This document shows, one piece after another, positions 1-64,000 of a stretch of DNA of 64,000 nucleotides. The DNA is from an uncultured Bacteroidota bacterium (GTDB taxonomy: Bacteria > Bacteroidota > Bacteroidia > Flavobacteriales > Flavobacteriaceae). The notes under the pieces were generated by a model. That model had not been told where the DNA came from and ran no database searches. It worked only from the letters and a program-made list of their open reading frames with translations. The DNA lies in contig CACOFE010000004.1 in the NCBI GenBank assembly GCA_902626365.1, positions 14,267 to 78,266 on the forward strand, read 5' to 3'. How positions within the stretch are numbered: the stretch's first letter is position 1; each line of letters opens with the position of its first letter. The position numbers and the translations under genes were made by a program.

Positions 1-1
1 T

Positions 2-595
2 TCTTCCAAAATTTCTGTAATAGCAAACATACTAGGCTTTGTTGACAATCTTATCATTGGCGGTGGAATGGCATACACATTTATTAAAAATAATGGCGGT
101 AGAATAGGGGACTCAATTTTTGAGGCCGACAGGCTCAATGGCTGTACAGAGATTTTATCCAAAGCAAAAAATGAAAACGTTAATGTCTTTTTACCAGAAG
201 ACATACTGTGCTCAAATGAATTTTCAAATTCTGGATTACAAAAAGTGACAAACATATATGAAGTGCCTGAAGGATGGCAAGGCTTAGATATTGGACCAAA
301 GACAATGGATAAATTTGAACAAGTAATCCTTGGTAGTAGCACTATTTTATGGAACGGACCCATGGGTGTTTTTGAAATACCTTCTTTTGAAAAAGGAACT
401 CATTCTGTGGCAAAAACTGTAGCAAAAGCTACACAAAATGGAGCCTATTCATTGATAGGGGGTGGTGACTCTGTTGCGGCAATTAAAAAGTTTGGCTTAC
501 AGAATCAAGTAAGCTTTATTAGTACTGGTGGAGGGGCAATGCTCGAAAGCTTAGAAGGAAAATTGTTACCAGGCATTAACGCCCTTTCGCAATGA
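2..595 (+). CDS. pgk: phosphoglycerate kinase, C-terminal part (5' end outside window)
   Basis: The frame is open from base 2, and the listed ORF 68..595 only starts at the first internal Met. Motifs LIIGGGMAYTF, WNGPMGVFE and FISTGGGA are classic PGK C-domain motifs. Confidence 0.95.
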   Translation, partial: SSKISVIANILGFVDNLIIGGGMAYTFIKNNGGRIGDSIFEADRLNGCTEILSKAKNENVNVFLPEDILCSNEFSNSGLQKVTNIYEVPEGWQGLDIGPKTMDKFEQVILGSSTILWNGPMGVFEIPSFEKGTHSVAKTVAKATQNGAYSLIGGGDSVAAIKKFGLQNQVSFISTGGGAMLESLEGKLLPGINALSQ

Positions 596-1746
596 GAATT
601 ATGCAAATTAAACAACTATGCTTAATTATTTTTTTATTTATAATCGAGCATAATTATTGTCAGATCAATAGCTTTGAAAGCGATTTAATTGATTACAATT
701 TTGATTCTGACACAATCAAAAATAGACTTGCAAGATTAGATGCTAAAACTCCTTTAGAACTGTATTTTACCCCCGAGGTTGAAAAAAAAATAAAAAGATA
801 TTTAAAAACTAGGGTAGATTTTTACAACGATAATATTGAAAAAATCAATTATTATCTTCCTCTTTTCGAAGAACACTTGCAAAACAATCAAATTCCAATA
901 GAAATAAAATATCTTCCGATAATTGAGTCTAGATTAGACCCTGCAGCCGTTTCAAAAGTTGGCGCTACAGGCCTTTGGCAATTTATGTTTTACACCGCAC
1001 TGGAAAATGACCTGAAGATGAACAGCTATATTGATGAAAGAATGGACCCTCTAAAGTCCACTATAGCAGCAACAAAGTATTTGAAAAAACTCTATAAAAT
1101 ACATTCCGACTGGAACCTTGTTCTTGCTTCTTATAATGCGGGTCCAAGAACAATATCTAGAGCAAAAAAACAGTCAGGGGGACATACAAATTACTGGAAT
1201 ATAAGGCCGTTTCTACCAACAGAAACAGCCAACTATGTTCCCTCATTTATCGCCACCATGTATATATTAGAGTTTGCTGACGAGCATGGAATTAATTTGC
1301 ATATTTCAAAAAGACCGATTTTAAAAACTGAAAAAGTCATAATAAAAGAAAAATTTGCATTTGAACATTTTTCTAAATTTTTTAACTATTCAATAGATTC
1401 AATAAAAACATTAAATCCTTCTTATATTCATGGAATTATCCCTGGTCAAAATGTTAATTCAGTTAGACTACCAATAGAGTTAGCGGATAAACTAATAGAA
1501 AATGAAGATGAATTTTACGCTTTTTCAAAAACTGAATTTGATAAAAGGGAAAAGCCTCTACCAGACCTTTACTCAATAGACTCAAAACTTATATACAAAG
1601 TGAGCTATGGAGAATTTCTTGGAAAGATTGCAAGAAAATTTGGTGTAAAAGTCGTGGATATTAAACGCTGGAATAATCTTAAAAATGACAATATAAAGGA
1701 AAACCAAAAACTAATTATATTTCCTAAAAGAATTCCCAAAAATTAA
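592..1746 (+). CDS. lytic murein transglycosylase (SLT domain) with C-terminal LysM domain, MltD-like
   Basis: N-terminal signal/anchor. SLT catalytic region IESRLDPAAVSKVGATGLWQFM and ASYNAGP. C-terminal LysM-like YKVSYGEFLGKIARKFGVKVVDIKRWNNL. ATGA overlap with the pgk stop. Confidence 0.85.
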   Translation: MRIMQIKQLCLIIFLFIIEHNYCQINSFESDLIDYNFDSDTIKNRLARLDAKTPLELYFTPEVEKKIKRYLKTRVDFYNDNIEKINYYLPLFEEHLQNNQIPIEIKYLPIIESRLDPAAVSKVGATGLWQFMFYTALENDLKMNSYIDERMDPLKSTIAATKYLKKLYKIHSDWNLVLASYNAGPRTISRAKKQSGGHTNYWNIRPFLPTETANYVPSFIATMYILEFADEHGINLHISKRPILKTEKVIIKEKFAFEHFSKFFNYSIDSIKTLNPSYIHGIIPGQNVNSVRLPIELADKLIENEDEFYAFSKTEFDKREKPLPDLYSIDSKLIYKVSYGEFLGKIARKFGVKVVDIKRWNNLKNDNIKENQKLIIFPKRIPKN

Positions 1747-1777
1747 TTATTGTAAATTGGTCTAATAGTTTTAAAAA

Positions 1778-2725
1778 ATGAAGCAAAAAGCATTTATTTT
1801 ATTTTTTTTAGCATTATTGTTATCATGCTCTGATAACAATCAAAAGCTTTTACCGAATTCAAGCGGAAACATTAATAATATTTCGGTAGTATCAAGTGAT
1901 GACATCTGGAAAGGGAACGTTGGAGAAGTTATAAGAGAAAATTTTGCTAGACCAATCTATGGTCTTCCACAAATTGAGCCTGTGTTTAGCCTTAGCCACA
2001 TTCCTAGTAAAATATTCACAGGTTTTGCAACAAAATCAAGAACAATCCTAAAGATTGATATTTCTGAAACAGAAGGGGTTTTTAATTTCAAAAACACTTA
2101 CGCTTCACCCCAAAGAATTATTCAGGTTACCGGCTCAACTCCAGAGAAGATCATTACAACTATTAACCAGAACATGAACGCTATATATTCTGCCTTATAC
2201 TTCAATGAGATTCAGGAGAAGCAAAGAAGAATAGCAAAAAACCTAAACCAAACACAAGCCATTAAAAAAAGTACTGGTTTGACATTGCGATTTCCTTCTG
2301 CTTATCGGGTTGCAAAAGTCGACACCAACTTTGTATGGATAAGAAGAGACATAGAAACAGGTTCGGTCAATCTTTTTATCTCAAGATACAACGACAAAAA
2401 CAACAGCTCTGTCTTGAAAATAAGAGACTCAATTTCTAAACATCACATTCCTGGGCCAGTCGAAAACACATTTATGTCAATAGATCCTATTTATACACCA
2501 AATTCCCAGCAAATTAATATTGGAGGTAAACAAATATTAGAAACAAGAGGCTTGTGGGAAATTCAAGGGCAATTTATGGCTGGTCCGTTTTTAAATTATA
2601 AATTTATGTCTGACACCAAACAAGATGAATATATAATGTTGGACGGCTTTGTTTATTCCCCAGGATCAAGTAAAAGGGAGTATGTATTTGAGCTTGAAGC
2701 TATAATGAGAACCCTAAAAGACTAG
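1778..2725 (+). CDS. conserved lipoprotein of unknown function (DUF4837-like from memory, unverified)
   Basis: Lipobox LLLSC|SDN after a hydrophobic signal. 315-aa ORF with no competing frame. No catalytic motif recognised. Confidence 0.6.
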   Translation: MKQKAFILFFLALLLSCSDNNQKLLPNSSGNINNISVVSSDDIWKGNVGEVIRENFARPIYGLPQIEPVFSLSHIPSKIFTGFATKSRTILKIDISETEGVFNFKNTYASPQRIIQVTGSTPEKIITTINQNMNAIYSALYFNEIQEKQRRIAKNLNQTQAIKKSTGLTLRFPSAYRVAKVDTNFVWIRRDIETGSVNLFISRYNDKNNSSVLKIRDSISKHHIPGPVENTFMSIDPIYTPNSQQINIGGKQILETRGLWEIQGQFMAGPFLNYKFMSDTKQDEYIMLDGFVYSPGSSKREYVFELEAIMRTLKD

Positions 2726-2931
2726 TCTTCTTTTTTCTCATCATCATCTTTCCCTTCTTCCAAAGCTTTTTTAAACTCTTTAACACCTTCTCCTGTTCCT
2801 TTAACAAGATTCCCTAATTTTTTTCCAAGTCCAACAGGTCCAAAAACAATTAAAGCAACAACCACTATCACAACTATTTGAAGCGGTCCAATTGTAAAAA
2901 GAGGCGTGATAAATAAATCCATTGCAAACAA
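2722..2931 (-). CDS. tatA: twin-arginine translocase subunit TatA/E
   Basis: One N-terminal TM helix (LQIVVIVVVALIVFGP) followed by an amphipathic helix (KKLGNLVKGTGEGVKEFKKA) and an acidic tail. An alternative start at the internal Met (2922) is possible. Confidence 0.75.
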   Translation of the reverse strand: MFAMDLFITPLFTIGPLQIVVIVVVALIVFGPVGLGKKLGNLVKGTGEGVKEFKKALEEGKDDDEKKED

Positions 2932-3014
2932 TTTTAAGCAAAGTTAATAATAATACCTGTAATTGTTGCTATATCCGACAATTCTATTCAAGAGTAAGCT
3001 AATTTTAAGTATTT

Positions 3015-3890
3015 TTGAATACTGTGAAAAACAAAAAACAAAAAAAAAGCTTTTTAAAAAGAATATTTAATGACTATAAAGTTGTTATATCAAGTGAAGA
3101 CACGTTTGAAGAAAAATTTTCATTCAAGGCCAACAAAATAAATGCGTTCATTATAATACTGGTATACTCCATAATACTGATCTCATTTACAATAAGCATC
3201 GTTTTTTTTACTCAATTGAGAGAGATGGTTCCAGGCTATTCTTCAGCAGATCTTTTAAATAGAGCCATATATCTTACAAAAAAAACAGACTCTTTAGAAC
3301 AGCAAATAGCCCTTAATAATAAGTTTTATAAATCTATTGAAGATGTTCTTTCTGGAAATATAGACGAGCTTGTCCCAAGAGATGAGCTGTCGGTAGACAG
3401 CAGTTTAATTAACTCCGATTTTGTTACAGTTTCTCCAAATTCACAAGATTCTATACTTAGAAAATATGTTGAAAATGAGGATAAGTTTAACCTGACTAAC
3501 AACGAGCTTATTATTGAAAACAAAATGTTTTTTTCTCCAATTAAAGGGGAAATAACCCAAAGCTTTAATTTTAATGAAAATCATTTTGCTGTTGATATCG
3601 CAGCCGATATTGGCACACCTGTTAAGTCCGTTCTTGACGGAAAAATTATTTTTTCAGAGTGGTCACTAGAGACAGGATATGTAGTTGTTATTGATCATGG
3701 AGAAAATATAATTTCAGTCTACAAGCATAATTCAAAAATCTTAAAAGAACAAAATGATTTTGTTCAAGCGGGAGAAGTGATTGCCTATTCAGGTAATCAA
3801 GGAAATTTAAGCACTGGACCACATTTACATTTTGAACTTTGGAAAAATGGAACCCCAATAGATCCAGAGCCACTATTAAATTTTAAATAA
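3015..3890 (+). CDS. M23 family metallopeptidase (murein endopeptidase-like), membrane anchored
   Basis: TTG start, N-terminal TM segment. M23 motifs HFAVDIAA ... GNQGNLSTGPHLHFELW. Confidence 0.9.
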   Translation: MNTVKNKKQKKSFLKRIFNDYKVVISSEDTFEEKFSFKANKINAFIIILVYSIILISFTISIVFFTQLREMVPGYSSADLLNRAIYLTKKTDSLEQQIALNNKFYKSIEDVLSGNIDELVPRDELSVDSSLINSDFVTVSPNSQDSILRKYVENEDKFNLTNNELIIENKMFFSPIKGEITQSFNFNENHFAVDIAADIGTPVKSVLDGKIIFSEWSLETGYVVVIDHGENIISVYKHNSKILKEQNDFVQAGEVIAYSGNQGNLSTGPHLHFELWKNGTPIDPEPLLNFK

Positions 3891-3892
3891 TA

Positions 3893-5395
3893 ATGCTAAA
3901 GCATGCCTTATTAAAAATAGCCTCAAGGTTCGCAAAGAACCAAGTTTATAATTGGGCAAATAAGCCAATTGTAACTCAAGAAAACCAATTCAACTATTTA
4001 ATTAAAAAAGCTCGTAATACTAAATTTGGCAAGAATCATGGGTTTTCGGAAATATCAAATTATCAAGAATTTCAGAAGAGGGTACCCATAAGAGATTATG
4101 AGGGACTGAGAGAATACTTTGAGAAAGTTAAATCTGGGGAGAAGGATATTTTATGGCCTGGAAAACCAATTTATCTTGCTTTAACTTCCGGTACGACCTC
4201 GGGCGCAAAATATATTCCCATCACAAGGGAAAGCCTACCAAACCATTTAAACGGAGCGAAAAACGCTTTATTGATTTATGTTGCAGAAACTAATAAAACA
4301 AGCTTTGTCAACGGTAAATATATTTTTGTTCAAGGCAGCCCAACCCTACAAGACATTTCAGGAATATTAAGCGGTAGACTTTCAGGAATTTCAGCTCACC
4401 ATGTTCCGTTTTACATGAAAAGCAATATGCTTCCATCATGGGATACAAATATCATTGAAGACTGGGAAAAAAAGGTTGAAAATATAGTTAAAGAAACTAT
4501 TACCCAAGACATGACAATTATTAGTGGAATCCCCTCATGGCTACAAATGTATTTTGAAAAAATTGTTCAAGAAACCAACAAACAAATTTCAGAAGTATTC
4601 CCAAACTTTAGTCTTTTAATTTATGGAGGAGTTAATTTCAAACCATATAAAAAAAAGTTCTTTTCTCTAATTGGAAAGGAAGTTGACAGTATTGAGATTT
4701 TTCCTGCAAGTGAGGGTTTTTTTGCCTTTCAAGATAAGCAAGACAGTAACGACCTTCTTCTAATTTTGAATGCCGGAATTTTTTATGAGTTTATTAATGT
4801 TGAGGATTTTAGAGAGAATAGACTAGAAAGAATATCACTTCAAAATGTAAAAAAGGATATAAATTATGTTATGATTATTTCTAGCTCTGCAGGATTGTGG
4901 GGATATAATACAGGCGACACAGTAAAGTTTACAAGCATAAGCCCTTATAGAATTATTGTTAGTGGAAGACTTAAACAAAGCCTATCTGCTTTTGGAGAAC
5001 ATGTAATTGTTAAGGAGGTTGAACAGGCAATAGAACAGGCAATGTTAAAAACTGGGAATATAGTTGTTGAGTTTACAGTAGCCCCCAGATTTAAATCAAA
5101 ATCTTTACCAGCATGTCACGAATGGTTTATTGAATTTGAAGGAAATGTGGTTGAAATCAATAATTTTAAAAGCTTATTAGATTACGAGCTTCAAAAACAA
5201 AACAAATATTATAAAGACTTAATAGAAGGAAAAATAATAGAGAAACCAGTAATAAGCAAAATTATAAAAGGGGGTTTCAAAAAGTATATGAGTAGTATAG
5301 GAAAATTAGGAGGACAAAATAAAGTTCCAAAAATTGCTGATAATAGAGAAATTGCCGACAGGTTAAAAAAACTTAATCTAATCGAGTCAATCTAA
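3893..5395 (+). CDS. GH3 family (auxin-responsive-promoter-like) adenylating enzyme
   Basis: About 500 aa. AMP-binding type loop LTSGTTSGAKYIP. The overall layout is typical of the GH3 proteins common in Flavobacteriia. Confidence 0.8.
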   Translation: MLKHALLKIASRFAKNQVYNWANKPIVTQENQFNYLIKKARNTKFGKNHGFSEISNYQEFQKRVPIRDYEGLREYFEKVKSGEKDILWPGKPIYLALTSGTTSGAKYIPITRESLPNHLNGAKNALLIYVAETNKTSFVNGKYIFVQGSPTLQDISGILSGRLSGISAHHVPFYMKSNMLPSWDTNIIEDWEKKVENIVKETITQDMTIISGIPSWLQMYFEKIVQETNKQISEVFPNFSLLIYGGVNFKPYKKKFFSLIGKEVDSIEIFPASEGFFAFQDKQDSNDLLLILNAGIFYEFINVEDFRENRLERISLQNVKKDINYVMIISSSAGLWGYNTGDTVKFTSISPYRIIVSGRLKQSLSAFGEHVIVKEVEQAIEQAMLKTGNIVVEFTVAPRFKSKSLPACHEWFIEFEGNVVEINNFKSLLDYELQKQNKYYKDLIEGKIIEKPVISKIIKGGFKKYMSSIGKLGGQNKVPKIADNREIADRLKKLNLIESI

Positions 5396-5440
5396 AATAA
5401 ATTATTAAAAAAAGCGTTTAAAAAAAACCAAAACTAAAAA

Positions 5441-6415
5441 ATGAAAAATAATTTTAAAGAAAACGAAGAAATAGACATAATAGTTCTGATAGAGAAAATT
5501 AAGCTAATGATGCTTAGCTTATTGTTACAAATTTTTAGAAGGTCAAAAAGTTTTTTATTAGGCTGGAAAAAACTTTTAGTTGTTATAATTGCGGGACTTC
5601 TATTGGGATATTTTTTAACAGACAGTAAACTGCCAAACGCCAAAGAAGCCACTGTTCTTGTGAAAATTAATTTTGATGCAGGAAACTATGTTTATGATGC
5701 AGTGGACCTTATTAACCTAAAAATTTCCAGCAAAGATGCTGATTTTTTTACTCAAGAAATTAAGCTAAATGAGGATGAGTCTGTTGATGAAGTTTCAATT
5801 TCTCCTGTTATTGACATAAAAGACATAATGGCTAAAGATATAAATGCAAATGAAATAAGAGCTTTATTTGAAAACCTAGAATATGAGGATGGTTTTTCTG
5901 TCACTGAAGGTTTTAAGTCCGACTACGATTATCATTTTATTAAGGTAAGCGTTTCAAACAACTCATCTATCGGGACAGTAAATAAGGTTATAGACTATTT
6001 TAATAACAACCCTCTTTTTACTGAGCTCAGAGAAAGAAACTTACAAAGAATTTCAAGTATCATATTCGACAATGAGCAGACTATTAAGCAAATTGACAAA
6101 CTGCTTGATTATTACACAAGTGAGAATAAGACTAAAACAACTCAGTTGTATATTGACAATAAAGACGTAAGGCCAAACGAACTAATTAAAACTAAGATTT
6201 CTTTACAAAGCGAAAACCAAGAATTAAAAAAAGAGAATCTTACAACTAAAGAAACAGTAATGGTAATAAACGAGGCAAATATATTAATTGAAAACAATTC
6301 TATACTTTCAAATAAAATGGTTTATTATCCATTATTGTTTTTATTTATTTATGTAATAACATCAATAGTTATTGGTCTTTACTCATACCTAGATAAATTA
6401 GACAGAGCTAGCTAA
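5441..6415 (+). CDS. polysaccharide chain-length-determinant-like (Wzz/PCP-type topology) protein
   Basis: One TM near the N-terminus (LLVVIIAGLLLGYF), a long polar/coiled middle, and a second TM at the C-terminus (YYPLLFLFIYVITSIVIGLY). It is the first gene of the polysaccharide locus. The call rests on topology only. Confidence 0.5.
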   Translation: MKNNFKENEEIDIIVLIEKIKLMMLSLLLQIFRRSKSFLLGWKKLLVVIIAGLLLGYFLTDSKLPNAKEATVLVKINFDAGNYVYDAVDLINLKISSKDADFFTQEIKLNEDESVDEVSISPVIDIKDIMAKDINANEIRALFENLEYEDGFSVTEGFKSDYDYHFIKVSVSNNSSIGTVNKVIDYFNNNPLFTELRERNLQRISSIIFDNEQTIKQIDKLLDYYTSENKTKTTQLYIDNKDVRPNELIKTKISLQSENQELKKENLTTKETVMVINEANILIENNSILSNKMVYYPLLFLFIYVITSIVIGLYSYLDKLDRAS

Positions 6416-7699
6416 ATGTCAATCAAAGATCTTACACAAAAGAGTTTTTCTGTTTTAATTATCAGATCTTTTGGTGTTTTACTTTTATTTGGTTTTACAC
6501 TATTTATTACCAACTTTTTTACCGCTGAAAATGTTGGTAGATATGACTTTGTTAGGTCTACCTTAATGGTCTTAGGAGGACTTGCACTGATGGGAACAAA
6601 CCAATCCATCATTTATTATTCAGGCCTGTTAAAAGCTAGAAAAAGCATTGAGTCCATAAGAGCCATATACTTTAAAATGCTTCGAATAATAGTTGCTCTG
6701 AGCCTGATTATTTTAGGGCTTTTTCTTGGCTTATTTAATGAATCAGCTATAACCCAAACTTTCAATAGTACTGAATCCTATGCGCTGATTCTAAAGTCAA
6801 TTCTTACATTGATTTTTTTCGCAACAACAATTTTAAATATTGACACTATAAGGGCTCTTCAAAACACAATTTTATCTGAAGTATACAGGAGCTTGTTTAG
6901 GTATATTCCGGTATTCATATTTGCAATAATTCTAATTCAATATAATCAACAATCTTATTTAGTTGAGGCTTATTTATTGGGCTTTGTTTTACTTTCAGTA
7001 TTTTCAGGGATTAAGGTTCTTAACATGTTGGCCGGCTTGAAAAAACCCAATGATAGTTCCGAAAAATTTTCCGTAAAAGACATATTCAAAACTTCAGCAC
7101 CAATGGCGCTGAGTGCAATAGCATATTTTATAATGCAAAGTATTGATATTATTATCCTATCTATTTATGAGGGTTTTGACCAGATTGCCTATTACTCCGT
7201 TTCTGTAAAATTGGCTATGGTTACAACCTTGGCACTGATGTCAGTAAATATCGTAATTGCTCCAAGAATAGCAGAAATATATGAAAAGAAAAACATGCAT
7301 GATATGCAGCTTTTAATCAAACACTCTACAAGGATTATTTTTTTTATAAGCATCTGTGTTTTAAGCGTATTATTTTTATTCTCAGAACAAATTTTAAATA
7401 TGTTTGGAGAAGGTTACTCGCAAGCTAATAAAGCCTTAGTTTTTCTGTTAGCTGCTCAATTTTTTAATTCTATTTCAGGACCTGGCGCCATATATTTAAA
7501 TATGACGGGCCGTCAAACAACTTTGAATAAAATATTGATTTTGGGTTTAGCCATTAATATTGCCTTAAACTTTTATTTTATACCTGTTGAAGGCATTAAC
7601 GGGGCAGCCAAAGCTACTCTTACAAGTTTAATAATTTGGAATTCAATCACTACTGTATTTGTTTATTCAAGAGATAAAATAAAAATCTTTTTAACGTAA
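6416..7699 (+). CDS. Wzx-type oligosaccharide flippase (MOP superfamily)
   Basis: 427 aa with about 12 predicted TM helices. It sits between a Wzz-like gene and glycosyl/sulfo-transferases. Confidence 0.75.
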   Translation: MSIKDLTQKSFSVLIIRSFGVLLLFGFTLFITNFFTAENVGRYDFVRSTLMVLGGLALMGTNQSIIYYSGLLKARKSIESIRAIYFKMLRIIVALSLIILGLFLGLFNESAITQTFNSTESYALILKSILTLIFFATTILNIDTIRALQNTILSEVYRSLFRYIPVFIFAIILIQYNQQSYLVEAYLLGFVLLSVFSGIKVLNMLAGLKKPNDSSEKFSVKDIFKTSAPMALSAIAYFIMQSIDIIILSIYEGFDQIAYYSVSVKLAMVTTLALMSVNIVIAPRIAEIYEKKNMHDMQLLIKHSTRIIFFISICVLSVLFLFSEQILNMFGEGYSQANKALVFLLAAQFFNSISGPGAIYLNMTGRQTTLNKILILGLAINIALNFYFIPVEGINGAAKATLTSLIIWNSITTVFVYSRDKIKIFLT

Positions 7700-7700
7700 T

Positions 7701-8600
7701 ATGAAAAAACCTAATTTCATAATTGCTGGTTTCCCAAAATGTGGTACAACCTCACTGCACCATTATCTAAACGAACACCCTGAGATATTTATGCCTGAGC
7801 AAAAGGAGCTACATTTTTTCACATTTAAAATCCTTTCAAAACTTAAAAATGGCCCAAAAGACGATATAGTCAAACAGATGCAAATTAACAGCTCAGAAAA
7901 ATACCTAAGCTATTTCCAAAATGTTAAAAACGAAATAGCTATTGGTGACGCATCACCTTCATACATAAACTACCCAAGTGAATTTTCAAAAATTAAAAAA
8001 TACCTAAACGACCCAAAGGTGATTATAATTTTAAGAGACCCCATAAATCGAGCATACTCAAATTATTTACACCTTAAGAAGGAGCAAAGGGAAACAATGT
8101 CATTTAAAGATGCTATAGCTGTTGAAGAGGAAAGAATGAATAATAAGTATTCGGATTTCTGGTATTATAAATTTAACTCTACTTATTATGAAAAGATTAT
8201 CAAAGCAAAGACGACCTTTAGTAGTGTATTAATTTTAACAATTGAGGAATTAGACAAAAACCCTACTTTAACAATGAAGAAGGTTTATAAGTTTTTGGGG
8301 GTCGATAATAGCTTTAGCTTTAAAACGATTTCTGAGAAGTTTAATGTAGGGGGTAATTATAAAAAAAATTTTGTAACAAAGCTTTTTTTCCAACCCTCTA
8401 AATTTAAAAACACGATAAAGAGGTTCATAAAGCCCACATCTTTTTTGAAAATTATTTTAATGCGACTAACATCAATATTTAGAATAAAGCCGGAAAAAAT
8501 AGATCAGAATTTAATAGAGCAACTAAAAAATTATTTTAAAAATGATGTTGAAAATCTAAAAAAACTAGACGTTAACATCTCAAATTGGAAAGAGTATTAA
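7701..8600 (+). CDS. PAPS-dependent sulfotransferase
   Basis: 5'-PSB loop GFPKCGTTSL at the N-terminus. 3'-PB region IIILRDPINRAYSNY. Confidence 0.85.
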   Translation: MKKPNFIIAGFPKCGTTSLHHYLNEHPEIFMPEQKELHFFTFKILSKLKNGPKDDIVKQMQINSSEKYLSYFQNVKNEIAIGDASPSYINYPSEFSKIKKYLNDPKVIIILRDPINRAYSNYLHLKKEQRETMSFKDAIAVEEERMNNKYSDFWYYKFNSTYYEKIIKAKTTFSSVLILTIEELDKNPTLTMKKVYKFLGVDNSFSFKTISEKFNVGGNYKKNFVTKLFFQPSKFKNTIKRFIKPTSFLKIILMRLTSIFRIKPEKIDQNLIEQLKNYFKNDVENLKKLDVNISNWKEY

Positions 8601-9974
8601 ATGATAAGATTAAGAATTAATTATATTATTCTTTGGACAATTCTTATAGGAATATTTTTCATTCCTTTTAATTCTTGGTCTGGAATTGGGTTTTTGGGTG
8701 AATATTACAGAGACTCTTGTTTCTTGTTTTTTTCTTTTGCTTTCGTTTTAATACTATTAAAAAAAAGAATTCAGATACCTTTAAATAATTTAATTTTTCA
8801 GTTTCTAATTCTTTTTATACTGTGGTCATTTTTGGCCACCCTACTAAATGCTCACAATATTTTTGACTACTATTTTAAACAGACTACAGGCATTGCAAGA
8901 TTTATTAATCAATTTGGCTCTTTGATTATAGCCTCACTTATTATCCCACTAACTTTTTATAACGGATTTAAAAAAACAAACATCAACAATGTATTCAGAT
9001 TAATTAGAAAAGTCATTTTAGCATCTTTGATAATAGTGTTTATTTATTCTATTATTGAGATTTTAATAGTTAAGTTAAACATGGTTCATTTAAAAAAACC
9101 ACTACTTAACCTCTTTGATTATTTTCCATTTACAGAAGCGAAAACTGACATGAGACTTCAAAGAATCTCGTCTGTAACCTTTGAACCACCAGCCTTAGGC
9201 ACATACTTATTGTCAATAGCTGGATGGATGTTTAGCTATGTATTAACAGAAAAAAACAAGCTAAAATATTTGCCATTAATAATTGTATTGTTTTTAGGTT
9301 TTATGTCAGGGTCAAGAGCAGCTTTTTTTGCAATAATAATGCAATTTATGATTGCATTATTCTTTTTTGTTAAACATAAAAACTCATTAAAAAACATTTA
9401 TAAAATACTTTTAGGTTTTTCTGTAATATCTCTTCTAACATTGGCCTATTTTAATAAACCAATAATTGAATATGTAAAAAAAGAAATTAATTCCTTTAAA
9501 TTAGATGATTCAACTCATGCGCTTTCAAACAAGTCCAGGTTTGGAATTCAACAAGCTATGTTTAGGGTTTTTACTGAATACCCAATTTCGGGAACAGGAT
9601 ATGGTCTTCAAGCCTTTGAGTCTAGAAAAAAATATCCAGCATGGGCAAAGAAAAATAATTGGGAATTTAGATTGAAATATCTTAACCAAAATGATAAAAG
9701 ATTCCCGCCTGGATACAACATGTATTTAAGAATCCTTAGTGAAACAGGCCTAGTAGGGTTGCTGTTTTTTGGATTAATCATTTTGCAAATTTTTCTGTGG
9801 TGCTATAATAATTTAAAATCTGAAAATTCAATTATTGCTTTTATAATTTTAATTTCAATGATTGGGTTTTCACTTAATTGGCTTAAAATGGATTCATTCA
9901 GAATTTACTTTTTTTGGCTATGTATAGCCATGATCTGGATTATTGAATTAAGAAAAAATGTAACAAATGGATAA
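8601..9974 (+). CDS. O-antigen polymerase/ligase family (Wzy-like) membrane protein
   Basis: Polytopic membrane protein with a large loop in the C-terminal half (…SRAAFF…GTGYG…), as in Wzy_C-type proteins. Polysaccharide locus context. Confidence 0.6.
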   Translation: MIRLRINYIILWTILIGIFFIPFNSWSGIGFLGEYYRDSCFLFFSFAFVLILLKKRIQIPLNNLIFQFLILFILWSFLATLLNAHNIFDYYFKQTTGIARFINQFGSLIIASLIIPLTFYNGFKKTNINNVFRLIRKVILASLIIVFIYSIIEILIVKLNMVHLKKPLLNLFDYFPFTEAKTDMRLQRISSVTFEPPALGTYLLSIAGWMFSYVLTEKNKLKYLPLIIVLFLGFMSGSRAAFFAIIMQFMIALFFFVKHKNSLKNIYKILLGFSVISLLTLAYFNKPIIEYVKKEINSFKLDDSTHALSNKSRFGIQQAMFRVFTEYPISGTGYGLQAFESRKKYPAWAKKNNWEFRLKYLNQNDKRFPPGYNMYLRILSETGLVGLLFFGLIILQIFLWCYNNLKSENSIIAFIILISMIGFSLNWLKMDSFRIYFFWLCIAMIWIIELRKNVTNG

Positions 9975-10776
9975 AAGACTCATTATTACAATTCCGCATT
10001 ACAACAATTTCGATGGACTGTTAAAAACAATTGAATCAATTAGCGAACAGTTTGAAATTGACATTGTTATAACAGATGATGGCAGCCCCTTAAAGCTAAA
10101 TGAAAAATTAATTATATCATCTTATAAAAACAAAGGAAAGATCTTCTTTCAATATTTAGACAAAAACTATGGAGTTGGAATAGCAGCTAATAAATGTTTA
10201 CAATTCGTAAAAAAGGGCAGCTACAAATATATGGCTAGGCTTGATGCTGGCGACATATGTTATGAAAATAAGTTCATGAAACAATTAAGATTTTTAGAAG
10301 CTAATCATGAAATTAAGCTTGTTGGTACATGGGCCAGAGTATTAGATTCTAATGGAGATTTTTTGTTTAACATAAAACACCCACTACATCACAATCAGAT
10401 AAAAAGAAAGATGTTCTTAAACAGCATGTTTATAAACCCAACAGTTGTTTTCGAAACAGCTATTTTAGAAACCGTCCCTGAATATCCAGAAGAGTATCGT
10501 TATGCAGCTCAAGATTATGCTTTTTTTTTCAAAGTAATCAAGCATTTTAAATGTGCAAATATGCCAGAAGTTCTTTTAGACTATATAATTGATGGCAATT
10601 CTATCTCTACAAAAAAAAGAAAACTACAAGTAGCAAACAGAATAAAAATTATAATAGATAATTTTAGGCTGGGGTTCTATCCGGTTTATGGGCTAATTAG
10701 AAGCTGTGTTTTATATTTTTTTTCTAGAAGCTCAACAACTACAATAAAAAAAACATTAAAGCAAGATGAATTTTAA
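9967..10776 (+). CDS. family 2 glycosyltransferase
   Basis: N-terminal ITIPHYNN ... VITDDGS and the DxD-like RLDAGD. GT-A fold pattern. Confidence 0.85.
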   Translation: MDKRLIITIPHYNNFDGLLKTIESISEQFEIDIVITDDGSPLKLNEKLIISSYKNKGKIFFQYLDKNYGVGIAANKCLQFVKKGSYKYMARLDAGDICYENKFMKQLRFLEANHEIKLVGTWARVLDSNGDFLFNIKHPLHHNQIKRKMFLNSMFINPTVVFETAILETVPEYPEEYRYAAQDYAFFFKVIKHFKCANMPEVLLDYIIDGNSISTKKRKLQVANRIKIIIDNFRLGFYPVYGLIRSCVLYFFSRSSTTTIKKTLKQDEF

Positions 10777-11980
10777 TTTAGAAAAAACATATAACTATTT
10801 AGCTGCTTTAATTTGCGTTTCCATTCCATTTATGACATATGCCAAGGCGTTTGTTAATATATGTATGATATGTCTTTTTTTAATTATGGTTGTTTCATAT
10901 AATAAAGACAAGGTAATCAATATAATTAATCAGAAATTTTTTAAAGCCCTTGCCATATTTTTAATCTTCATTGTTATTTACTCGTTGTTTAATGGTTCTT
11001 TTTTTGATGATTTTCCAGAGTCACGTAAAATCGCCCAAATAATATTATTACTTATTTTATTTTCATTTGTAAATGATAAAAGATTTTTAATTTATGGGTT
11101 TATCTCGGGGGTTTTAGTAAGCAGCTTGATAACAGACCTGAACATTGTTGCCTACTACTTTAACTCATCGGATCTTTTAATTTCAAAATCCTCGGTAGAA
11201 GACTTATTTATTACCCAAAGATTATACTTAGGTTTTTTCGTTGTAATTTCAATTGTCTTATTATCATTTTTATTTCGAACAAGTAATAGAAATAAACAAA
11301 AGGTTTTTTGTGCCTTGCTAATTCTGTTTTTTATATTCACCTTGTTTTTAATTTCCTCAAGAAGCGCACTATTAATTGCATTTTTGATTTTTTTAATTAC
11401 AATTATTTACGAATCAAAATCGGTTTTTACCATCGTTGTTATGCTTGCATCACTTGTAATTTTCTCAGCAATTATTTTAACAAACAAAAACTTATCAAAC
11501 AGGTTTTTGTATTCACAGGATTCCGTAAGGACATCTTTTATTGAAAAGATTAAAACTCATGAACCAAGATATGATATATGGAGGTTTTCACTACAAATCT
11601 TCGAAGAGCAAAATTTAGGCTTGTTCGGTTTGGGAACTTACAAGACACAAGAATTATTAGTTGAAAAATACAAGCTAATGCCAATCGATAAAAGAAAAAA
11701 TTGGTTTATCCAAAGAAATTTTAACACCCACAACCAATACATAGACATTATACTTTCTTTTGGATTTATTGGCCTTATTTTATTTACTGTCTTTTTAAGA
11801 GAAATTGTGCTAACAACCTACAAGAACATCTATTCGCTCAACCTAATTTTAAGTCTGATACTGTTTTTAGTGATTGAAAATTTATTTCACAGACAGCTAG
11901 GATCATTTATTTTGCCCTTAACAATAGTTACAGCGGTTTATATAATCAATTCACAAAATGAAAAAGATACTAGTAGCTGA
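10766..11980 (+). CDS. second O-antigen polymerase/ligase-like polytopic membrane protein
   Basis: 404 aa with about 10 TM helices. Contains LISSRSALLIAF and a loop carrying NTHNQY. Not visibly a recent duplicate of 8601..9974. Confidence 0.55.
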   Translation: MNFNLEKTYNYLAALICVSIPFMTYAKAFVNICMICLFLIMVVSYNKDKVINIINQKFFKALAIFLIFIVIYSLFNGSFFDDFPESRKIAQIILLLILFSFVNDKRFLIYGFISGVLVSSLITDLNIVAYYFNSSDLLISKSSVEDLFITQRLYLGFFVVISIVLLSFLFRTSNRNKQKVFCALLILFFIFTLFLISSRSALLIAFLIFLITIIYESKSVFTIVVMLASLVIFSAIILTNKNLSNRFLYSQDSVRTSFIEKIKTHEPRYDIWRFSLQIFEEQNLGLFGLGTYKTQELLVEKYKLMPIDKRKNWFIQRNFNTHNQYIDIILSFGFIGLILFTVFLREIVLTTYKNIYSLNLILSLILFLVIENLFHRQLGSFILPLTIVTAVYIINSQNEKDTSS

Positions 11981-13049
11981 TTGGCTTGATAAATATGGTG
12001 GCGCCGAAAGGGTTTTAACAGTCTTAAACAGGCAATATGATTTTGAAAAATGTTATACCCTAATTAACATAATGTCAAACAATGATCTTGCAAAGGTTTT
12101 TCAAGATAAACAGGTTCAAATTATTGAATCTAATTTAAAATTTTTGAAGTCGAATTTTAGATACCTGTTTTTTTTATTTCCTTATTTCATTTCAAAATTT
12201 GAGAATGACAAAGACAATAAATTGATTATATCTTCCTCTTTTTCGGTTGCCAAAGGTTTTAAAAAGAAAACAGGTCAAATACATATTTGTTATTATCAGG
12301 CAAGAAACCAGAGGTATATTTGGGATAATGAGAAAATTTATTTTTCATCTTGGCAAAGGTTAATTTTGACCCCTCTTTTAAAATTGTTACGTCACATTGA
12401 TATTAACCACTCTAAAAGACCAGACTATATAATTGCAAATTCTCATTTTGTAAAAAATTGGATTAAAAAAACATATAATATTGATTCAAAGGTCATATAT
12501 CCACCAGTTGATACTAACTTGTTTAAACTGGTAAAAGAAAAAAAAGATTATTTCATTACAACAGCACGATTAGAGCCTTACAAAAGAGTTGATTTATTGG
12601 TTAAAGCCTTTAATCGTTCTAAAGAGACACTATATGTAGTTGGAGATGGGTCAATGAAGAATAGATTAAAAAAAATTTCCAATTCTAACATAAGGTTTTT
12701 TGATTTTCTTGAACCATCTGAGGTCATGAAATTAGTTAGCAAGGCAAAAGCATTTGTTCACGCAGGCATAGAAGATTTTGGGATAGCTCCGGTAGAGGCT
12801 CAATCTACGGGAACCCCAGTAATAGCATATAATATGGGCGGTCTTTCAGAAACAGTAGTTGAAGGAAAAACAGGAGTATTTTTTAATTCTCAGTCGGTTG
12901 ATGCAATTTTAGAAGCATTAATACGTTTTAAAAAGATTGAATTTGATTATGAGGCTATTAGTATTCACGCTGACCAATTTTCAGAGAAAAATTTTGCAAC
13001 AAATATTCGAAATTATATTGATTTAAAATTAAAAGAAAAAGTTTTCTAA
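11958..13049 (+). CDS. family 4 (GT-B) glycosyltransferase
   Basis: C-terminal EX7E region EDFGIAPVEAQSTGTPVIAYNMGGLSETV. Confidence 0.85.
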   Translation: MKKILVADWLDKYGGAERVLTVLNRQYDFEKCYTLINIMSNNDLAKVFQDKQVQIIESNLKFLKSNFRYLFFLFPYFISKFENDKDNKLIISSSFSVAKGFKKKTGQIHICYYQARNQRYIWDNEKIYFSSWQRLILTPLLKLLRHIDINHSKRPDYIIANSHFVKNWIKKTYNIDSKVIYPPVDTNLFKLVKEKKDYFITTARLEPYKRVDLLVKAFNRSKETLYVVGDGSMKNRLKKISNSNIRFFDFLEPSEVMKLVSKAKAFVHAGIEDFGIAPVEAQSTGTPVIAYNMGGLSETVVEGKTGVFFNSQSVDAILEALIRFKKIEFDYEAISIHADQFSEKNFATNIRNYIDLKLKEKVF

Positions 13050-14407
13050 TGGTAAAAAAGTATGCAGGGAGATATTCAAAATATCTAAGACCAATTTCAA
13101 TAATATTTGATTTGTTGGTAGTTAGTTCTTTTGTCTATTTGTTTTTGGACCAAAGTCTATTTAAGGTCGTTCCAATACTTGTTTTTTCTGCACTTTGGAT
13201 AATTTCTGCATTTATAACAAAATTTTATGAAGTATATAGGTTTACCAAGTTGATTAGAATAATATCATTTATTTTTTATCAGTTATTATTATTTTCAATT
13301 TTAGTTTTTGCTTTTTTTGGGGTAGTTCAAAGCCCAACGCCTGGATTATCACAAACCTTAGTGTTTTTGCTGTATACATTTATCATAATTTCATTATTCA
13401 AGCTTACGCTGTTTTATGCTTTACAAAGCTATAGGTTAGGTTTTGGGGGAAACTTTAGGAAGACAATAATAATAGGAAATGATGAGTCGGTATCAGAACT
13501 AAAAGAATTTTTTATTAATCAAAAGGAATTAGGCTATGAGAATAGAAGGACTTTTAAATTTAACCATCCTTCGGACTTAAACCTAGAGGAGTGTTTTGAT
13601 TTTATTCTTACTAGAAATATTGATGAAGTTTACTGTTCAGCAAATGAATTAGATGAAAGTCAAATTAGTCTTTTAATTACATTTTGTGAAAACAATTTTA
13701 AAATTTTAAAATTTATTTCAAAAAGAGGCGGTCTATTATCAAAAAAATTAAAAACTGATACATATGGCCTATCAACTGTTCAGTCATTAAGAGAAATGCC
13801 GCTATCTAATGACTTTAACACAATTTTAAAACGGACTTTTGATATTGTTTTTTCGCTAGTCGTAATTATTTTTTTACTATCATGGATTACACCAATCATA
13901 GGTTTGATAATAAAAATTGAGAGTCGAGGACCAGTGTTCTTTAAACAAACCAGAAATGGAATAAAGTTCAGAGAGTTTACTTGTTATAAGTTTAGATCAA
14001 TGATAGAAAATAACGATGCAGATATTCAGCAGGCGACTAAAAATGATAAGAGGGTGACCAAAATCGGAAAAATTTTAAGAAAAACAAGCCTTGACGAACT
14101 ACCACAATTTTTTAATGTATTAATCGGCAATATGTCTGTCGTTGGACCAAGACCCCACATGATTAAAGAAAATGAAAGATACTCAAAGTCAGTCGACAAG
14201 TTTATGGTTCGCCACTTTGTAAAACCTGGGATTACAGGATTGGCGCAGGTCAAAGGATTTAGAGGAGAAATTGAAACAGATGAAGATATAATAAACAGGG
14301 TAAAATATGACATTTATTATTTAGAAAACTGGTCTTTAATCTTGGATTTAAATATTGTATTTTTGACAACAATTAATTTTTTAACTGGCCAAAAAAAGGC
14401 ATATTAA
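13049..14407 (+). CDS. undecaprenyl-phosphate sugar phosphotransferase (WbaP/EpsL-type initiating transferase)
   Basis: N-terminal TM bundle plus a C-terminal bacterial sugar transferase domain: RGPVFFKQTRNG, DELPQFFNVLIGNMSVVGPRP, PGITGLAQV. Confidence 0.9.
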   Translation: MVKKYAGRYSKYLRPISIIFDLLVVSSFVYLFLDQSLFKVVPILVFSALWIISAFITKFYEVYRFTKLIRIISFIFYQLLLFSILVFAFFGVVQSPTPGLSQTLVFLLYTFIIISLFKLTLFYALQSYRLGFGGNFRKTIIIGNDESVSELKEFFINQKELGYENRRTFKFNHPSDLNLEECFDFILTRNIDEVYCSANELDESQISLLITFCENNFKILKFISKRGGLLSKKLKTDTYGLSTVQSLREMPLSNDFNTILKRTFDIVFSLVVIIFLLSWITPIIGLIIKIESRGPVFFKQTRNGIKFREFTCYKFRSMIENNDADIQQATKNDKRVTKIGKILRKTSLDELPQFFNVLIGNMSVVGPRPHMIKENERYSKSVDKFMVRHFVKPGITGLAQVKGFRGEIETDEDIINRVKYDIYYLENWSLILDLNIVFLTTINFLTGQKKAY

Positions 14408-14420
14408 ATTTTAAAACTTA

Positions 14421-15692
14421 ATGAACGTATTAATATTGGGCTCTGGGGGTAGAGAGCATGCTTTTGCTTATAAAATCAGACAAAGCTTATTGTGTAAAAA
14501 TTTATATGTAGCGCCTGGAAATTCCGGAACTAGTAAAATAGCATCCAATTTAGAAATCCAAGTGAATCAATTTGAACAAATAGCAGAAGCTATTAAAAAT
14601 TTAAATATCTCATTGGTGGTTGTTGGTCCTGAGGTGCCTTTAGTGAATGGGTTGACAGATTTTATAAAAGGTAATAAGGATTTAAAGGATACAATTGTGA
14701 TAGGCCCAAACAAGCATGCTGCTCAGCTTGAAGGAAGTAAGGATTTTGCTAAGGATTTTTTAAACAGACATAATATTCCAACTGCTTCACATAAAACTTT
14801 TACCGCTGAAAATATTAATGATGCATTTTTTTATATAGATGAAATGAAAGCTCCTTATGTACTAAAAGCGGATGGATTAGCAGCAGGAAAAGGAGTTTTA
14901 ATAATTGATAACCCTGATGAAGCAAAAAATGAAATTCATGAAATGTTGATAAATTCAAAGTTTGGAGATGCTAGCAAGAGTGTTGTTGTCGAGGAGTTCT
15001 TAGACGGTATTGAATTGAGTTGTTTTGTAATCTCTGATGGCCAAGACTATAAGTTGTTGCCTAGTGCAAAGGATTATAAACGAATAGGTGAAGGAGATAC
15101 TGGGCTAAACACTGGAGGAATGGGAGCTGTTTCACCTCCGACTTTTTTAACAAAAGAGTTTACAGAAAAAGTTGAACAACAAGTAATTCAACCAACTATT
15201 GAAGGTTTTAAAAAAGACAACATAAATTATCAAGGGTTTATATTTTTTGGGCTCATTAAAGTTAATGATGATCCTTATGTAATTGAATATAATGTAAGAA
15301 TGGGTGATCCTGAATCAGAAGTAGTTTTACCAAGAATAAAATCTGACTTATTAGAGCTTTTATATGCTGCAGGCAACGGCAATTTGAAAGATCATAATAT
15401 TATTATTGACGATAAAAAAGCAGCAACAGTTTTTTTGGTTTCAGGCGGTTATCCAGAGCAATATGAAAAAAACAAGGAAATCTTTGGTTTAGATTCAGTT
15501 GTAGATTCTCTGGTTTTTCACGCGGGAGCGAAGTGTGAAGATGCAAAAGTCAAAACAAATGGAGGAAGGGTAATAGCTGTAACTTCAATGGGAAATTCAG
15601 TACAAGAAGCTTTAGAAAAATCCTATAATTCAATAAAAAAGATAAGTTTTGAAAAAATGTACTATAGAAAAGATATAGGATTTGACTTATAA
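14421..15692 (+). CDS. purD: phosphoribosylamine--glycine ligase
   Basis: MNVLILGSGGREHAFAYK N-terminus, ATP-grasp core ADGLAAGKGV, and EYNVRMGDPE. Confidence 0.95.
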   Translation: MNVLILGSGGREHAFAYKIRQSLLCKNLYVAPGNSGTSKIASNLEIQVNQFEQIAEAIKNLNISLVVVGPEVPLVNGLTDFIKGNKDLKDTIVIGPNKHAAQLEGSKDFAKDFLNRHNIPTASHKTFTAENINDAFFYIDEMKAPYVLKADGLAAGKGVLIIDNPDEAKNEIHEMLINSKFGDASKSVVVEEFLDGIELSCFVISDGQDYKLLPSAKDYKRIGEGDTGLNTGGMGAVSPPTFLTKEFTEKVEQQVIQPTIEGFKKDNINYQGFIFFGLIKVNDDPYVIEYNVRMGDPESEVVLPRIKSDLLELLYAAGNGNLKDHNIIIDDKKAATVFLVSGGYPEQYEKNKEIFGLDSVVDSLVFHAGAKCEDAKVKTNGGRVIAVTSMGNSVQEALEKSYNSIKKISFEKMYYRKDIGFDL

Positions 15693-15914
15693 ATAATCAT
15701 GGGCGGTGATTGTCATATCTTCCTCTTCATTATCGTCAAATTTTTTAAGTTGAACCATCCAATAACAAAAAGCAGCTGTTCCAATTGCGGTAAAAACCCA
15801 GGCCATGATATTTGCAAGCCACCAATTATAGTCGCCAACTTCTCTTAGGACGTCAAAGGGTATAAAAAAATAATTAACAAAAAGATTTTCAATACCGTAA
15901 AAGATCTCTTTCAT
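15687..15914 (-). CDS. small conserved membrane protein, unknown function
   Basis: 75 aa with hydrophobic segments and an acidic C-tail. No alternative gene covers the interval. Confidence 0.5.
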   Translation of the reverse strand: MKEIFYGIENLFVNYFFIPFDVLREVGDYNWWLANIMAWVFTAIGTAAFCYWMVQLKKFDDNEEEDMTITAHDYL

Positions 15915-15957
15915 TGTGAATCATATTTATTTACTTTGCAAATATACAAATCTTTAA

Positions 15958-16857
15958 ATGATAATAAGGTTTTTTAAATTCACAAAATTAGCACAAGTAA
16001 TTGTTGCAATATCCGTTTCATTTATAGTCGTGTTTTTGCTTAGAAATAAAAATATATTGACTGAGGATTTATATTCTCAAATTTGTATTTGCTCTATATT
16101 TCTTTTGTCTCTTTTTATCATTTCAAAAAACTCAATTTTAAAAAACAATCATTACATAACCCTTGGTTTAATATTATTTTCTGGAGTTTACTTAAAAATG
16201 CCAAGTGATTTAAAGATTACTTTGTCATATTTTTTCTTATTATTGGCTGTAAGAAAAATATACAGCTTAAAGTCAAACAAAAATCTTAATAAGAAGTTAT
16301 TTGATATTGGATTTTGGTTTTCTATTTCAACATTTTTACACGAAATAAATATTCTCTTTTTCATAACAATCTTTTCAGGCTCATATATGTTTTACAAATT
16401 AAATTTAGAAGACTTTTTTAAAATTTTAATTGGATACATTACAGCATTTTTAATCATATTTGTTTTAACAAACCTAATAACCGGCATTGAATTGTCAGTT
16501 AATTCCTTTATCGAATATATAGATTTGGTTTGGATAAGATTTAGCTCTGTAAAAGCTATATTAAATGCTAGTTTTTACCATTGGTTTTTTGCTCTTACCT
16601 GCTCATTAATATTCATTTATTACAGTTTTAAATTCTTTGGCAATAATTTGACTGAAAGAATAAAAAACCTGTTTCTTTTTATCTTTTTTTTAAATTCAAT
16701 CTTTTTGGCTTTTTTAATTAAAGAGTATTCTATTTTCTTATTTTTTCCATTTCTGGTAACTTTGATTAAAATAATTTCTGAACTAAGAGATAATTTGTTT
16801 TTTGAAGTAGTAATTTTAACAATTATTTTAATTAACTCTTATCCTTTTAATTTTTAA
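15958..16857 (+). CDS. polytopic membrane protein, unknown function
   Basis: 299 aa with about 8 TM segments and no recognisable motif. Confidence 0.6.
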   Translation: MIIRFFKFTKLAQVIVAISVSFIVVFLLRNKNILTEDLYSQICICSIFLLSLFIISKNSILKNNHYITLGLILFSGVYLKMPSDLKITLSYFFLLLAVRKIYSLKSNKNLNKKLFDIGFWFSISTFLHEINILFFITIFSGSYMFYKLNLEDFFKILIGYITAFLIIFVLTNLITGIELSVNSFIEYIDLVWIRFSSVKAILNASFYHWFFALTCSLIFIYYSFKFFGNNLTERIKNLFLFIFFLNSIFLAFLIKEYSIFLFFPFLVTLIKIISELRDNLFFEVVILTIILINSYPFNF

Positions 16858-16870
16858 AAACAAACCAACA

Positions 16871-17257
16871 ATGAAAGTAGAGGTATCCAATGGTGAATTA
16901 CTCGATAAATTAACAATTTTAGAGTTAAAACTATCCAATATAAGTGATGTTAAAAAACTGACTAATATTCAAAAAGAACATGATGAATTAAACCCCTTAG
17001 CAGGTAAATTATTTGACTCATATGGTGAAGAACTTAAAAACCTATATAAACAATTGGCTGAAATAAATTCAGAATTGTGGACAATTGAAGATGACATCAG
17101 AGAGTGCGAGAGAAATAAAGACTTTGGATCTGATTTTGTAAGCCTGGCAAGAGCGGTTTATTTTACAAATGACAAAAGAAGTGAAATAAAAAAATCAATC
17201 AATTTACTTACAGGCTCTGGTTTTGTTGAAGAAAAGTCATATGAAGACTATGAATAA
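16871..17257 (+). CDS. small soluble helical protein, unknown function
   Basis: 128-aa charged, helical ORF in clean intergenic spacing, directly upstream of a GT9 gene. Confidence 0.55.
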   Translation: MKVEVSNGELLDKLTILELKLSNISDVKKLTNIQKEHDELNPLAGKLFDSYGEELKNLYKQLAEINSELWTIEDDIRECERNKDFGSDFVSLARAVYFTNDKRSEIKKSINLLTGSGFVEEKSYEDYE

Positions 17258-17281
17258 ATACTTTAAAAAAACCAATCTAAT

Positions 17282-18286
17282 TTGAGCAGCCATATATTAA
17301 TAATAAGACTATCGGCTTTTGGTGATGTTGCAATGACAGTACCGGCTATTAGTGTATTGAGAGACAACTATCCTGGGGTTAAAATTACCATTTTAACAAC
17401 TGAGTTTTTCTCTGCTTTATATAATCAAATTCCAAATATTAATTTTCTCTTTTTTAAACCTAAACACAAAAGCATTTATGGCTTGTTTCGTCTTTCAAGA
17501 CAAATCAGCCAGATAAATCCACACCTTATAATTGATTTACACGATGTTTTAAGAACTAAAATTCTAAGAATGTTTTTAGCATATAAATTCAACAGAATCT
17601 TAGTCATAGACAAAGGAAGAAAAGAAAAAAAATCTTTGATTAATGGGTCAATCTTTAGAAGGCTAAAACTTATGCATCAAAGATATGCCGATGTTTTTTC
17701 TTTAGAAGAAATGAATATTAACTTAGAACTATTTAAAACTTATAGCAAGATTAATATTAATGATAAAGTTCATGAATTTGATTTAAATAAAACATTAATT
17801 GGTATTGCTCCTTTTGCTGGGCATAATTGTAAAGAATATTCATTAGTAAATATTTTGAAGCTAATTGATTTAATCGGCCCTAGCTGTCAAATTTTGATTT
17901 TTGGGGCTCCTGGTGAGGAAGAAAAAAAGATAAAAAAGATTTCTGAAGAAAAAACTAACTCATATATAATTTCCTCCAATTATTCTCTTAGTGAGCAGAT
18001 GGCCGTCATATCGAATCTTGATGTTATGATATCGATGGATTCTGCAAATGGCCATATTGCTTCTTTATTTGGAGTAAATGTCATCACTGTTTGGGGCGCA
18101 ACACACCCTTTCACAGGCTACAGCCCATTTAATCAGCCAGAGAAAAACTCAATTATCCCGGATTTAAAAAAATTCCCAAAAGTTCCAGTGACTATATATG
18201 GGTCAAAATGTCCTAAAGATTATGTTAATGCGATTAACTCTATACGACCAGAAATAATATTTAAAAGAGTTAACGAGATAATTTAA
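17282..18286 (+). CDS. family 9 glycosyltransferase (heptosyltransferase-like)
   Basis: TTG start. N-terminal ILIIRLSAFGDVAMTVP is typical of GT9. C-terminal MDSANGHIA region. Confidence 0.8.
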   Translation: MSSHILIIRLSAFGDVAMTVPAISVLRDNYPGVKITILTTEFFSALYNQIPNINFLFFKPKHKSIYGLFRLSRQISQINPHLIIDLHDVLRTKILRMFLAYKFNRILVIDKGRKEKKSLINGSIFRRLKLMHQRYADVFSLEEMNINLELFKTYSKININDKVHEFDLNKTLIGIAPFAGHNCKEYSLVNILKLIDLIGPSCQILIFGAPGEEEKKIKKISEEKTNSYIISSNYSLSEQMAVISNLDVMISMDSANGHIASLFGVNVITVWGATHPFTGYSPFNQPEKNSIIPDLKKFPKVPVTIYGSKCPKDYVNAINSIRPEIIFKRVNEII

Positions 18287-18567
18287 ATATCATCAGCATC
18301 AAGATAAATTTCTTCAGAAGTAGGATAAGCCTGACATGTAATGATTAAACCCTCATCGATTTCACTGTCAGTAAGAATATAGTTTTGCTCTAAATTTACA
18401 GTTCCTGTTTTAAGTCTTCCAATGCAGGTGGCACATGCACCGCCTCTACAAGAATACGGAGCATCAACATCATTTTCAACTGCAGAGTCTAAAAGTGTTT
18501 TATTTTCATTACCCTCGAAAGAGGTTTCCATCCCATCAACCTTAAAAGTTATTTTGATCACTCCCAT
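18283..18567 (-). CDS. plant-type [2Fe-2S] ferredoxin
   Basis: Cys pattern YSCRGGACATCIGRL ... ITCQAYP (CX4CX2C...C). Confidence 0.9.
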   Translation of the reverse strand: MGVIKITFKVDGMETSFEGNENKTLLDSAVENDVDAPYSCRGGACATCIGRLKTGTVNLEQNYILTDSEIDEGLIITCQAYPTSEEIYLDADDI

Positions 18568-18621
18568 AATTATATTTATTTACGAATTTAAATATTTTCA
18601 ATATCATAATAAAAAGATGAC

Positions 18622-18629
18622 TATTTTTG
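18622..18629 (+). promoter_or_regulatory. candidate Bacteroidota -7 box (TATTTTTG) upstream of the SprE-like gene
   Basis: Exact match to TAnnTTTG, 58 nt before the TTG start at 18688. Confidence 0.3.
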
Positions 18630-18687
18630 TGAAATGCACAATATCATCAGATATATTCTGTTTTAATCTAACAATTAGGCCAATAAA

Positions 18688-21201
18688 TTGAAAAAATTAT
18701 TTACAAACATCTCAATACTTTTTTTACTTTCTTTGATCGTCATAGGATGTTCAAGGAAAAAAGATAAATTTTTAAATAAAAATTTTCATTCTCTTACAAC
18801 TAAGTATAATTTTCTTTTTAATGGTAACAATTTATATGCCGAAGGCTTGGTTGATTTAGAAAATGATTTAAAAGAGAATTTTTGGACTTTATTGCCAATA
18901 GAAAAATTTAAGTTTTACGACCTGGACGATGAAGAACGCGAAACGAATTTCACAAAAGCTGAAGAAAAAGCTACTTTGGCAATTCAAAAACATTCTATGA
19001 ATGTTGACGGTAAAGAAAGAAATCCAATTATGGACCAGGCATATTTTCTGCTAGGAAAATCAAGATATTTTGATAACAGATTTATACCAGCCTTAGAAGC
19101 ATTTAACTATATTTTATATAAGTACCCAACCAGTCAATATATTAATAAGGTTAAAATTTGGAAGGAAAAAATTAATATTCGACTCGATCAAAATAAATTT
19201 GCAATTGACAATTTAAAAGAATTACTAGAGGAAGATAATCTTTTGATTGAAGAAAGATCCTTGGCAAATTCTTATTTAGCTCAAGCTTTTATTAATGTAG
19301 AACAAATCGATAGCGCATCTTATTATTTGAAAAGATCAAACCAGCAATTTAAAGATTTAAAGAATAATCCAAGAAAAACATTTTTACTGGCTCAGCTTTA
19401 TCAAGACTTATCGATTAACGATACTGCTTATGACATTTACTCAGAAATTATTAATCTGAACAGAAAAATTCCAAGAAAATTTTACATACAGTCATACATA
19501 AATAGATCAAGCACCTCAGATTCTATTGACAATTCAATTTTAGAATTAAAAGAATTAGTAGAAAATTTTGAAAACAACAACTTTCTAGATATTATTTATC
19601 ATCAAATAGCAATGCTCAATCTTAAAAAAAATTATTCAAAGATAATCCTGAAAGATTCTTTAAAAAGATCAAATGATTCGCTAGCAGTATTTTATTTTAA
19701 TAAATCACTTAGATCAGACCCAGACGACGAAATTTTAATCGCAAAAAATTATAATGAATTAGCTGAATTAAACTTTAGAAATAAAGATTATTTACAGGCA
19801 GGTCTTTATTATGATAGCACTTTAAGCGAGCTAAACAGTAGGACGAGGAAGTTTAAAAAAATAAAGAGAAAAAGAGAAAATTTAAACGATTTAATTTTCT
19901 ATGAAACTATTGCTATGGAGCTGGATAGCACCATTAAGGTAATTAATATGTCTGACGAAAAAAGGAAGTCTTACTTTAATAATTATGTATCCAAATTAAA
20001 AGATAAAGAAAAGAAGCAACAAAAAAAGAATAATAATTTAGGCTCATCAAATTCAATTACAACCCTTGTAGATTCTGAATCTGCTCTGTTTTATTTTTAT
20101 AATACTACAGCTGTTGCTTATGGAAAAAATGATTTTAAAAATAGATGGGGAAACAGAAGGCTAGAAGATAATTGGAGATGGTCAGCTTCTAGCATTAACA
20201 TAAAAGATAAAGAGTCTTTAGATCAAGTCAATACTATAAACAAGGATAGTATTTTTTCTGTGGATTACTATTTAGGTTTAATCCCAAAAGATCCAAGTTT
20301 GATTGATAGTATAAATCAAAGAAGGAATGATGCTTATTTTAGACTAGGGTCTATTTATAAAGATCAGTTTGATGAATATCAAATTTCAAATGAGAAGCTT
20401 TTTGGACTACTTGAAAATAAACCAAGTGAAGACTTAATACCTCCATCGAAATATTTCATCTATAAGAATTTTTTGTCTCTCGATTCAGTCATTAAAGCCG
20501 AAGAATATAGACAAGATATTATTGTAAATCACCGAAATTCAAAATATGCTGAGATATTGCTGGACCCAACCGCTGTTTCAAAAGAAAAGCAGAATTCTAA
20601 TGCAATTTATGAGAAATTATATCTTGATTTTAATGAACAAAAGTATATTCAAGTTATAGATGATTGCAATCAATATATTTTAAATTTTAACGGGGAACCA
20701 ATAGTTCCTAAATTGGAATTTTTAAAAGCTTTAGCCATTGCAAGAGTTTATGGGTTTAAAGAATATGAAAAAGCTTTAACTTTTATTAAGTTAAATTATT
20801 CTACCACGATTGAGGGAAAAGAAGCAGAATTAATTTTAGACGAGGTGTTGCCTGCAGTTCAAAACGACAATTTCAAAAACAACAAAATGTCTGATAATTA
20901 TAAAATTATTTATCAATTTACTATGGAATCACATGATGAAATTTCAAGCCAGATTAATGATTTAAAACAATATATTGATAACGTTGATTATCTAGATCTT
21001 AGAGTGTCTAAAGATTTTTACAATAATATTATTACATTTGTTGTTGTACATGGTCTAAAGAGTTATGATGGAAGTTTAGGATTAGCGGAAAGACTTGAAA
21101 AAACCATAGATATTGAGGCAGATTCGTTTTTTGTACTATCATCTGATAATTATAAAACGATTCAAATACACAAAAATTTAGATAAGTTTGAAAAAAAATA
21201 A
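18688..21201 (+). CDS. sprE: TPR-repeat lipoprotein, SprE/PorW-like (T9SS/gliding-associated)
   Basis: TTG start, lipobox LIVIGC|S. The N-terminal NFHSLTTKYNFLFNGN motif matches my memory of SprE/PorW N-termini. 837 aa, TPR-like throughout. No alignment was run. Confidence 0.55.
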   Translation: MKKLFTNISILFLLSLIVIGCSRKKDKFLNKNFHSLTTKYNFLFNGNNLYAEGLVDLENDLKENFWTLLPIEKFKFYDLDDEERETNFTKAEEKATLAIQKHSMNVDGKERNPIMDQAYFLLGKSRYFDNRFIPALEAFNYILYKYPTSQYINKVKIWKEKINIRLDQNKFAIDNLKELLEEDNLLIEERSLANSYLAQAFINVEQIDSASYYLKRSNQQFKDLKNNPRKTFLLAQLYQDLSINDTAYDIYSEIINLNRKIPRKFYIQSYINRSSTSDSIDNSILELKELVENFENNNFLDIIYHQIAMLNLKKNYSKIILKDSLKRSNDSLAVFYFNKSLRSDPDDEILIAKNYNELAELNFRNKDYLQAGLYYDSTLSELNSRTRKFKKIKRKRENLNDLIFYETIAMELDSTIKVINMSDEKRKSYFNNYVSKLKDKEKKQQKKNNNLGSSNSITTLVDSESALFYFYNTTAVAYGKNDFKNRWGNRRLEDNWRWSASSINIKDKESLDQVNTINKDSIFSVDYYLGLIPKDPSLIDSINQRRNDAYFRLGSIYKDQFDEYQISNEKLFGLLENKPSEDLIPPSKYFIYKNFLSLDSVIKAEEYRQDIIVNHRNSKYAEILLDPTAVSKEKQNSNAIYEKLYLDFNEQKYIQVIDDCNQYILNFNGEPIVPKLEFLKALAIARVYGFKEYEKALTFIKLNYSTTIEGKEAELILDEVLPAVQNDNFKNNKMSDNYKIIYQFTMESHDEISSQINDLKQYIDNVDYLDLRVSKDFYNNIITFVVVHGLKSYDGSLGLAERLEKTIDIEADSFFVLSSDNYKTIQIHKNLDKFEKK

Positions 21202-21207
21202 TTTATT

Positions 21208-21597
21208 ATGAGCAATACAAATCAACAAAATATGATTACTCAAGGCACGACATTAGTTGGTGATATATTTAGTGAGGGTGACTTCAGAATAGAGGGTAAT
21301 ATTAAAGGTAATATAAAAACATCTGGGAAAATTGTTGTTGGTAAAACAGGAGTAATTAACGGAAGTCTTGAGGGTGAAAACGCAGATTTTGAGGGAGGTT
21401 TTTCAGGAACATTAAAATTATCTGGCATGTTAACTCTAAGATCATCTGCCTATATTGAAGGTGAGGTAGAAATTGCTAAACTTTCAGTAGAGCCAGGAGC
21501 AACATTTAATGCCACATGTTCTATGAAGGGCGGAGTAAAAGAATTAAATAATAGTGAAGAAAAATCAGCCCCAGAAAAGAAAGAAAAATCAGCATAG
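21208..21597 (+). CDS. bactofilin (polymer-forming cytoskeletal protein)
   Basis: Repetitive beta-helix pattern GDIFSEGDFRIEGNIKGNIKTSGKIVVGKTGVINGSLEGENADFEG with a charged C-tail. Confidence 0.8.
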   Translation: MSNTNQQNMITQGTTLVGDIFSEGDFRIEGNIKGNIKTSGKIVVGKTGVINGSLEGENADFEGGFSGTLKLSGMLTLRSSAYIEGEVEIAKLSVEPGATFNATCSMKGGVKELNNSEEKSAPEKKEKSA

Positions 21598-21781
21598 TTT
21601 TATAATTTATTCTCAACTAGCTTTTCAAATGCTTGTTGTAATTGTAGTCGGTGTATTTTTAGGGCTTAAGCTTGATGAAATTTACCCAAACCAATACTCT
21701 TTATTCACACTAATATTTGCAATCTTTTCAATTTTATTATCAATATATTATACAATAATTCAGGTTACTAAGAATGAATAA
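21554..21781 (+). CDS. AtpZ/AtpI family small membrane protein
   Basis: Basic N-terminus followed by two TM helices (FQMLVVIVVGVFLGLKLD...), immediately upstream of the atp genes. Overlaps the bactofilin 3' end by 44 nt, so the true start is uncertain. Confidence 0.6.
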   Translation: MKKNQPQKRKKNQHSFIIYSQLAFQMLVVIVVGVFLGLKLDEIYPNQYSLFTLIFAIFSILLSIYYTIIQVTKNE

Positions 21782-22160
21782 TTTTTCAATAGAAATCAAA
21801 GATTTCTTTATTATTACCCTTACAACGTTAATTCTTTTTTTTATTCATCAATTTTTATTTTTAGAAATTCTTGAGAATGAAAAAACACCCTTAATTTCAA
21901 TATATTTTTTTAACTATTTTGCGGTTCTAGTTTTGCTGTTTTTTTTTAAACTTAACCTAAACTACAAACTAACAAATCCTCTAACTTCTTTTGTAATACT
22001 TACATTTATAAAGATGCTTGCAGTTGTTACTTACTTTATTTATTATAACAATTACCAAGATTTTGATATAACGATGGTAGTATATAATTTTTTCCCAGTA
22101 TATTTTTTATTGTTGACAATGGAAATCCTCAATCTCAAAAAATCATTAAACAACATTTAA
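21774..22160 (+). CDS. membrane protein of unknown function inside the atp operon leader
   Basis: 128 aa with 4 TM segments, lying between atpZ and atpB. Confidence 0.5.
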   Translation: MNNFSIEIKDFFIITLTTLILFFIHQFLFLEILENEKTPLISIYFFNYFAVLVLLFFFKLNLNYKLTNPLTSFVILTFIKMLAVVTYFIYYNNYQDFDITMVVYNFFPVYFLLLTMEILNLKKSLNNI

Positions 22161-22175
22161 AACTTCTTGATTTAT

Positions 22176-22210
22176 TTTGTTTGAAATTTCCTTTAATGTG
22201 CTTACATTTG
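22176..22210 (+). promoter_or_regulatory. candidate Bacteroidota promoter (-33 TTTG / -7 TACATTTG) for atpB
   Basis: TTTGTTTG at 22176-22183 and TACATTTG at 22203-22210, with a 19-nt spacer. The ATG follows 33 nt downstream. Confidence 0.4.
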
Positions 22211-22243
22211 CAACCATATTAATAAGAAGAAATTTTAGCAAAA

Positions 22244-23592
<1,349 letters not shown>

Positions 23593-23623
23593 ATATATAA
23601 ATTATTTTAATTAATTAATTAAT

Positions 23624-24118
23624 ATGGATTTAGTTACCCCAGATATTGGTCTTATTTTTTGGACAACCATTTCATTTGCTATCCTATACTTTATTCTTGC
23701 AAAATTTGCATGGAAACCAATTTTAGGAGCAGTAACTGAAAGGGAAAAGTCAATTACAGATGCTCTTTCTGCAGCTGAAAAAGCAAAAGAGGAAATGGCA
23801 AATCTAAAAGCTGATAACGAAAAGATTTTAAGTGAGGCAAAGCTTCAAAGGGAATCTTTACTAAAGGAAGCAAGAGAGATTAAATCTAAAATTATTGCTG
23901 ATGCCGAAATTGAGGCAACAGAAAAAGCTAATAAACTTGTCAAATCAGCAAGAACTGCTATTGAAAATGAAAAATCAGCAGCGATGAAGGAGTTGAAAAA
24001 CACCGTTGTTGATTTATCTTTAGATATTGCGGAAAAATTACTTTCAAAAGAGCTTGATGATAAGTCAAAGCAGGCTGAGAATATTCAGAATATTTTAGAT
24101 AAAACTAAACTTAATTAA
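23624..24118 (+). CDS. atpF: F0F1 ATP synthase subunit b
   Basis: A single N-terminal TM followed by a long charged helix. Operon position. Confidence 0.85.
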   Translation: MDLVTPDIGLIFWTTISFAILYFILAKFAWKPILGAVTEREKSITDALSAAEKAKEEMANLKADNEKILSEAKLQRESLLKEAREIKSKIIADAEIEATEKANKLVKSARTAIENEKSAAMKELKNTVVDLSLDIAEKLLSKELDDKSKQAENIQNILDKTKLN

Positions 24119-24648
24119 TGCAATCTAGAGCAGCCATAAGATACGCCAAGGCAATTTATGATATTGCCAATGAAGAAAATTCTGTAAATGAAGTTTATAG
24201 AGACATGAACTTTATTAATGAATTAGATTCTAGCTCCCTTGATTTCAAAAATTTATTATCTAACTCTCAGATAAACTATCATGATAAGAAAAAATTAATT
24301 TTATCACTGATTAACGAAAACAATGTCCTTACTGAAAAACTCATAGATATATTAATCCAAAACAAAAGAGTTAAAATCATTGGTGATATTGCTAGTAGTT
24401 TTATACAATTATACAATAAACATAATAATATAAAAGAGGCTACAATAATAACAGCTTCACCCATTAATAATAAGTTGGAATCAGAAATATTATCTATGAT
24501 TAATATCAAAGATGCAAATTCTGTCAACATAACTAATGTTGTTAATCCAAATATTATTGGTGGTTTTATAGTTAGGTTTGACGGCAAGGAATATAATGCA
24601 AGTATAAAACAAAACTTAAATAACTTAAAAACAGAACTTACAAATTAA
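24118..24648 (+). CDS. atpH: F0F1 ATP synthase subunit delta
   Basis: OSCP-like protein of 176 aa. The N-terminus [10 protein letters not shown] is typical. Operon position. Confidence 0.85.
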
Positions 24649-24653
24649 AGATT

Positions 24654-26228
24654 ATGGCCGAAGTAAATCCAGCTGAGATTTCAGCTATATTAAAAAAACA
24701 ATTAAAAGATTTTGACTCAACATCATCTCTTGATGAAATTGGTAGCGTATTGACAGTTGGTGATGGAATCGCCAGAGCCTATGGCCTTTCAAACGCTCAG
24801 TATGGTGAATTGGTAGAATTTTCCAACGGAACCCAAGGAATAGTTCTTAATCTAGAAGAAGATAATGTAGGTATAGTATTATTAGGAACCTCTACAGACA
24901 TTAAGGAAGGTGACACTGTAAAAAGAACCTCAAGAATTGCATCTGTAAAAGTAGGTGAAGGTATTGTGGGAAGAGTTGTTGACACCCTTGGTAATCCAAT
25001 TGACGGTAAAGGAGAGCTTAAAGGCGAATTATATGAAATGCCATTAGAAAGAAAAGCACCGGGTGTAATTTTTAGACAACCGGTTAACGAGCCATTGCAA
25101 ACGGGTATAAAATCTGTCGATGCAATGATTCCTATCGGAAGAGGTCAAAGAGAGCTGGTAATCGGAGACAGACAAACTGGAAAAACAACGGTGTGTATCG
25201 ATACAATTTTAAATCAAAAAGAATTCTATGATGCTGGGGAGCCTGTATATTGTATTTATGTTGCCGTTGGCCAGAAAGCTTCAACTGTTGCAGGTATAGC
25301 AAAGATATTGGAAGATAAAGGCGCGTTGGCTTACACTACTATTGTTGCAGCAAATGCTTCTGATCCTGCAGCAATGCAGGTATATGCTCCGTTTACAGGT
25401 GCATCAATTGGAGAATATTTTAGAGATACCGGTCGACCAGCATTAATTATATATGATGATCTTTCAAAACAAGCTGTAGCTTATCGTGAAATATCACTCT
25501 TATTAAGACGTCCACCAGGAAGGGAAGCATATCCTGGAGATGTTTTTTACCTACATTCACGTTTATTAGAAAGAGCAGCAAAAGTTATCAATGACGATGC
25601 AATTGCTAAAGAGATGAATGACTTACCAGAATCCCTAAAAGCAATTGTTAAAGGAGGAGGTTCTTTAACTGCACTTCCAATAATTGAGACCCAGGCAGGT
25701 GATGTTTCAGCTTATATTCCCACCAATGTAATATCCATTACAGATGGCCAAATTTTCTTAGAATCAGATTTATTTAATTCTGGTGTTAGACCAGCAATTA
25801 ATGTTGGTATCTCTGTTTCCAGAGTAGGTGGTTCAGCTCAAATTAAGTCAATGAAAAAGGTTTCAGGAACTCTGAAGTTAGACCAAGCTCAATTTAGAGA
25901 ATTAGAGGCTTTCGCTAAGTTTGGTTCCGACCTAGATGCAGCAACATTAAATGTAATTGAAAAAGGAAAAAGAAATGTTGAGATACTAAAGCAAGCACAA
26001 AATGATCCTTTTAAGGTAGAGGATCAGGTTGCAATTATTTATGTGGGTTCAAAAAATTTGTTAAGAGATATTCCAGTTGATAGAATCAAGGAATTTGAGT
26101 CAGAATATCTGAGAGTTCTTAACGACAAACATTCAAAAATTTTATCAACTATTAAGCAGGGAAAATTAACCGATGAAGTAACTGGTACACTTGAAAAAGT
26201 TTGTGCTGAATTGGTTTCAAAGTTTTAA
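24654..26228 (+). CDS. atpA: F0F1 ATP synthase subunit alpha
   Basis: Walker A GDRQTGKT plus [27 protein letters not shown]. Confidence 0.97.
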
Positions 26229-26231
26229 AAA

Positions 26232-27086
26232 ATGGCAAACTTAAAAGAAATCAGAAATAGGATATCGTCTGTTTCTTCAACTATGCAGATTACAAGTGCT
26301 ATGAAGATGGTATCTGCTGCAAAGCTAAAAAAAGCTCAAGATGCCATCACAGCAATGCGCCCCTACTCTGATAAGCTTACACAAATGTTGGTAGATCTAT
26401 CCAATTCTGTTGACTTTGAGAATATTTATTTAAAGCCCCGAAAGGTTAACAATAAATTGGTTGTTTGCATTACCTCAAATAGAGGTTTATGTGGTGCATT
26501 TAATTCAAATGTAATTAAGCGTTGCTCTGAAATAGCAACATCTTCAAGTGAAAAAGTTTCTTTCTTTTGTATTGGCAAAAAAGGGTCTGATATTTTATCA
26601 AAAAACTTTAACGTAACAGAAACAAATAATGATATTTTTGATGAGCTTTCATTTGAAAATATCTCACTAATTGGCGACTTATTGATGAATAAATTTCTTT
26701 CTAAAGAGTTTGATAAGATAGAGATCGTGTACAATAAATTTAAAAATGCTGCGACTCAAATAGTAACTTCAGAGCAATTTCTTCCAATCGAAAACAATAA
26801 CTCCGAAGATGATCAAAAAGATTCTTCTGATTATATTTTTGAACCATCTCAAATCGAAATTATTTCTGAGTTAATTCCAAAGTCTTTAAAAACACAATTG
26901 TATAAATCTGTCAGAGATTCCTATGCGTCAGAACATGGCGCTAGAATGACAGCCATGCATAAGGCAACAGATAATGCAACTGAGCTAAGAGATCAACTAA
27001 AACTAACTTATAATAAAGCCAGACAAGCGGCCATCACCAATGAAATTCTTGAAATTGTTGGTGGAGCTGAAGCTCTAAATGGATAG
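26232..27086 (+). CDS. atpG: F0F1 ATP synthase subunit gamma
   Basis: MANLKEIRNRISSVSSTMQITSAMKMVSAAKL N-terminus and C-terminal ITNEILEIVGGAEAL. Confidence 0.95.
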   Translation: MANLKEIRNRISSVSSTMQITSAMKMVSAAKLKKAQDAITAMRPYSDKLTQMLVDLSNSVDFENIYLKPRKVNNKLVVCITSNRGLCGAFNSNVIKRCSEIATSSSEKVSFFCIGKKGSDILSKNFNVTETNNDIFDELSFENISLIGDLLMNKFLSKEFDKIEIVYNKFKNAATQIVTSEQFLPIENNNSEDDQKDSSDYIFEPSQIEIISELIPKSLKTQLYKSVRDSYASEHGARMTAMHKATDNATELRDQLKLTYNKARQAAITNEILEIVGGAEALNG

Positions 27087-27152
27087 TTGATTTACACACT
27101 TTTTGTTTTCCAATTATTATTCCTTTATTTTTAAGTAACAAACCTTCAAATT

Positions 27153-28619
27153 TTGGCAAAATTTCTGCAATTATTTAAGCAAACATTTATCTATGGAATA
27201 GCTACTGTTTTTCCCAGAATTATGAGTGTTATTTTGGTTAGAGTCCATACTGATAAGAGCGTTATAAGCGAGGTTTCTGAATTTGGCACACTTTCACTTA
27301 TTTTCTCATATATTATACTGTTCAATGTTATTCTTTCCTATGGACTAGAGACCTCTTTTTTTAGATTCTATAACAACGAAAAAAATAAAAATGATGTTTT
27401 AAATACAGCTGCAATTTCTATTATTATTACATCATTTATTTTTGCCTCACTATTTAGCATTTTTAAATTAAACATCTCAGGCTTCACAGGAATCAGCACA
27501 AGTTACCTTGGTATTGTAGTATGGATATTAGTTATTGATGCCCTTACTGTTATCCCTTTCGCATACTTAAGATTAAAAGGAGCCGCATTTAAATATTCAG
27601 TAATCAAAATCATCAATGTAATCATATATTTCTCTTTGAATATTTTTCTTTTAATCTTCCTAAAAGATCTTTCAGAATCCTATAACTTTTTGCAGAGTAT
27701 ATATTTTGAAAATTATGAAGTTGCTTATATTTTTATTGCTAACCTAATTGCAAGTTTTGTTTCCTTATTATTATTAATACCGTTTTATTTCAGAATAAAT
27801 TATCAAGCTAATTTCAAATTACTCAAGAAAATGCTTGCTTATGCATTTCCAATTTTAATTTCAGGATTAGCATTTACTATTAATGAAACCTTCGATAAAA
27901 TCTTATTAGATTTTCTTTTACCAGCTTCAATAGCAAAAACTGAAATTGGAATGTATGCAGCCTGTTATAAATTAGCAATTTTCATGACATTGTTTTCTAC
28001 AGCATATAAACTCGCCATAGAACCTTTTTTCTTTAGCGAAGCAGATAAGAAAAGCTCAAAACAGAGCTATGCTCTAGTTCTTGAAACTTTTGTTATAATA
28101 GGCTCTTCGATACTGGTTTTAGTCGTGGTAGCCCTGGATATTTTAAAAGTAATTTTCATTGGCGATCCTGAGTATTGGCAGGCCATGTATATTGTACCTA
28201 TTATTTTACTTGCCAATTTTTGCCTTGGTATATATCAAAATTTATCGGTTTGGTATAAAGTTACTGACATGACTAAATTTGCCGCATATATTTCGGTAGT
28301 AGGAGCTACAATAACTTTATTGTTAAATATAATCTTAATTCCAAATTATAGTTTCTTGGGATCGGCAGTAGCTACACTTATAGCATATCTTACTATGGCA
28401 TTATTATCCTATACGATCGGAAAAAAATATTATCCTATCCCATATAACGCCTCAAAAATTTTATTTTACATATTATTATCCATTTCCTTATCATCTATTT
28501 CTTTTTACGGATTTCGAGATAATATATTAGTTGGAATAGCATGTATAATGGTTATGAATCTTGTAATTTTGGTCAAGGAAAAAAGACAAATAATTAAGTT
28601 ATTTAATTTGATAAGATGA
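27153..28619 (+). CDS. MOP-superfamily polysaccharide/lipid-linked oligosaccharide flippase-like membrane protein
   Basis: TTG start, 488 aa, about 14 TM helices. Confidence 0.7.
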
Positions 28620-29047
28620 TTATTCAAATAGTAAATATCTCAAATAATGAGCTTCCAAAATATGAAACCCTGCTTTCAGCTGGTATGGACTTAAGAGCAT
28701 TTCTAAAAGACCCAATAGTTCTCAAGCCGCTACAAAGAGTATTGGTTAAAACAGGGCTATTTATTTCTTTAAAGCCAGGTTATGAAGCTCAGGTAAGGCC
28801 AAGAAGCGGATTGGCTTTAAAGAAAGGAATTTCTGTTTTAAATTCACCAGGAACAATTGATGCAGATTATCGTGGTGAAATAGGTGTTATATTAATTAAT
28901 TTATCAGATTCAGATTTTAAAATTGATTCTGGAGATAGAATAGCTCAGATGGTTATTGCAAAGCATGAAACTGTTTCTTGGAAAGCAGTAGATAAATTAG
29001 ATGAATCTTTGAGGGGAGATAAAGGTTTTGGAAGTACTGGCAAATAA
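28616..29047 (+). CDS. dut: dUTP diphosphatase
   Basis: Motifs [35 protein letters not shown] and [10 protein letters not shown]. Confidence 0.95.
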
Positions 29048-29056
29048 TATAAGATT

Positions 29057-29812
29057 ATGAAAAAAATTATTCTTTTGCTTTCCGTTTTCTTTTTAAGCTC
29101 ATGTTCTTTGTTTTATAATGCATCAAAAAAAAATAATGAAAGCACCAGAAAGTTTACACCAAAAAAATCTATACGTAATGCCAATAATAATCTTAATAGT
29201 ATAGAGTATATTCAAGCAAAAGCTAAGGTTTCATTTAGAGATAATAATAAAATAAAATCAAACACTATAACCATGCGGATTTCAGCTAATGAAAAGATAT
29301 GGATTAATGCATCGCTTGGAGCCGCTAGGATACTAATTGATAATGATTCGATAAAGTATTATAATAAAATTGAAAAGAATTACTTTACATCTGATATTAA
29401 TTATATAAACGATAAAATTGGCTTTGATTCAAATTTCGAAATATTTCAAAACCTAATATTAGGTATTTTAATTCATAAATTTGACCCCTCCTCTTTATAT
29501 AAAAAAACAGCAAATAGCTATATTTTTAGAGACGATAAATTCACTATCAATTCTAAAGTAGTTCAGTCTACTGTTTCCATCAGCCCCTCCAACTTCAGAG
29601 TTCTCAAACACTCTTTTAAAGATCAAAATAATTTTTTTGAAGTATCATATGACGACTATACTATAATCGATGATCAAATTTTACCCACAAAAATCCGTTT
29701 TTCTAATAATGGATTAGAAAACCTATATATTGAGATTAAGTCTATTTCTTCTCTAGAAAAAATTAATATTCCCTTTAGGATACCTAAAAATTATAAGCGC
29801 ATTAAATTATAA
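29057..29812 (+). CDS. lipoprotein of unknown function (DUF4292/LolB-like from memory, unverified)
   Basis: Lipobox FFLSSC|S. 251 aa. Confidence 0.6.
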   Translation: MKKIILLLSVFFLSSCSLFYNASKKNNESTRKFTPKKSIRNANNNLNSIEYIQAKAKVSFRDNNKIKSNTITMRISANEKIWINASLGAARILIDNDSIKYYNKIEKNYFTSDINYINDKIGFDSNFEIFQNLILGILIHKFDPSSLYKKTANSYIFRDDKFTINSKVVQSTVSISPSNFRVLKHSFKDQNNFFEVSYDDYTIIDDQILPTKIRFSNNGLENLYIEIKSISSLEKINIPFRIPKNYKRIKL

Positions 29813-31002
29813 TGAACCCTACTAGAATACTTTTATTTTTTCTTTTGCTTATTGTCACTGATTTAAGATCACAATCACAGCAAGCCTTAGAAAAACAAAA
29901 AAAAGAAATTCAAAATGAGATAAAAGTAATTGAGTTAAAATTGTCCAACTCTTCTAAGAGAAAAGGCTTGATAATTTCTAATGCAGAGGATTTAAATTAT
30001 AAAATTAAACTACAACAAAATTTAATTAGTAATATTAATAATCAGTTAAATCTAATTTTAAACGAAATTGATGCTAATGAAATTCAGCTTACCAATCTAA
30101 AAAATAAAGAAGTGTCTTTAAAAGAAGAATTTGCTAAAATGCTTATAACAGGTTATAAGAAAAAATCTAACTTAAATAAATTGATGTTTATATTTTCATC
30201 ATCATCATTCCAGCAAGCATATAAAAGGATTCAATATTTTAAACAATATGTAAATTTTCAAAATAAAACATTATTAAAAATTAAATCCACTAGTTCAGAA
30301 ATAGAAAATGTTATAGTCGTTCTTGATTCGCAAAAGACAAATAAACAGTTATTAATAAATGAAAATGAAAATATAAAAAGAGAATTAAGTATTCAATATG
30401 ACGATCTCAATAAGTTAATAGCTGAAGTTAATAAGGATCAAAAGAAATATAAAAATGAGATTAAACAGAAACAAAAGCTATCTAAGGATATAGATAAAAA
30501 AATTGAGAAATTAATTAGAGAAGCTTTAGCTAACTCAAAAAGAAATGATGGAGGATTTAAATTAAGCGAAGAGGCTCAATTAATCTCAAAAAACTTTAAT
30601 GCAAATAAAGGTCGATTACCTTCACCTGTTATAAGAGGTAATGTGGTTTTGGGTTTTGGAAAGCAACCTCATCCAATTGTAAAAACTGCTACTATACAAA
30701 GCAACGGAGTTAGAATTCGGACATCTAGTGACGTTGAGGCTAGAACTATTTTTGATGGTGAAGTATATTCTATAATTATTTCTAAAAATAATAGTCGCAC
30801 TGTTCTTATTCAGCATGGAAATTTCTTTACAGTATATAAAAATCTTTCACAAATTTATGTTTCAAAAGGAGATAAGTTAAAGACGAAGGAAGTAATAGGC
30901 AAGATTGCAACAGACCCATTAAATGGGCAAACGATTTTAAGCTTTAGTATTTTTTATAATGGTGTTCCTCAAAACCCAAGGACTTGGATTTATAAATTAT
31001 AA
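29812..31002 (+). CDS. coiled-coil M23 peptidase-domain protein (EnvC-like murein hydrolase activator)
   Basis: Signal peptide, about 230 aa of Q/K/E/L-rich coiled coil, and a C-terminal LytM/M23-like domain (GVRIRTS...VLIQHGNFFTVYKNL). Confidence 0.8.
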   Translation: MNPTRILLFFLLLIVTDLRSQSQQALEKQKKEIQNEIKVIELKLSNSSKRKGLIISNAEDLNYKIKLQQNLISNINNQLNLILNEIDANEIQLTNLKNKEVSLKEEFAKMLITGYKKKSNLNKLMFIFSSSSFQQAYKRIQYFKQYVNFQNKTLLKIKSTSSEIENVIVVLDSQKTNKQLLINENENIKRELSIQYDDLNKLIAEVNKDQKKYKNEIKQKQKLSKDIDKKIEKLIREALANSKRNDGGFKLSEEAQLISKNFNANKGRLPSPVIRGNVVLGFGKQPHPIVKTATIQSNGVRIRTSSDVEARTIFDGEVYSIIISKNNSRTVLIQHGNFFTVYKNLSQIYVSKGDKLKTKEVIGKIATDPLNGQTILSFSIFYNGVPQNPRTWIYKL

Positions 31003-31003
31003 T

Positions 31004-31504
31004 CTAAGAAAATAGTGCTTTTAATTCTGTTGCATCATCAGCTTTCATTTTACCAGCCAATACAAGACTTAGCTGCCTTCTTCTTAAGGCAGCATCATAT
31101 CTATTTTTTTCCTGGTCTGTTTCAGGATTGATCTTATCAATTTTTGTTGGTTTTCCAGACTTGTCTACGGCAACAAAAGTGTATATCGCCTCATTTGCTT
31201 TTATTTTTTTTCCACTATCATCGTCAATCCACACATCAATAAAAACTTCCATTGATGTCGTAAATGCTCTTGAAACTTTTGCTTCGATTGTAACCGTAGT
31301 TCCGATAGGAATTGATTTGCCAAATGAGACATTATTAACAGAAGATGTTACCACAATTTCTTCCGCATGACGTCTTGCAGAGATACTAGCCGCTCTATCC
31401 ATTCTGGCTAGTAATTCTCCACCAAACAGATTATTTAATGCATTTGTCTCACCAGGTAAAACGGAATCTGTAAGTATCGTAAGTGAATCTTTTGGAGTTT
31501 TGAT
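31004..31504 (-). CDS. acyl-CoA thioesterase (hotdog fold), apparent non-canonical start
   Basis: The conserved N-terminal hotdog motif VLPGETNALNNLFGGELLARMDRAASISARRH begins upstream of the first ATG (31402). The frame is open back to an in-frame TGA at 31508-31510, with only ATC (31504), ATA (31477) and CTG (31429) as possible starts. Confidence 0.75.
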   Translation of the reverse strand: MKTPKDSLTILTDSVLPGETNALNNLFGGELLARMDRAASISARRHAEEIVVTSSVNNVSFGKSIPIGTTVTIEAKVSRAFTTSMEVFIDVWIDDDSGKKIKANEAIYTFVAVDKSGKPTKIDKINPETDQEKNRYDAALRRRQLSLVLAGKMKADDATELKALFS

Positions 31505-31516
31505 ATCTCAGGAGGT

Positions 31517-32389
31517 TTAATTTTTTATTAAAAGCCATGCGTTAATGTCTTCCTTAGCCCTAATATCTGAAAGAGCTATTCTAGCTTCTTCAACTGTATC
31601 ATAACTGTTGTAAGCAACTTGTATTAAGCCAAATTTATTGACTCCTACCTTTCTTGACTCTATAAACCCTTTATCTTTAAGTTGAGATATCATTTTTAAT
31701 GAATTTTCCTCTAGTCTAAATGAACCTGCAACAATATGAAAGCTTCCATATTGTTTTCGAATAGGCAACTTAACTACCGGCAATGATGCATTGATATTAA
31801 AAGTTGCTTTTTGTATTTTTTTCTCAATCTCTAGATTTGCTTCAGCATAAGAAGCTTTATTAAATTCATTTACACTGTCAAAATAGCTTTTTGTAAATAA
31901 TCCGGTTAAAGACAAAAAGACTATAAGCATTGCAGCATATTTTAAATAGCTATTATTAATATTTTTCTGCTGTCTTATTATGTACGATGAGTCTATTGAG
32001 TTAAACCCATAGGAGCTTTTAAGAAAAATTGAGCTTTGATTAGGAATGAAAATATATTTGCTGTTTTCTAAAGAAATTGAACCTATATTTTTTATTTCAA
32101 TATATTTTTGCTTTTCAAGTTTCTTATTTACTCTCTTAACCCAATTTATAATTTTTTGTTCTGCAGCCTCATAATTAATATTTTCATTTGATGCAATTGC
32201 ATTAAGTAGTAACCCATCATTTTTAACTACATTTTTATTGAAAGAAAGTTCTTTGTTAGGAGGGAAAATTTTAGATCCATCAGAACTAATTTTTGCTGAA
32301 ATATTTCTTGCAACGAAAGCACCAAAATTTGGGACAATAACGCAATCTTGACTTTGTAACAATTCAAAAATATAAGTACTAATTTTCAT
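31517..32389 (-). CDS. SPOR domain-containing protein (N-terminal HU-like domain, TM, C-terminal SPOR)
   Basis: N-terminal VIVPNFGAFVAR (HU-CCDC81-like), a mid TM helix (AAMLIVFLSLTGLF), and a C-terminal SPOR-like FHIVAGSFRLEENSLKMISQLKDKGF...AWLL. Confidence 0.75.
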   Translation of the reverse strand: MKISTYIFELLQSQDCVIVPNFGAFVARNISAKISSDGSKIFPPNKELSFNKNVVKNDGLLLNAIASNENINYEAAEQKIINWVKRVNKKLEKQKYIEIKNIGSISLENSKYIFIPNQSSIFLKSSYGFNSIDSSYIIRQQKNINNSYLKYAAMLIVFLSLTGLFTKSYFDSVNEFNKASYAEANLEIEKKIQKATFNINASLPVVKLPIRKQYGSFHIVAGSFRLEENSLKMISQLKDKGFIESRKVGVNKFGLIQVAYNSYDTVEEARIALSDIRAKEDINAWLLIKN

Positions 32390-32437
32390 GTAACGGCTAT
32401 TAAAATCTAAGATATAAAATTAAATGAAATTTTTATT

Positions 32438-33418
32438 TTAATATCCTAATTTTTTTCGTACTCTGCTTAAAACTTTTTCTGCTGTAATACTTGCTTTAGC
32501 AGCCCCCTCTATTAAAATTTCTTCCACTTCATTTGGATTTGAAACATAGTGGTTAAATTTATTTCTTTGCTCTGAATACTTTTCAATAATTAATTGAAGT
32601 AGATCATTTTTTGCATGTCCATATCCATATCCACCTCCCTTATATTTACTCTTCATTGCATCAATTTGATTTTTATCAGCAATCAACTTATAAATATTAA
32701 ACAGATTGCACGTTCTCCATTCTTTAGGGCTATCAAGTTCAGTGGAGTCAGTCTCTATGGATTTAATTTGTTTTTTTAACTCATTTTCTGAAGCAAAAAT
32801 ATTGATAATATTATTTTTACTTTTACTCATTTTCTCTCCGTCAGTACCGGTGATTAGCTTAGATTCTTCTTGTAAATATTCATTAGGCAGAATAAACGTT
32901 TCCCCAAAAACATTGTGAAATCTATTGGCAACATTTCTTGTTATTTCTAAGTGTTGAAGCTGGTCTTTTCCTACAGGAACAATATTGGCATCGTAAAGTA
33001 AAATGTCAGCAGCCATTAGCATGGGATAGTTAAAAAGACCAGAATTAACATCTTTTAATCTATCCTTTTTATCCTTAAAGCTATGTGCTAGCGTTAGTCT
33101 ATTGTATGGAAAAAAGCAACTTAAATACCAGGCTAGCTCAGTTACTTGTGGTACATCACTTTGCCTGTAAAAAACAGTCCGAGATGGATCAAGACCGCAT
33201 GCCAACCATGCTGAAGCAGTATATAGTGTATTTTGTTTTAATTCTTTAGAGTCTTTAATTTGAGTTAGAGAGTGAAAATCTGCGATAAACAAATATGTTT
33301 CTACATCATTTTCTTTTGAAAAATTTATAGCAGGAATAATCGCACCAAGAATATTTCCTAAATGGGGTATTCCTGTACTTTGTATTCCTGTAAGTATTCT
33401 TTTAGGTTTTTCACTCAT
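32438..33418 (-). CDS. trpS: tryptophan--tRNA ligase
   Basis: HIGH-type GIPHLGN and KMSKS present. 326 aa. Confidence 0.95.
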   Translation of the reverse strand: MSEKPKRILTGIQSTGIPHLGNILGAIIPAINFSKENDVETYLFIADFHSLTQIKDSKELKQNTLYTASAWLACGLDPSRTVFYRQSDVPQVTELAWYLSCFFPYNRLTLAHSFKDKKDRLKDVNSGLFNYPMLMAADILLYDANIVPVGKDQLQHLEITRNVANRFHNVFGETFILPNEYLQEESKLITGTDGEKMSKSKNNIINIFASENELKKQIKSIETDSTELDSPKEWRTCNLFNIYKLIADKNQIDAMKSKYKGGGYGYGHAKNDLLQLIIEKYSEQRNKFNHYVSNPNEVEEILIEGAAKASITAEKVLSRVRKKLGY

Positions 33419-33460
33419 AATAACAAAGTTAAATTTTTTATTAAAATAAATTAATTAGTT

Positions 33461-34225
33461 TTGAAACTTGTGAAAGTAGCAAAATACATTTTCTGGACAT
33501 TCTACAATATATGGTTTTACTTGTTAGTATTTGTATTTACTATCATAATTATTTTACCCTCCTTTCTTATAATTCTATTAAACAGAAATTGGTATAAAAA
33601 GTTTTATGTAATGGGTGTATTATGGTCTGATCTTATTTTATTAGGAATGGGTATGTTCCCATCACGAAAAGGTAATATAAAAACAAAAAAAAATAGCCCA
33701 TATATATTTGTAGCCAATCATGTTTCTATGATAGATGTTATGCTATTGGTCTCTACTGTAAGAAAAAACCCACTGGTTTTTATTGGTAAAAAAGAGTTAG
33801 ACAAGATTCCAATTTTTGGGTCTATTTATAAAAGAACAATGATTTTGGTTGATAGATCAAGTAACGATAGCAAAAAGCAGGTCTTTGAACAAACCAAGAA
33901 AAAATTAAACGCAGGAATAAGTTTGGGAATTTTTCCTGAAGGCACAGTTCCTGGTTTAGAAGTTGAACTAGCACCTTTCAAACATGGTGCTTTCACAATG
34001 GCAATTGAACATCAAGTTCCAATTGTTCCTATGACATTTTTGGATAATAAAAAGCGTTTTCCTTGGAGTTTTGGAGGACTGATTGGAGGTTCAAAAGGTA
34101 CACCTGGAATATTAAGAGTAAAGATTCATGAGCCAATTGAGACCAAAGGCATGGTAAAAGAGGATAGGGTCAAGCTAAGCGAAGATGTCAGAAAATTAAT
34201 GCTTGATGATTTAAGAAATTCCTAA
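33461..34225 (+). CDS. plsC: 1-acyl-sn-glycerol-3-phosphate acyltransferase
   Basis: TTG start. HX4D block NHVSMIDV and the FPEGT block. Confidence 0.85.
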
Positions 34226-35214
34226 ATAATTTCTTTAAGTTTTGATTCAAGTGTTTCCATCAAATCTGGATTATCCTTTAGCAAAGTTTTTACGGAATCT
34301 CTTCCTTGACCGAGCTTAGTCCCTTCATAGCTAAACCAAGAACCACTTTTATTTATTATTTCTGATTCTACAGCTAAGTCAATAATTTCACCAACTTTTG
34401 AAATCCCCTCACCATACATAATATCAAATTCAGCTAATTTAAAAGGTGGGGCAACTTTATTTTTTACAATTTTTACTCTGGTTTTATTACCCATCACTAC
34501 TCCGTCACTATTCTTAATTTGGGTTGATCTTCTAATGTCTAATCTGATAGAAGCATAAAACTTTAAAGCATTACCTCCAGTTGTTGTCTCTGGATTTCCA
34601 AACATTATACCTATTTTTTCTCTTAATTGATTTATAAACATTACCGTACAATTAGTTTTACTGATTGAGCTAGTAAGTTTTCTTAAAGCTTGTGACATAA
34701 GTCTTGCATGAAGACCCATTTTTGAATCTCCCATTTCACCTTCAATTTCGCTTTTAGGTGTAAGTGCTGCAACAGAGTCAATTATTACCATATCAATTGC
34801 TCCTGATCTAATTAAATTATCGGCAATTTCTAACGCCTGTTCTCCATGATCTGGCTGAGATATTATCAGATTTTCTATATCGACACCTAAATTCTCGGCA
34901 TAAAACCTATCAAATGCATGCTCAGCATCAATAAACGCTGCGATTCCTCCCTTTTTTTGACATTCTGCAATAGCATGTAAAGTCAATGTAGTTTTTCCAG
35001 AGGACTCAGGTCCATATATTTCCACAACTCTTCCTTTTGGATACCCGCCAACTCCTAAAGCAATGTCTAGTCCTAAGGATCCAGAGGAAATTGCCTCTAC
35101 ATTCTCATTAGGCGAATCCCCCATTTTCATAACCGTGCCCTTTCCATATGTTTTATCTAGCTTGTCTAGGGTTAATTTTAGTGCTTTTAATTTGTCTGCT
35201 TTATCGTTGGCCAT
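34222..35214 (-). CDS. recA: recombinase A
   Basis: Walker [10 protein letters not shown] plus [30 protein letters not shown]. Confidence 0.98.
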
Positions 35215-35295
35215 AATTAAGTTTTTATCATTACTAATTTAGGATATCTTTTTACACAATACAATATACTAGTATATGATTTTTATCTTTTTTTC

Positions 35296-35303
35296 TACTT
35301 TTG
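35296..35303 (+). promoter_or_regulatory. candidate -7 box (TACTTTTG) for trhO
   Basis: Exact TAnnTTTG, 23 nt before the ATG at 35327, in the recA/trhO divergent spacer. Confidence 0.35.
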
Positions 35304-35326
35304 TTAGTAATTAAAAATGGTATAGC

Positions 35327-36361
35327 ATGCAACTGTACAATAAATTAAGCTCTGACGAGATGTCTAGGGTTTTAGATTTATCAAATCAAAAACGAATTAC
35401 TCTTTCATTTTATAAGTATGCAAAGATTAATGATCCAAAAAGCTTTAGGGATGAATTATTTATTTTTTGGAACTCCATTGACGTTTTAGGCCGCATTTAT
35501 ATTGCAAAGGAAGGAATCAATGCTCAACTATCACTCCCTGAAGTGAACTTAAAAATATTCATTGAACATCTTAATTCAATTTCATTTTTAAAGAATGTTA
35601 GAATCAATGTTGCTTTAAAACATGAGACAAAGTCATTCTTGAAATTAAAAATTAAAGTAAGGGATAAAATTGTAGCCGATGGATTAAATGATGATTCATT
35701 TGATGTTACCAAAAAAGGAATTCATTTAAACGCTGAAGAGTTTAACAGCTTGATGAAAGAAAAAAATACAATCGTTCTAGATATGAGAAATCATTATGAA
35801 AGTGAGATTGGACATTTTAAAAATGCAATTTGCCCCGATGTTGATACTTTTAGAGATTCATTGGATTTAATAGAAGACAAGCTAAAGGATCACAAGGAAG
35901 ATAAAAATTTACTTATGTATTGCACTGGAGGAATTCGATGTGAAAAAGCTAGTGCTTACTTTAAATACAAGGGATTTAAGAATGTCTATCAATTAGAGGG
36001 CGGTATAATTGAATATGTACGTCAAGTGGAAAACAAACAATTAGAAAATAATTTTATTGGTAAGAATTTTGTTTTTGATAATAGACGTGTTGAAAAAGTT
36101 AGTGAAGAAATTATTGCACAGTGTCATCAATGTGGAGAACCATTTGACATTCACACAAATTGCGCTAATGATGCATGTCATTTATTATTTATTCAGTGTG
36201 ATGACTGTAAAATAAAAATGAAAAATTGTTGTTCTTATGATTGTCTTGAAATTAGCCAAATGCCATATAAAGTTCAAAAAAAACTGAGGAAGGGCCAGAA
36301 AAATAGTAATGATATCTTTAAAAAAGGTAGAACTGATAAAATAACAACTTTTAAAAAGTAA
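35327..36361 (+). CDS. trhO: rhodanese-domain tRNA uridine(34) hydroxylase (YceA/UPF0176)
   Basis: GRIYIAKEGINAQLS N-domain, rhodanese active-site loop YCTGGIRCEKAS, and a C-terminal Cys-rich tail. Confidence 0.85.
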   Translation: MQLYNKLSSDEMSRVLDLSNQKRITLSFYKYAKINDPKSFRDELFIFWNSIDVLGRIYIAKEGINAQLSLPEVNLKIFIEHLNSISFLKNVRINVALKHETKSFLKLKIKVRDKIVADGLNDDSFDVTKKGIHLNAEEFNSLMKEKNTIVLDMRNHYESEIGHFKNAICPDVDTFRDSLDLIEDKLKDHKEDKNLLMYCTGGIRCEKASAYFKYKGFKNVYQLEGGIIEYVRQVENKQLENNFIGKNFVFDNRRVEKVSEEIIAQCHQCGEPFDIHTNCANDACHLLFIQCDDCKIKMKNCCSYDCLEISQMPYKVQKKLRKGQKNSNDIFKKGRTDKITTFKK

Positions 36362-37452
36362 TGGGTTGTAAAAGCTGTAATAATAGTATCAATGGCCTCC
36401 CAAGAGGATGTAACAACAATGGTAATTGTGCAAGTGGTACTTGTGGAACTTTTATCGTTTTTGATTGGCTAGCTGACATTTCCTCATCTATTAGTGATAA
36501 ATTTAAAATTGTAGAAGTTAGATTTAAAAATGGCAGAAAAGGATATTTTCGAAATAATGATTTGATTGTTTCAAAAGGTAATCCAATTATAACTGAGTCT
36601 ACAAAAGGGTATGATATAGGTGAAATTACACTAACTGGAGAACTTGTCAAGAATCAACTAAAAAAGAAAGGTATAAAAATTGACGATGAACTTTTTTCCT
36701 TACTTCGCTATCCAAACGAGAACGAAATTAATCAATGGCAAGACTTAATAAAAAAAGAGCCGGAAGTACAAATAAAAGCTAGAAAAATTGCTATTGAATT
36801 AGGGTTAAAAATGAAAATTTCTGACGTTGAATTTCAGGCTGATGGATCAAAAGTAACATTTTATTACACTGCTGAAGGAAGAGTTGATTTTAGAGAACTG
36901 ATTAAAAAATATGCTTTAGAATTTAAAACTAGAATTGAAATGAAGCAAGTCGGATTACGAGAGGAAGCATCCAGACTTGGTGGAATTGGGTCGTGTGGAA
37001 GGGAGCTCTGTTGTTCGACCTGGTTAAATGATCTCAGAAAAGTTAATACATCATCAGCCAGATATCAAAAACTTTCAATTAATCCACAAAAATTAGCAGG
37101 CCAATGCGGAAAATTAAAATGCTGTCTAAATTATGAGCTTGATACTTATTTAGATGCTTTAAAAGACTTTCCAAAAAAAGATTTTAAAATAAAAACAGCA
37201 AAAGGAATAGCTGTTCTTCAAAAAACAGATATTTTCAAAAAACGTGTATGGTACGCGTATAAAGGTAAGTTTATGGAATGGTTTGAGTTTGATTTAAATG
37301 GTTTAAATAAAATGATTAACATTAATAATTCTGATAAGGAGGTCTCTGCTTTGGAAGATTATTCTTTAATTTCTGTAGAAGGAATTAGTAAAAAAACAGA
37401 AGATAGTATAACTAGATTTGACAGAAAAAAACAGAAAATAAATGCGATATAA
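36361..37452 (+). CDS. PSP1 domain protein (RicT/YaaT-like)
   Basis: N-terminal Cys-rich segment. The PSP1 core includes LCCSTWL and GQCGKLKCCLNYE. Confidence 0.75.
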   Translation: MGCKSCNNSINGLPRGCNNNGNCASGTCGTFIVFDWLADISSSISDKFKIVEVRFKNGRKGYFRNNDLIVSKGNPIITESTKGYDIGEITLTGELVKNQLKKKGIKIDDELFSLLRYPNENEINQWQDLIKKEPEVQIKARKIAIELGLKMKISDVEFQADGSKVTFYYTAEGRVDFRELIKKYALEFKTRIEMKQVGLREEASRLGGIGSCGRELCCSTWLNDLRKVNTSSARYQKLSINPQKLAGQCGKLKCCLNYELDTYLDALKDFPKKDFKIKTAKGIAVLQKTDIFKKRVWYAYKGKFMEWFEFDLNGLNKMININNSDKEVSALEDYSLISVEGISKKTEDSITRFDRKKQKINAI

Positions 37453-37921
37453 AATAACTTTAGGGTTTTTATTTTTATTCTTTTCGTGTAATACAAACAT
37501 TGATTACATTAAATATAATTCTGTTGATGGAATTTGGCATAAGGATTCTATTCAATATTTTAGTTTTGAACTTGATTCTAGAGAAAATCTCACATATAAA
37601 TCATTTATTAATCTAAGAATTGATGAAAAATATCCCTTTAACAATATATTTTTAATTGTATCATTAGAGGACTCATCAAATATTTTGTCAATTGACACTT
37701 TAGAATATAAATTAGCAGATAAGTATGGAAATTTTACTGGAAATAAGAGAATTAATATTGTTGAGAATTCCTTATTACACAAAGAAAATATTAGCTTAGT
37801 TAATAAGAAAAAATATTTGGTTTCAATTCAACATGCAATGAGAATTATTAATAAAGTTGGAGGAATTGAAAATTTAAATGGAGTTATTGATATTGGTTAT
37901 AAAGTAGAAAAAATAAAATAG
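37442..37921 (+). CDS. gldH: gliding motility lipoprotein GldH
   Basis: Lipobox FLFFSC|N, about 160 aa. NLRIDEKYPFNNIFLIV matches the conserved GldH core as I remember it. Position before PBP1A. Confidence 0.7.
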   Translation: MRYKITLGFLFLFFSCNTNIDYIKYNSVDGIWHKDSIQYFSFELDSRENLTYKSFINLRIDEKYPFNNIFLIVSLEDSSNILSIDTLEYKLADKYGNFTGNKRINIVENSLLHKENISLVNKKKYLVSIQHAMRIINKVGGIENLNGVIDIGYKVEKIK

Positions 37922-37923
37922 CA

Positions 37924-40239
37924 TTGGAGAAAAAATATAAATGGTATTCGTTTTTGATGTGGTTATTTTTTTTAACCCCAATCATGCTTATTGCTTTCAT
38001 CTTTTATTATGCATCAATAGGTGGATTCGGAGATATGCCAGACCTTGAAGTTTTGGAAAACCCAAAAACTAATTTAGCCAGTGAAGTCATTAGCTCAGAT
38101 GGAAAAACTCTTGGTAAATATTATTTTAATGATAACAGAACTCCTGTTACCTTTGAAGAACTTCCAAATCATCTTGTAGATGCTCTTATAGCTACAGAAG
38201 ATATTAGGTTTTATTCTCATTCAGGAATAGATTTTAAAAGAACTGTTGCAGCCGCATTAAAGCTGGGAAAGGATGGCGGAGGAAGTACTATTACTCAGCA
38301 ATTAGCAAAGTTGCTATTTACAGGCGAGGGCTCAAGAGATATAATCGAGAGATTAACTCAGAAGTTTAAAGAATATATAATTGCCGTAAGATTAGAAAGA
38401 CACTATACAAAAGATGAAATAATCACTCAATATTTGAATTTATATGATTTTGGTAATAATGGTGATGGCATAAGAAGTGCTTCAAGAATTTATTTTGGCA
38501 AGGAGCCTATTGATTTGGATATAAACGAATCAGCAATTTTAGTTGGGATGTTAAAAAATTCTTCTTTGTATAATCCTAGACCTCATAGAAATCCAGTGGG
38601 AGTTAAAAATAGGAGAAATGTTGTTTTGGGTCAAATGAAAAAATACAATTATTTAGATGAAGTTTTGGTTGATTCTTTAAAACAGCAACCCCTTAATTTA
38701 AATTATACGCCTGAATCTCATAGAGAAGGTCTAGCAACTTATTTTAGAGAGTTTTTGAGAGCTCACATGAAAACATGGATAAACAATGTAAATAATAGAA
38801 AACCTGATGGATCAAAGTACAACTTAAATACAGATGGCTTAAAGATTTACACAACCATAAATTATACTATGCAGGAAATGGCAGAAAATGCTGTTATATC
38901 TCATATGCCAAGGCTTCAGAAAGAATTTTTTGAACAAAATGAAACATTAGATGATTCTATTGCTCCATTTCGTGAGTTAACCAGTGGTGCTGTAGATACT
39001 TTATTGAGAATTTCTATGAGAAGATCAGAGAGATGGAGGAAAATGAAATATGATTTGAAAAAAAATGATGAGGAAATTGAGGAATCATTTTATATTCCAA
39101 AAGAAATGACTGTTTTTTCATGGGCAGGAGAGATAGATACAATAATGACCCCCTTAGATTCAATGAAATATTACAAGTCTTTTTTCAGGCCAGGTATGAT
39201 GTCCATGGACCCTACTAACGGTTACATCAAGGCTTGGGTTGGAGGAATGAACTACAGGCATTTTCAGTATGATATGGTAAAAAAAGGTAAACGTCAAATT
39301 GGATCAACTTTCAAGCCTTTTGTTTATGCTGCAGCTATAGATCAACTAAAACTATCTCCTTGTGACACATTTCCTGATAGCCAATTTTGTATAGAAAAAA
39401 ATAAATTTGGAAACGTTGAGCAATGGTGCCCTAAAAACTCTGGTGATAAATATGGAAGAACGAGAACTTTAAAAAATGCTTTAGCGAATTCAGTAAATAC
39501 TGTCACTGCTAGATTGATGGACAGAATTGGACCACGCACTGTTGTTAAATTAGCTAAAGATTTAGGAATAGAACAAAGAATTCTTCCAGTTCCTTCTATT
39601 GCGCTTGGTACGCCTGATCTAAGTGTTTATGAAATGGTTGCAGCATATTCCACTTTTGCAAATAAAGGTGTGTATACACAGCCAGTTTTTATAGAAAGGA
39701 TAGATGATAAAAACGGCACTACCTTGTATAAAAATCAACCTTTAACTAGAGATGTTTTAAGTGAAGAAGCTGCTTATGTTACTGTTAATTTGCTGGAGGG
39801 TGTTACAAAGGCAGGCTCAGGAACACGGTTGAGAACAACTGGCGCTGATGAATTCAATAGAGCTTATCAAAATGTAGTGACAGGCTATCCATATGAGTTT
39901 ACTAATCCCATTGCCGGTAAGACTGGAACAACACAAAATCAAAGTGACGGTTGGTTTATCGGGATGGTTCCAAATTTAGTTACAGGTGTATGGGTAGGAG
40001 CTGAAGATAGAGCAATTCATTTTGAAGATATAGCTTATGGTCAGGGTGCTTCAATGGCATTACCAATTTGGGGAGTTTATATGAAAAGTGTATATCAGGA
40101 TTCAACCCTACTAATCTCTCAAGAATCTTTTGAACGACCAAAAAAATTAACTATAGAATTAGATTGTAATAAGTTTGTAATTGATAGTACCAGTTCGGGA
40201 AGGACTACTGATCAAGAGATTTTAGATATTGATTTTTAA
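37924..40239 (+). CDS. mrcA: penicillin-binding protein 1A (bifunctional glycosyltransferase/transpeptidase)
   Basis: TTG start. GT51 motifs ATEDIRFYSHSGID and GGSTITQQLAK. Transpeptidase motifs STFKP (SxxK), SVN and KTGTT. Confidence 0.95.
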   Translation: MEKKYKWYSFLMWLFFLTPIMLIAFIFYYASIGGFGDMPDLEVLENPKTNLASEVISSDGKTLGKYYFNDNRTPVTFEELPNHLVDALIATEDIRFYSHSGIDFKRTVAAALKLGKDGGGSTITQQLAKLLFTGEGSRDIIERLTQKFKEYIIAVRLERHYTKDEIITQYLNLYDFGNNGDGIRSASRIYFGKEPIDLDINESAILVGMLKNSSLYNPRPHRNPVGVKNRRNVVLGQMKKYNYLDEVLVDSLKQQPLNLNYTPESHREGLATYFREFLRAHMKTWINNVNNRKPDGSKYNLNTDGLKIYTTINYTMQEMAENAVISHMPRLQKEFFEQNETLDDSIAPFRELTSGAVDTLLRISMRRSERWRKMKYDLKKNDEEIEESFYIPKEMTVFSWAGEIDTIMTPLDSMKYYKSFFRPGMMSMDPTNGYIKAWVGGMNYRHFQYDMVKKGKRQIGSTFKPFVYAAAIDQLKLSPCDTFPDSQFCIEKNKFGNVEQWCPKNSGDKYGRTRTLKNALANSVNTVTARLMDRIGPRTVVKLAKDLGIEQRILPVPSIALGTPDLSVYEMVAAYSTFANKGVYTQPVFIERIDDKNGTTLYKNQPLTRDVLSEEAAYVTVNLLEGVTKAGSGTRLRTTGADEFNRAYQNVVTGYPYEFTNPIAGKTGTTQNQSDGWFIGMVPNLVTGVWVGAEDRAIHFEDIAYGQGASMALPIWGVYMKSVYQDSTLLISQESFERPKKLTIELDCNKFVIDSTSSGRTTDQEILDIDF

Positions 40240-42127
40240 TAACTAAAAAATCTTCAATACATTCAGGATTTTTCATAGCACCTTTTGAAACCACATTTTC
40301 AATTTTTTCTCCAGACAAAATCTTTTTTATAGGAATTTCCATTTTTTTACCACTAATAGTATATGGTACCTGAGAAATTGAAAAAATTAAGTTTGGAGCA
40401 TGTCTTGGAGAGCATTTACTTTTTATTGCTTTTATAATATCACCTCTAAAACCTTTATTTAATTCGTGTTCTGATTCCACAAATAATATTAGTTTACTAG
40501 AATCACCAATATTTAAATCAATAATCAAGGAATCTTTAATTTCTTTAATGTTATCTAAGACGGAATAAATTTCAGACGTACCAATTCTAATCCCATTTCT
40601 GTTCAGAGTTGCATCCGACCTTCCTTGCATTAAAATTCCTCTCAATTCATCTATAAATATCCAATCTCCATGAGTCCAAACTTCCTGATTTTCGTTAAAA
40701 TAAGAATTATTATATTTCTCATAATTTTCATCACCCCAAAAGAATATTGGCATAGATGGTAATGGCTCAGTGATTACTAATTCACCGGTTTTTCCTTTAA
40801 TACTATTGCCATTTTCATCCCAAGCCTGTATTGAAGCACCTAGCATATTACATTGTAAAAACCCAGCATATACAGGTAATTTAGGACATCCACCTATAAA
40901 TGCAGAGCAGACATCTGTTCCACCACTTAATGAAATTATTTGGGCGCTTGGCAGCTTTTTTTGTAACCACTTAAATGCCTCAGTGGACAAAGGCGACCCT
41001 GTTGCTCCAATAGTTTTAATAAATTTTAAATTCTCATTATTAACATCTTTAGAGTCTTGCTTCATACTTGCTATAAATAAAGGTGACCCATTTCCAAAAT
41101 GATTAATTTTAGCCTCCTTTGCAAACCTCCATTGAACTCCAATATCAGGAAAATTTGCAGAGCCATCGTACAGACAAAGAGTTGCACCACATAGTAATGA
41201 ACCCAAAGCATAATTCCACATCATCCATCCTGTTGTGGTATTCCAAAAAAATCTATCGCCACTTATTATGTTTTGGTGTAATGAATGAGATTTATATTGC
41301 TCAAACAATATACCCCCAGTACCATGAGTGATTGCTTTGGGTTTTCCAGTTGTTCCCGAAGAAAAAAGAACCCATATAGGATGGTCGAATTTAACAGATT
41401 CTAATTCAAAGTCAATCCAGTAATTTGATTTAAGATTCCAAGAATCAAATGTTGAGTCAAACACAATTGTTTTTTTAATTGAAGGAAGCTTTCTTTGAAG
41501 CTCTTTAATTTTCTTCTCTTGACTATAATCTTTTCCATTATAAGAATATTTTCTATGTGCTAAAAGAACAGCAGGGTTTAATTGTTCAAATCTGTTTACT
41601 ATACTATCTGTTCCAAAATCCGGTGAACAACATGACCATACAGCACCAAGAGAATTTACAGCAATAAAAGAAGCTATCGTATCAGGATGATTTAATAAAT
41701 AACCCACAACAACATCACCTTTTTTTATATTATATTCTATTAGGTGGGTCCTTATTTCTTTTACCTTTTCTAGTAGGCTATTCCACGAAATTTCAACTAA
41801 ATCTTTTGATTCATTTTTATATACAATTGCAATATGATTATTTTTTGCATGACGTAAAATATGATTTGCATAGCTTAATTCTGCCCCTTCAAACCATTTC
41901 GATTTATAAAAAGGGATTTGTTTGTTTAGTATGAAGCTATATGGTTCATCAAATTGGATTTTATAAAATTCACTTATTGATTCCCAAAAATTCTCCAAAT
42001 TTTTTATTGACCACTCATGTAGTTCGGCATAATTTGAAAAAGATAGATCATATTTTTTTTCTAGATATGTTTCAAATTGAAATAAATTTGAAGACTCATA
42101 ATTATTTGGAATCCAAATTTTTTCCAT
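40205..42127 (-). CDS. acetoacetate--CoA ligase (acetoacetyl-CoA synthetase family)
   Basis: AMP-binding motif FSSGTTGKPK. 640 aa with an N-terminal extension typical of AACS rather than Acs. Confidence 0.8.
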   Translation of the reverse strand: MEKIWIPNNYESSNLFQFETYLEKKYDLSFSNYAELHEWSIKNLENFWESISEFYKIQFDEPYSFILNKQIPFYKSKWFEGAELSYANHILRHAKNNHIAIVYKNESKDLVEISWNSLLEKVKEIRTHLIEYNIKKGDVVVGYLLNHPDTIASFIAVNSLGAVWSCCSPDFGTDSIVNRFEQLNPAVLLAHRKYSYNGKDYSQEKKIKELQRKLPSIKKTIVFDSTFDSWNLKSNYWIDFELESVKFDHPIWVLFSSGTTGKPKAITHGTGGILFEQYKSHSLHQNIISGDRFFWNTTTGWMMWNYALGSLLCGATLCLYDGSANFPDIGVQWRFAKEAKINHFGNGSPLFIASMKQDSKDVNNENLKFIKTIGATGSPLSTEAFKWLQKKLPSAQIISLSGGTDVCSAFIGGCPKLPVYAGFLQCNMLGASIQAWDENGNSIKGKTGELVITEPLPSMPIFFWGDENYEKYNNSYFNENQEVWTHGDWIFIDELRGILMQGRSDATLNRNGIRIGTSEIYSVLDNIKEIKDSLIIDLNIGDSSKLILFVESEHELNKGFRGDIIKAIKSKCSPRHAPNLIFSISQVPYTISGKKMEIPIKKILSGEKIENVVSKGAMKNPECIEDFLVIKNQYLKSLDQ

Positions 42128-42129
42128 GG

Positions 42130-43809
42130 CTAAGATGACGCTTTAATTAGTCTTTTGGTATAATTATCTTTTGGTTTCTCAAAAAGCAAATCAGCATCTT
42201 GATAATCAACTATTTCACCATTATAAAGTACTATGATCTTATCAGACATGTACTTAACTACCGAAAGATCATGAGAAATAAATATATATGTAAAGTTATA
42301 TTTCTTCTTCAGTAAATTTAATAAGTTTAACACTGTTGCTTGAATTGAAACATCAAGAGCGGAGACAGACTCATCACAAATAAGCACTTGTGGATTAACG
42401 CTAATAGCCCTAGCTATACAAACTCTTTGTCTTTGACCGCCTGAAAGTTCATGAGGAAATCGACGCAAAAAAGTTTCATTAAGCCCTACATCATTTATCA
42501 ACTCTTTGCACTTTTCATAGACTCCATCATTTGAACATATTCTATGAAATTTTATTGGCTCTGAAATTATTTGAAATATATTTTGAATTGGGTTGAGAGA
42601 CGCATAAGGATCCTGAAAAATAATTTGAACATCTTTTTTAAATTCTAGTAATTCTTTTTCTTTAATTTTTGAAATATCCTTTCCTTTAAACAGAATTTCA
42701 CCCTCCTCAAATTCATGAATTTTAAGTATAGCATTCGATAAAGTTGTTTTACCTGATCCTGACTCTCCAATTAAACCTAAAGTTTCACCTTTAAATAATT
42801 TTAAACTGATTTTTGAAAGTGCTTTAAAACCTTTATTATTTCCAAATAAATTTTTTGAAGTATTATAGAATTTTGATACGTTTCTAATTTCTAAAATTGG
42901 TTTACCAGAATAAATATTTTTTAATCTGTTTTTTCTCTCACTTTTTGTTTCTGCTTCTTCATTGAGGTTCTTATCAAAACTCTCCACAGTTGGTAATCTT
43001 TTTAATCTTTTTTTATCATTAATAATCAATGATAAAAGAGCTTTTGTATAGTTTTCTTTTGGTGAATTGAAGATACTTTTATTGGAGCCTTGTTCAACTA
43101 TTTTACCATTTCTCATAATTAAAATTTTATCAGAAATATTCGAGACAAGTCTTAGATCATGAGAAATAAACAATATTGATAAGTTTTCACTTTTTTGTAG
43201 GTTTTTTAAAATCTCAATTATCTCTTTTTGAATTGTAACATCTAACGCGGTGGTTGGTTCATCAGCTATGAGCAGTTTTGGGTTGCATGACAATGCCATA
43301 ACAATCATAACTCTTTGTTTTTGGCCTCCTGAAATTTGATGAGGATATTTTTCCAGTAAATTTTCTACATTATCTAGTTTAACTTTTTTTATTAGTTTTT
43401 TGATTCTTTCAGTAGTATGTTCAAATGACAAATTTTTATGAGCTTTAAAAACCTCAAAAAGTTGTTTGCCAATTTTCATTGTTGGATTTAGAGCACTCAT
43501 TGGTTCTTGAAAAATCATTGAAATTTCAGAACCTCTAATTTCCATCATTGCGTTATTATCAAGATTTAAAAGGTTTTTATTGTCAAAGATAATTTCACCA
43601 GATATATTAAACTTCTTCTTTTCAAGAAGCCCAAGAATACTTAAAGAGGTTAGTGATTTTCCACTCCCAGATTCTCCGATAAGCCCAATGATTTCATTTT
43701 TTTTTATTTTAAATGAAATCCCATCGATTAAATTTTGTTGGTTTGTTTTTTCTGTAGTCCTAACACAGAGATTATTTACATTTAGCAGTATTTCTTTATT
43801 TAATTTCAA
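42130..43809 (-). CDS. ABC transporter ATP-binding protein with duplicated ATPase domains
   Basis: Two Walker A sites (GESGSGKS x2) and two signatures (LSGGQKQR, LSGGQRQR). Confidence 0.9.
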   Translation of the reverse strand: MKLNKEILLNVNNLCVRTTEKTNQQNLIDGISFKIKKNEIIGLIGESGSGKSLTSLSILGLLEKKKFNISGEIIFDNKNLLNLDNNAMMEIRGSEISMIFQEPMSALNPTMKIGKQLFEVFKAHKNLSFEHTTERIKKLIKKVKLDNVENLLEKYPHQISGGQKQRVMIVMALSCNPKLLIADEPTTALDVTIQKEIIEILKNLQKSENLSILFISHDLRLVSNISDKILIMRNGKIVEQGSNKSIFNSPKENYTKALLSLIINDKKRLKRLPTVESFDKNLNEEAETKSERKNRLKNIYSGKPILEIRNVSKFYNTSKNLFGNNKGFKALSKISLKLFKGETLGLIGESGSGKTTLSNAILKIHEFEEGEILFKGKDISKIKEKELLEFKKDVQIIFQDPYASLNPIQNIFQIISEPIKFHRICSNDGVYEKCKELINDVGLNETFLRRFPHELSGGQRQRVCIARAISVNPQVLICDESVSALDVSIQATVLNLLNLLKKKYNFTYIFISHDLSVVKYMSDKIIVLYNGEIVDYQDADLLFEKPKDNYTKRLIKASS

Positions 43810-43812
43810 CTA

Positions 43813-44961
43813 TTATTCAATTGCTGTTGCTATTTTGTATCCTTCGGATATATATTGGTACAAATCTCCAGACCGCTCGCGTACTCTTCCTTTATTATTA
43901 AAATCACCTTGTCTAACAATAATTATATTCTCATCAGGAAAAGAGATAACAAATTGTCCTCGATGACCATTCATTGTAAAAACTTTTTTTCCTTCATATT
44001 CATATAGCCACCAACCATAACCATAGAAAGGACTATCATCAAAGACAGGGTTTAACGAAAGTTCAACAAAAGAGGAGTCGAGAATTTCCGTATCACCCCA
44101 TTTTCCCTTATCAATATAAAGTTTACCGAACCTGGCAAAATCTCTTGCTGTAGCAGCAATGCAGCAATATGCTTTCTCCATTCCAGATTCTTCACTGTCA
44201 ATTTGCCAAAGCGCTAAATTTTCTGCACCCATTGGACCCCAGAATTTTTGACTCAAATAATTAGAAAGACTTGTCCCGGTAGCTTTTTCAATTATCATTG
44301 CCAATAGCTGGGTATCACCACTAGAATACCTAAATCCTTTACCGGGCTTGTTTTCAATCTCTTGTCCTAAAATAACTGATCTTAAATCATCTGTAAAATA
44401 ACTCTCGGATGTAATATTAATTACACTATAATACTTTTCATTCCATTTCATTCCAGACGACATTGACGCTAAATCACCAACGGTTAATTCACTAGCTAAT
44501 CCATTTTTATATTCCTCAAAGAAATCACTGACTGGCTGATCTAGACTTTTTATTTTACCCTCCATAATAGCCTTACCCATCATACTAGTTACAATACTTT
44601 TTGCAACAGAAAATGAGTTTGAAATATCAGTTTGTTTATGACCATCATAATATTTTTCAAAAAGAATACTATCATTTTTAATTACCAAGAAAGATTTTGT
44701 ATCTCTTTCATCATTCAATTCTTTAAGTTTGTCGGATTCATCAATAGTATTATATTGTTTGTGAAGAGCCCATGGTTGAGGATTAGCGCTTTTGATTTCC
44801 CTGTTATCAAAATATTCATAATCTGAAATAAAAGCAGTATTATTTCCGGTCAAATAAATTGTTCGAACACCCTTAAATATATAATCAATATTAAATATGT
44901 ATATCAATAAGACGAGAGCTCCTATAACAATTAGCGTCAATTTCAAAAACTTTTTCATCAT
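43813..44961 (-). CDS. serine hydrolase (beta-lactamase/PBP4* family)
   Basis: N-terminal anchor and the SxxK motif FSVAKS. About 380 aa. Confidence 0.8.
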   Translation of the reverse strand: MMKKFLKLTLIVIGALVLLIYIFNIDYIFKGVRTIYLTGNNTAFISDYEYFDNREIKSANPQPWALHKQYNTIDESDKLKELNDERDTKSFLVIKNDSILFEKYYDGHKQTDISNSFSVAKSIVTSMMGKAIMEGKIKSLDQPVSDFFEEYKNGLASELTVGDLASMSSGMKWNEKYYSVINITSESYFTDDLRSVILGQEIENKPGKGFRYSSGDTQLLAMIIEKATGTSLSNYLSQKFWGPMGAENLALWQIDSEESGMEKAYCCIAATARDFARFGKLYIDKGKWGDTEILDSSFVELSLNPVFDDSPFYGYGWWLYEYEGKKVFTMNGHRGQFVISFPDENIIIVRQGDFNNKGRVRERSGDLYQYISEGYKIATAIE

Positions 44962-45092
44962 CTGTTATTTTTGCCAAAGATATGAATTTAATCGTCCAAA
45001 TAATTTTATTTAGATGTTATGAAAATTTCTAGGTTTTTAAATTATTACTAAATTTAATTTAAACTAACAGCGAATCCATTCAAATTATATAA

Positions 45093-46526
45093 ATGCCAGA
45101 CAATAATATTTCATTAAGTTCAAGGATTTTTTACTATATGATGGTTTTTATAGTTGTTGAATCCATAATGATTGCAGGTGTAACTTTATTCCAATTCAAT
45201 AAAAAAAATTCCGAATATCATGAGGGAAGATTAGAAAGGAAAGAAAATAATTTACTAGTTGATATAAAGTATGAGTTACAAAAAAACGGAATCAATTCTA
45301 TTAACTCATTAAATAACAGCATGATCTTGGAAATGGCTGATGTACATAATTTGGAATTTGAATTATACAGCTTGGATGGAGTATTATTAAAAAGCTCAAC
45401 TGCTTTAACTGGTGTCAGAGGTACTACCATTTTAGATAAAGAAATTTTAGAATACTTTAAAAATGATAACTCTTCTAGGTATGTTATCGAAGATAAAAAC
45501 TCAAGCTACTTTAAATCATCTTATAATTTAGTTTCAAACTTTCAAAACCAACCTTTGGGTATAATTTATATACCCTATTTTGCAGATGATTCAAGTAGTA
45601 AGGAAGAGCTTAGTGGGTTTTTAATCAGTTTAGGCTTTGTACATGGAAATATGATTTTGATAGCATTTATTATCGCATATTTTATCTCAAATTTTGTTAC
45701 AAAATCATTAGATTCTATCGGTGAAACAATAAAAAGAACAAATCTTCAAAATCAAAATGTTAAAATTAATGTCAAAAATACACCCAAGGAAGTTGTTGCT
45801 CTCATTGATTCTTATAACACAATGATAGATGAGCTTAAAAGCAGTGCGGTTAAGCTTGCAAAAAGTGAAAGGGAAACAGCATGGAGAGAAATGGCAAAAC
45901 AAGTAGCACACGAAATCAAAAATCCATTAACTCCAATGCGGTTAAGTATTCAAACTTTTGAGCGTGGCTTTAGTAAAGGGCAAGAGTTTAGCAAGCAAAG
46001 AATTAAAGAGTTTAGTAATTCTTTAATTCAGCAGATAGACACTATGAGTTCAATTGCTACCGCATTTTCAGATTTTGCAGAAATGCCTGAACCCAAAAAA
46101 GAAGAATTAAATGTAGTTGAAGTGGTTGAACTTGCTATTGATATTTTTAATAGAGATCAAATTAGCTTTAATACATCATCAAGTAAAATTCTTGCTAATT
46201 TTGATAGAACTCAGCTAATTAGGGTTATAACTAATTTGCTAAAAAATGCCTTTCAAGCAATTCCGGAGGATAGAGACCCTGAAATAAACGTAGATATTTC
46301 TGAAAAAGATGATGATGTAAATATTTCAATTTCAGACAATGGTTATGGTATTTCCAAAACGGATATGGAAAAAATATTTGAACCAAGCTTTACAACAAAA
46401 TCAAGTGGTATGGGGCTTGGGCTGTCAATGATAAAAAGCATAATTACAGCATATAATGGAAGTATTACTTTTACCTCAAAGAGTAATGTCGGAACAACTT
46501 TTAATATTACCTTCCCCAAAAAATAA
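45093..46526 (+). CDS. sensor histidine kinase (2 TM, HAMP, HisKA, HATPase_c)
   Basis: H-box AHEIKNPLTPM, N-box LLKNAFQA, G-boxes SDNGYGI and GMGLGLS. Confidence 0.9.
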   Translation: MPDNNISLSSRIFYYMMVFIVVESIMIAGVTLFQFNKKNSEYHEGRLERKENNLLVDIKYELQKNGINSINSLNNSMILEMADVHNLEFELYSLDGVLLKSSTALTGVRGTTILDKEILEYFKNDNSSRYVIEDKNSSYFKSSYNLVSNFQNQPLGIIYIPYFADDSSSKEELSGFLISLGFVHGNMILIAFIIAYFISNFVTKSLDSIGETIKRTNLQNQNVKINVKNTPKEVVALIDSYNTMIDELKSSAVKLAKSERETAWREMAKQVAHEIKNPLTPMRLSIQTFERGFSKGQEFSKQRIKEFSNSLIQQIDTMSSIATAFSDFAEMPEPKKEELNVVEVVELAIDIFNRDQISFNTSSSKILANFDRTQLIRVITNLLKNAFQAIPEDRDPEINVDISEKDDDVNISISDNGYGISKTDMEKIFEPSFTTKSSGMGLGLSMIKSIITAYNGSITFTSKSNVGTTFNITFPKK

Positions 46527-46531
46527 CTAAT

Positions 46532-47308
46532 ATGTCTTACAATAATTTAACATATGAAATTGATGATAGAATTAATATAATTTCTATCAATAGACCAAAA
46601 AACCTAAATGCATTAAATATTGAAACTTTTTCAGAGTTAGATCACGCAGTTAAATCATCAATTGCAAATCCTGATGTAAGACTAATAATCATAACTGGAG
46701 CTGGAGATAAAGCATTTGTTGCTGGCGCAGATATAAAAGAGTTTGTTAATTTTTCTATGGAAGAAGCATATGAACTTTCAGAATCAGGACACAAAATATT
46801 ATCAGAAACCATTGAAAGTTGTCCAAAGCCAATAATTGCTGCAATAAATGGTTATGCACTTGGTGGAGGATTAGAGATAGCCTTGGCATGTCATATTAGA
46901 ATAGCCTCTGAAAATTCTAAAATGGGTCTACCAGAAGTTTCATTAGGAGTTATTCCTGGCTATGGTGGAACTCAAAGACTTCCTAGGTTAATCGGAAAAG
47001 GAAGAGCTTTAGACATGATTTTAACTGGGAAAATGATCGATGCTGATGATGCTTTAGCGTTTGGTTTGATAAATTATAAAACTACTCATGATCAATTAAT
47101 GATTTTTGCTAAAGATCTAGCAAAAAAAATCTTGTCAAATTCATCGAATGCTATAAAAAATGCAATTAAAAGCGTAAATGCTAATTTTCGACAAGATGTA
47201 AACGGTTTTGAATTCGAAATAAATGAATTTAGCAAGTGTTTCGAAACAAAAGAATTCATTGAAGGAACTTCAGCTTTTTTAAATAAGAGAAAGCCTGACT
47301 TTAACTAA
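46532..47308 (+). CDS. enoyl-CoA hydratase/isomerase family protein
   Basis: Crotonase motifs GAGDKAFVAGADIKEF and INGYALGGGLEIALAC. Confidence 0.9.
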   Translation: MSYNNLTYEIDDRINIISINRPKNLNALNIETFSELDHAVKSSIANPDVRLIIITGAGDKAFVAGADIKEFVNFSMEEAYELSESGHKILSETIESCPKPIIAAINGYALGGGLEIALACHIRIASENSKMGLPEVSLGVIPGYGGTQRLPRLIGKGRALDMILTGKMIDADDALAFGLINYKTTHDQLMIFAKDLAKKILSNSSNAIKNAIKSVNANFRQDVNGFEFEINEFSKCFETKEFIEGTSAFLNKRKPDFN

Positions 47309-47372
47309 ATATTATGTGTTTTTTAACAGCTAGTGTTATAAAAAAACAAGATATTCGCACCAAATATAGATT

Positions 47373-49394
47373 TTGAAAAAGTTATTTGCACTTCTTACAT
47401 TTTTTACAATTCAATTTTTATGTTCCCAACAGAATGATTTTGTTGAAATTAATATAAATGCTCAAGTTCTCGACTATGAAACCCAAACCGGAATTCAATT
47501 TTCTGAAGTTAAATTCTTAAATAAGAATATTGGCGCACTGACTGATGATGAAGGGAAGTTCTCTTTGAATTATTTACAGAGAAGTATTGAAAACAATGAT
47601 ATTTTTATTATTTCAGCACATGGGTATGATACAATAAAAACTTCAGCTAATAATCTCTATAAATTCTTAAATAACACAAATAAATTTTTTTTAAAGAAAG
47701 CTAACAGCTCTAGTTTATGGTTTAATGAAGATGATACTAAAGACAATTATATTTTTGGTAAGGTTTTTAGCGTTAAAGGACCAATCCAAGGAGCATCAAT
47801 AAAAATCAAAAATTCTTTAATTGAAGCCAAATCAGATTTTGAAGGTTTTTTTAGGATTAAAGCAAACCTTGATGATGTTATAGTTGTTAATTATCTAGGA
47901 ATGATTGAAAAGCAATTATTGGTTGAGAGCTTAGATGATAAGTATATTTTATTAAAGACAGATGCCCAAATTTTAGATCAAGTAACTATTACTGGAACCA
48001 CTGAGTTAAGTGATGAAGTGGACACAGGCTATGGAAAAAAAAAGAAAAAATCTGTTGGTTTCTCAACCTCAACGATTACATCAGAAGATATTTCTCCTGG
48101 CGCTGTTTCAATAGTAGATGCAATTCGCGGCAAGTTTACAAATGTACAAGTTGCCTATAATCAGGATGGTGCAGCAACTGGCAACCAGGCACAAATTTAC
48201 GTAAGAGGTGGTTCACTTTCTATTAATAACTCTGCAGCTGCAATATTTGATATTGAGGGTTTGATTTATAATGAAGTCCCTAATTTTATAGATCCACAAC
48301 AGATAGAAAGTATAACTTTATTGAGATCACTAGCGGCAACAAACCGTTATGGAAGTCAAGGTAGAGGAGGCGTGTTTTTAATCAAAATGAAATCTTTATC
48401 AAGAAAGGCTCAAAGATTATTAAATAACCTAAAGGTTAAAGGAAATGATTACAATCAACAAACACCTAGCATAGCATTAGACTCCATAATGCCATATTAT
48501 ATCAACGATTATAAGGCGGCAGAGTCTTTTGATGAAGCCAAAAACCAATTTTTGAGTTTAAGTAGTGGAGTATATGAATTATCTGTTCTATTTCACATCG
48601 AATCATTTAATTATTTTAAAAAAATAGATAAAGAATTTGCAGTTACCATATTAAAATCAATTGCAAAAAAGGCAAAGGACAATCCCAAGGCACTAAAAAC
48701 TATTGCTTATCATCTTGAAAAAATTGGAGATTTTCAAACTGCAAAAATTATATATCAAAGATTACTATCAATACGACCACTTGATGAACAATCATATAGA
48801 GATTTAGTGTTGATTTACAAAGAAAATCACGATTATGAATTAGCAGCTAGTTTATACGATTTAATGCTAAATAATAAGTTAAAGAATGTCAACATGTTAG
48901 GGCTTCAAGAAACCGTTGTTAATGAGGCTGCTCACTTATATTGGACTAAATTTGATAAATTAAGTCAGACAGCCTTCCCATTAAAAACTTTAAAAACATA
49001 TGTTCCGAAAAATGATTGGCGAAATTTCGGTTTTGATTATAGAATTATTTTTGATTGGAATGATCCTGCAGTTGAATTTAATGTTCAATTTGTTGACCCA
49101 AAAAACAAATACTATAACTGGTCTCATACAATTTTAGACGATAAAGAACTCTTAGAAGATGAGCTTAATTACGGATATAATACTGAGGAATTTATAATTG
49201 AGAAATCGGATAGAGGAAAATGGATAATTAACATTGAAAATTATTCAATTCAAGATGAATCAAACCCAACCTTTATAAAATATACAGTATTTAAAAATTA
49301 CGGAAGACCTAATGAAATTAGAAAGACTGAAGTAATTAATTTAAATAAACTAAAACAAAAGGTTAACCTTGATATTCTAAGATATTATAACTAG
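47373..49394 (+). CDS. secreted CarboxypepD_reg-like + TonB-plug-like domain protein lacking a beta-barrel, with a TPR-like and beta-rich C-terminus
   Basis: TTG start and signal peptide. Two carboxypeptidase-regulatory-like segments (…GALTDDEGKFSL…, …AKSDFEGFFRI…). Plug-like IYVRGGSLS...ESITLLRSLAATNRYGSQGRGGVFLI. Only about 330 aa follow, which is too short for a 22-strand barrel. Confidence 0.6.
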   Translation: MKKLFALLTFFTIQFLCSQQNDFVEININAQVLDYETQTGIQFSEVKFLNKNIGALTDDEGKFSLNYLQRSIENNDIFIISAHGYDTIKTSANNLYKFLNNTNKFFLKKANSSSLWFNEDDTKDNYIFGKVFSVKGPIQGASIKIKNSLIEAKSDFEGFFRIKANLDDVIVVNYLGMIEKQLLVESLDDKYILLKTDAQILDQVTITGTTELSDEVDTGYGKKKKKSVGFSTSTITSEDISPGAVSIVDAIRGKFTNVQVAYNQDGAATGNQAQIYVRGGSLSINNSAAAIFDIEGLIYNEVPNFIDPQQIESITLLRSLAATNRYGSQGRGGVFLIKMKSLSRKAQRLLNNLKVKGNDYNQQTPSIALDSIMPYYINDYKAAESFDEAKNQFLSLSSGVYELSVLFHIESFNYFKKIDKEFAVTILKSIAKKAKDNPKALKTIAYHLEKIGDFQTAKIIYQRLLSIRPLDEQSYRDLVLIYKENHDYELAASLYDLMLNNKLKNVNMLGLQETVVNEAAHLYWTKFDKLSQTAFPLKTLKTYVPKNDWRNFGFDYRIIFDWNDPAVEFNVQFVDPKNKYYNWSHTILDDKELLEDELNYGYNTEEFIIEKSDRGKWIINIENYSIQDESNPTFIKYTVFKNYGRPNEIRKTEVINLNKLKQKVNLDILRYYN

Positions 49395-49801
49395 CAGTGC
49401 TCGTTAAAAGCACCTTTCAAATTTTGAGAGATCATTTCAGCAGATCTTCCTTCAATATGATGTCTTTCAAGCATATGAACTAATTCACCATTTTTAAATA
49501 AGGCTATTGCGGGTGAGCTAGGGGGAAATGGCGCTAAATAATATCTAACTTTTTCAACTGCTTCTCGATCTACACCCGCAAAAGCAGTTGTTAGATGATC
49601 TGGTTTTTTATCGTTAGTTAAACTTGTGATTGCGCCGGGTCTTGCATTAGCTGCCGCACAGCCACAAACTGAATTTACAACTACCAATGTTGTTCCTTCA
49701 TTGGAGATCATATTATCAACATCGTCAACCGATTTTAATTCACTAAAACCTTGATCGGTAAGTTGTTTTCTCATAGGTAAAACTAGTTCTTCAGGGTACA
49801 T
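49391..49801 (-). CDS. BrxA/BrxB-type bacilliredoxin (DUF1094)
   Basis: NSVCGCAAANARP with the CGC redox motif. 136 aa thioredoxin-like protein. Confidence 0.75.
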   Translation of the reverse strand: MYPEELVLPMRKQLTDQGFSELKSVDDVDNMISNEGTTLVVVNSVCGCAAANARPGAITSLTNDKKPDHLTTAFAGVDREAVEKVRYYLAPFPPSSPAIALFKNGELVHMLERHHIEGRSAEMISQNLKGAFNEHC

Positions 49802-49887
49802 ATCTAGAATAATTATAAATTACTGCAAATATAAAATGTTTTCTCTTAATATAAGATTTGTTTTAGTATTTTCGTCAAAACACAATT

Positions 49888-50745
49888 ATGGAAAGTATTG
49901 CAACTGCTTTAGAAGAGTTTTTTATAGGCTTGGGTAATCCAATTCTCCAGGCTTTTTGTGCTGGATTATTCACTTGGATTTTAACAGCAATGGGCGCTGG
50001 ATTAGTTTTTTTCTTTAAGTCTGCAAATCGTAAATTGCTTGACGCTTCTCTTGGTTTTACTGGTGGCGTGATGATTGCCGCAAGCTTTTGGTCTTTGTTG
50101 TCACCAGCTATTGATGCAGTTGAAAAACAACATGAGTTAGGACTTACATCTCTACCTTCATTTTTACCTCCAGCGATAGGTTTTTTCTTTGGTGCATTTT
50201 TTATTTATTTTTTAGATAAAAAAATTCCCCACCTACATTTATTTAAAAAAATTGAAGAGGCAGAGGGACCCAAAACTGACCTAAAAAAGACTGAATTATT
50301 AGTTCTTGCAATAGCAATTCATAATATTCCTGAAGGTTTAGCCGTAGGGGTAGCCTTTGGTGCGATAGCCTCAGGGATGGATATTGGATTTACTCTTGGT
50401 GGAGCTATTGCATTAGCTATAGGAATGGGATTACAAAATGCCCCTGAAGGATTTGCCGTTTCCATGCCGATGAGAAGAGCTGGTTTTAGTAGATTTAAGT
50501 CATGGCAATGGGGACAATTGTCTGCAATTGTTGAACCAATTTTTGCTGTTATCGGAGCTGCTATTGTAATTGCCGTATATCCGATACTACCTTATGCTTT
50601 AGCCTTTGCTGCTGGAGCAATGATATTTATTGTAGTAGAAGAGGTAATTCCAGAAAGCCAAAGCGGTGGAAACGCTGACATTGCTACCATGGGATTAATT
50701 GCTGGATTTATTGTTATGATGTGTCTTGACGTAGCTTTAGGATAG
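49888..50745 (+). CDS. ZIP family divalent-metal transporter
   Basis: HNIPEGLAVG and QNAPEGFAV motifs. 8 TM segments. Confidence 0.85.
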   Translation: MESIATALEEFFIGLGNPILQAFCAGLFTWILTAMGAGLVFFFKSANRKLLDASLGFTGGVMIAASFWSLLSPAIDAVEKQHELGLTSLPSFLPPAIGFFFGAFFIYFLDKKIPHLHLFKKIEEAEGPKTDLKKTELLVLAIAIHNIPEGLAVGVAFGAIASGMDIGFTLGGAIALAIGMGLQNAPEGFAVSMPMRRAGFSRFKSWQWGQLSAIVEPIFAVIGAAIVIAVYPILPYALAFAAGAMIFIVVEEVIPESQSGGNADIATMGLIAGFIVMMCLDVALG

Positions 50746-50746
50746 T

Positions 50747-51286
50747 TTATTTTCTAGAGGCATTTGCTATTTCCTCAAAATTCACATTTTCATATATAAA
50801 ATATTGGTTAGTCATAAGCTGATTACCATATTTATTCAACCAGTCTTTATGAAGTGAAAGCTCAATATTTGTTGGCGGAATTACATTAAATTCAACCGTG
50901 TATAAATCATCTTTTTTACCTGGCAAAGAAATATTCCTAGCATAATGATAGTTGTCAATCAGGTTAATGTGAGGTATCAAATCAATGAATGTGCTTAGGC
51001 CAGTTTTTTGGTTGGTAACTTTGGATGTGATATGTAAATATGCAACAAAGCCACCCTCGGGTGATCCCTTAGGGGTATTTTTGATATCCCAATTTACTCG
51101 AGCCTCAATATGTACATTAGTTTCATTTTCTTTAAGGTGCATTCCACTAGGCATAACATGATCTTTAACAGCACCCTCAAAAATAAACACGATTCCTGGG
51201 TCAACCGTTTCTTCTCCGATTATAAGTTCTTGTGAGACAAGAAAGTTAAATTTTAAAAGAAAAATTGTAAGTAATATATATTTCAT
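50747..51286 (-). CDS. periplasmic P19/FtrA-like iron(copper)-binding transport protein
   Basis: Signal peptide. HIEARVNWD and FVAYLHI resemble the HLEADIHA / WIPYLTI segments of Campylobacter P19 as I recall them. Adjacent to the SCO gene. Confidence 0.5.
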   Translation of the reverse strand: MKYILLTIFLLKFNFLVSQELIIGEETVDPGIVFIFEGAVKDHVMPSGMHLKENETNVHIEARVNWDIKNTPKGSPEGGFVAYLHITSKVTNQKTGLSTFIDLIPHINLIDNYHYARNISLPGKKDDLYTVEFNVIPPTNIELSLHKDWLNKYGNQLMTNQYFIYENVNFEEIANASRK

Positions 51287-51291
51287 TTTTA

Positions 51292-51966
51292 TTAATTATA
51301 AGATTGTTTAAGAATTTCTATGTCTTTCAATAGCCGATTTATCTCCTCAGAATTTGTCCCATCATAAAAACCTCTAATTTGTTTTTCTTTATCAATCAGC
51401 ATGAAATTTTCAGTATGAATCATATCAAATTCATTAAAGTTACTGTCTTCAACAGCAAGATAGGATTTTCTTGCAAGTTCATAGATTTGTTTTTTATCAC
51501 CAGTTAATAGATTCCATTTTGAATCATCAACATTGTTTTCAATGGCATATTCTTTAAGCTGTTCAACTGTGTCAACTTCTGGAATCACCGTGTGAGATAA
51601 AAGTAAAATTTCATTGTCATTTTTAAGTATTTCTTGTAGTTGGTACATGTTTTTAGTCATTACAGGACAGATGTCTTGACATGTTGTAAAGAAAAAGTCA
51701 GCAACATAAATTTTGTCTTTATAGTTAGCTTGTGTAATTTCTTTTCCGTTTTGATTTGTCAACTTGAAATCAGATATTTTATGGTATTTAGCAACATGAA
51801 TTATTGATGAGTCTACTAGTTTCTCATTTACTTCAGCTGGTTGATATATAGGTAATACTTCAATAGGTTTTAGAATTACGTAAAACATATAAACCGCTGC
51901 TGCAGAAAAAATTAAAATGAATCCTACAGTTATAAAATCTCTTTTTCTAAATAGCTTCAATTTCAA
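51292..51966 (-). CDS. SCO1/SenC family copper chaperone (thioredoxin fold)
   Basis: N-terminal TM and the CxxxC motif FTTCQDICP. Downstream His in SHTV. Confidence 0.8.
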   Translation of the reverse strand: MKLKLFRKRDFITVGFILIFSAAAVYMFYVILKPIEVLPIYQPAEVNEKLVDSSIIHVAKYHKISDFKLTNQNGKEITQANYKDKIYVADFFFTTCQDICPVMTKNMYQLQEILKNDNEILLLSHTVIPEVDTVEQLKEYAIENNVDDSKWNLLTGDKKQIYELARKSYLAVEDSNFNEFDMIHTENFMLIDKEKQIRGFYDGTNSEEINRLLKDIEILKQSYN

Positions 51967-51983
51967 TCAAATTTTGTGGTATG

Positions 51984-51991
51984 CAAAAATA
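51984..51991 (-). promoter_or_regulatory. candidate -7 box (TATTTTTG on the minus strand) for the SCO/P19 operon
   Basis: The plus strand reads CAAAAATA. The box ends 17 nt before the ATG at 51966. Confidence 0.35.
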
Positions 51992-52047
51992 CAACAGTTT
52001 TACATTAAATAATCAAAATAGATATTTTTAATTTACTATTAATCAAT

Positions 52048-52055
52048 TACTTTTG
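52048..52055 (+). promoter_or_regulatory. candidate -7 box (TACTTTTG) for rseP
   Basis: Exact TAnnTTTG, 20 nt before the ATG at 52076. Confidence 0.35.
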
Positions 52056-52075
52056 TCAGCTAATTAAACAAGTCT

Positions 52076-53422
52076 ATGGAAATCTTAATTAAAGTTTCAC
52101 AATTTATTTTAAGTCTTTCTTTAATTATTGTTTTGCATGAGTTTGGTCATTATTGGCCCGCGAAATATTTTAAAATAAAAGTTGAAAAGTTTTACTTATT
52201 CTTTGATGTTAATTTTTCATTGTTTAAGAAAAAAATTGGAGAAACTGAGTGGGGTATAGGTTGGTTACCTCTTGGCGGATATGTCAAGATTGCTGGAATG
52301 ATTGATGAAAGTATGGATAAGGAGCAAATGGTAAAACCACCAAAATCTTGGGAGTTCAGATCTAAGCCCTCGTGGCAAAGACTAATCGTTATGTTGGGAG
52401 GGGTTACTATTAATTTTATTTTAGCAATTACCATTTATATAGGATTAGCCTATAGTTATGGCTCCTCTTCAATTTCATTGGATTCAATAGATGATGGTTT
52501 TGTAATTACCAATCCTATTTTAAAAGAAGCTGGTTTCAAGACAGGTGATAAGATAATAACTGTTGACGGACAAACATTAGAAACATATTCAGATTTAAGA
52601 AAGTCCATTATAGGATCTACATATTACCAGGTTGAGAGAGACGGAAATATTTTAGAAATTCAACTGCCAGTCGATTTTCTTGGCAAATTATCATCAAGTG
52701 AAGATATGTCTTCATTTGAGTTTAGAATGCCGTTTATTATTCAAAGTGTCTCCGAAGAATCTTTAAACAAAGATTATGACATTAGACAAGGAGATAGGAT
52801 TGTTGCGGTTAACGGACAAGAGATAAAGTACGTTGACCAATTAGTACCTTTATTACAGCAAAATAGTAATCAAACTATTGAAGTAGAACTAATACGGGAC
52901 TCATTTAGAATTAAAAAAACTCTTAATATTAATGAAGACGGTAAACTAGGTATTATGCACGGAGCAACTGTACAAAATATGGTTGATCTAGGTCTTATGA
53001 AAGTTTCCAACAATTCGTATTCCTTTTTAGAAAGTATAGCTGTAGGAACAAATAATTTTGTTTCTTTTATGGGCTTTTACTTTGATCAGTTAGTTGCTAT
53101 TTTTAACCCAAGTACTGGAGCATATAAAGGTCTTGGAGGATTTATTGCTATAGGAAATATTTTCCCATCTACATGGGATTGGCAATCATTTTGGAATAGT
53201 ACAGCTCTCCTATCGGTTATGCTTGGAGTTTTAAATTTATTACCAATTCCTGCTTTAGACGGAGGCCATGCAATGTTTTTAGTTTACGAAATGGTTTCAG
53301 GAAGAAAACCCTCTGATAAATTCATGGAAACCGTACAAGTTATTGGATTCATAATTTTATTGGCACTAGTCATATTTGCAAACGGAAATGACATTTACAA
53401 ATTATTCAATTTTATAATTTAA
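52076..53422 (+). CDS. rseP: RIP site-2 metalloprotease RseP
   Basis: HEFGH zinc motif, PDZ segments, and C-terminal NLLPIPALDGGH. Confidence 0.95.
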   Translation: MEILIKVSQFILSLSLIIVLHEFGHYWPAKYFKIKVEKFYLFFDVNFSLFKKKIGETEWGIGWLPLGGYVKIAGMIDESMDKEQMVKPPKSWEFRSKPSWQRLIVMLGGVTINFILAITIYIGLAYSYGSSSISLDSIDDGFVITNPILKEAGFKTGDKIITVDGQTLETYSDLRKSIIGSTYYQVERDGNILEIQLPVDFLGKLSSSEDMSSFEFRMPFIIQSVSEESLNKDYDIRQGDRIVAVNGQEIKYVDQLVPLLQQNSNQTIEVELIRDSFRIKKTLNINEDGKLGIMHGATVQNMVDLGLMKVSNNSYSFLESIAVGTNNFVSFMGFYFDQLVAIFNPSTGAYKGLGGFIAIGNIFPSTWDWQSFWNSTALLSVMLGVLNLLPIPALDGGHAMFLVYEMVSGRKPSDKFMETVQVIGFIILLALVIFANGNDIYKLFNFII

Positions 53423-53423
53423 A

Positions 53424-54164
53424 ATGGGTTGGTTTTATAATTTACTATTCCTTTGGATATTTATAGGGCTATGTACATTTATATATTTAATTTTCTCAAA
53501 AACTATTGCTCCTTACGGAAGACATTCAAATTCTAAATGGGGAATTACTATTGATAATAGGTTGGGCTGGTTTTGGATGGAATTACCTGCTTTGGTTTTA
53601 ATGCCAGTAATAGTTTTAATTTCTCCTGTTCAAAAAAATGAAATCATAATATTAATACTTTCATTATGGATTTTACATTATTTCTATAGAACGATTTTAT
53701 TTCCAATTAAGTTAAAGACTAAAGGAAAAAAAATGCCTTTAGTAATTGTAATTAGTGCATTCATCTTTAATTTATTTAATGGTTTTTTTGTTGGATATGA
53801 GATAGGAAATATATCACAACTTGATTTTGGAATTAACACATTAATTGGACTAATTATCTTTTTTACCGGCATGTATATTAACAGATCTTCAGATAATAAA
53901 TTAATATTATTACGTAAAGAAAACAAAGAATATCAAATTCCTCAAGGGGGAATGTTTAAATATATTTCATGCCCAAATCATTTTGGAGAAATTATTGAGT
54001 GGTTTGGATTCGCAATTATTGTGTTTAATTTAGGTGCTTTGAGTTTTGCGTTTTGGACTGCATTTAATCTGATTCCAAGAGCCATGAATCACCATAATTG
54101 GTATAAAAAATCCTTTGTAGAATACCCAAAAGACCGAAAAGCTGTAATTCCCTTTTTATTTTAA
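53424..54164 (+). CDS. 3-oxo-5-alpha-steroid 4-dehydrogenase / DUF1295-type membrane reductase
   Basis: Polytopic. C-terminal CPNHFGEIIEWFGF motif. Confidence 0.7.
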   Translation: MGWFYNLLFLWIFIGLCTFIYLIFSKTIAPYGRHSNSKWGITIDNRLGWFWMELPALVLMPVIVLISPVQKNEIIILILSLWILHYFYRTILFPIKLKTKGKKMPLVIVISAFIFNLFNGFFVGYEIGNISQLDFGINTLIGLIIFFTGMYINRSSDNKLILLRKENKEYQIPQGGMFKYISCPNHFGEIIEWFGFAIIVFNLGALSFAFWTAFNLIPRAMNHHNWYKKSFVEYPKDRKAVIPFLF

Positions 54165-54168
54165 ATTA

Positions 54169-55287
54169 TTATAAATCAACAATCGATTTATAGCTGGTTT
54201 TATCTGTATCACCTTCAGTATTAAATATTAAAATTCTAGATTTAGAATTTAAACCAATGTGTTCATTTAATTTTGATAATGCAGGATCTTTAATGCATTT
54301 CATAAGACCAGCAAGACCTGCTGCTCCTGATTCTCCTGAAATAATTCTTGCATCATTCTCATTTGGTTTATATAATGTTCTCATTGCATCTTTAACATCA
54401 TCATCGGAAATTGTAAGAACTGCATCACAACCTTTTTTGATGATTTCCCAAGCACTTTTTGAAGGAATTCCACAATTTAAACCTGCCATAATTGTTTTAA
54501 AACTACCTTTTGGTGAAACTCTTTCATTTTGCTTAAACGAGCTTAGTATTCCAGCAGCTTCTTGTGGCTCTATTAAAACTATTTTTGGTTTATTTTTTTC
54601 GTATCTATTTAAATAATACCATATACAAGATGCTGGCCATGAACCTACTCCACATTGAAGAAATATAACATCCACTTTAGGCTTATCAAATAAATTAATT
54701 GAGTCTTCCATTTCTTTGAAATGAGTTAAATAGCCTGACATTATTAAGGCTGGAATTTTTTCATATCCATCCCATGAAGTGTCCTGAACAAGCATCCAAT
54801 TGTTTAAATTACTTTGTTCTGCAGCGTAATTACATGTTTGCTCATAATTCATATTAAGCTGTATAACCTCTCCTCCAAATTGTGCAATTGCATCAATTCT
54901 TTCAGCAGTTGTATCTTTTGGAACATAAACTACAGACTTTTTTTTATTTATTGAGGCAGACCAGGCTACTGCTTTTCCATGATTACCGTCAGTTGCCGTG
55001 CAAAACACTGATATTTCAGGGTAATCCATTAATAATTTTTTTATCGCATAAGAAGCTCCAAGTCCTTTGAAAGCATTTAAATTGAATCTTGTTGACTCAT
55101 CCTTTAAATGTATACTTCGACAACCAAGACTGGCTGATAAACTTTTTAGTTCAAATAAGTGACTAACAGAGTAGTTAGGTAATGTTTTATGAAATTCTAA
55201 AGAATCACTCTCTGATAATATTTGTTCTGTTAAATTATTATCTCTTTTATTATTCGGAATATTTAAAAAAAACTCCATTATAGTCAA
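54169..55287 (-). CDS. fold-type II PLP enzyme, diaminopropionate ammonia-lyase-like
   Basis: PLP-lysine region NAFKGLGASYA and a Gly-rich loop. About 370 aa with the N-terminal extension typical of DAP ammonia-lyases. The subfamily call is from memory. Confidence 0.65.
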   Translation of the reverse strand: MTIMEFFLNIPNNKRDNNLTEQILSESDSLEFHKTLPNYSVSHLFELKSLSASLGCRSIHLKDESTRFNLNAFKGLGASYAIKKLLMDYPEISVFCTATDGNHGKAVAWSASINKKKSVVYVPKDTTAERIDAIAQFGGEVIQLNMNYEQTCNYAAEQSNLNNWMLVQDTSWDGYEKIPALIMSGYLTHFKEMEDSINLFDKPKVDVIFLQCGVGSWPASCIWYYLNRYEKNKPKIVLIEPQEAAGILSSFKQNERVSPKGSFKTIMAGLNCGIPSKSAWEIIKKGCDAVLTISDDDVKDAMRTLYKPNENDARIISGESGAAGLAGLMKCIKDPALSKLNEHIGLNSKSRILIFNTEGDTDKTSYKSIVDL

Positions 55288-55332
55288 ATTATATTTGATA
55301 TTAAAATTAAATTAAATTTTAAAAATATTATC

Positions 55333-55340
55333 TATATTTG
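55333..55340 (+). promoter_or_regulatory. candidate -7 box (TATATTTG) for tRNA-Asn
   Basis: Exact TAnnTTTG, 20 nt upstream of tRNA base 1. A second identical octamer lies at 55290-55297. Confidence 0.4.
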
Positions 55341-55359
55341 CCCACACTGAAAAGTAAAT

Positions 55360-55433
55360 TCCTCCTTAGCTCAGTTGGTTAGAGCATCTGACTGTTAATC
55401 AGAGGGTCCTTGGTTCGAGCCCAAGAGGGGGAG
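55360..55433 (+). tRNA. tRNA-Asn (anticodon GTT)
   Basis: Cloverleaf folded by hand. Acceptor TCCTCCT/AGGGGGA, D stem GCTC/GAGC, anticodon stem TCTGA/TCAGA with loop CTGTTAA, T stem CTTGG/CCAAG with loop TTCGAGC, discriminator G. CCA is not fully encoded. Confidence 0.95.
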
Positions 55434-55465
55434 CAAGCGAAACCGCTACACTACACAGAATAAAG

Positions 55466-55493
55466 CCTTCGAGAAATCGGAGGTTTCTTTTTT
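55466..55493 (+). terminator. rho-independent terminator of tRNA-Asn
   Basis: CCTTCGA-GAAA-TCGGAGG forms a 7-bp stem (one G-U pair) with a GAAA tetraloop, followed by TTTCTTTTTT. Confidence 0.7.
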
Positions 55494-55510
55494 AATAGTT
55501 ACAAGTTAAA
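55491..55510 (-). repeat. degenerate, shortened copy of junction element R3 abutting the tRNA terminator
   Basis: tttaatagttacaagttaaa compared with gtttaatgtatctacaagttagttaaa at 58468. It is followed at 55524-55560 by the same GGCARYTATAT / AAAAAGTGGMAACT motifs that follow the 58468 copy. Confidence 0.5.
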
Positions 55511-55523
55511 GGTACAATTTTTT

Positions 55524-55545
55524 GGCAGTTATATGGCAGTCCTTA
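55524..55545. repeat. 11-bp phased direct repeat (GGCAGTTATAT GGCAGTCCTTA)
   Basis: Related to GGAAACTATAT GGCAACTATAT GGCGC at 58499-58525. Both lie just outside an R3 copy. Confidence 0.5.
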
Positions 55546-55616
55546 TAAAAAGTGGCAACTCATTTGGGTCTCCAAAACAATAATAAAAATTTATTAATTA
55601 ATTTTAGTATGTGAAA

Positions 55617-55799
55617 CTATTTATTCTTCCGCTCATTCTTCCGCTCAATATTAAAAAAATACACTTGACCTAAATGTCCTATAGCTGCAATACCATGACC
55701 ATATTTATAATCAATAAAAATTACTGAAAGCCATCCTCCCATAGCTAGTAAAGAAAAAATAAACAGTAAAGTTTTTTGAGCAGGAGTTAAACTTTTCAT
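55617..55799 (-). CDS. small 2-TM membrane protein with a basic tail, unknown function
   Basis: 60 aa. An R3 element lies directly upstream. The C-terminal ERKNERKNK is encoded by a 12-nt tandem duplication. Confidence 0.55.
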   Translation of the reverse strand: MKSLTPAQKTLLFIFSLLAMGGWLSVIFIDYKYGHGIAAIGHLGQVYFFNIERKNERKNK

Positions 55800-55810
55800 T
55801 ATAATCCGTT

Positions 55811-55841
55811 GTTTAATATATCTACAAGTTAATTAAAAAGT
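55811..55841 (-). repeat. junction element R3, copy 1 (31 nt)
   Basis: gtttaatatatctacaagttaattaaaaagt, 29/31 identical to 58468-58498. It ends 11 nt upstream of the ATG at 55799. The next 15 nt (tgtttacggtttatt) resemble the inner part of R2. Confidence 0.8.
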
Positions 55842-55870
55842 TGTTTACGGTTTATTGTATATTGGTTTTT

Positions 55871-56797
55871 TTATCCTCCAAGATTGAAATCATCTGATGG
55901 GATACCTTTAAAATATCGAGGAATCCCTGGAAAATCATCAGTTATTATGTAGTAATATATTCCATCTGGATATTCAGGAGTTTTCCCTTCTCGACCATTG
56001 GCCTCGTCAAGTGAACCCAATTCACTTATGTATTCGTAGTCATTTACATAAACTCCGTTATATTCATCGCAGGGAGCAGATATTCCATCTCCTGGTCTAA
56101 AACCTGTTTTTAACCTATAACTCGTTGTCATTTCTATTATAGAAGATGTTTCATCAAAAGGGTCAGAAAAGGCATATTTGTAGTAAATTGGAAAACCATC
56201 AGCTGCATATCCAATTAAATTCATTGTATTTGAAGACAGGCTATCTAAGTAACTAATTGGTGCTCCGTGATAATGATATTGACCAGATGGTTGAACGTGA
56301 CCATTATTACAATCTAATCCTAATGGTGTATTTGTTGCTTCTAAATTCCAATCCCAATTTGCATTTGGACTATCAAGTCCCTCGTGTGGAAAAGGTTCAG
56401 CAGCTACTGGGTCCAACTCTATACCGTTTAACATTATACCAAATGAATAATTTGGCCCATTTGAACCTTGTAAAGGAATTAAACTTTGAGCAATGACAGG
56501 ACTAATAGGTAAATTATAAACGAGGTTCTGCTCAGAAATTGAATGCGGATTTAATGCTCCCTGAACATTACCAAATAGACCAACCATATGATTAGGAATA
56601 CTATTTGAGGATATTATTCTTGAATTTTCTGTAATATTATGGCTGTATGATGTTTCAATTGATAAAGACACATTACAATCCCCTCTGGACTGACTGAAAA
56701 TTTGGTCAGAGATGCAGGGATTAACAATCGTTTGGCCTTCATCATCGCTACAACCAAAGACAAGTGGAATAAATACTAATAGTATTAGCTTTTTCAT
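55871..56797 (-). CDS. YHYH-domain lipoprotein
   Basis: Lipobox LVFGC|SDD and the eponymous GQYHYHG motif. Carries the shared MKKLILL head. Confidence 0.8.
   Translation of the reverse strand: MKKLILLVFIPLVFGCSDDEGQTIVNPCISDQIFSQSRGDCNVSLSIETSYSHNITENSRIISSNSIPNHMVGLFGNVQGALNPHSISEQNLVYNLPISPVIAQSLIPLQGSNGPNYSFGIMLNGIELDPVAAEPFPHEGLDSPNANWDWNLEATNTPLGLDCNNGHVQPSGQYHYHGAPISYLDSLSSNTMNLIGYAADGFPIYYKYAFSDPFDETSSIIEMTTSYRLKTGFRPGDGISAPCDEYNGVYVNDYEYISELGSLDEANGREGKTPEYPDGIYYYIITDDFPGIPRYFKGIPSDDFNLGG
56778..56797 (-). repeat. signal-peptide head repeat, copy 1 (intact, YHYH gene)
   Basis: The plus strand reads aatagtattagctttttcat, i.e. ATGAAAAAGCTAATACTATT on the minus strand. Similarity to the 63369-63405 copy extends to 37 nt (35/37). 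Confidence 0.9.
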
Positions 56798-56817
56798 ATC
56801 GCGTGTTGCTCTATAGA

Positions 56818-57303
56818 TTAATAGTCATATTCTACTGCTTGACCTTGAACCCCAATTGACCAGTGAATTTGAACAACCTTCCATTCTCCATTAATTTTTT
56901 TTATCACCCCACTGTTTCTAACATTATTAATCTCTCCCGAATCTTCACCAACTGTGAAAGTGAAATCTAAAAGCTGTGTGTAGGACGCCATATTTCCACC
57001 ATCACTCATTATAATATTTAAATCTCTGGTTTCAAACTTAGGGTTTTTGATTGCCAGTTGTCCAACTATTGAAGGTTCAATTTCACTCCAACCACTCAAG
57101 TATTCTGCTTCGTCTGTTCCGATTAAAACTGCATCATCAGAAAACGTATTTTTCGCCTGTTCTAGACTGCTATTTGTAAAAAAATCAAATTGACTTGAAA
57201 TGAAACTACTTGCTTCATCCAATGTTTTTTCTGGATTAGGGTTTTGCACATTACAACTGTATAATAATGAGGTAATTAATGTAAAATATATTATTCTTTT
57301 CAT
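56818..57303 (-). CDS. NTF2/SnoaL-like (DUF4440-type) lipoprotein
   Basis: Lipobox LLYSC|N. About 140 aa mature protein with the cone-shaped alpha+beta pattern ending in W..VQIHWS. Fold call from sequence pattern only. Confidence 0.55.
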   Translation of the reverse strand: MKRIIYFTLITSLLYSCNVQNPNPEKTLDEASSFISSQFDFFTNSSLEQAKNTFSDDAVLIGTDEAEYLSGWSEIEPSIVGQLAIKNPKFETRDLNIIMSDGGNMASYTQLLDFTFTVGEDSGEINNVRNSGVIKKINGEWKVVQIHWSIGVQGQAVEYDY

Positions 57304-57345
57304 ATTGTTAATTTTAAATATTTATAATTTTTATTTCTTTTAAAG

Positions 57346-57398
57346 ATAGTAAGTTGTTTAGGGTTTGTCAAGTAAGAAACGAGGATATTGATATGTCG
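57346..57398. repeat. junction element R2, copy A (53 nt)
   Basis: atagtaagttgtttagggtttgtcaagtaagaaacgaggatattgatatgtcg, 51/53 identical to 61902-61954. It lies in a divergent spacer between a minus-strand lipoprotein gene and a plus-strand membrane-protein gene. Confidence 0.9.
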
Positions 57399-57460
57399 TA
57401 TGTTGAACTATAAATTATTATGGTACATATTACGTAATACACCTTAAACAAAGTATACGT

Positions 57461-57697
57461 ATGTATTTCTGGTATATAATTTGTATTCGCAATATCACAA
57501 AAACATCATTGATGTACAGTTTATTAAATATTGGCAGATTATATTTAGTTTTGGGTTTTATTTCCATACTGGTTTATGTAAATATTCCAGAAGAAATGAA
57601 TAATTCCACAATGGCAGTATGGATTCTTGGACTTAGTGCAATTTATTTTGTTTTAGGCATAAGAAGACTTATAAGGCACTATAAGGAAAATAAATAA
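57461..57697 (+). CDS. small 2-TM membrane protein (likely start at the internal Met, 57512)
   Basis: The hydrophobic hairpin begins at MYSLLNIGRLYLVLGF. Basic C-tail RHYKENK. Confidence 0.5.
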   Translation: MYFWYIICIRNITKTSLMYSLLNIGRLYLVLGFISILVYVNIPEEMNNSTMAVWILGLSAIYFVLGIRRLIRHYKENK

Positions 57698-57726
57698 CTT
57701 ATATATATCATTTTCATTCTTCAAAA

Positions 57727-57780
57727 TTATCTCAGACAAATACCATTAGAATAAATAATAATAGTATTAGCTTTTTTCAT
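57727..57780 (-). pseudogene. frameshifted/truncated remnant of the lipoprotein head
   Basis: ATGAAAAAAGCTAATACTATTATTATTTATTC has one extra A compared with the intact heads. The corrected frame reads MKKLILLLFILMVFV then stops. No gene body follows. Confidence 0.7.
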
Positions 57781-58112
57781 ATCGATTGTTGTAAAATTAT
57801 TATTCCTAGAATAAGGTAGGCCAGAGCAGGTAGAATTTCAGAAATATTATCTTTTATTTTAATTCTAACACAAACAGCTACAACCATCATAATTATTAAA
57901 ATTACTGAGCTGATAATTAGTATTAAATTTAATTTTAAACCAATCAGTATTCCTATACCGCAGGCTAGTTGAACACTGCCAATCTGCTTTCTTCTTTTTC
58001 CCAACCCCCATCTTTCAAATTCCAAAATCATTTTATTTGAAATAAAAGAATTTATACCATAAGCAATAAAGGATATGGCTGTGAAAACTGTAATTATATT
58101 ATATACGTCCAT
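57777..58112 (-). CDS. DoxX-like small polytopic membrane protein (second of a pair)
   Basis: About 111 aa from MDVYNIITVF, with 4 TM segments. Its ATG overlaps the upstream stop (TAATG). Its own TGA overlaps the ATG of the head remnant (ATGA). The listed ORF extends to 58127. Confidence 0.6.
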   Translation of the reverse strand: MDVYNIITVFTAISFIAYGINSFISNKMILEFERWGLGKRRKQIGSVQLACGIGILIGLKLNLILIISSVILIIMMVVAVCVRIKIKDNISEILPALAYLILGIIILQQSI

Positions 58113-58456
58113 TAAATTAAGCCACAATTAAACGAAGCAATAAATAAAGACATAATCAAAAATATTAGCGATGGAACAAACTTAATAAAAGGATTTTTAA
58201 CTTTTATATGAGAAAGTTGCGCACACAACATGAAGAAAGCCATTGATAGGGACGCATAAATTGTAATTTCATTATACCATAACCCAAGTATTAATAATGT
58301 TGAAGTTGATGTTTTGGCAACCCCTACAAAATTTCTTAATAAGTCTGAATATCCATAATGTTTAAATTCCACTACAATATTGTCATATCTGAAAATCCAA
58401 ACAATAAGAACAGAGATTGCGACAATCAGTTGAAATGCTGTTGAAATATTTTCCAT
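58112..58456 (-). CDS. DoxX-like small polytopic membrane protein (first of a pair)
   Basis: 114 aa with 4 TM segments. An R3 element lies directly upstream. Confidence 0.6.
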   Translation of the reverse strand: MENISTAFQLIVAISVLIVWIFRYDNIVVEFKHYGYSDLLRNFVGVAKTSTSTLLILGLWYNEITIYASLSMAFFMLCAQLSHIKVKNPFIKFVPSLIFLIMSLFIASFNCGLI

Positions 58457-58467
58457 AATTCTAATTT

Positions 58468-58498
58468 GTTTAATGTATCTACAAGTTAGTTAAAAAGT
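58468..58498 (-). repeat. junction element R3, copy 2 (31 nt)
   Basis: gtttaatgtatctacaagttagttaaaaagt ends 11 nt upstream of the ATG at 58456. Confidence 0.8.
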
Positions 58499-58525
58499 GG
58501 AAACTATATGGCAACTATATGGCGC
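58499..58525. repeat. 11-bp phased direct repeats (GGAAACTATAT GGCAACTATAT GGCGC)
   Basis: Tandem units with an 11-bp period, adjacent to R3 copy 2. Confidence 0.6.
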
Positions 58526-58549
58526 TCTTTAGCTTTTTTATATCGTTTC

Positions 58550-59830
58550 TTACTCTTTTATTATTTTATGTGTTGAGGTGTTTATACCGTCTGTAAGATT
58601 GAGAATATATCCCCCTTTCTCTAAACTGGAGATATCAATTTTTGTTGTGAAATATCCTTTCATTACTAGTCTTCCAAATATATCAAAAACTTCTGCTTCT
58701 AATCTTAAATTACTATTTGTGTAAATATAATTTGAAGTGGGGTTTGGGTGTAATTTAATCTCAAAATTTTGCAGCCCATCACTTGACATTGGATTGCATT
58801 CAATTTCATTACTTGAATTTTCATATAATTGACCATTTAAGACATACCATTCTTGCCATTCACCTCCAGTTCCTGTGTTCCAGGAATTAAGATCAAAAGA
58901 GTTCTCACCATTCACAGTACCTTTAATATTATAAACTTTTATTGCTTGATAGTCTGCATTCCACTCTAATGGCACATTCGGCGAGGAAATTTCAGGATAA
59001 TTATTCGAAATCTCACAATTTACCTGTAAAAAATATGCGTTATCATCATAATTTGGAAACTCTCCGAAAACCCTAGCGTTTCCGTTTTGGTCAATACAAA
59101 CAGCCGTATACTCATCACAAGCTACACCAAATACAGGAGTTCCATAGTCTGTCAGTATTCGTGACATAAAAACAATGTGACGTCCCTTTCTTTCAGGATC
59201 GTCATAGTGTTGATCAGTAATTACATTAGATAAATAATCAACCTCTAAAAAAGGTAAATTATCAACGGTAACTGAGACATTATAAGGGTTAGACAATGCT
59301 TCACTTGATGTAACTGTCCCATTTTGGGCAGTAAAGTAATATTCACCCATTATTGCCATACCTGCGCTAGTACCACCCACTGCAATATTTCTTTCAGAAA
59401 TAGCTTGATTAATTAATGTATTGAGTTGAGTGCCTCTAAAATAATTAACATAATTCCATTGATTTCCCCCTGCAAACCATATAGCCTCAGCATTCAAAAC
59501 TTTATTGTGAATATATGACTCATCTGCAGCAGAACTATTATTAAGCACTATGGTTTCAACAGAATTAACATTTACACCCAATTCGCTAAATAAATAATTA
59601 TTATAACCATCGCTTCCAGATGTTCTCAAAACTAATATATCACCACCATTAGAGCGCTCCAAAAACCAAGTCATTGCATTATCGTCCTCTGAAGCACCTC
59701 CCATAAGACAAACACCTCCATTGGTTTCTCGATAAACATCATTATTATTACCAGTGAAATATGAAGTGTAGTTTTGGCTAATAGAATCAATGGATATAAT
59801 TAATAAGATTAATAGTATTAGCTTTTTCAT
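58550..59830 (-). CDS. peptidase S51 / cyanophycinase-like hydrolase with a T9SS C-terminal sorting domain
   Basis: Shared head signal peptide. Nucleophile elbow VGGTSAGMAIMG. The last 70 aa or so (LHPNPTSNYIY...FDIFGRLV...GGYILNL) look like a Por/T9SS CTD. Confidence 0.75.
   Translation of the reverse strand: MKKLILLILLIISIDSISQNYTSYFTGNNNDVYRETNGGVCLMGGASEDDNAMTWFLERSNGGDILVLRTSGSDGYNNYLFSELGVNVNSVETIVLNNSSAADESYIHNKVLNAEAIWFAGGNQWNYVNYFRGTQLNTLINQAISERNIAVGGTSAGMAIMGEYYFTAQNGTVTSSEALSNPYNVSVTVDNLPFLEVDYLSNVITDQHYDDPERKGRHIVFMSRILTDYGTPVFGVACDEYTAVCIDQNGNARVFGEFPNYDDNAYFLQVNCEISNNYPEISSPNVPLEWNADYQAIKVYNIKGTVNGENSFDLNSWNTGTGGEWQEWYVLNGQLYENSSNEIECNPMSSDGLQNFEIKLHPNPTSNYIYTNSNLRLEAEVFDIFGRLVMKGYFTTKIDISSLEKGGYILNLTDGINTSTHKIIKE
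59811..59830 (-). repeat. signal-peptide head repeat, copy 3 (intact, S51 gene)
   Basis: Exact 20-mer aatagtattagctttttcat. Confidence 0.9.
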
Positions 59831-59843
59831 AAATTAAGATGGT

Positions 59844-60398
59844 TTATTTGACGGCTTTAATATATTCTATTTCTAAATTAAATCTACCTTCCTGTTTGTC
59901 AGAAATATGAAGGCTTAACGAATTTACTTTCTCAAGATCCAAGTCTGGATAGTTTGAATATGTATATCCCCTCCAAGTTGCTCTAAAATCTTCAACTGGA
60001 AGTTTTACAATTATCCATTCATTTTTTTGAGACTTAAAATCACAGGAATAGGAAGCTCGAATATTTTTTTGCCTTAATCTAAGTTTATAATTATTCCCAT
60101 CCCCCTTTAATTTAATCTCAAAAAACTTTATACCATTGAGATTATGTTTTCCAATATCTAGCCTTGACGAAGCAAATCCCCCGTTATTTTCAAGAGATAA
60201 ATTACCTCTAAAAATTAAATGTTTTTTGTCATTAATTAGAACAGTAGAGTTGGAAATACCCCCCATAACATCATCGTTTACGATGGTCCATTTTTTTATT
60301 CCGATTTCTTTAGATGGATTAATCAAATCAAGACTCTGGGAGTTCATAGGGGCTTCAAAAATTAAAGATACAAATAGTAATAGTATTAGCTTTTTCAT
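59844..60398 (-). CDS. CIA30 (complex I intermediate-associated protein 30-like) domain secreted protein
   Basis: Shared head. W.IVNDDVMGGISNS...GGFAS pattern typical of CIA30 domains. Confidence 0.75.
   Translation of the reverse strand: MKKLILLLFVSLIFEAPMNSQSLDLINPSKEIGIKKWTIVNDDVMGGISNSTVLINDKKHLIFRGNLSLENNGGFASSRLDIGKHNLNGIKFFEIKLKGDGNNYKLRLRQKNIRASYSCDFKSQKNEWIIVKLPVEDFRATWRGYTYSNYPDLDLEKVNSLSLHISDKQEGRFNLEIEYIKAVK
60379..60398 (-). repeat. signal-peptide head repeat, copy 4 (intact, CIA30 gene)
   Basis: Exact 20-mer. The upstream leader TAGAGCAACATACGAT (60399-60414) matches TAGAGCAACACGCGAT at 56798-56813. Confidence 0.9.
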
Positions 60399-60411
60399 AT
60401 CGTATGTTGCT

Positions 60412-60657
60412 CTAATATAATAGACTTTTTAAATAGTCAACAATCATATCATAATAACCATTAACATTAAAATAAAAAAGTATAAAAACCCCAATAATAA
60501 TCCCCATGACAGCACCAATTCTTTCTCCTCTCTTAATGTTAATTTCTTTACTTTCAAGCATCATATATTTTGGAATGAATGGACGTATTATTAATACTAA
60601 TAATGCAAAAATGCCTATTACACAGCAAATTATAAATATGTAATCAATGATTTCCAC
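60412..60657 (-). CDS. small 2-TM membrane protein, unknown function
   Basis: 81 aa with two hydrophobic helices. Confidence 0.5.
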   Translation of the reverse strand: MEIIDYIFIICCVIGIFALLVLIIRPFIPKYMMLESKEINIKRGERIGAVMGIIIGVFILFYFNVNGYYDMIVDYLKSLLY

Positions 60658-60688
60658 CTATCAATAAAATTAATATAAATTAATCAGA

Positions 60689-60721
60689 TTAATTAAATAA
60701 TAATAGTATTAGCTTTTTCAT
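60689..60721 (-). pseudogene. decapitated lipoprotein head (MKKLILLLFN then stop)
   Basis: The exact 20-mer head (60702-60721) is followed by a stop after 10 codons, with no gene body. Confidence 0.7.
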
Positions 60722-60846
60722 TTTTTCAAATATTTATATATTAAAAATGCTAAACAAAGCCCAAGCCCAAGCACAATAACAACAAATGAATTATCACTGA
60801 GTAGAGAATCTTTAAGTGTATCCGTATGTAAAAGAGTTTTGTTCAA
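60718..60846 (-). CDS. possible 42-aa single-TM ORF (TTG start) ending LIYKYLKK
   Basis: Below the ORF-track cut-off. Its TGA overlaps the ATG of the head remnant (ATGA). The tail resembles three other small ORFs in the island. Confidence 0.3.
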   Translation of the reverse strand: MNKTLLHTDTLKDSLLSDNSFVVIVLGLGLCLAFLIYKYLKK

Positions 60847-60850
60847 GATA

Positions 60851-60955
60851 TTATTTAACAGCTTTAATATATTTTATTACTCAGCCAAACAACTTTCCAA
60901 ACAAGCATAAAAAATATCTGACTACTGATCTGATTTGTGTAACTATTTTTTTCAT
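60851..60955 (-). pseudogene. fragmentary cassette: head-like start (MKKIVTQ..., 24 codons) plus a CIA30-like 3' tail remnant
   Basis: The leader CCAACATACGATATG is conserved. After an in-frame TGA the frame reads VIKYIKAVK-stop, compared with EIEYIKAVK-stop at the end of the CIA30 gene. The 13-mer GCTTTAATATATT is shared at 59856 and 60861. Confidence 0.45.
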
Positions 60956-60987
60956 ATCGTATGTTGGTTTACTCTAATGTTATAACA

Positions 60988-61191
60988 TTATTTCTTTTTT
61001 AGATTTTTCACTCCTAAATATGTCATATAAAAAAACAAGATAGCTAATGGCGTCTCAGTATATTCATTAAGAAATTCCGTTTCTTTAATTACATTACAAT
61101 AAATGTCATATCCAATCAACCCAACAGATCCAAAATATAAAACTGCGGGGAGATATTTAACCGAGTATATTAGTTTTTCGATTTTATCCAT
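60988..61191 (-). CDS. small 2-TM membrane protein with a basic tail (NLKKK)
   Basis: 67 aa. It starts 4 nt after the stop of the head remnant. Confidence 0.5.
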   Translation of the reverse strand: MDKIEKLIYSVKYLPAVLYFGSVGLIGYDIYCNVIKETEFLNEYTETPLAILFFYMTYLGVKNLKKK

Positions 61192-61195
61192 ATTA

Positions 61196-61216
61196 TCAAA
61201 GTATTAGCTTTTTCAT
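61196..61216 (-). pseudogene. decapitated lipoprotein head (MKKLIL then stop)
   Basis: gtattagctttttcat (16 nt of the head), then a stop at codon 7. Confidence 0.65.
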
Positions 61217-61419
61217 TTTTTTCTTTTGAAAAAATCATATTTTATTAAAACCAATATTATAATAAAGAAAAGCAATGAAAAAAAACATAAACCAATAAAA
61301 TTAAAAATGGTTTCTCCCATGTCTTGAGTGCTAAAACTAGCTGAAGTTAAAATAACTAATGCCATCCATAATGAAGCAATTGAAAGTATAAATAAAAACC
61401 AAGAAAAATACTTATTCAT
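61213..61419 (-). CDS. small 2-TM membrane protein ending LIKYDFFKRKK
   Basis: 68 aa. Its TGA overlaps the ATG of the head remnant (ATGA). Confidence 0.55.
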   Translation of the reverse strand: MNKYFSWFLFILSIASLWMALVILTSASFSTQDMGETIFNFIGLCFFSLLFFIIILVLIKYDFFKRKK

Positions 61420-61449
61420 AACTATAAACGTTTAATTAACTAAAAATTA

Positions 61450-61875
61450 TTAATCAAATATTACTAATTTCAATTTTAAACCCTTATAAGTTTCTGCAAT
61501 TCCTTCAACAGAAGTTTCACTTTGCAAAGAAATTCTAACAAAACCTTCCCCATAACTTAAATAAGAAAATGTTGTATCTCCAATTTCTTTCCATACAGGA
61601 TTGTATTGAGGAAACTGACTCCATCTTTGAGGTCTTTCTTCGGTTGCTGCTCTTTCAATATATGCAAGCACAGCGCCCCCTTCCATTACATCATCATCAA
61701 TTTCGGGAACTTTAATTTCAAAGTTTCCATATTGTTTGTCATCACTAAGGCTTGTTAAATCTCCAAACTCAACAATTACAACTTCAAGTTTTTTTCCAAC
61801 TTCAAATTCTTTTTCAATCTCAATACAAGAAAAAAAGAATAAAGGGATAAATAATAATAAAAATAAATTTTTCAT
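61450..61875 (-). CDS. lipoprotein of unknown function
   Basis: MKNLFLLLFIPLFFFSC| signal, similar at the protein level to the shared head but diverged in DNA. R3 (partial) and R2 lie directly upstream. Confidence 0.65.
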   Translation of the reverse strand: MKNLFLLLFIPLFFFSCIEIEKEFEVGKKLEVVIVEFGDLTSLSDDKQYGNFEIKVPEIDDDVMEGGAVLAYIERAATEERPQRWSQFPQYNPVWKEIGDTTFSYLSYGEGFVRISLQSETSVEGIAETYKGLKLKLVIFD

Positions 61876-61883
61876 AATGTTTA

Positions 61884-61900
61884 GTTTAATGTATCTACAA
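61884..61900 (-). repeat. junction element R3, copy 3 (17-nt core gtttaatgtatctacaa)
   Basis: Identical to the first 17 nt of copy 2 and contiguous with R2 copy B. Confidence 0.75.
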
Positions 61901-61901
61901 T

Positions 61902-61954
61902 ATAGTAAGTTGTTTATGGTTAGTCAAGTAAGAAACGAGGATATTGATATGTCG
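61902..61954. repeat. junction element R2, copy B (53 nt)
   Basis: 51/53 identical to 57346-57398. Again in a divergent spacer between a minus-strand lipoprotein gene and a plus-strand membrane-protein gene. Confidence 0.9.
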
Positions 61955-62002
61955 GCATTAATTAAAATTCACTATTTTAACGAACAACTATTGCATTGAT
62001 AT

Positions 62003-62452
62003 TTGAAAATGTTAAAAATACCCCCACCTCTATTAGTTCTGGTTTTAGTTATTTCTAATTACTTTTCATCTAAAAAAATTGATTTAATTCTCCTGCCAAA
62101 TCAAAACTTAATTTCATTTATTATACTTTTAGTCGGAGTGCTTATTTTAATTAATCCAATTCTTAAGTTTATAAAATCAAAAACTACAATTGACCCGATA
62201 AAGTTTAAAAAAGTTAACAAACTCATAACCTCAGGAATCTATAAATATTCAAGAAACCCTATGTATTTAGGTCTGTTGATGATAGTCATATCAACATCAA
62301 TATTCTATTTGAATATTTTCTCACTTATAACACCTATCCTTTTTGTTTGTTGGATAAATAGATTTCAAATTAAAAGAGAAGAGATTTTTCTCGCCGAAAA
62401 ATTTGGTAAAGAATACATGTTATATAAGACTAAAACAAGAAGATGGATTTAG
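62003..62452 (+). CDS. isoprenylcysteine carboxyl / phospholipid methyltransferase family membrane protein
   Basis: GIYKYSRNPMYLG motif and 4 TM segments. TTG start at 62003 or ATG at 62009. Confidence 0.75.
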   Translation: MKMLKIPPPLLVLVLVISNYFSSKKIDLILLPNQNLISFIILLVGVLILINPILKFIKSKTTIDPIKFKKVNKLITSGIYKYSRNPMYLGLLMIVISTSIFYLNIFSLITPILFVCWINRFQIKREEIFLAEKFGKEYMLYKTKTRRWI

Positions 62453-62585
62453 TGAGACTAATTTTTTTACTTTCATATATATTTTTCCTCTTTTAGCCAA
62501 GAAAATACTCCAGAACTGTCTGTAGTATGTTGCCCTAAACGTTAAAAATTAACTATATTGTTAAACTAATTTTTAAACTTTTATT

Positions 62586-63092
62586 ATGAAAAATATTACA
62601 TACTTATTTACTTTATGTCTGATCTTAACTTCTTGTGGTCAAGAATGTGAGGTTGAGTCCAATGGATTTGCCCCTATGGAGGGTCAAACAGTTATGATGG
62701 GAAGTCAAGCATCAGTTGATGTTGTTATTGCAATGGATAAGGTTTGGGCAGAAAGAGATTATGATGCTTTAAAATCTTTTATTGCAGATGGGGCTAGTCT
62801 ACAATTTTATAATGGTACAACTGCAAGTAATGGAGATGAGTTTGTTGCGATTATTGAGAAACAATATCAGGATGGACTTGCAGAAGGAAATTCTGGGGAA
62901 TGGGTATTTAGATACGCATTTTCTATTAAGCCCTCCAAACCTGAGGGAACAGATCATCCTAACAACAGAGGAGAATGGGTTAATGCTGGGTTTGCAGGAT
63001 CTGATGGAAGTAACTATAATGAATGGTATCAGGTTGAGAATGGAAAAATTATTTCTTGGTCACAAACCAGAGGCGTAACTTCTGCTGAATAA
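62586..63092 (+). CDS. NTF2/SnoaL-like lipoprotein
   Basis: Lipobox LILTSC|G. About 150 aa mature alpha+beta protein ending NEWYQVENGKIISW. A degenerate R2/R3-type leader lies upstream in the same relative orientation (62520-62565). Confidence 0.55.
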   Translation: MKNITYLFTLCLILTSCGQECEVESNGFAPMEGQTVMMGSQASVDVVIAMDKVWAERDYDALKSFIADGASLQFYNGTTASNGDEFVAIIEKQYQDGLAEGNSGEWVFRYAFSIKPSKPEGTDHPNNRGEWVNAGFAGSDGSNYNEWYQVENGKIISWSQTRGVTSAE

Positions 63093-63100
63093 ATTTTTTA

Positions 63101-63147
63101 TTAACTCTATACTAATAAAAATATTTATGATATTAGTATAGAGTTAA
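63101..63147. terminator. perfect 17-bp inverted repeat between convergent genes (bidirectional terminator candidate)
   Basis: TTAACTCTATACTAATA, a 13-nt loop, then TATTAGTATAGAGTTAA. T-rich on both sides. Confidence 0.55.
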
Positions 63148-63177
63148 TATTTTAATTTAAGTATTTAAAGAATTGGT

Positions 63178-63405
63178 TTAGTTGCAGGGTCCATCTTCAT
63201 ATGCAATAACCCCATAAAAATTAAAAGCCTCACAGCTATTTCCATAGGTGTTTCCGTCACATCCGCATACAGGCTGATATTCTTCAGTGCAAGCATAATC
63301 TAAATTGATTAATGACTCATCAACACACATATTTGGCACATCCTCATTATCACTACTACAATTAAATACAAGTGGAATAAATAGTAATAGTATTAACTTT
63401 TTCAT
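63178..63405 (-). CDS. Kazal-type protease-inhibitor-domain lipoprotein
   Basis: Shared head and lipobox LVFNC|SSD. Kazal signature C..EYQPVCGCDGNTYGNSCEA....C. Confidence 0.75.
   Translation of the reverse strand: MKKLILLLFIPLVFNCSSDNEDVPNMCVDESLINLDYACTEEYQPVCGCDGNTYGNSCEAFNFYGVIAYEDGPCN
63386..63405 (-). repeat. signal-peptide head repeat, copy 7 (intact, Kazal gene; 1 mismatch)
   Basis: aatagtattaactttttcat. The 37-nt stretch 63369-63405 matches 56761-56797 at 35/37. Confidence 0.85.
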
Positions 63406-63491
63406 TTTTTAAATTGAATATAGATTAAACATAAAGTTACTATTATCGAGCAAACAATTATAACTTTATTATACCACTTTAACTTTTTCAT
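63402..63491 (-). CDS. possible 29-aa single-TM ORF ending LIYIQFKK
   Basis: ATGAAAAAGTTAAAG start (head-like). ATGA overlaps at both ends. Below the ORF-track cut-off. Confidence 0.35.
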   Translation of the reverse strand: MKKLKWYNKVIIVCSIIVTLCLIYIQFKK

Positions 63492-63664
63492 TTCTTTTTC
63501 TCTTTTTTGAATTTATAAAGTAAATAGATAAGAAATATAATAAATACTACAAGTAGAGTAATTTCTAAATTTTTTTCTGCAAATTTTCTTGCTGCACCAA
63601 TTATAGGTAAATCATCAATAAATTTAAGCAGATATTTAAGAAGTTTTAATAAGAACTTCCCCAT
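63488..63664 (-). CDS. 58-aa membrane-anchored ORF ending LIYLLYKFKKEKKK
   Basis: Translated by hand. Its TGA overlaps the next ATG, and it starts 1 nt after the upstream stop. Confidence 0.45.
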   Translation of the reverse strand: MGKFLLKLLKYLLKFIDDLPIIGAARKFAEKNLEITLLVVFIIFLIYLLYKFKKEKKK

Positions 63665-63665
63665 A

Positions 63666-64000
63666 TTATTTAAATTTTCCTTTTACTTCTGTGAAAAATA
63701 AAAATGCTATAATTACACCATCTAAAAGGATCAATGCATTCTCACTAAATTCTAAAAAAGGGGTAAAAGGCGTTACACTCGTGAGAATATATGAATCATC
63801 TGAAATCACGAAATAACTAATAGCGCCCATTATAAGATAAAATATAAATAACTTTTTACCAATAGGTTTTAGTTTATATAAGAAATACCACATAAAAGGA
63901 ATCAAAATTAAAAGTATAATAAAGAAAATTCCTTCTATTATAGTTGGCTCAGAGTCAACCTCTTCATAAGGAAAATAAGTTTGTTCAACTATGAATAATA
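63666..64000 (-). CDS. membrane protein, 5' end probably beyond the window
   Basis: The frame stays open from 63905 to base 64000 (…EEVDSEPTIIEGIFFIILLILIPFMWYF…). The listed TTG at 63905 may not be the real start. Confidence 0.45.
   Translation of the reverse strand, partial: LFIVEQTYFPYEEVDSEPTIIEGIFFIILLILIPFMWYFLYKLKPIGKKLFIFYLIMGAISYFVISDDSYILTSVTPFTPFLEFSENALILLDGVIIAFLFFTEVKGKFK

Follow-up and report, generated by a model that had tools for sequence, protein, structure and literature searches.

How unrelated small genes come to be joined by shared junction sequences is the question raised by the last part of the 64,000-nucleotide stretch analysed here (the window), which belongs to an uncultured marine Flavobacteriaceae of ~30% GC. 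The original prediction described a tRNA-anchored array of cassettes resembling integrons or recombinase-associated interbacterial defence (rAID) clusters. A tRNA-Asn(gtt) gene at 55360-55434 (plus strand; ARAGORN, and Rfam tRNA at 66.9 bits) forms a conserved island edge, serving also as the border in the related loci L012, L013, L019 and L124. A terminator-like hairpin (55463-55486, plus strand) lies 3' of it, and similarity to L013, L019 and L124 stops at 55493 in all blastn blocks. Past this tRNA, gene character changes abruptly, as predicted, to short and mostly minus-strand genes, the corrected count being 18 ORFs in the window, 15 minus and 3 plus (not at least 16, with 13 minus). These genes encode lipoproteins, proteins exported by type IX secretion (T9SS) and small membrane proteins. 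Pfam matches (YHYH, NTF2-like SnoaL_3, two DoxX_2, Peptidase_S51 with Por_Secre_tail as its T9SS C-terminal domain, CIA30, PEMT/ICMT and Kazal) confirm the domains that had been named, and no immunity families are among them. The genes had been described as lacking mutual homology, which mostly holds; the exceptions are the DoxX pair (26% identity), SnoaL161 and a lipoprotein just beyond the window end (25%), and N-terminal matches that consist of the head repeat itself. No GC shift was seen across the island in the window, and no partial-tRNA repeats were found at it. In the 4.7 kb past 64000, where an array-proximal recombinase had been expected, there is none; genes for membrane proteins of 135 and 147 aa, a 161-aa lipoprotein, a CNNM-CBS protein and a PNGase-F-like protein are found instead. 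Positions 55435-64000 probably represent most of a tRNA-Asn-adjacent flexible genomic island of at least 10 kb, with the following features.

55491-55560, no strand: degenerate iteron/promoter-module remnant (repeat family D14) abutting the tRNA terminator; its iteron block (55523-55560) is real, with better-preserved tRNA-adjacent copies in L012 and L013
55617-55799, minus: tm60, 60-aa membrane-protein ORF, preceded by an R3 copy (55793-55853); no homologue in the compared loci
55871-56797, minus: YHYH lipoprotein gene (Pfam 5.8e-57), head at 56741-56797 (MKKLILLVFIPLVFGCSDD); a head-bearing YHYH gene in L076 adjoins another tRNA cluster
56798-56820, minus: R2 leader from the SnoaL stop codon to the YHYH ATG (repeat search); similarity blocks end here at 56811 and 56814 (against L120 and L013)
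56818-57303, minus: SnoaL_3/NTF2-like lipoprotein gene (Pfam 3.4e-14); orthologues in L013 and L120 occupy other island positions
57310-57416, minus: R3 promoter-like module, TTGACA-N17-TATCTT, with an R2-like end and a distal 32-mer identical to the copy at 61923-61954
57461-57697, plus: tm78, 78-aa membrane-protein ORF, 81-88% identical in 5 loci, similarity stopping at the ORF ends
57755-57784, minus: head stub with a frameshift, overlapping the stop codon of DoxX116; similarity blocks end around it (57749-57777) in 6 loci
57777-58456, minus: DoxX_2 gene pair, 116 and 114 aa (Pfam), which travels as a single module and is present in at least 7 loci; block 57772-58498 is 88% identical to L013
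58450-58549, minus: in this order, R3 core, 11-bp iterons (58498-58524) and a degenerate R2/head stub that follows the stop codon of S51
58550-59830, minus: Peptidase_S51 gene with T9SS C-terminal domain (Pfam), head at 59811-59830
59844-60398, minus: CIA30 gene (Pfam 9.3e-41), head at 60342-60398, R2 at 60399-60421; similarity block to L013 at 59810-60409
60412-60657, minus: tm81, 81-aa membrane-protein ORF, 91-94% identical in L026, L049 and L056
60692-60721, minus: head-only stub MKKLILLLFN*; in a variant allele, L118, a complete Kazal gene occupies this position
60718-60846, minus: tm42, 42-aa membrane-protein ORF; orthologues elsewhere begin with the head (MKKLILLHTD...)
60851-60978, minus: remnant of R2 and a short ORF, followed by ~30 nt from the 3' end of a CIA30 gene (60851-60881; families D3 and D13), 98.6% identical in L118
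60988-61191, minus: tm67, 67-aa ORF, 78-81% identical in L053, L071 and L117
61197-61216, minus: head-only stub MKKLIL* (head search)
61213-61419, minus: tm68, 68-aa membrane-protein ORF (ORF list, locus comparison)
61450-61875, minus: gene for a 141-aa lipoprotein whose head is of a second type, with different codons (MKNLFLLLFIPL)
61866-61954, minus: R3 module, TTGACT-N17-TATATT, with distal 32-mer (repeat search)
62003-62452, plus: PEMT/ICMT-type membrane methyltransferase gene (Pfam 6.2e-13), its neighbours varying among 9 loci
62586-63092, plus: 168-aa lipoprotein gene, no Pfam match
63178-63405, minus: Kazal-type lipoprotein gene (Pfam Kazal_1 3.1e-6), head at 63349-63405; its protein falls in a 22-member cluster among the head-bearing proteins of the matches listed
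63488-63664, minus: tm58, 58-aa membrane-protein ORF (ORF list)
63666-64000, minus: membrane-protein gene leaving the window (135 aa in L001), starting ~73 nt past 64000

The junction repeats are the island genes' own 5' parts. The head had been taken for an intergenic junction and is in fact coding: a signal peptide begins with these ~45 nt (ATG AAA AAG CTA ATA CTA TTA, MKKLILL). R2 is a 13-15-nt leader from the stop codon of one gene to the next ATG, and R3 is promoter-like and may act as a promoter. Copies lie far above chance: 7 of the head 20-mer (up to 3 mismatches), all in 56.7-63.4 kb, against 0.03 expected in the whole 64 kb, 3 of R2 against 0.00, and 3 of the R3 core against 0.01. 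None of the three occurs in window positions 1-55000. The degenerate R3/iteron block against the tRNA terminator and the truncated remnants (three head stubs and the CIA30 3' end) that had been reported are likewise genuine. The head codons are rare (AAG 0.23, CTA 0.135, ATA 0.33), the set having a probability of ~5e-4 per gene under independent codon choice, and conservation spans -15 to +47 with third codon positions included. The codons TTT ATT CCA CTT occur in 69 of 84 head-type genes, as against 8 of 24 with the same FIPL peptide behind other N-termini; the peptide motif LLFIPL..SFGQ is found with other codons too. The ...SFG/Q termini agree with the Bacteroidetes Q-rule (PMC5837995). Towards 3', identity between heads runs out gradually, after 21 to 51 nt, and has no set end point.

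The repeats are not private to this locus. Head and R2 are present at many further loci, some of them beside tRNA-Ala, tRNA-His and a Thr-Tyr-Gly-Thr tRNA cluster, which in part goes against the original prediction. All three repeats are absent from the core flanks of four related loci (~94 kb in total). The head is present on at least 120 metagenome contigs. The matches listed hold 179 heads, 134 head-bearing proteins of at least 60 aa in at least 65 unrelated clusters, and 24 stubs; in this metagenome scan one head, rare codons included, stands on at least 65 unrelated protein families, an identical ~60-base 5' part (leader and signal peptide) being common to dozens of unrelated genes. Among the matches listed, adjacent heads lie on the same strand at 60:1 and are a median of 856 nt apart. 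Heads are no more alike within a contig (0.789) than between contigs (0.795), and local gene conversion therefore does not account for their uniformity. Core genes of the compared lineages differ by 22-32%, and the conservation of synonymous sites across lineages points to selection on the sequence itself, which a homologous-recombination model leaves unaccounted for. The repeats could be expression and export signals only, fixed by selection on translation initiation and Sec/Lol targeting, in an island that varies independently through illegitimate recombination or transfer at a permissive tRNA-proximal site, its breakpoints being gene boundaries. Their placement is exactly that of promoter, leader and signal peptide; being less structured than shuffled sequence is expected of a translation start region; and the lack of within-contig homogenisation and the other-codon versions of LLFIPL..SFGQ fit as well. 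However, rare synonymous codons across at least 65 families cannot be fixed by protein-level selection, and the 60:1 co-orientation among the matches listed exceeds that of ordinary genes. Four indels with direct-repeat flanks (22-49 nt overlap), one leaving a demonstrable hybrid head, also speak against this explanation, and we consider it unlikely.

These indels emerge from locus alignment, in which island content and order differ between relatives, as predicted. The tRNA-Asn/PALP/RseP flank borders other genes or another order in L012, L013, L019 and L124, pool genes are permuted in L120, L053, L126, L106, L044, L048, L117 and L067, and the window order is circularly permuted in L056. Presence/absence breakpoints do coincide with the repeats: the ends of similarity blocks are concentrated at head, R2 and R3, and four variants are flanked by repeats. 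In L098 a hybrid head joins two L013 heads with the intervening 731-nt cassette deleted, the crossover lying in CTATTTAT; L047 has gained, relative to L109, a 1.2-kb insert flanked by AACCAACATAyGATATGAAAAAG; L023 and L044 differ by a 1.6-kb cassette with R3 on its flanks; and L118 carries, relative to the window, a replacement bounded by two heads, with breakpoints at head nt 27 and the S51 ATG. Crossovers fall at head +25..+33, R2 -17..+9 and the R3 core, and such differing positions fit homologous rather than site-specific recombination. The head-less modules tm78 and PEMT are also shuffled, with similarity ending at ORF ends, as the signals-only explanation would have it, and the repeats are therefore not the sole route. 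Head stubs fused to unrelated sequence require illegitimate events, which counts against recombination at the repeats as the whole account. As the comparison sequences are mostly short-read metagenome contigs, assembler jumps between repeats would mimic repeat-mediated deletion, and joins of different genomic places through 40-60-nt repeats, possibly in the window itself, could explain much of the shuffling. Repeat length is near typical k-mer lengths, island-gene contigs are short (13 of 20 blocks under 2 kb), and a single-cell-genome contig, L011, ends exactly at the island edge. Against this, differing orders are seen in the window, the MAG NAT90 (L013), the single-cell genome L012 and many TARA/JGI samples; the flanks of variant alleles differ by 5-20%, placing the alleles in different populations; several of the rearrangement joints are not at repeats; and 10 independent contigs match the window over 62.1-64.0 kb. 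We regard artefact as highly improbable.

Shared junctions between unrelated, co-oriented cargo, with heads at 60:1 on the same strand among the matches listed, are also what would be produced by a site-specific cassette system, integron- or rAID-like, in which a recombinase encoded outside the examined sequence acts at the R2/head junction. A joint that recurs behind ...CGAT of R2 (where ATG-head, R3 or the distal part of R3 comes next), a short palindrome in the head (TAATA-C-TATTA) built from rare codons, the circular permutation in L056, and synonymous conservation of the kind expected of a DNA recognition site would agree with such a system. In L076, a XerC/D-like gene and a tRNA cluster lie upstream of a head array that runs in the same direction. 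This Xer gene, however, sits in an rpsU-xer-tRNA arrangement that we take to be housekeeping in Bacteroidota, which counts against a cassette system. No recombinase was found in the 55 kb upstream of the island, as in the 4.7 kb beyond 64000, and neither the window nor ~423 kb of contigs bearing the head had another Xer-like or resolvase-like ORF; these contigs also hold no recurrent cytoplasmic family with the head arrays. The repeats form no hairpins by comparison with shuffled sequence on both strands (z-scores -0.08 to +1.2), the extent of homology is graded, and crossovers are dispersed over head, R2 and R3 core. A site-specific system is thus very unlikely. With no recombinase in the flanks covered (55 kb and 4.7 kb), and no hairpin, partial-tRNA repeat, GC shift or immunity family, membership of the integron or rAID classes is unsupported; the observations of the original prediction stand, and its interpretation does so in part, in the cassette-like architecture of unrelated, co-oriented, gene-sized modules with shared sequences beside a tRNA.

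Flexible (hypervariable) genomic islands of marine bacteria, a concept of the Rodriguez-Valera school, are often tRNA-adjacent and rich in envelope genes. The island resembles them in its fixed spot between core genes (tRNA-Asn/PALP/RseP on one side), its variable content and order among close relatives, its envelope or exported products and its poor metagenomic assembly. It differs in that its modules share nucleotide-identical 5' expression/export modules marking recombination joints, and in its cargo of small lipoproteins and secreted proteins rather than glycosyltransferases. The variable lipoprotein families of Mycoplasma (vsp/vlp/vsa) and the lipoprotein paralogues of Borrelia, with their conserved leaders, serve antigenic or phase variation, in many cases through a recombinase of their own, and their mature parts are related paralogues or repeat variants. 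As in these families, the genes are clustered, 5' UTR and signal-peptide DNA are near-identical with differing mature parts, and recombination occurs at the conserved 5' part; in contrast, the mature folds here are unrelated (YHYH, CIA30, S51, Kazal, beta-lactamase/PPIase, DUF285 and others) and the host is a free-living bacterium of the ocean. Tycheposons and other tRNA-targeting integrative islands of marine picocyanobacteria are likewise tRNA-adjacent, with variable cargo, in abundant streamlined ocean bacteria, but this island has no tyrosine recombinase or partial-tRNA direct repeats. With integron arrays it shares co-oriented, unrelated and mostly promoterless gene-sized units, each with a ~60-nt shared element, as well as remnants and permutations; unlike integrons, it has no IntI gene, attI or attC hairpin, and its shared element is 5' and partly coding, with crossovers at no one fixed point. 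The rAID-1 orphan-immunity arrays of gut Bacteroidales (Ross et al., bioRxiv 10.1101/471110) are similar in being co-directional small genes with repetitive junctions in Bacteroidota, but the island lacks their 5' XerD-like recombinase, GC shift and immunity families, and its products are exported, in contrast to cytoplasmic or periplasmic immunity proteins.

On the basis of repeat identity and spread, co-orientation, variable order and repeat-flanked indels with differing crossovers, we therefore favour as the probable explanation a flexible island of envelope genes shuffled by homologous recombination at portable 5' expression/export modules. The island would have been assembled from gene-sized modules encoding exported proteins: lipoproteins, cargo of signal peptidase I and of T9SS, and small membrane proteins. 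In the lipoproteins the lipid-anchor cysteine is followed by acidic residues (CSSDD-type), consistent with surface exposure. Modules would bring their own 5' signals, a promoter-like R3, an R2 spacer and a head signal peptide, and this 5' module is shared, as nucleotide sequence, by at least 65 unrelated protein families of the lineage. Since these direct repeats of ~25-60 nt all point the same way, general homologous recombination, presumably of the RecA type, could delete, insert, replace and permute modules, and a circle cut out between one head and another could be taken up again at any further head with its orientation kept. Exchange of modules for exported proteins would as such need no dedicated integrase.

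Past the tRNA-Asn of the window, gene content changes to an island of exported and membrane proteins, whose near edge is marked by two features:

55360-55434, tRNA-Asn(gtt)
55463-55486, terminator-like hairpin after the tRNA

Eighteen ORFs lie past the tRNA, 15 of them on the minus strand, in agreement with the common minus-strand orientation originally predicted from at least 16 ORFs, 13 of them minus. The domain calls of that prediction were recovered by Pfam (YHYH, SnoaL_3, two DoxX_2, Peptidase_S51 with a T9SS C-terminal domain, CIA30, PEMT/ICMT and Kazal). The other ORFs are small membrane-protein genes; most recur on other contigs, where the differences show a moderate excess at third codon positions, so these are probably genuine genes that evolve fast. 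The lack of homology proposed among the island proteins holds for most of them, but not for the DoxX pair, a weak NTF2-like match and matches limited to residues 1-35. Rfam identified no RNA family except tRNA at the junctions. Between the convergent genes for a 168-aa lipoprotein and the Kazal protein, a perfect 19-nt inverted repeat with a 13-nt loop (window 63099-63149) is probably a bidirectional terminator. On the core side of the tRNA, the PALP-family gene (54169-55278) shares 98% identity with that of single-cell genome AG-333-D18 ("uncultured Bacteroidetes") and 78-82% with two further assemblies of marine Flavobacteriaceae; exact-protein look-up of PALP, with two alternative starts, and of YHYH matched no record. 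Contigs that carry island sequence are short, and a 98% identical single-cell-genome contig, L011 (CABYIO010000028.1), stops exactly at the PALP gene start, the island edge, which fits an assembly break in a repeat-rich region.

Three repeats join the island genes. The head reads ATG AAA AAG CTA ATA CTA TTA... on the coding strand, encodes MKKLILL(L/V)FIPLVF and is the start of a signal peptide. R2 is the spacer from the preceding stop codon to the head ATG, with consensus TAA-ACCAACATACGAT-ATG, and R3, which precedes the first gene in every run, includes TTGACn-N17-TATnTT. R3 core, R2 and head are directly consecutive in the metagenomic locus L076, and the three can be read together as a putative promoter, a leader and a signal peptide, where we infer the promoter role. 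A sigma-70 promoter scan was uninformative as a whole, with 55 sites against 52.9 expected, although both long R3 copies are among the sites. The head 20-mer occurs seven times, always at 56.7-63.4 kb (chance expectation 0.03), and R2 and the R3 core three times each (0.01 or fewer expected); none of the three was found in window 1-55000 and the core flanks of L011, L012, L013 and L019, about 94 kb in total. Head-only stubs and a CIA30 3'-end remnant also occur in the window island, as the truncated remnants described earlier would have it. Head-bearing signal peptides end in two ways, with a lipobox followed by acidic residues (CSSDD), which we take to resemble the export signal of surface-exposed Bacteroidota lipoproteins, or with ...SFG|Q. 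The latter ending fits the Bacteroidetes Q-rule for signal-peptidase-I substrates (PMC5837995).

Further sequence features accompany these repeats. The rare codons CTA ATA CTA TTA form a palindrome, TAATA-C-TATTA, at window 56778-56790 and in every head copy, extended to CTAATA-C-TATTAG in the YHYH copy, which could be a protein-binding site or else a coincidence. Iterons of 11 bp (TGGCAACTATA repeated) occur at window 58498-58524 and 55523-55560, at L013:9709-9758 and at L012:1900-1941, and an iteron-related block directly past the tRNA-Asn terminator is conserved in three genomes. A copy of the distal R3 32-mer lies between the PEMT and 168-aa lipoprotein genes at L001:5612-5679, where window 62459-62526 is unrelated.

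The coding of the head is not what free codon choice would be expected to give. Its codons are rare (AAG 0.23, CTA 0.135, used twice, and ATA 0.33), giving about 5e-4 per gene under independent codon choice, and the sole lipoprotein gene in the rest of the window (29057) has a different coding. In metagenomes, at least 120 contigs match the head 21-mer, and with the window and earlier loci they carry at least 179 heads; head-only stubs number at least 24. The mature parts of at least 134 head-bearing proteins of 60 aa or more fall into at least 65 clusters without mutual similarity at E < 1e-5, and Pfam analysis of a sample of head-bearing genes found MORN with aspartyl protease, FG-GAP, LRR with a T9SS tail, DUF285, beta-lactamase with PPIase, DUF2911 and YHYH. 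Among the matches listed, conservation around the head spans -15 to +47, third positions included, and the peptide FIPL is coded TTT ATT CCA CTT in 69 of 84 head-type genes, as against 8 of 24 with the same peptide behind other N-termini. On this sequence evidence, the head is common to these genes by descent, at the DNA level. Its presence nonetheless differs among orthologues, namely those of tm42 (a 42-aa membrane-protein ORF), CIA30 and a gamma-glutamyltransferase-like gene. The last adjoins tRNA-Ala, with a signal peptide MKKLILLLLCLIS... at L050:3336-5021 and MKNIIFFTLILL... at L100:2027-3712, a difference that suggests signal-peptide swapping on a housekeeping gene.

Neighbouring heads are co-oriented in 60 of 61 pairs among the matches listed, with a median spacing of 856 nt. 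Integron cassettes are co-oriented and for the most part lack promoters; here 15 of the 18 island genes share a strand, and promoter-like R3 modules are interspersed. Heads also adjoin tRNA-Ala, tRNA-His and a Thr-Tyr-Gly-Thr tRNA cluster, the last (L076) next to a head-bearing YHYH gene in a different island. The repeats are therefore not private to the tRNA-Asn locus, which goes part of the way toward one of the outcomes originally named as refuting the array reading. With 14 tRNAs in 423 kb, an enrichment of tRNAs near heads is too weak to claim. Carriage of the head by phage gained no support: neither the 30-nt head nor R2+ATG had an exact match among 2.9 million viral contigs. Head identity is equal within and between contigs, and local gene conversion therefore fails to explain the uniformity of the heads.

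The island holds a constant position and has a variable content, as is typical of flexible genomic islands, which lie at the same place between conserved core genes and differ in gene content and order between close relatives. In the window, L012 (a single-cell genome) and L013 (MAG NAT90), it is flanked by tRNA-Asn with PALP, steroid dehydrogenase and RseP, and in L019 by tRNA-Asn with steroid dehydrogenase and RseP; this more distant relative has no PALP-family gene between tRNA-Asn and the steroid-dehydrogenase-like gene (L019:5035-5990). The same tRNA-Asn site carries other genes or another order in L012, L013, L019 and L124, so that the island differs among aligned relatives as a cassette array was predicted to do. 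Read toward the tRNA, the order is SnoaL, Kazal, ..., DoxX pair, CIA30, DUF285, DUF2911 in L013, from the far end of the fetched stretch, and Kazal, ..., CIA30, S51, DoxX pair, SnoaL, YHYH in the window. Metagenome contigs show many more permutations, and CNNM-CBS, a gene past 64000, is flanked by pool genes in some contigs; the far edge of the variable region lies beyond the sequence covered. In L056:1-845, an intact head stub and tm81 (an 81-aa membrane-protein ORF) come after the S51 gene. Window 58535-60724 reads stub-tm81-CIA30-S51, and the L056 order is a circular permutation of this, such as a tandem duplication or a circular intermediate would leave.

Alignment of relatives bears out the expectation that breakpoints would coincide with the repeats, as homology blocks terminate at head, R2 or R3:

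56811-56814, start of the SnoaL block
57772-58498, DoxX pair block
59810-60409, CIA30 block

Four presence/absence variants have flanking direct repeats. L098 has a single hybrid head, which matches the head of the L013 245-aa gene in its 5' part and that of the next gene in its 3' part, and is without the 731 nt that separate the two heads in L013. L047 differs from L109 by a 1.2-kb insert between copies of AACCAACATAyGATATGAAAAAG, L023 from L044 by a 1.6-kb segment with R3 at its bounds, and L013 from L067 by a DUF285 gene between R2-like copies. Where the window carries a head stub and then tm81 and CIA30, L118 has a full Kazal gene; one break is at nt 27 of a head, the other at the ATG of the head that follows. 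Most of the comparison data are short-read contigs, and joins at repeats carry a risk of being assembly chimeras; against this, independent sources agree, and variant alleles differ in their flanks. Crossover positions vary, and the reach of head identity on the 3' side is graded from 21 to 51 nt, which is the pattern of homologous recombination rather than of a site-specific enzyme. Modules without a head move too, and head stubs require illegitimate events.

A recombinase had been expected past 64000, where TARA contigs matching the window end (L001, L002 and L053) show 4.7 kb of further sequence. This holds the rest of a 135-aa membrane protein, a 147-aa membrane protein, a 161-aa lipoprotein, CNNM-CBS, a 60-aa ORF and a PNGase-F-like gene; no recombinase is among them (by Pfam, CNNM-CBS, N-glycanase and proteins with no hit), and the expectation fails for this stretch. 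Among 760 ORFs of at least 100 aa from the window and all loci, a phmmer search of finite sensitivity with an Xer query and an approximate resolvase query hit only the Xer query's own gene, in L076, and among the matches listed no cytoplasmic family recurs beside head arrays. This XerC/D-like gene is the sole recombinase found in the window and all loci. L076:114-4968 has rpsU, the tyrosine recombinase gene (376-1263), the Thr-Tyr-Gly-Thr tRNAs (1375-1752) and then, in the same direction, an R3core+R2+head array with a YHYH gene among its members. The rpsU-xer-tRNA order presumably represents a housekeeping locus of Bacteroidota. Inside another head-bearing array, L135:3697-6075 encodes a 792-aa protein with DndB and Card1-endonuclease-like domains, of defence type, and a contig-end ORF adjoining an array (L032:7736-8185), with a sub-threshold match to DNA_pol_B_2 (viral/organellar PolB), may be the edge of a mobile element.

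On the features tested, the island is not a member of the two families to which it had been likened. Integrons have an intI tyrosine recombinase beside the array, of which none was found in the window or the 4.7 kb past it, and attC sites, imperfect inverted repeats that form a hairpin on one strand. Both strands of an R2+head consensus, of two window copies and of two R3 copies were folded as DNA, with z-scores between -0.08 and +1.21 relative to shuffles; on neither strand do the junction repeats fold better than shuffled sequence, upholding the earlier remark that they are unlike attC sites. With neither hairpin-forming repeats nor a recombinase in the sequence searched, the integron reading was rejected. 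rAID-1, the recombinase-associated interbacterial defence cluster of gut Bacteroidales, is defined by a XerD-like recombinase at the 5' end that has 44% or more identity with BF9343_RS08045, a GC content that departs from that of recombinase and genome, homologues of interbacterial immunity genes, and at least two co-directional genes with repetitive intergenic sequence (Ross et al., bioRxiv 10.1101/471110). Only the last of these is found in the island, which has no recombinase at the array 5' end, no Imm-type family in its Pfam set and no GC shift (0.26-0.36 per kb, against 0.23-0.38 per kb in the rest of the window; GC of the whole window is about 30%), and the proposed rAID-like membership is given up on these features; the L076 layout formally resembles that of rAID. 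Tycheposons and other tRNA-targeting islands contain a tyrosine recombinase and a direct repeat (att) of the 3' part of the tRNA. No such recombinase was found in the island, and the 24-nt 3' end of tRNA-Asn occurs once in the window with up to 3 mismatches allowed; an island of a tRNA-targeting integrase was rejected for want of this repeat. Like the variable lipoproteins of Mycoplasma and Borrelia, the island has clustered genes whose 5' UTR and signal-peptide codons are kept alike as DNA. In contrast to those systems, in which mature regions are related paralogues or repeat variants, the mature regions of head-bearing proteins belong to at least 65 clusters with different Pfam folds.

The architecture is real and unusual, and searches of a literature of incomplete coverage on the head peptide, on conserved signal peptides in hypervariable islands and on marine flavobacterial islands gave no earlier description. 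It is unlikely, in our judgement, that R3-R2-head is a portable express-and-export module and at the same time the recombination site for cassettes that need none of the known kinds of integrase; any ORF behind a head would then be secreted or surface-exposed, excisable, exchangeable between cells and re-insertable at other heads, and the synonymous sites of the head, with their rare codons and short palindrome, would be kept by selection for that DNA role or for an unseen recombinase or regulator that reads them. We rather favour, as a reasonably probable reading, a flexible genomic island whose exported-protein genes are reshuffled when general recombination acts on portable modules of promoter, leader and signal peptide. 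Flexible genomic islands are regarded as the place where abundant, streamlined ocean bacteria vary their cell surface, and the routes by which genes come and go there are mostly poorly understood. In this island the joints are open to direct reading, as they are marked by a shared module of putative promoter, leader and signal peptide that is DNA-identical on at least 65 unrelated protein families. The island also warns that integron-like architecture is possible without integron machinery. Shuffling of this kind, if true, would provide a 21-30-nt sequence tag by which such arrays could be retrieved from any metagenome, would raise the question of why synonymous sites of a signal peptide stay conserved across lineages, and would be a simple, integrase-free way for a lineage to build and reshuffle its exported proteome.

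Follow-up and report, generated by a model that had tools for sequence, protein, structure and literature searches.

The 64,000-nt stretch of contig CACOFE010000004.1 analysed here (the window), from an uncultured member of the Flavobacteriaceae, carries short, nearly identical repeats ahead of several genes beside a tRNA-Asn gene, which raises the question of what these repeats are and what they provide to the genes that follow them. A sequence-only reading had described two of them: R2 (57346-57398 and 61902-61954), whose copies are 51/53 identical and share an exact 32-nt core, and R3, which is 29/31 identical between copies C and D (Table 1), with a 17-nt core at 61884-61900 that makes R2 and R3 contiguous at 61884-61954. 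These identities were all confirmed in the sequence, as were the distances of 11, 11 and 8 nt from the end of R3 to the ATG codons at 55799, 58456 and 61875 on the minus strand, respectively, the 11-nt units (58499-58524 and 55524-55540) and the echo next to the tRNA gene. A linking piece, AACCGTAAACAACTT, had been placed at 55842-55856 and lies at 55838-55852. For R2, no match is expected in shuffled sequence. We consider, with a probability of about 60%, that the repeats represent a modular promoter-leader unit, reused to start transcription units within a hypervariable array of cassettes that begins at tRNA-Asn, with R2, R3 and the linking pieces being segments of one upstream element.

Table 1. 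Coordinates of the repeat elements and associated features in the window.
Feature	Position	Strand	Details
tRNA-Asn(GTT)	55360-55434	+	ARAGORN; Rfam tRNA, 66.9 bits
Terminator-like hairpin of the tRNA gene	55463-55486	+	terminator scan: 10-pair stem, then T run
Array terminal module	55491-55575	-	CCAAATGA-GTTGCCACTTTTT 55547-55570; 11-nt GCCA units 55524-55540
Copy C	55800-55853	-	heads 60-aa gene; profile E = 2.9e-12; R2tail 55838-55853, R3 55811-55841, box TAACTTGT 55824-55831
Copy C, predicted start	near 55819	-	leader 20 nt
Promoter-less junction (example)	56777-56812	-	J 56799-56812, one T, then signal-peptide start S (ATGAAAAAGCTAATACTATTA)
Copy B	57304-57409	-	heads SnoaL_3 lipoprotein gene; divergent junction; J 57396-57409, R2core 57367-57395, R2tail 57351-57366
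Copy B, variant box TATCTTTA	57341-57348	-	followed by AT-rich, gene-specific leader
Copy D	58457-58498	-	heads two-gene DoxX_2 cassette; R3 58468-58498, box TAACTTGT 58481-58488
Copy D, predicted start	near 58476	-	leader 20 nt
Internal terminal-module copy	58492-58560	-	GTTTCCACTTTTT 58492-58504; two 11-nt units GCCATATAGTT 58502-58523
Second J+S junction	60378-60413		same type as 56777-56812
Orphan S starts	57759, 60701, 61196		
Copy A	61876-61954	-	full composite heading 141-aa lipoprotein gene; profile E = 3.2e-11; R2core 61923-61951, R2tail 61907-61922, box TATATTGT 61897-61904, leader 17 nt
Boundary motif J (AGGGCAACATACTA)	62523-62536	-	inverted relative to the following plus-strand gene
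Degenerate R2tail-box-leader	62534-62585	+	upstream of 168-aa lipoprotein gene

R2 and R3 belong to a single modular element of about 70-95 nt, whose complete form, J-R2core-R2tail-R3-ATG, was seen again in many metagenome contigs, in one metagenome-assembled genome and in five single-cell genomes. Read in the sense of the gene, it consists of a boundary motif J (AGAGCAACATACGA), an optional 29-nt R2core with the 3' end cTTGAC, R2tail (AAACCNTAAACAACTT), a linker of 2 or 6 nt, a box TAnnTTGT and, between the predicted start and the ATG, an unstructured, A/C-rich leader of 17-20 nt. Individual modules span 15-95 nt and differ little between copies. Scanning with a consensus model had been proposed, and a search profile made from 143 external copies matched the window exactly four times, always on the minus strand of the island (55801-55865, 57343-57381, 58455-58498 and 61874-61937); the core genome of the window (positions 1-55000, 55 kb) held no copies by profile or repeat searches. 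The arrangement of copy B was found upstream of the SnoaL_3 lipoprotein gene in 9 of 10 metagenome contexts, and copy A lies at a junction divergent from a methyltransferase gene, with unrelated sequence in place of J.

It had been noted that the box in R3 comes close to the Bacteroidota consensus TAnnTTTG without matching it. This is correct: the boxes TAACTTGT, TATCTTGT and TATATTGT fit TAnnTTGY exactly. This pattern, located at -12 to -5, was defined as the SM5 motif of Flavobacterium psychrophilum by transcription-start mapping, with the -7 box backed by reporter mutagenesis (PMC9723704). The match to this experimentally defined motif makes a shared promoter and leader firmer than originally proposed. 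Where R2tail was anchored independently of R3, TAnnTTGY followed at +2 or +6 nt in 24 of 39 copies, compared with 2.2% per 20-nt window in the background, and TAnnTTTG in none. Among the true copies listed, TA and TTGT are kept, with the two middle positions and the following bases variable; the variant box of copy B fits neither pattern exactly. The R3 box is located 29-32 nt ahead of the ATG, and in core genes of the window the canonical TAnnTTTG lies 21-41 nt ahead of the ATG. Copies A and B sit in divergent intergenic regions, which require a promoter. The element is therefore most likely a reusable putative promoter plus short leader that heads transcription units, its activity and start positions being predicted by matching the box to a motif of another genus. 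The box would act as an SM5-type -7 element about 5 nt from the transcription start, R2core could supply, in its commonest form, a -33-like TTG 20 nt upstream of the box, and the R3 tail would form the 5' UTR. This TTG is spaced by 24 nt, not 20 nt, in some R2core copies, and the common J-R2tail-R3 form has none.

The likeness to SM5 promoters includes the box pattern, in which a pyrimidine follows the G and TA and TTG lie one base closer together than they do in TAnnTTTG, and the island leader of 17-20 nt, if the box sits at -12 to -5, is near the F. psychrophilum median 5' UTR of 24 nt (PMC9723704). However, the island element belongs to a different, uncultured marine lineage, is a putative promoter only, and has its box within a 60-95 nt unit repeated near-verbatim before many unrelated genes, which is not described in PMC9723704. 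Folded as single-stranded DNA or RNA, the elements were no more stable than shuffles (z -0.8 to +1.4; gene-sense strands, +0.2 to +1.4), no hairpins or terminal inverted repeats were found in them, and an Rfam search gave no match to the element at E <= 1. The lack of a fold agrees with what is known of Flavobacteria, which do without Shine-Dalgarno sequences and need unstructured leaders (PMC6847099).

In the metagenome scan, at least 120 contigs contained the element, with at least 127 unique copies ahead of over 70 different N-termini; every copy had the orientation of its gene, and the box was mostly 16-19 nt from the ATG. Among single-cell genomes and metagenome contigs not selected for R3, R3-like boxes were located 9-12 nt from the ATG in at least 10 gene families. 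Both element orientations also occurred within single contigs, so the element is tied to the gene and not to the chromosome strand, as had been suggested. An exclusive link to lipoprotein genes did not hold, as the element also heads genes for DoxX, an OsmC-like protein, DUF1643, small membrane peptides and cytosolic-looking proteins; the lineage reuses the unit ahead of many unrelated genes. True genome matches were confined to uncultured marine Bacteroidetes/Flavobacteriaceae, plus one 2-kb contig binned as Chloroflexi, which is probably mis-binned. Viral contigs gave isolated matches with no other modules nearby, and these look like chance.

The idea that the element travels with its cassettes was half right: it does head cassettes, but the 141-aa cassette is preceded by four different module combinations among contigs, showing that the modules themselves are exchangeable. 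More generally, a single gene can carry differing module combinations in different contigs. The degenerate copy reported at 62520-62565 is weak and falls below the threshold of the profile search. Pairwise local alignment with copy A in the same gene-relative orientation gave z = 4.2, matched by 4 of 3000 shuffles. A box TATATTGT is present at 62554-62561 (+), 24 nt ahead of the ATG of the 168-aa lipoprotein gene, and the stretch 62534-62585 is kept upstream of the same gene in contig L146. The left end of the degenerate copy (62523-62536) is an inverted J and no part of R2, and it is at this J that the window and L146 diverge.

The array is anchored by tRNA-Asn, whose 3' end faces it, and the same tRNA flanks arrays at three other loci (L026, L038 and L057). 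An R3-like and 11-nt arrangement does abut the tRNA terminator, as proposed, in the form of a terminal module with an R3-like remnant whose box TAACTTGT is intact at 55501-55508 (-) with no gene behind it. The same module ends the arrays in L005, L026 and L009, with related variants in L038, L035, L029 and L025, and it often follows a truncated signal-peptide start; its internal copy is preceded by a degenerate J and a signal-peptide start remnant (ATAAAAAAGCTAAAGAGCGCC). The proposal of a block of roughly 3 kb between direct repeats was borne out: direct copies of GTTKCCACTTTTT, with homology in their flanks, enclose about 2.9 kb (55560-58491), and the single-repeat state was found in the single-cell genome AH-321-D14, where the joined form adjoins tRNA-Asn. 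Taken by themselves, the 11-nt units of the window do not exceed chance (3 matches, 1.4 expected), but related loci show them to belong to a conserved module. They number from 1 to 3 per copy and do not behave like iterons or regulator sites, being part of the array's terminal module. This 11-nt block is a conserved tRNA-proximal end module, and its internal copy probably marks 2.9 kb of sequence gained at the tRNA end by addition or recombination.

Other cassettes are joined by J and S, a signal-peptide start conserved at the DNA level, with only 13-20 nt of intergenic space; lacking the unit, they are presumably co-transcribed with their neighbours. J is confined to the island and was not seen upstream of core genes, so its conservation is not explained by a general role in translation initiation. 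Contigs that have a cassette in common diverge after ACGA, where J ends on its 3' side, and at the end of S. Because of their length (15-95 nt) and near-identity, the modules could double as short homology tracts for swapping cassettes and promoter variants within and between genomes.

Alternatively, the modules, chiefly J and the terminal 11-nt block, could be where a site-specific recombinase acts to capture, excise and reshuffle cassettes in an integron-like manner, with the promoter features being secondary. J occurs at nearly every cassette boundary, is always gene-oriented and island-specific, and has four different right-hand partners joined exactly after ACGA. Orphan S starts resemble emptied slots, the terminal module is duplicated around the 2.9 kb block with a joined form in another genome, a 21-nt tRNA-Ala 3'-end fragment lies directly before J inside the array of L007, and cassettes are 91-95% identical between genomes whose cores are 83-86% identical. 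However, no recombinase was seen in or beside the arrays at about 170 loci (156 clusters of ORFs of at least 170 aa, mostly judged by eye, plus listed Pfam hits and a Pfam scan of 10 non-secreted candidates); the sole tyrosine recombinase found lies between rpsU and a tRNA cluster and is housekeeping-like. The elements are without inverted repeats or hairpins, and contigs also diverge where the signal-peptide segment ends and close to the leader. Homology-driven exchange fits these multiple divergence points better than a single crossover point, and we regard recombinase sites as unlikely. Integron arrays likewise hold small, mostly co-oriented, promoter-poor cassettes of unrelated functions, with a short conserved boundary site and a gene order that varies between strains. 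Unlike in the attC/attI/IntI system, the conserved island site is at the 5' end of the cassette rather than the 3' end and has no hairpin, no IntI-like gene was found at the island arrays, and many cassettes carry their own promoter-like unit.

Another possibility is that R2core with J, the 11-nt units, or both, are transcription-factor operators co-regulating the island genes, in addition to or in place of a shared promoter. The best-conserved stretch, CAACATACGA-CATATCAATATCCT (J and the 5' part of R2core), precedes any promoter box and exceeds the box region in conservation, pointing to an additional role, for example in binding a protein. An invariant 24 nt, CAACATACGACATATCAATATCCT, with three heptad-like repeats (ACATACG, ACATATC and AATATCC) outconserves its surroundings, and GCCA units recur with 11-12 nt spacing. 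Nevertheless, R2core is present in only 22 of the 127 copies among the metagenome matches listed and is dispensable upstream of the same gene, the 11-nt units vary in number as described, no conserved regulator gene adjoins the arrays, and the terminal module is present also where no gene follows; such operators are thus improbable as the main explanation. A selfish dispersed element (MITE or REP-like) or a structured RNA (riboswitch, leader or small RNA) would account for short, multi-copy, highly conserved intergenic repeats, but is largely refuted by the shuffle-level folding on either strand, the missing terminal inverted repeats and Rfam matches, the empty 55 kb of core DNA, the isolated viral matches, and a strict orientation and fixed start-codon distance that do not suit random insertion.

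The proposed promoter-leader unit can be compared with two further systems. Putative mobile promoters likewise place near-identical upstream regions before non-homologous genes within and between genomes (PMC3575422). The island unit differs in being modular (J, R2core, R2tail, box and leader) and extending to the start codon, in being confined to cassette arrays at tRNA genes, and in co-occurring with a second standard gene head, J plus the DNA-conserved signal-peptide start. Additive flexible islands beside tRNA genes are known from marine Alteromonas and 'Ca. Actinomarinales' (PMC7771536), and a tRNA-adjacent variable region from planktonic Flavobacteriaceae (PMC4164334). The array is alike in its tRNA-adjacent position with differing small cassettes among related genomes, in growth at the tRNA end, in cross-species cassette sharing and, at least occasionally (L007), in a tRNA-fragment direct repeat. 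In contrast, the bracketing repeat of the window is a dedicated end module and no tRNA fragment, and conserved expression modules lie at the cassette boundaries, with no integrase seen.

To summarise, this uncultured marine flavobacterial lineage carries the element, most likely a promoter with a short leader, before dozens of unrelated genes; the cassette arrays in which it does so are shuffled and sit next to tRNA genes. The element can be seen as a variant of two known phenomena, promoter reuse and additive tRNA-linked islands.

The upstream elements are confined to the island part of the window, past the tRNA-Asn gene. Long operons of ordinary core genes fill the first 55 kb of this DNA (G+C about 30%), while from the tRNA to the end of the window the genes are small, mostly on the minus strand, and many encode lipoproteins or short membrane peptides. 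Neither pattern searches nor a profile derived from 143 external copies found any of the modules in the 55 kb of core DNA. The core flank and the tRNA-Asn are common to the window and three related array-bearing loci (L026, L038 and L057) and the cassettes differ, so the array can be classed with additive tRNA-linked flexible islands (PMC7771536, PMC4164334). A 372-aa PALP-family gene between the last core gene and the tRNA is missing at that position in two single-cell genomes, AH-321-D14 and AG-470-C08, which marks an insertion or deletion on its core-facing flank. Further along, a perfect 19-nt inverted repeat with a 13-nt loop, lying between convergent genes that end at 63092 (+) and 63178 (-), is probably a bidirectional terminator. 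Exact-protein searches returned no record for the 141-aa, 246-aa, 168-aa and 426-aa proteins.

The repeats described in the sequence-only reading were recovered. The two copies of R2 are identical at 51/53 positions with a 32-nt exact core, and no such matches are predicted by shuffles; those of R3 are identical at 29/31, and its 17-nt core occurs again at 61884-61900, adjoining R2. R3 ends 11, 11 and 8 nt before a minus-strand ATG at three genes, and the 11-nt units and the AAAAAGTGGCAAC motif also lie where they had been placed, whereas the coordinate of a linking piece was off by four bases (true position 55838-55852). That R2 and R3 are parts of one element had been deduced from copy A, correctly, as the full form is about 95 nt long. 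Its modules, named in gene sense, are given in the table together with the positions of the features discussed here.

Modules of the upstream element and positions of features (window coordinates unless a locus is named)
Feature	Sequence or description	Position	Strand
J	(T)AGAGCAACATACGA, boundary motif, 14 nt	56799-56812, 57396-57409, 60400-60413, 60957-60970, 62523-62536	
R2core	CATATCAATATCCTCGTTTCTTACTTGAC, optional		
R2tail	AAACCNTAAACAACTT		
Linker after R2tail	AC or TTTCAC		
Box	TA(A/T)(C/A)TTGT		
Downstream of box	AGATAC, then leader such as ATTAAACAACTAAAACT, then ATG		
TAnnTTGY boxes		55824-55831, 58481-58488, 61897-61904	minus
TAnnTTGY box		62554-62561	plus
TAnnTTGY remnant		55501-55508	
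Copy A		61876-61954	minus
Copy B		57304-57409	minus
Copy C		55800-55853	minus
Copy D		58457-58498	minus
R2		57346-57398, 61902-61954	minus
R3		55811-55841, 58468-58498	minus
Intact signal-peptide starts (S)		56777-56797, 59810-59830, 60378-60398, 63385-63405	
Orphan signal-peptide starts (S)		57759-57779, 60701-60721, 61196-61216, 58529-58545	
Terminal module, terminal copy		55491-55575	
Terminal module, internal copy		58492-58560	
tRNA-Asn		55360-55434	
PALP-family gene	372 aa	54169-55287	
SnoaL_3 lipoprotein	161 aa	56818-57303	
Inverted repeat	19-nt arms, 13-nt loop	63099-63149	
Loci of further arrays		L025 5891-5965; L064; L125; L077 1375-1752; L041 / L175	

Not every copy carries the full set of modules. 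Among the matches listed, 45 of the 127 copies have the short form J-R2tail-R3; another short form is J-CTTGTA-R2tail-R3, and in yet another a terminal module takes the place of J-R2tail. The element is always in the orientation of its gene, with 16-19 nt between box and ATG in most copies among the matches listed. The proposal that it is tied to the gene and not to the chromosome strand therefore held, mainly on population evidence. The degenerate plus-strand copy put forward in its favour was upheld in part: the stretch 62534-62585, ahead of a 168-aa lipoprotein, is similar to copy A when both are read in gene sense (z = 4.2) and has a box, TATATTGT, 24 nt ahead of the ATG, but it is too diverged for profile detection. 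The J at 62523-62536 is inverted; the related locus L146 has an inverted J-R2core at the same place, and the window and L146 diverge exactly at this motif. On the opposite (plus) strand, the most conserved part of R2core and J (57383-57398 and 61939-61954) reads GAGGATATTGATATG, in which a Shine-Dalgarno-like GAGGA stands seven bases ahead of an ATG that opens short, non-conserved upstream ORFs preceding divergent genes. Shine-Dalgarno sequences are rarely used in this phylum, and the arrangement may be a coincidence.

The same element is found in front of many unrelated genes. When 185,579 species genomes were scanned with an R2 pattern, true matches were limited to uncultured marine Bacteroidetes/Flavobacteriaceae (five single-cell genomes and one metagenome-assembled genome), plus a single 2-kb contig assigned to Chloroflexi, probably by mis-binning. 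Ten matches in unrelated bacteria, mostly Firmicutes but also Oceanospirillales, Desulfobacter and SAR86, were attributed to chance, as none of the other modules was present. In metagenomes, R2tail joined to R3 was detected on at least 120 contigs, and more than 70 distinct N-termini stand behind the same R2tail-box-leader among the matches listed. Within the window, the proteins behind the element are likewise unrelated (a 141-aa protein of no Pfam family, SnoaL_3, DoxX_2 and a 60-aa peptide). Reused or mobile promoters are recognised by near-identical sequence upstream of genes that are not homologous (PMC3575422), as seen here. The identical SnoaL_3 lipoprotein occurs on many marine metagenome contigs with different neighbours each time (10 different neighbourhoods); R2 lies upstream in 9 of the 10 contexts shown, and conservation sets in sharply at the boundary between CAACATACGA and CATATC. 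For the DoxX_2 pair behind R3, two alternative upstream contexts were seen.

Some element-bearing contigs (L074, L128, L158 and L160) encode defence-like or phage-related proteins (HSDR_N restriction-enzyme domain, DUF1643, DUF2779), in at least L074 directly behind an R3-type element, so the arrays encode more than surface proteins. Arrays built from these modules also adjoin tRNA-Ala(GGC), in L025; a further array directly follows a Thr-Tyr-Gly-Thr tRNA cluster, itself preceded by rpsU and a XerC-like recombinase, and another lies beside carotenoid-type genes with no tRNA seen within 8 kb. One genome therefore holds several arrays.

The canonical sigma-A promoter of Bacteroidota has a -7 box, TAnnTTTG, and a -33 TTG/TTTG about 19-21 nt upstream of it. 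The core genes and the tRNA in the window use TAnnTTTG, 21-41 nt ahead of their starts. For the island element, 39 R2tail copies were gathered without reference to R3, and none of them had TAnnTTTG within 20 nt downstream. The box of the element is instead an exact fit to TAnnTTGY, the SM5 motif located at -12 to -5 in transcription-start maps of F. psychrophilum and confirmed by reporter mutagenesis (PMC9723704). This box follows at +2 or +6 nt in 24 of the 39 copies, compared with a background of 2.2% per 20-nt window; copy B is an exception, with the variant box TATCTTTA. Within the box, TA and TTGT are conserved and the two positions between them vary, as do the bases that follow. The TTG of cTTGAC in R2core stands 20 nt upstream of the box when the linker is 2 nt, which is the commonest R2core form, and 24 nt upstream when it is 6 nt; the J-R2tail forms lack an upstream TTG.

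If the box is set at -12 to -5, the predicted leader, or 5' UTR, would be 17-20 nt long; the median reported for F. psychrophilum is 24 nt (PMC9723704). Translation start in Flavobacteria depends on weak structure and upstream A residues, not on a Shine-Dalgarno sequence (PMC6847099), which the unstructured element suits. Each of the four copies in the window heads a plausible transcription unit, and for A and B, which sit between divergent genes, a promoter is required. Most likely, judging from sequence, R2 and R3 form a promoter, in which R2 would be the upstream promoter segment and R3 would supply the -7 box, the transcription start and the leader. The earlier idea of a shared promoter/leader has gained a candidate promoter box, although the box is TAnnTTGY and not TAnnTTTG, and the element fits a reused promoter (PMC3575422) of the SM5 type.

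Other promoter readings were weighed against this one. The reverse complements of J (TATGTTGC) and R2tail (TAAGTTGT) both fit TAnnTTGY and could be taken for divergent SM5 boxes, but the box is lost in common variants of J (GCAACACA, CCAACATA) and hence not conserved. A sigma-70-like TTGACA-17-TATCTT in R2 was flagged by a scanner, but the number of such sites in the region equals the shuffle expectation, and Bacteroidota sigma-A is not known to use this promoter type. A sigma-54 reading of TGGCAAcTATATGGCA on the plus strand was judged a coincidence, as it is antisense to the array and a product of the 11-nt periodicity.

Besides the putative SM5-type promoter unit, a second, promoter-less type of junction was found: J is followed by a single T and then by a signal-peptide start whose DNA is conserved (ATGAAAAAGCTAATACTATTA...), and just 13-20 nt are left between genes. 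This start, ATGAAAAAGCTAATACTATTA(CTATTTATTCCACTTGT), encodes MKKLILLLFIPL, and its DNA is identical, including synonymous sites, among unrelated secreted proteins and lipoproteins. Several orphan copies run into an early stop, and no such start is present in the 55 kb of core DNA. J itself is island-specific. It marks almost all cassette junctions, both in the window and in every related array, and its different right-hand partners join exactly after ACGA. R2core was also considered as a decayed signal-peptide start, but the alignment is not significant (620 of 2000 shuffles score as well).

The modules appear in changing combinations. The same 141-aa cassette has four different upstream combinations in different contigs, and contigs with a cassette in common part ways after the ACGA of J, where the signal-peptide segment ends or close to the leader. 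Across genomes, shared island cassettes are 91-95% identical compared with 83-86% for core DNA (window 57343-61954 and 50169-55567, respectively, against L025, L026, L038 and L041), which suggests that cassettes are exchanged between species. This pattern fits recombination at short conserved tracts. Another possibility, to which we give a minority chance, is that a site-specific enzyme exchanges cassettes or modules as part of a dedicated cassette-handling mechanism. However, no recombinase was found in or beside the arrays among the loci examined, and the lone tyrosine recombinase, between rpsU and the tRNA cluster, looks like a housekeeping gene.

It is improbable, in our estimate, that the arrays are a dedicated platform for cassette capture and expression peculiar to this lineage, with a recombinase encoded elsewhere in the genome acting at J or the terminal module. 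Incoming genes would then be fitted with standard heads, either J and the promoter-leader or J and a ready-made secretion signal, and cassettes would be inserted, excised and exchanged at J or the terminal module. Such a platform would be integron-like in function but mechanistically unrelated. In integrons, the imperfect inverted repeats of the attC site fold into a single-stranded DNA hairpin at the 3' end of the cassette, and an IntI integrase and attI stand at the array head. The modules here have no hairpin and are placed 5' of the genes, and the arrays examined yielded no integrase, the distal end of the one in the window lying beyond 64000.

At the tRNA, the array ends in a terminal module of 11-nt units, (AAAGAGTG)CCAAATGA-GTTGCC(ATATAGTTGCC)n-ACTTTTT. 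This module is the tRNA-proximal end at tRNA-Asn in the window, L005, L026 and L038, and at tRNA-Ala(GGC) in L025, and the echo of the element that had been noticed beside the tRNA is a copy of it. Some copies have a truncated signal-peptide start upstream, and beyond ACTTTTT there is either an R3-type box or sequence leading to the tRNA terminator. The comparison of the 11-nt units with iterons or phased regulator sites was not supported, because their number varies from 1 to 3 between copies; their spacings are 11, 12 and 19 nt, and in the window alone they are not above chance. The module was also compared with J-R2tail as a possible diverged form. The right half (ACTTTTTnACTAACTTGT) is clearly shared but the left halves reach only z = 2.2, so a shared origin stays a suggestion.

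Between the two copies of the module in the window lie 2.9 kb with the DoxX pair, a 78-aa gene, SnoaL_3, a YHYH protein and a 60-aa gene, flanked by direct GTTKCCACTTTTT repeats, which bears out the block of about 3 kb that had been described as bracketed by direct repeats. In AH-321-D14, the internal copy's left half runs straight into the terminal copy's right half, which is how a site lacking the block would be expected to look. A tRNA-derived att repeat, in which the 3' end of the tRNA recurs in direct orientation on the far side of an insert, does not explain the block, as the bracketing repeat is not a tRNA fragment, and no tRNA-Asn fragment was found in the window island or the related loci searched (18-mers, up to 2 mismatches). 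In the locus L007, a 21-nt tRNA-Ala(GGC) 3'-end fragment (190-210) lies in the array directly 5' of J-R2core, matches the intact L025 gene at 20 of 21 positions and looks like what a past site-specific integration at a tRNA would leave behind.

As an attC site, a MITE or REP, iterons, a tRNA-derived att repeat or a known structured RNA, the element fails each test. Folded as single-stranded DNA, neither strand of any copy gave a hairpin (z -0.8 to +0.9, MFE -1.4 to -5.6 kcal/mol), RNA folds were no better than shuffles (z = +0.2 to +1.4), the gene-sense strand folding if anything worse than shuffled sequence, and in 50000-64000 Rfam matched nothing but the tRNA at E <= 1. On these results, attC, hairpin and riboswitch readings were rejected. 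The copies contain no inverted repeats, which together with the lack of a stable fold, the fixed orientation and ATG distance and the absence from the 55 kb of core DNA speaks against a MITE/REP-type repeat; that absence also answers the dispersed MITE-like repeat which the sequence-only reading had set against its own proposal. A tRNA origin was rejected because local alignment of the composite element to tRNA-Asn and tRNA-Ala on both strands was no better than shuffles, and a viral origin because three viral-contig scans gave isolated matches without co-occurring modules.

In streamlined ocean bacteria, most strain-level gene diversity is held in small tRNA-adjacent islands. How genes are added to such islands and expressed there is poorly understood, especially where no integrase is visible. 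The island genes of this abundant uncultured flavobacterial lineage draw on a small vocabulary of nearly identical heads, made up of a promoter-leader unit, a boundary motif and a signal-peptide start conserved in DNA. The modular, standardised cassette heads, the scale of their reuse and the dedicated end module appear to be undescribed in the literature searched. If the unit does work as an SM5-type promoter, the array would be built of interchangeable, self-expressing parts, with the short conserved modules as the handles by which strains and species exchange them.

Follow-up and report, generated by a model that had tools for sequence, protein, structure and literature searches.

A signal-peptide start module as a probable recombination seam in a tRNA-side cassette island of marine Flavobacteriales

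Introduction

Why should secreted proteins with unrelated mature parts begin with the same nucleotides? The question is raised by a 64,000-nt stretch of DNA from an uncultured member of the Flavobacteriaceae (contig CACOFE010000004.1; hereafter the window), in which several genes start with one signal-peptide sequence, here called the head, and further copies of it have no gene body behind them. A first-pass annotation of the letters had ascribed the identity to recent copying or to recombination, homologous or site-specific, that deleted or swapped the bodies. The head was therefore followed through the window and through related genomes.

Results

Copies of the head in the window

Scanning the window for the 20-mer ATGAAAAAGCTAATACTATT recovers the four exact copies already annotated, at 56778–56797, 59811–59830, 60379–60398 and 60702–60721, as well as the copies with one mismatch (63386–63405) and one extra A (57760–57780). 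A further copy, given before as 16 nt at 61201–61216, is present but longer: its opening 17 nt are identical, and 61197–61216 matches with two mismatches. These seven copies, four exact and three near, all lie on the minus strand within 6.6 kb, where the mean chance expectation is 0.09 and no shuffle reached 7. No ATGAAAAAG-type start with the head codon series was found in window positions 1–54000. Pfam assigns the four bodies as they had been named (YHYH, Peptidase_S51, CIA30 and Kazal; Table 1), and the YHYH and Kazal heads do share 35 of 37 nt. The three short copies, expected to stop after 6–17 codons, end after 17, 10 and 6 codons (57780, 60721 and 61216, respectively). Window heads have in common an upstream spacer, AGAGCAACAYRCGAT, and the head ATGs at 57780, 60721, 61216 and 63405 overlap (ATGA) the stop of an upstream small membrane ORF. 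The minus-strand orientation, the shared spacer, the ATGA overlaps, the remnant at 58529–58549, the spacer-only copy at 60955 and the diverged head at 61875 had not been mentioned before.

Table 1. Features of the island in the window (window coordinates).
Feature	Position	Strand	Evidence and remarks
tRNA-Asn (GTT)	55360..55434	+	ARAGORN, Rfam; proximal edge of variable island
YHYH-domain lipoprotein gene, head-bearing cassette	55871..56797	-	Pfam YHYH 5.8e-57; lipobox VFGC, then SDDE
Full head module of YHYH gene	56760..56812	-	Spacer agagcaacacgcgat, ATG at 56797, then MKKLILLVFIPLV
SnoaL_3 lipoprotein cassette	56818..57303	-	Pfam; own non-head start (MKRIIYF...)
Decayed head remnant	57727..57792	-	A6 instead of A5, frameshift; 17 codons; ATG overlaps stop of DoxX ORF 57777-58127
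Head remnant	58529..58549	-	Spacer gaaacgat + ATA AAAAAGCTAA (ATA AAA AAG CTA A); repeat families D3, D7; directly past S51 stop codon, ahead of promoter-bearing DoxX gene pair
Peptidase_S51 gene with T9SS C-terminal sorting domain	58550..59830	-	Pfam; head shared over first 20-21 nt only
CIA30 gene with head module	59844..60413 (ORF to 60398)	-	26 nt of head, spacer agagcaacatacgat
81-aa membrane ORF cassette, head on either side	60412..60657	-	Head-to-head alignments; no Pfam family above threshold
Truncated head (MKKLILLLFN*)	60689..60721	-	ATG overlaps stop of 42-aa ORF 60718-60846
495-nt segment with small ORFs of 42, 24 and 67 aa	60722..61216	-	Direct head repeats at both ends; three-way alignment
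Spacer-only copy	60947..60975	-	agagtaaaccaacatacgat + ATGAAAAAA; precedes 24-codon ORF (60955); repeat family D3
Truncated head	61196..61216	-	17 nt identical, 6 codons; ATG overlaps stop of 68-aa ORF 61213-61419; 67-aa ORF begins 7 nt past its stop
141-aa lipoprotein gene, diverged head (MKNLFLLLFIPLFFFSC)	61450..61875	-	Repeat family D1, 67% to reference head
Kazal-type inhibitor lipoprotein gene	63178..63405	-	Pfam; full head, one substitution; ATG overlaps stop of 29-aa ORF 63402-63491
Three chained small membrane ORFs (29, 58, 79 aa)	63402..63905	-	Overlap or abut each other, upstream of Kazal head; no Pfam family above threshold

Spread and conservation of the module

The module, a 13-nt spacer followed by ATGAAAAAGCTAATACTATTACTATTTATTCCACTTGT (MKKLILLLFIPLV), about 50 nt in all, is found in 28 species-representative assemblies, all from uncultured marine Bacteroidetes, where its copies form co-oriented clusters. 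When one genome per species was scanned for the exact 20-mer, multi-copy same-strand clusters appeared only in marine SAGs and MAGs of 28–32% GC. Single copies elsewhere (Chryseobacterium, Flavobacterium, Alistipes and others) diverge directly past the 20-mer, whereas the marine copies are identical over 38 nt and share the spacer. The head catalogue contains 163 heads, with 57 short copies. Among its head ORFs, 98 reach 50 aa or more; their bodies group into 47 families without BLASTP relation to each other, and by this measure the head is carried by at least 47 unrelated body families. Kazal is the commonest (10 copies), and the other Pfam matches, unrelated to it and to one another, are CAP, YHYH, CIA30, beta-lactamase, NHL, TonB_C, rotamase and others. 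Wherever a locus has more than one head (38 of 38 loci), its heads share a strand. The arrays are located 3′ of tRNA-Asn or tRNA-Ala; tRNA-Asn adjoins head arrays in 11 other genomes. The direction of 13 tRNA-linked arrays was checked, 11 at tRNA-Asn (the window among them) and 2 at tRNA-Ala, and every one points towards its tRNA.

Positions 0–31 are conserved at 92–100% in 111 copies, AAG and three CTA codons included, a figure inflated by the fact that the catalogue was built by searching with the head itself. AAG (24%) and CTA (13%) are minority codons here, and the probability of the codon series, given the peptide and the codon usage of the window, is about 1e-3 for codons 2–6 and 2.7e-7 for 13 codons; the identity thus goes beyond a codon or signal preference, as had been proposed. 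Within body families the heads are 93% identical and the bodies 77%, same-family bodies differing by 10–25%, yet head similarity within one genome is no higher than between genomes. Simple copying is therefore insufficient: the pattern calls for selection acting on the nucleotides themselves or else for conversion, very frequent and drawing on a clade-wide pool, and either may keep the synonymous sites constant. Folding gives a head that is unstructured as RNA or DNA (MFE −0.9 kcal/mol, z = 0.6) with no hairpin or dyad symmetry. Among truncated heads, 19 of 59 have a stop that overlaps the start of a downstream ORF or precedes it within 10 nt, and substitutions accumulate in truncated copies, e.g., at the MKFSW-family junctions in L066, L083 and L017.

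Junction variants and breakpoints at heads

The SnoaL_3 cassette served as the anchor for a population comparison with its homologues (P0121–P0128) and their contigs. One identical SnoaL protein, P0127, has at least four different continuations after the head, and another, P0125, is followed by an identical 38-nt spacer and then by either a CIA30 or an NHL-family body. Bodies found after the same SnoaL gene, spacer and head are YHYH, an NHL-repeat protein, CIA30, a 261-aa lipoprotein and others; these are the junction variants that had been predicted. Locus L064 is 96% identical to the window through the SnoaL gene, the spacer and the head, and its body switches about 50 nt past the ATG. An indel of a segment between heads, also predicted, is seen against L033, which is without the 495-nt segment 60722–61216; in a three-way alignment one hybrid head joins both flanks. 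Misassembly at the repeat could account for part of the differences in order among SAG and MAG contigs, and many of the arrays lie at contig ends. The module is present in SAGs, MAGs and independent metagenome assemblies, and several variant contigs are named k119–k147, which we read as assembly k-mers exceeding the repeat length. Some junctions past the SnoaL gene are not at heads (L120–L131).

Breakpoints of homology concentrate at heads, in agreement with recombination there. Thirty-five percent of 1302 internal alignment ends fall within −30 to +60 of a head versus 5% for random positions, and the ends are five times denser at heads (2.88 per head) than at ordinary ORF starts (0.58). For instance, L013 matches the window at 93.6% over 58529–59849 and stops 19 nt upstream of the S51 ATG, the position 58529 being the end point of several inter-genome alignments; those of L068, L021 and L085 stop 8–19 nt upstream of the CIA30 ATG. 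The 81-aa cassette is matched at 91–96%, head to head (60360/60397 to 60675/60726), in L033, L083, L021 and L029. Among the SnoaL-anchored variants the onset of divergence varies along the head, and heads are truncated at points between nt 12 and nt 36, both being compatible with general recombination.

The bodyless copies had been taken as fresh losses. However, other genomes align to the stretches that hold the heads at 57780, 60721 and 61216: L054 aligns to 57308–57776 at 87% and has a comparable 19-codon remnant at its position 932, L033 also has the truncated head of 60689–60721, and L028 and L032 align through the 61196–61216 junction at 83–86%. Two of the three sit just ahead of small membrane-protein ORFs. 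The chain of small ORFs at 63402–63905 is likewise aligned in L028, L007 and L038 at 82–84%. Of the earlier interpretation, then, identity beyond preference, junction variants and breakpoints at heads stand, while recent local copying does not agree with a near-invariant module in 28 species-level assemblies whose heads are no more alike within a genome, and neither fresh body loss nor, as discussed below, site-specificity is borne out.

Discussion

With a probability of roughly two in three, we consider the head to be a portable start-and-export module that doubles as a homologous-recombination seam in a tRNA-side cassette island. It would be a 5′ module of about 50–55 nt in which a short intercistronic spacer (consensus AACCAACATACGAT) leads into a start codon and then into the n-region and h-region of a Sec signal (MKKLILLLFIPLV). 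Most genes of the co-oriented cassette arrays would have it in front of them. In the clade concerned, uncultured marine Flavobacteriales of low GC, the arrays would make up two hypervariable islands, one on the 3′ side of tRNA-Asn and the other at tRNA-Ala. Any ORF joined to a head would gain a start site and an export signal, the shared part being followed by a lipobox and acidic or serine residues, or by a ..SF(S/G)Q-type signal-peptidase-I site. Because the head is the sole sequence common to all cassettes, it would be the place where cassettes join, swap, insert and delete, within and between genomes, through homologous recombination or replication slippage between direct repeats, that is, by a general rather than a site-specific pathway. 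Truncated heads may be old junction scars, some of them retained as mini-ORFs, each with a stop that runs into the start of the small membrane-protein ORF behind it, and these may have a role in the translation of that ORF. Related genomes would in this manner swap, gain and lose secreted-protein genes at the head seam. The shared stretch of 38–55 nt is short for RecA-dependent exchange, which counts against this reading.

Alternatively, a function of the nucleotide or RNA sequence could be the main cause of identity, with recombination at heads a by-product. Spacer and head may be an optimized, G-poor, unstructured start region whose slow codons aid co-translational targeting in these Bacteroidetes, which largely lack Shine-Dalgarno sites, or else they may be a shared target for a regulator acting in trans, RNA or protein. 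Synonymous sites almost invariant over 28 assemblies, within-genome similarity that is not in excess, heads diverging less than bodies, and the near absence of structure are all compatible with such a function, as are the truncated heads, about a third of which abut a downstream ORF start in a manner that fits translational coupling, and which gather substitutions (the window's 42-aa ORF also has a diverged start). Nevertheless, other secreted proteins of the window encode a similar peptide otherwise, e.g., MKKIILLL at 29057, so export and initiation do not in general depend on the head sequence. Many other sequences, just as free of structure, would serve, and common descent by copying is therefore still needed to explain the identity. 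No antisense head was seen in the window or in the 38 loci, and a scan of the island with Rfam matched no family. We regard this function as an unlikely main cause.

An integron-like system, in which the head is the site of a recombinase encoded elsewhere and cassettes move as circles, would account for tightly packed co-oriented cassettes, most without their own promoter and each bounded by the same short site, for the head-flanked indel of L033, and for arrays adjoining tRNA genes. A tyrosine integrase is indeed found in L040, beside a 50-nt 3′ fragment of tRNA-Asn, but at an att-type junction and not at a head. The head offers neither hairpin nor dyad symmetry, its crossover point is not fixed, and its 26-mer had no match among 2.9 million viral contigs. 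No integrase was recognized in the visible 8.5 kb of the window's island, whose far end lies beyond 64000; in the 16-kb AG-470-C08 island, the only ORF of integrase size besides the head-bearing genes starts with a FAD/NAD-binding-like motif. With no recombinase inside the arrays examined, site-specific recombination at heads is improbable.

It is very improbable that tRNA-targeting integrases alone build the island, adding modules serially at tRNA-Asn with the heads as passive passengers in cargo genes. Within the island, L083 and L075 do repeat part of the tRNA 3′ end and its flank, L040 has its integrase beside the tRNA-Asn fragment, and metagenome contigs that match the window at 100% stop or diverge at 55454–55493, a recurrent breakpoint lying at about 55493 directly past the tRNA-Asn terminator hairpin. 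The visible part of the window's island, however, has no second tRNA-flank copy, and bodies are swapped right at heads, where the density of breakpoints is fivefold that of other gene starts, with upstream cassettes and spacers identical and no nearby att repeat. Finally, a lineage-wide codon or signal-peptide preference, or an assembly artefact, can be dismissed: MKKLILL is a common start in Bacteroidota and single 20-mers occur outside the marine group, but the 38-nt and spacer identity, the minority codons and the SnoaL-anchored junction variants contradict it, truncated non-coding copies exist, and SAGs, MAGs and independent assemblies, the k119–k147 contigs included, agree on the module.

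For a recombining start-and-export module, the closest precedent is the Borrelia erp leader family. In the B. burgdorferi erp or 'upstream homology box' genes (OspE/F-related), the upstream region and leader peptide are conserved at the DNA level, and the remainders of the ORFs have many independent origins and are reshuffled by recombination (PMC10016077). One leader on unrelated mature parts, and new leader-body combinations, are likewise seen in the marine arrays. The erp genes of this host-associated spirochaete, however, belong to a few families, share a promoter and operator, and sit at allelic positions of cp32 prophage plasmids, whereas the marine heads are chromosomal, tandem, co-oriented and tRNA-adjacent in free-living Flavobacteriales, with at least 47 body families, only a 13-nt spacer shared upstream, and many truncated copies between small ORFs. 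Phytoplasmas have a conserved N-terminal signal motif, SVM (PF12113), on otherwise different secreted proteins (PMC8026896). The likeness lies in the conserved signal-peptide start; none of the head-bearing proteins, though, had a match to SVM or to another Pfam N-terminal family. SVM regions are transposon-derived mosaics, unlike the arrays, in whose ORF maps no transposase-sized ORF is apparent.

Integron cassette arrays are similarly co-oriented, mostly promoterless, separated by a common short site and variable in content between strains. The head, in contrast, is coding, lies at the 5′ end of each cassette, is unstructured, and has neither a fixed crossover point nor an IntI-like gene beside the array. 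Bacteroides shufflons and Mycoplasma pulmonis vsa swap N-termini by DNA inversion, using inverted repeats, a site-specific invertase and a single expression site. There, too, a common 5′ coding segment lets one start take different bodies, but the heads are all direct repeats (38 of 38 loci), each with its own start codon. Also comparable are the tRNA-linked additive flexible islands and integrative elements of marine bacteria, e.g., the tycheposons of Prochlorococcus (bioRxiv 10.1101/2020.12.28.424599). The arrays differ in having signal-peptide heads, not att repeats, as internal seams, and in the window's visible island by having no integrase or tRNA repeat; they are alike in being tRNA-adjacent and hypervariable in natural populations, with an integrase and partial tRNA repeats in some relatives.

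Head-bearing genes in the window and across the marine clade

The head-bearing genes are a set of leader-sharing, recombining genes, organized as tandem secretome cassette arrays beside tRNA genes. Each cassette consists of a head (intercistronic spacer, start codon and the n-/h-region of a signal peptide, MKKLILL...) and a body, the remainder of the gene. A search of the whole window for ATGAAAAAGCTAATACTATT with up to 3 mismatches gives seven matches, all on the minus strand and spread from nt 56778 to 63405. Four are exact, the copy at 63405 has 1 mismatch, the copy at 61216 has 2 (its first 17 nt are identical), and the copy at 57780 carries an extra A. Shuffled sequences, used as the control, yield a mean of 0.09 matches and never reach 7. 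The head codon series is found at no start in the other 54 kb of the window, where the only comparable signal-peptide start, at 29057 (MKKIILLL), differs in its codons. Four bodies were assigned by Pfam to YHYH, Peptidase_S51 with a T9SS sorting tail, CIA30 and Kazal. The first-pass annotation's observation that unrelated genes share one head is thereby confirmed, and two heads that it had not listed are added (table).

The upstream spacer AGAGCAACAYRCGAT is common to the heads at 56797 and 60398 and is partially present at 57780 and 60955. At 57780, 60721, 61216 and 63405 the head ATG overlaps the stop of an upstream small membrane ORF (ATGA). The window's CIA30 protein had no exact match among recorded proteins. 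The S51 gene shares just 20 nt of the head, and its start region (nt 59770–59850, minus strand) has a more stable fold than shuffled sequence (−8.7 kcal/mol, z = −2.8), unlike the canonical heads.

Features of the window in and around the island
Feature	Position (nt)	Strand	Remark
Core gene flanking the tRNA	54169-55287		anchor of the metagenome-contig scan
tRNA-Asn(GTT)	55360-55434	+	only tRNA gene in the window
49-nt direct repeat	55793-55841, 58450-58498		82% identical
89-nt direct repeat	57310-57398, 61866-61954		82% identical
AAAAAGTGGAAACTATATGGCAACTATATGGCG	58483-58531		just past the post-S51 head remnant
Extra head remnant	58529-58549		directly after the S51 stop
Small-ORF chains	60412-61419, 63402-63905		hydrophobic ORFs of 29-81 aa
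Segment absent from L033	60722-61216		495 nt; three small ORFs, bounded by direct head repeats
Diverged head	61875		141-aa lipoprotein gene
Inverted repeat	63099-63149		perfect, 19 nt, 13-nt loop

A scan for the exact 20-mer in one genome per prokaryotic species returned 92 stretches. Single copies occur in many Bacteroidota, and there the sequence diverges right after the 20-mer. Multi-copy clusters, always on one strand, are found only in low-GC (28–32%) uncultured marine Bacteroidetes, namely GORG single-cell genomes (AG-..., AH-...) and MAGs such as MED-G13, MED-G59 and NAT90. The module is present in 28 assemblies, and the head is a clade-wide module rather than a local accident. Arrays are carried by free-living marine Flavobacteriales of 28 or more species.

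The conserved unit in the clade genomes is (a)aaccaacatacgat followed by ATGAAAAAGCTAATACTATTACTATTTATTCCACTTGT. Over 111 copies, positions 0–31 are conserved at 92–100%, a range somewhat inflated because these positions were used to find the copies, while the flanks are unbiased, with 59–94% at positions 32–37 and 39–86% in the last ten upstream. The head catalogue, which covers 52 loci and the window, holds 163 heads; 98 start ORFs of at least 50 aa, 57 are short copies, and in 38 of 38 multi-head loci every head lies on the same strand. From stop to ATG the distance is most often 13, 8 or 11–12 nt, and 36 of the 163 heads overlap the upstream ORF through ATGA.

The 98 ORFs fall into 47 body families without BLASTP relation to one another. 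Pfam matches of the family representatives include Kazal, CAP, YHYH, CIA30, beta-lactamase, NHL, Fib_succ_major and acetolactate decarboxylase, as well as MORN, alpha/beta hydrolases, TonB_C, rotamase, FG-GAP and others. Divergence of tandem paralogues is rejected, because the bodies belong to different folds. What follows the shared part is a lipobox in 40 of the 98, often with a Ser/Asp/Glu-rich stretch behind it, and a signal-peptidase-I site of the ..SF(S/G)Q type in 38. Since the kind of site varies by body, the shared part is the n-/h-region, and the cleavage region is the body's own.

Single full heads of 32–45 nt were also met in assemblies of higher GC (34–40%), at loci L004, L048, L010 and L003; the carriers are Ulvibacter-labelled MAGs and a 1.67-Mb Bacteroidota contig. 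These copies could reflect transfer of head-bearing genes outside the low-GC clade. A −7-box-like TTGTAAATTGT immediately precedes some of them, a hint of leaderless transcripts.

Nucleotide constancy of the head

The 38 nt of the head, including synonymous sites in minority codons, are constant across at least 28 species, and the attached genes diverge by 10–25% between bodies of one family. Core genes of the window use AAG for 24% of Lys, CTA for 13% of Leu and ATA for 33% of Ile codons. The codon series of the head, conditional on its peptide, has a probability of about 1e-3 over codons 2–6 and of 2.7e-7 over 13 codons. Codon preference as the source of the identity is rejected, since AAG and the three CTA codons are minority codons and yet are 95–100% conserved across copies. 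In ten body families the heads are 93% identical versus 77% for the bodies, and codons for the same amino acid are identical in 90% of cases in heads versus 70% in bodies.

One possibility is selection on the nucleotide sequence itself, either as an unstructured, G-poor start with slow codons or as the target of a regulator. Alternatively, conversion among many copies, together with the exchange of cassettes, may maintain one clade-wide population of heads. Genome-specific concerted evolution was not seen, the similarity of heads over their core being 0.961 within and 0.963 between genomes. The run of five A after the ATG was also considered as a slippage switch for phase variation, and this was rejected on finding 3 independent +/−1 variants among about 165 copies. 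The run is A6 at window position 57780 and in locus L021 (45), and A4 in the CIA30 head of L103–L108, six independent metagenome contigs; in these variants the ATG is out of frame with the body.

Heads as mosaic seams

BLASTN of window nt 54001–64000 against the loci of other genomes gives a patchwork, in which alignments begin and end at heads. Over all clade loci, 35% of the 1302 internal alignment ends fall within −30 to +60 of a head ATG versus 5% at random, and there are 2.88 ends per head site versus 0.58 per ordinary ORF start. For instance, L033 runs from the part upstream of head 61216 through a single head into the part downstream of head 60721, so that the segment flanked by these two heads in the window is missing from L033. 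L064 matches the window at 96% identity from the SnoaL gene across spacer and head, and switches about 50 nt after the ATG from YHYH to a body of the 328-aa NHL family.

Similarly, one identical SnoaL protein (P0127) with the same spacer and head has different continuations in independent ocean metagenomes: a 261-aa lipoprotein (L110–112), a NERD protein after a truncated head (L113), and two other signal-peptide continuations (L114, L116). Another identical SnoaL protein, P0125, leads through an identical 38-nt spacer into either CIA30 (L103–108) or the NHL family (L109). Several of the variant contigs have k119–k147 in their names, which is read as the assembly k-mer; as this exceeds the repeat of about 55 nt, mis-joining at the repeat is unlikely for those contigs. 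Differences of order among SAG and MAG contigs could in part reflect mis-joining, and many of these contigs end inside arrays. Junctions that are not at heads exist as well (L120–131), so that illegitimate events occur too.

The core of the recombination reading offered in the first-pass annotation is borne out by the junction variants of L064 and the P0127 and P0125 contigs and by the head-flanked indel of L033. Its assumption of recent copying does not hold, given a module found in 28 assemblies and heads equally alike within and between genomes.

Bodyless heads and small ORFs

Fifteen of 59 short copies have a stop that forms an ATGA overlap with the start codon of a downstream ORF with 25 codons or more; such a start lies within 10 nt in 4, at 11–60 nt in 14, and is missing in 26. 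The truncated head at 60721 recurs in L033 and lies inside alignments to L021 and L083, that at 61216 lies inside alignments to L028 and L032, and that at 57780 adjoins an alignment to L054, itself the carrier of a head remnant of 19 codons. The three bodyless copies had been taken for fresh losses. Since two of them lie in, and the third beside, stretches alignable to other genomes, they are old junction scars instead. Such scars do decay: the junctions of the MKFSW family differ among L066, L083 and L017, and a 42-aa ORF of the window has lost the head that its relatives in L038, L068 and L077 keep in frame.

Within the small-ORF chains of the island, where most ORFs end in a Lys-rich tail, neighboring ORFs and heads abut or share ATGA overlaps, and relatives of these ORFs recur in many arrays. 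Ten small island ORFs had no Pfam match above threshold.

The island and its tRNA boundary

The long ORFs of window nt 1–54000, which hold zero head copies, are taken to be ordinary core genes. The head-bearing genes start just past the tRNA-Asn gene, the sole Rfam match in the window. They lie on the minus strand, point at the tRNA, and continue beyond nt 64000. Twelve loci have an array beside tRNA-Asn as in the window. Insertion at a tRNA 3′ end and variability from strain to strain are features of a tRNA-linked integrative island, and both are found here.

Metagenome contigs were scanned with the core gene that flanks the tRNA as the anchor. Five of the six contigs with this gene complete end 170–500 nt upstream of it. 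Two such contigs are 100% identical to the window in their aligned part up to nt 55454 or 55493, and then stop or diverge. The scan therefore yielded the island boundary and zero arrays, and the island is so variable in natural populations that assemblies break; this explains the breaks just past tRNA-Asn in these abundant organisms.

The island of AG-470-C08, 16 kb of a 24-kb composite, lies between core genes and tRNA-Asn. Its ORF map has no integrase-like ORF; the ORFs of integrase size are head-bearing genes, except for one that starts with a FAD/NAD-binding-like motif. The ORF map of window nt 55435–64000 likewise has no integrase-like ORF, the far end of this island lying beyond nt 64000. 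The only integrase found is that of L040 (AG-337-I16), where, within nt 3569–4865, a 50-nt 3′ fragment of tRNA-Asn together with 110 nt of flank matches the window at 100% identity and lies 76 nt from a tyrosine integrase gene (Pfam Phage_integrase, 3.8e-14). Second partial copies of the tRNA flank lie inside the islands of L075 (nt 2632–2702) and L083 (nt 3539–3637), and none is present in the visible part of the window's island (to nt 64000). The copies in L040, L075 and L083 imply that tRNA-targeting integrative elements also use, and pile up at, this tRNA.

Mechanism of exchange

Truncated heads break at nt 12, 17, 18, 20, 23, 27–30 and 36, and in the junction variants divergence begins at differing positions of the head. 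The folding energy of the consensus spacer and head is −0.9 kcal/mol (z = 0.6) and that of its reverse strand −4.9 kcal/mol (z = 0.3), and the consensus element has no meaningful dyad symmetry. The site-specific variant of the earlier recombination proposal is disfavored by this lack of a fold, by breaks at so many nucleotides, and by islands in which no integrase was seen. We infer that general homologous recombination, with slippage between nearby direct repeats, is to be favored over a dedicated site-specific system.

It is very improbable that marine Bacteroidota have a dedicated system for capturing cassettes, functionally analogous to the integron, with the spacer and head as its recombination site. 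In such a system, the site would lie inside the signal-peptide coding sequence, so that each captured ORF would be translated and exported, and its constant nucleotide sequence across species would be due to a putative recombinase that recognizes it. A 26-mer of the head had 0 matches in 2.9 million viral contigs, which speaks against carriage by phages. An attC-like site and a structured RNA element are both rejected, because folding of the head gave no structure. A scan for sigma-70 promoters and terminators gave counts equal to those of shuffles and is uninformative.

Comparison with known systems

The arrays resemble those of integrons in part, as both consist of co-oriented, mostly promoterless cassettes with a common boundary site. 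However, the tests that define integrons fail. Integrons have IntI and attI beside the array, and no integrase-like ORF was seen in the ORF maps of window nt 55435–64000 and the AG-470-C08 island; they have an attC hairpin at the cassette boundary, whereas the head is unstructured; and their crossover is fixed within the site, whereas breakpoints here vary along the head. Shufflons and other N-terminal swapping systems use inverted 5′ copies and an invertase, while all copies here are direct. In phytoplasmas, the SVM signal motif is a conserved signal on varied proteins (PMC8026896), but N-terminal Pfam families, SVM_signal (PF12113) included, had no match in the window's head-bearing proteins or in the 47 representatives.

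The closest precedent in kind, though not by homology, is the erp ('upstream homology box') gene family of Borrelia, where one leader-coding sequence precedes remainders of ORFs that arose independently many times and are still recombining (PMC10016077). The head is likewise a leader conserved at the DNA level on independent remainders, here of 47 families, and recombination gives new leader-body combinations, as in L033, L064 and the SnoaL contigs. The erp genes differ in sharing a promoter and operator and in being allelic on cp32 prophage plasmids; the arrays here are chromosomal and tRNA-adjacent, with about 13 nt shared upstream. Most subscription journals lay outside the coverage of a literature search that found nothing on the peptide strings MKKLILL(LF...) or on the phenomenon in marine Flavobacteria.

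These arrays suggest a route by which very small, streamlined marine bacteria maintain surface and secreted proteins in great and rapidly changing variety. A standard 5′ module may both make any gene body exportable and supply the homology for exchange of bodies throughout the clade. The head also offers a natural, evolution-tested export tag for Bacteroidota.

Other repeats in the island

The 89-nt direct repeat lies upstream of two minus-strand lipoprotein genes that are without a full head, SnoaL (57303) and the 141-aa gene (61875), and each copy stands opposite a plus-strand gene. Its core (nt 57343–57405) is 86–95% identical in at least 10 other loci. The repeat resembles a bidirectional promoter module shared between the two sites, as well as a further type of mosaic seam. 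In L103–L107 a divergent gene of 168 aa, equal in length to the window ORF 62586–63092, lies beside the SnoaL gene.

The 49-nt direct repeat, upstream of a 60-aa ORF (55799) and the DoxX gene (58456), contains CTTGTAGATA(T/C)ATTAAAC and may be another shared promoter or operator module. The inverted repeat, located between the convergent genes 62586–63092 (plus strand) and Kazal (minus strand), is probably a bidirectional terminator. AAAAAGTGGAAACTATATGGCAACTATATGGCG is 85–90% conserved in L029, L047, L077, L087 and L096, and resembles part of the flank downstream of the tRNA (nt 55524–55560), GGCAGTTATATGGCAG...AAAAAGTGGCAAC.
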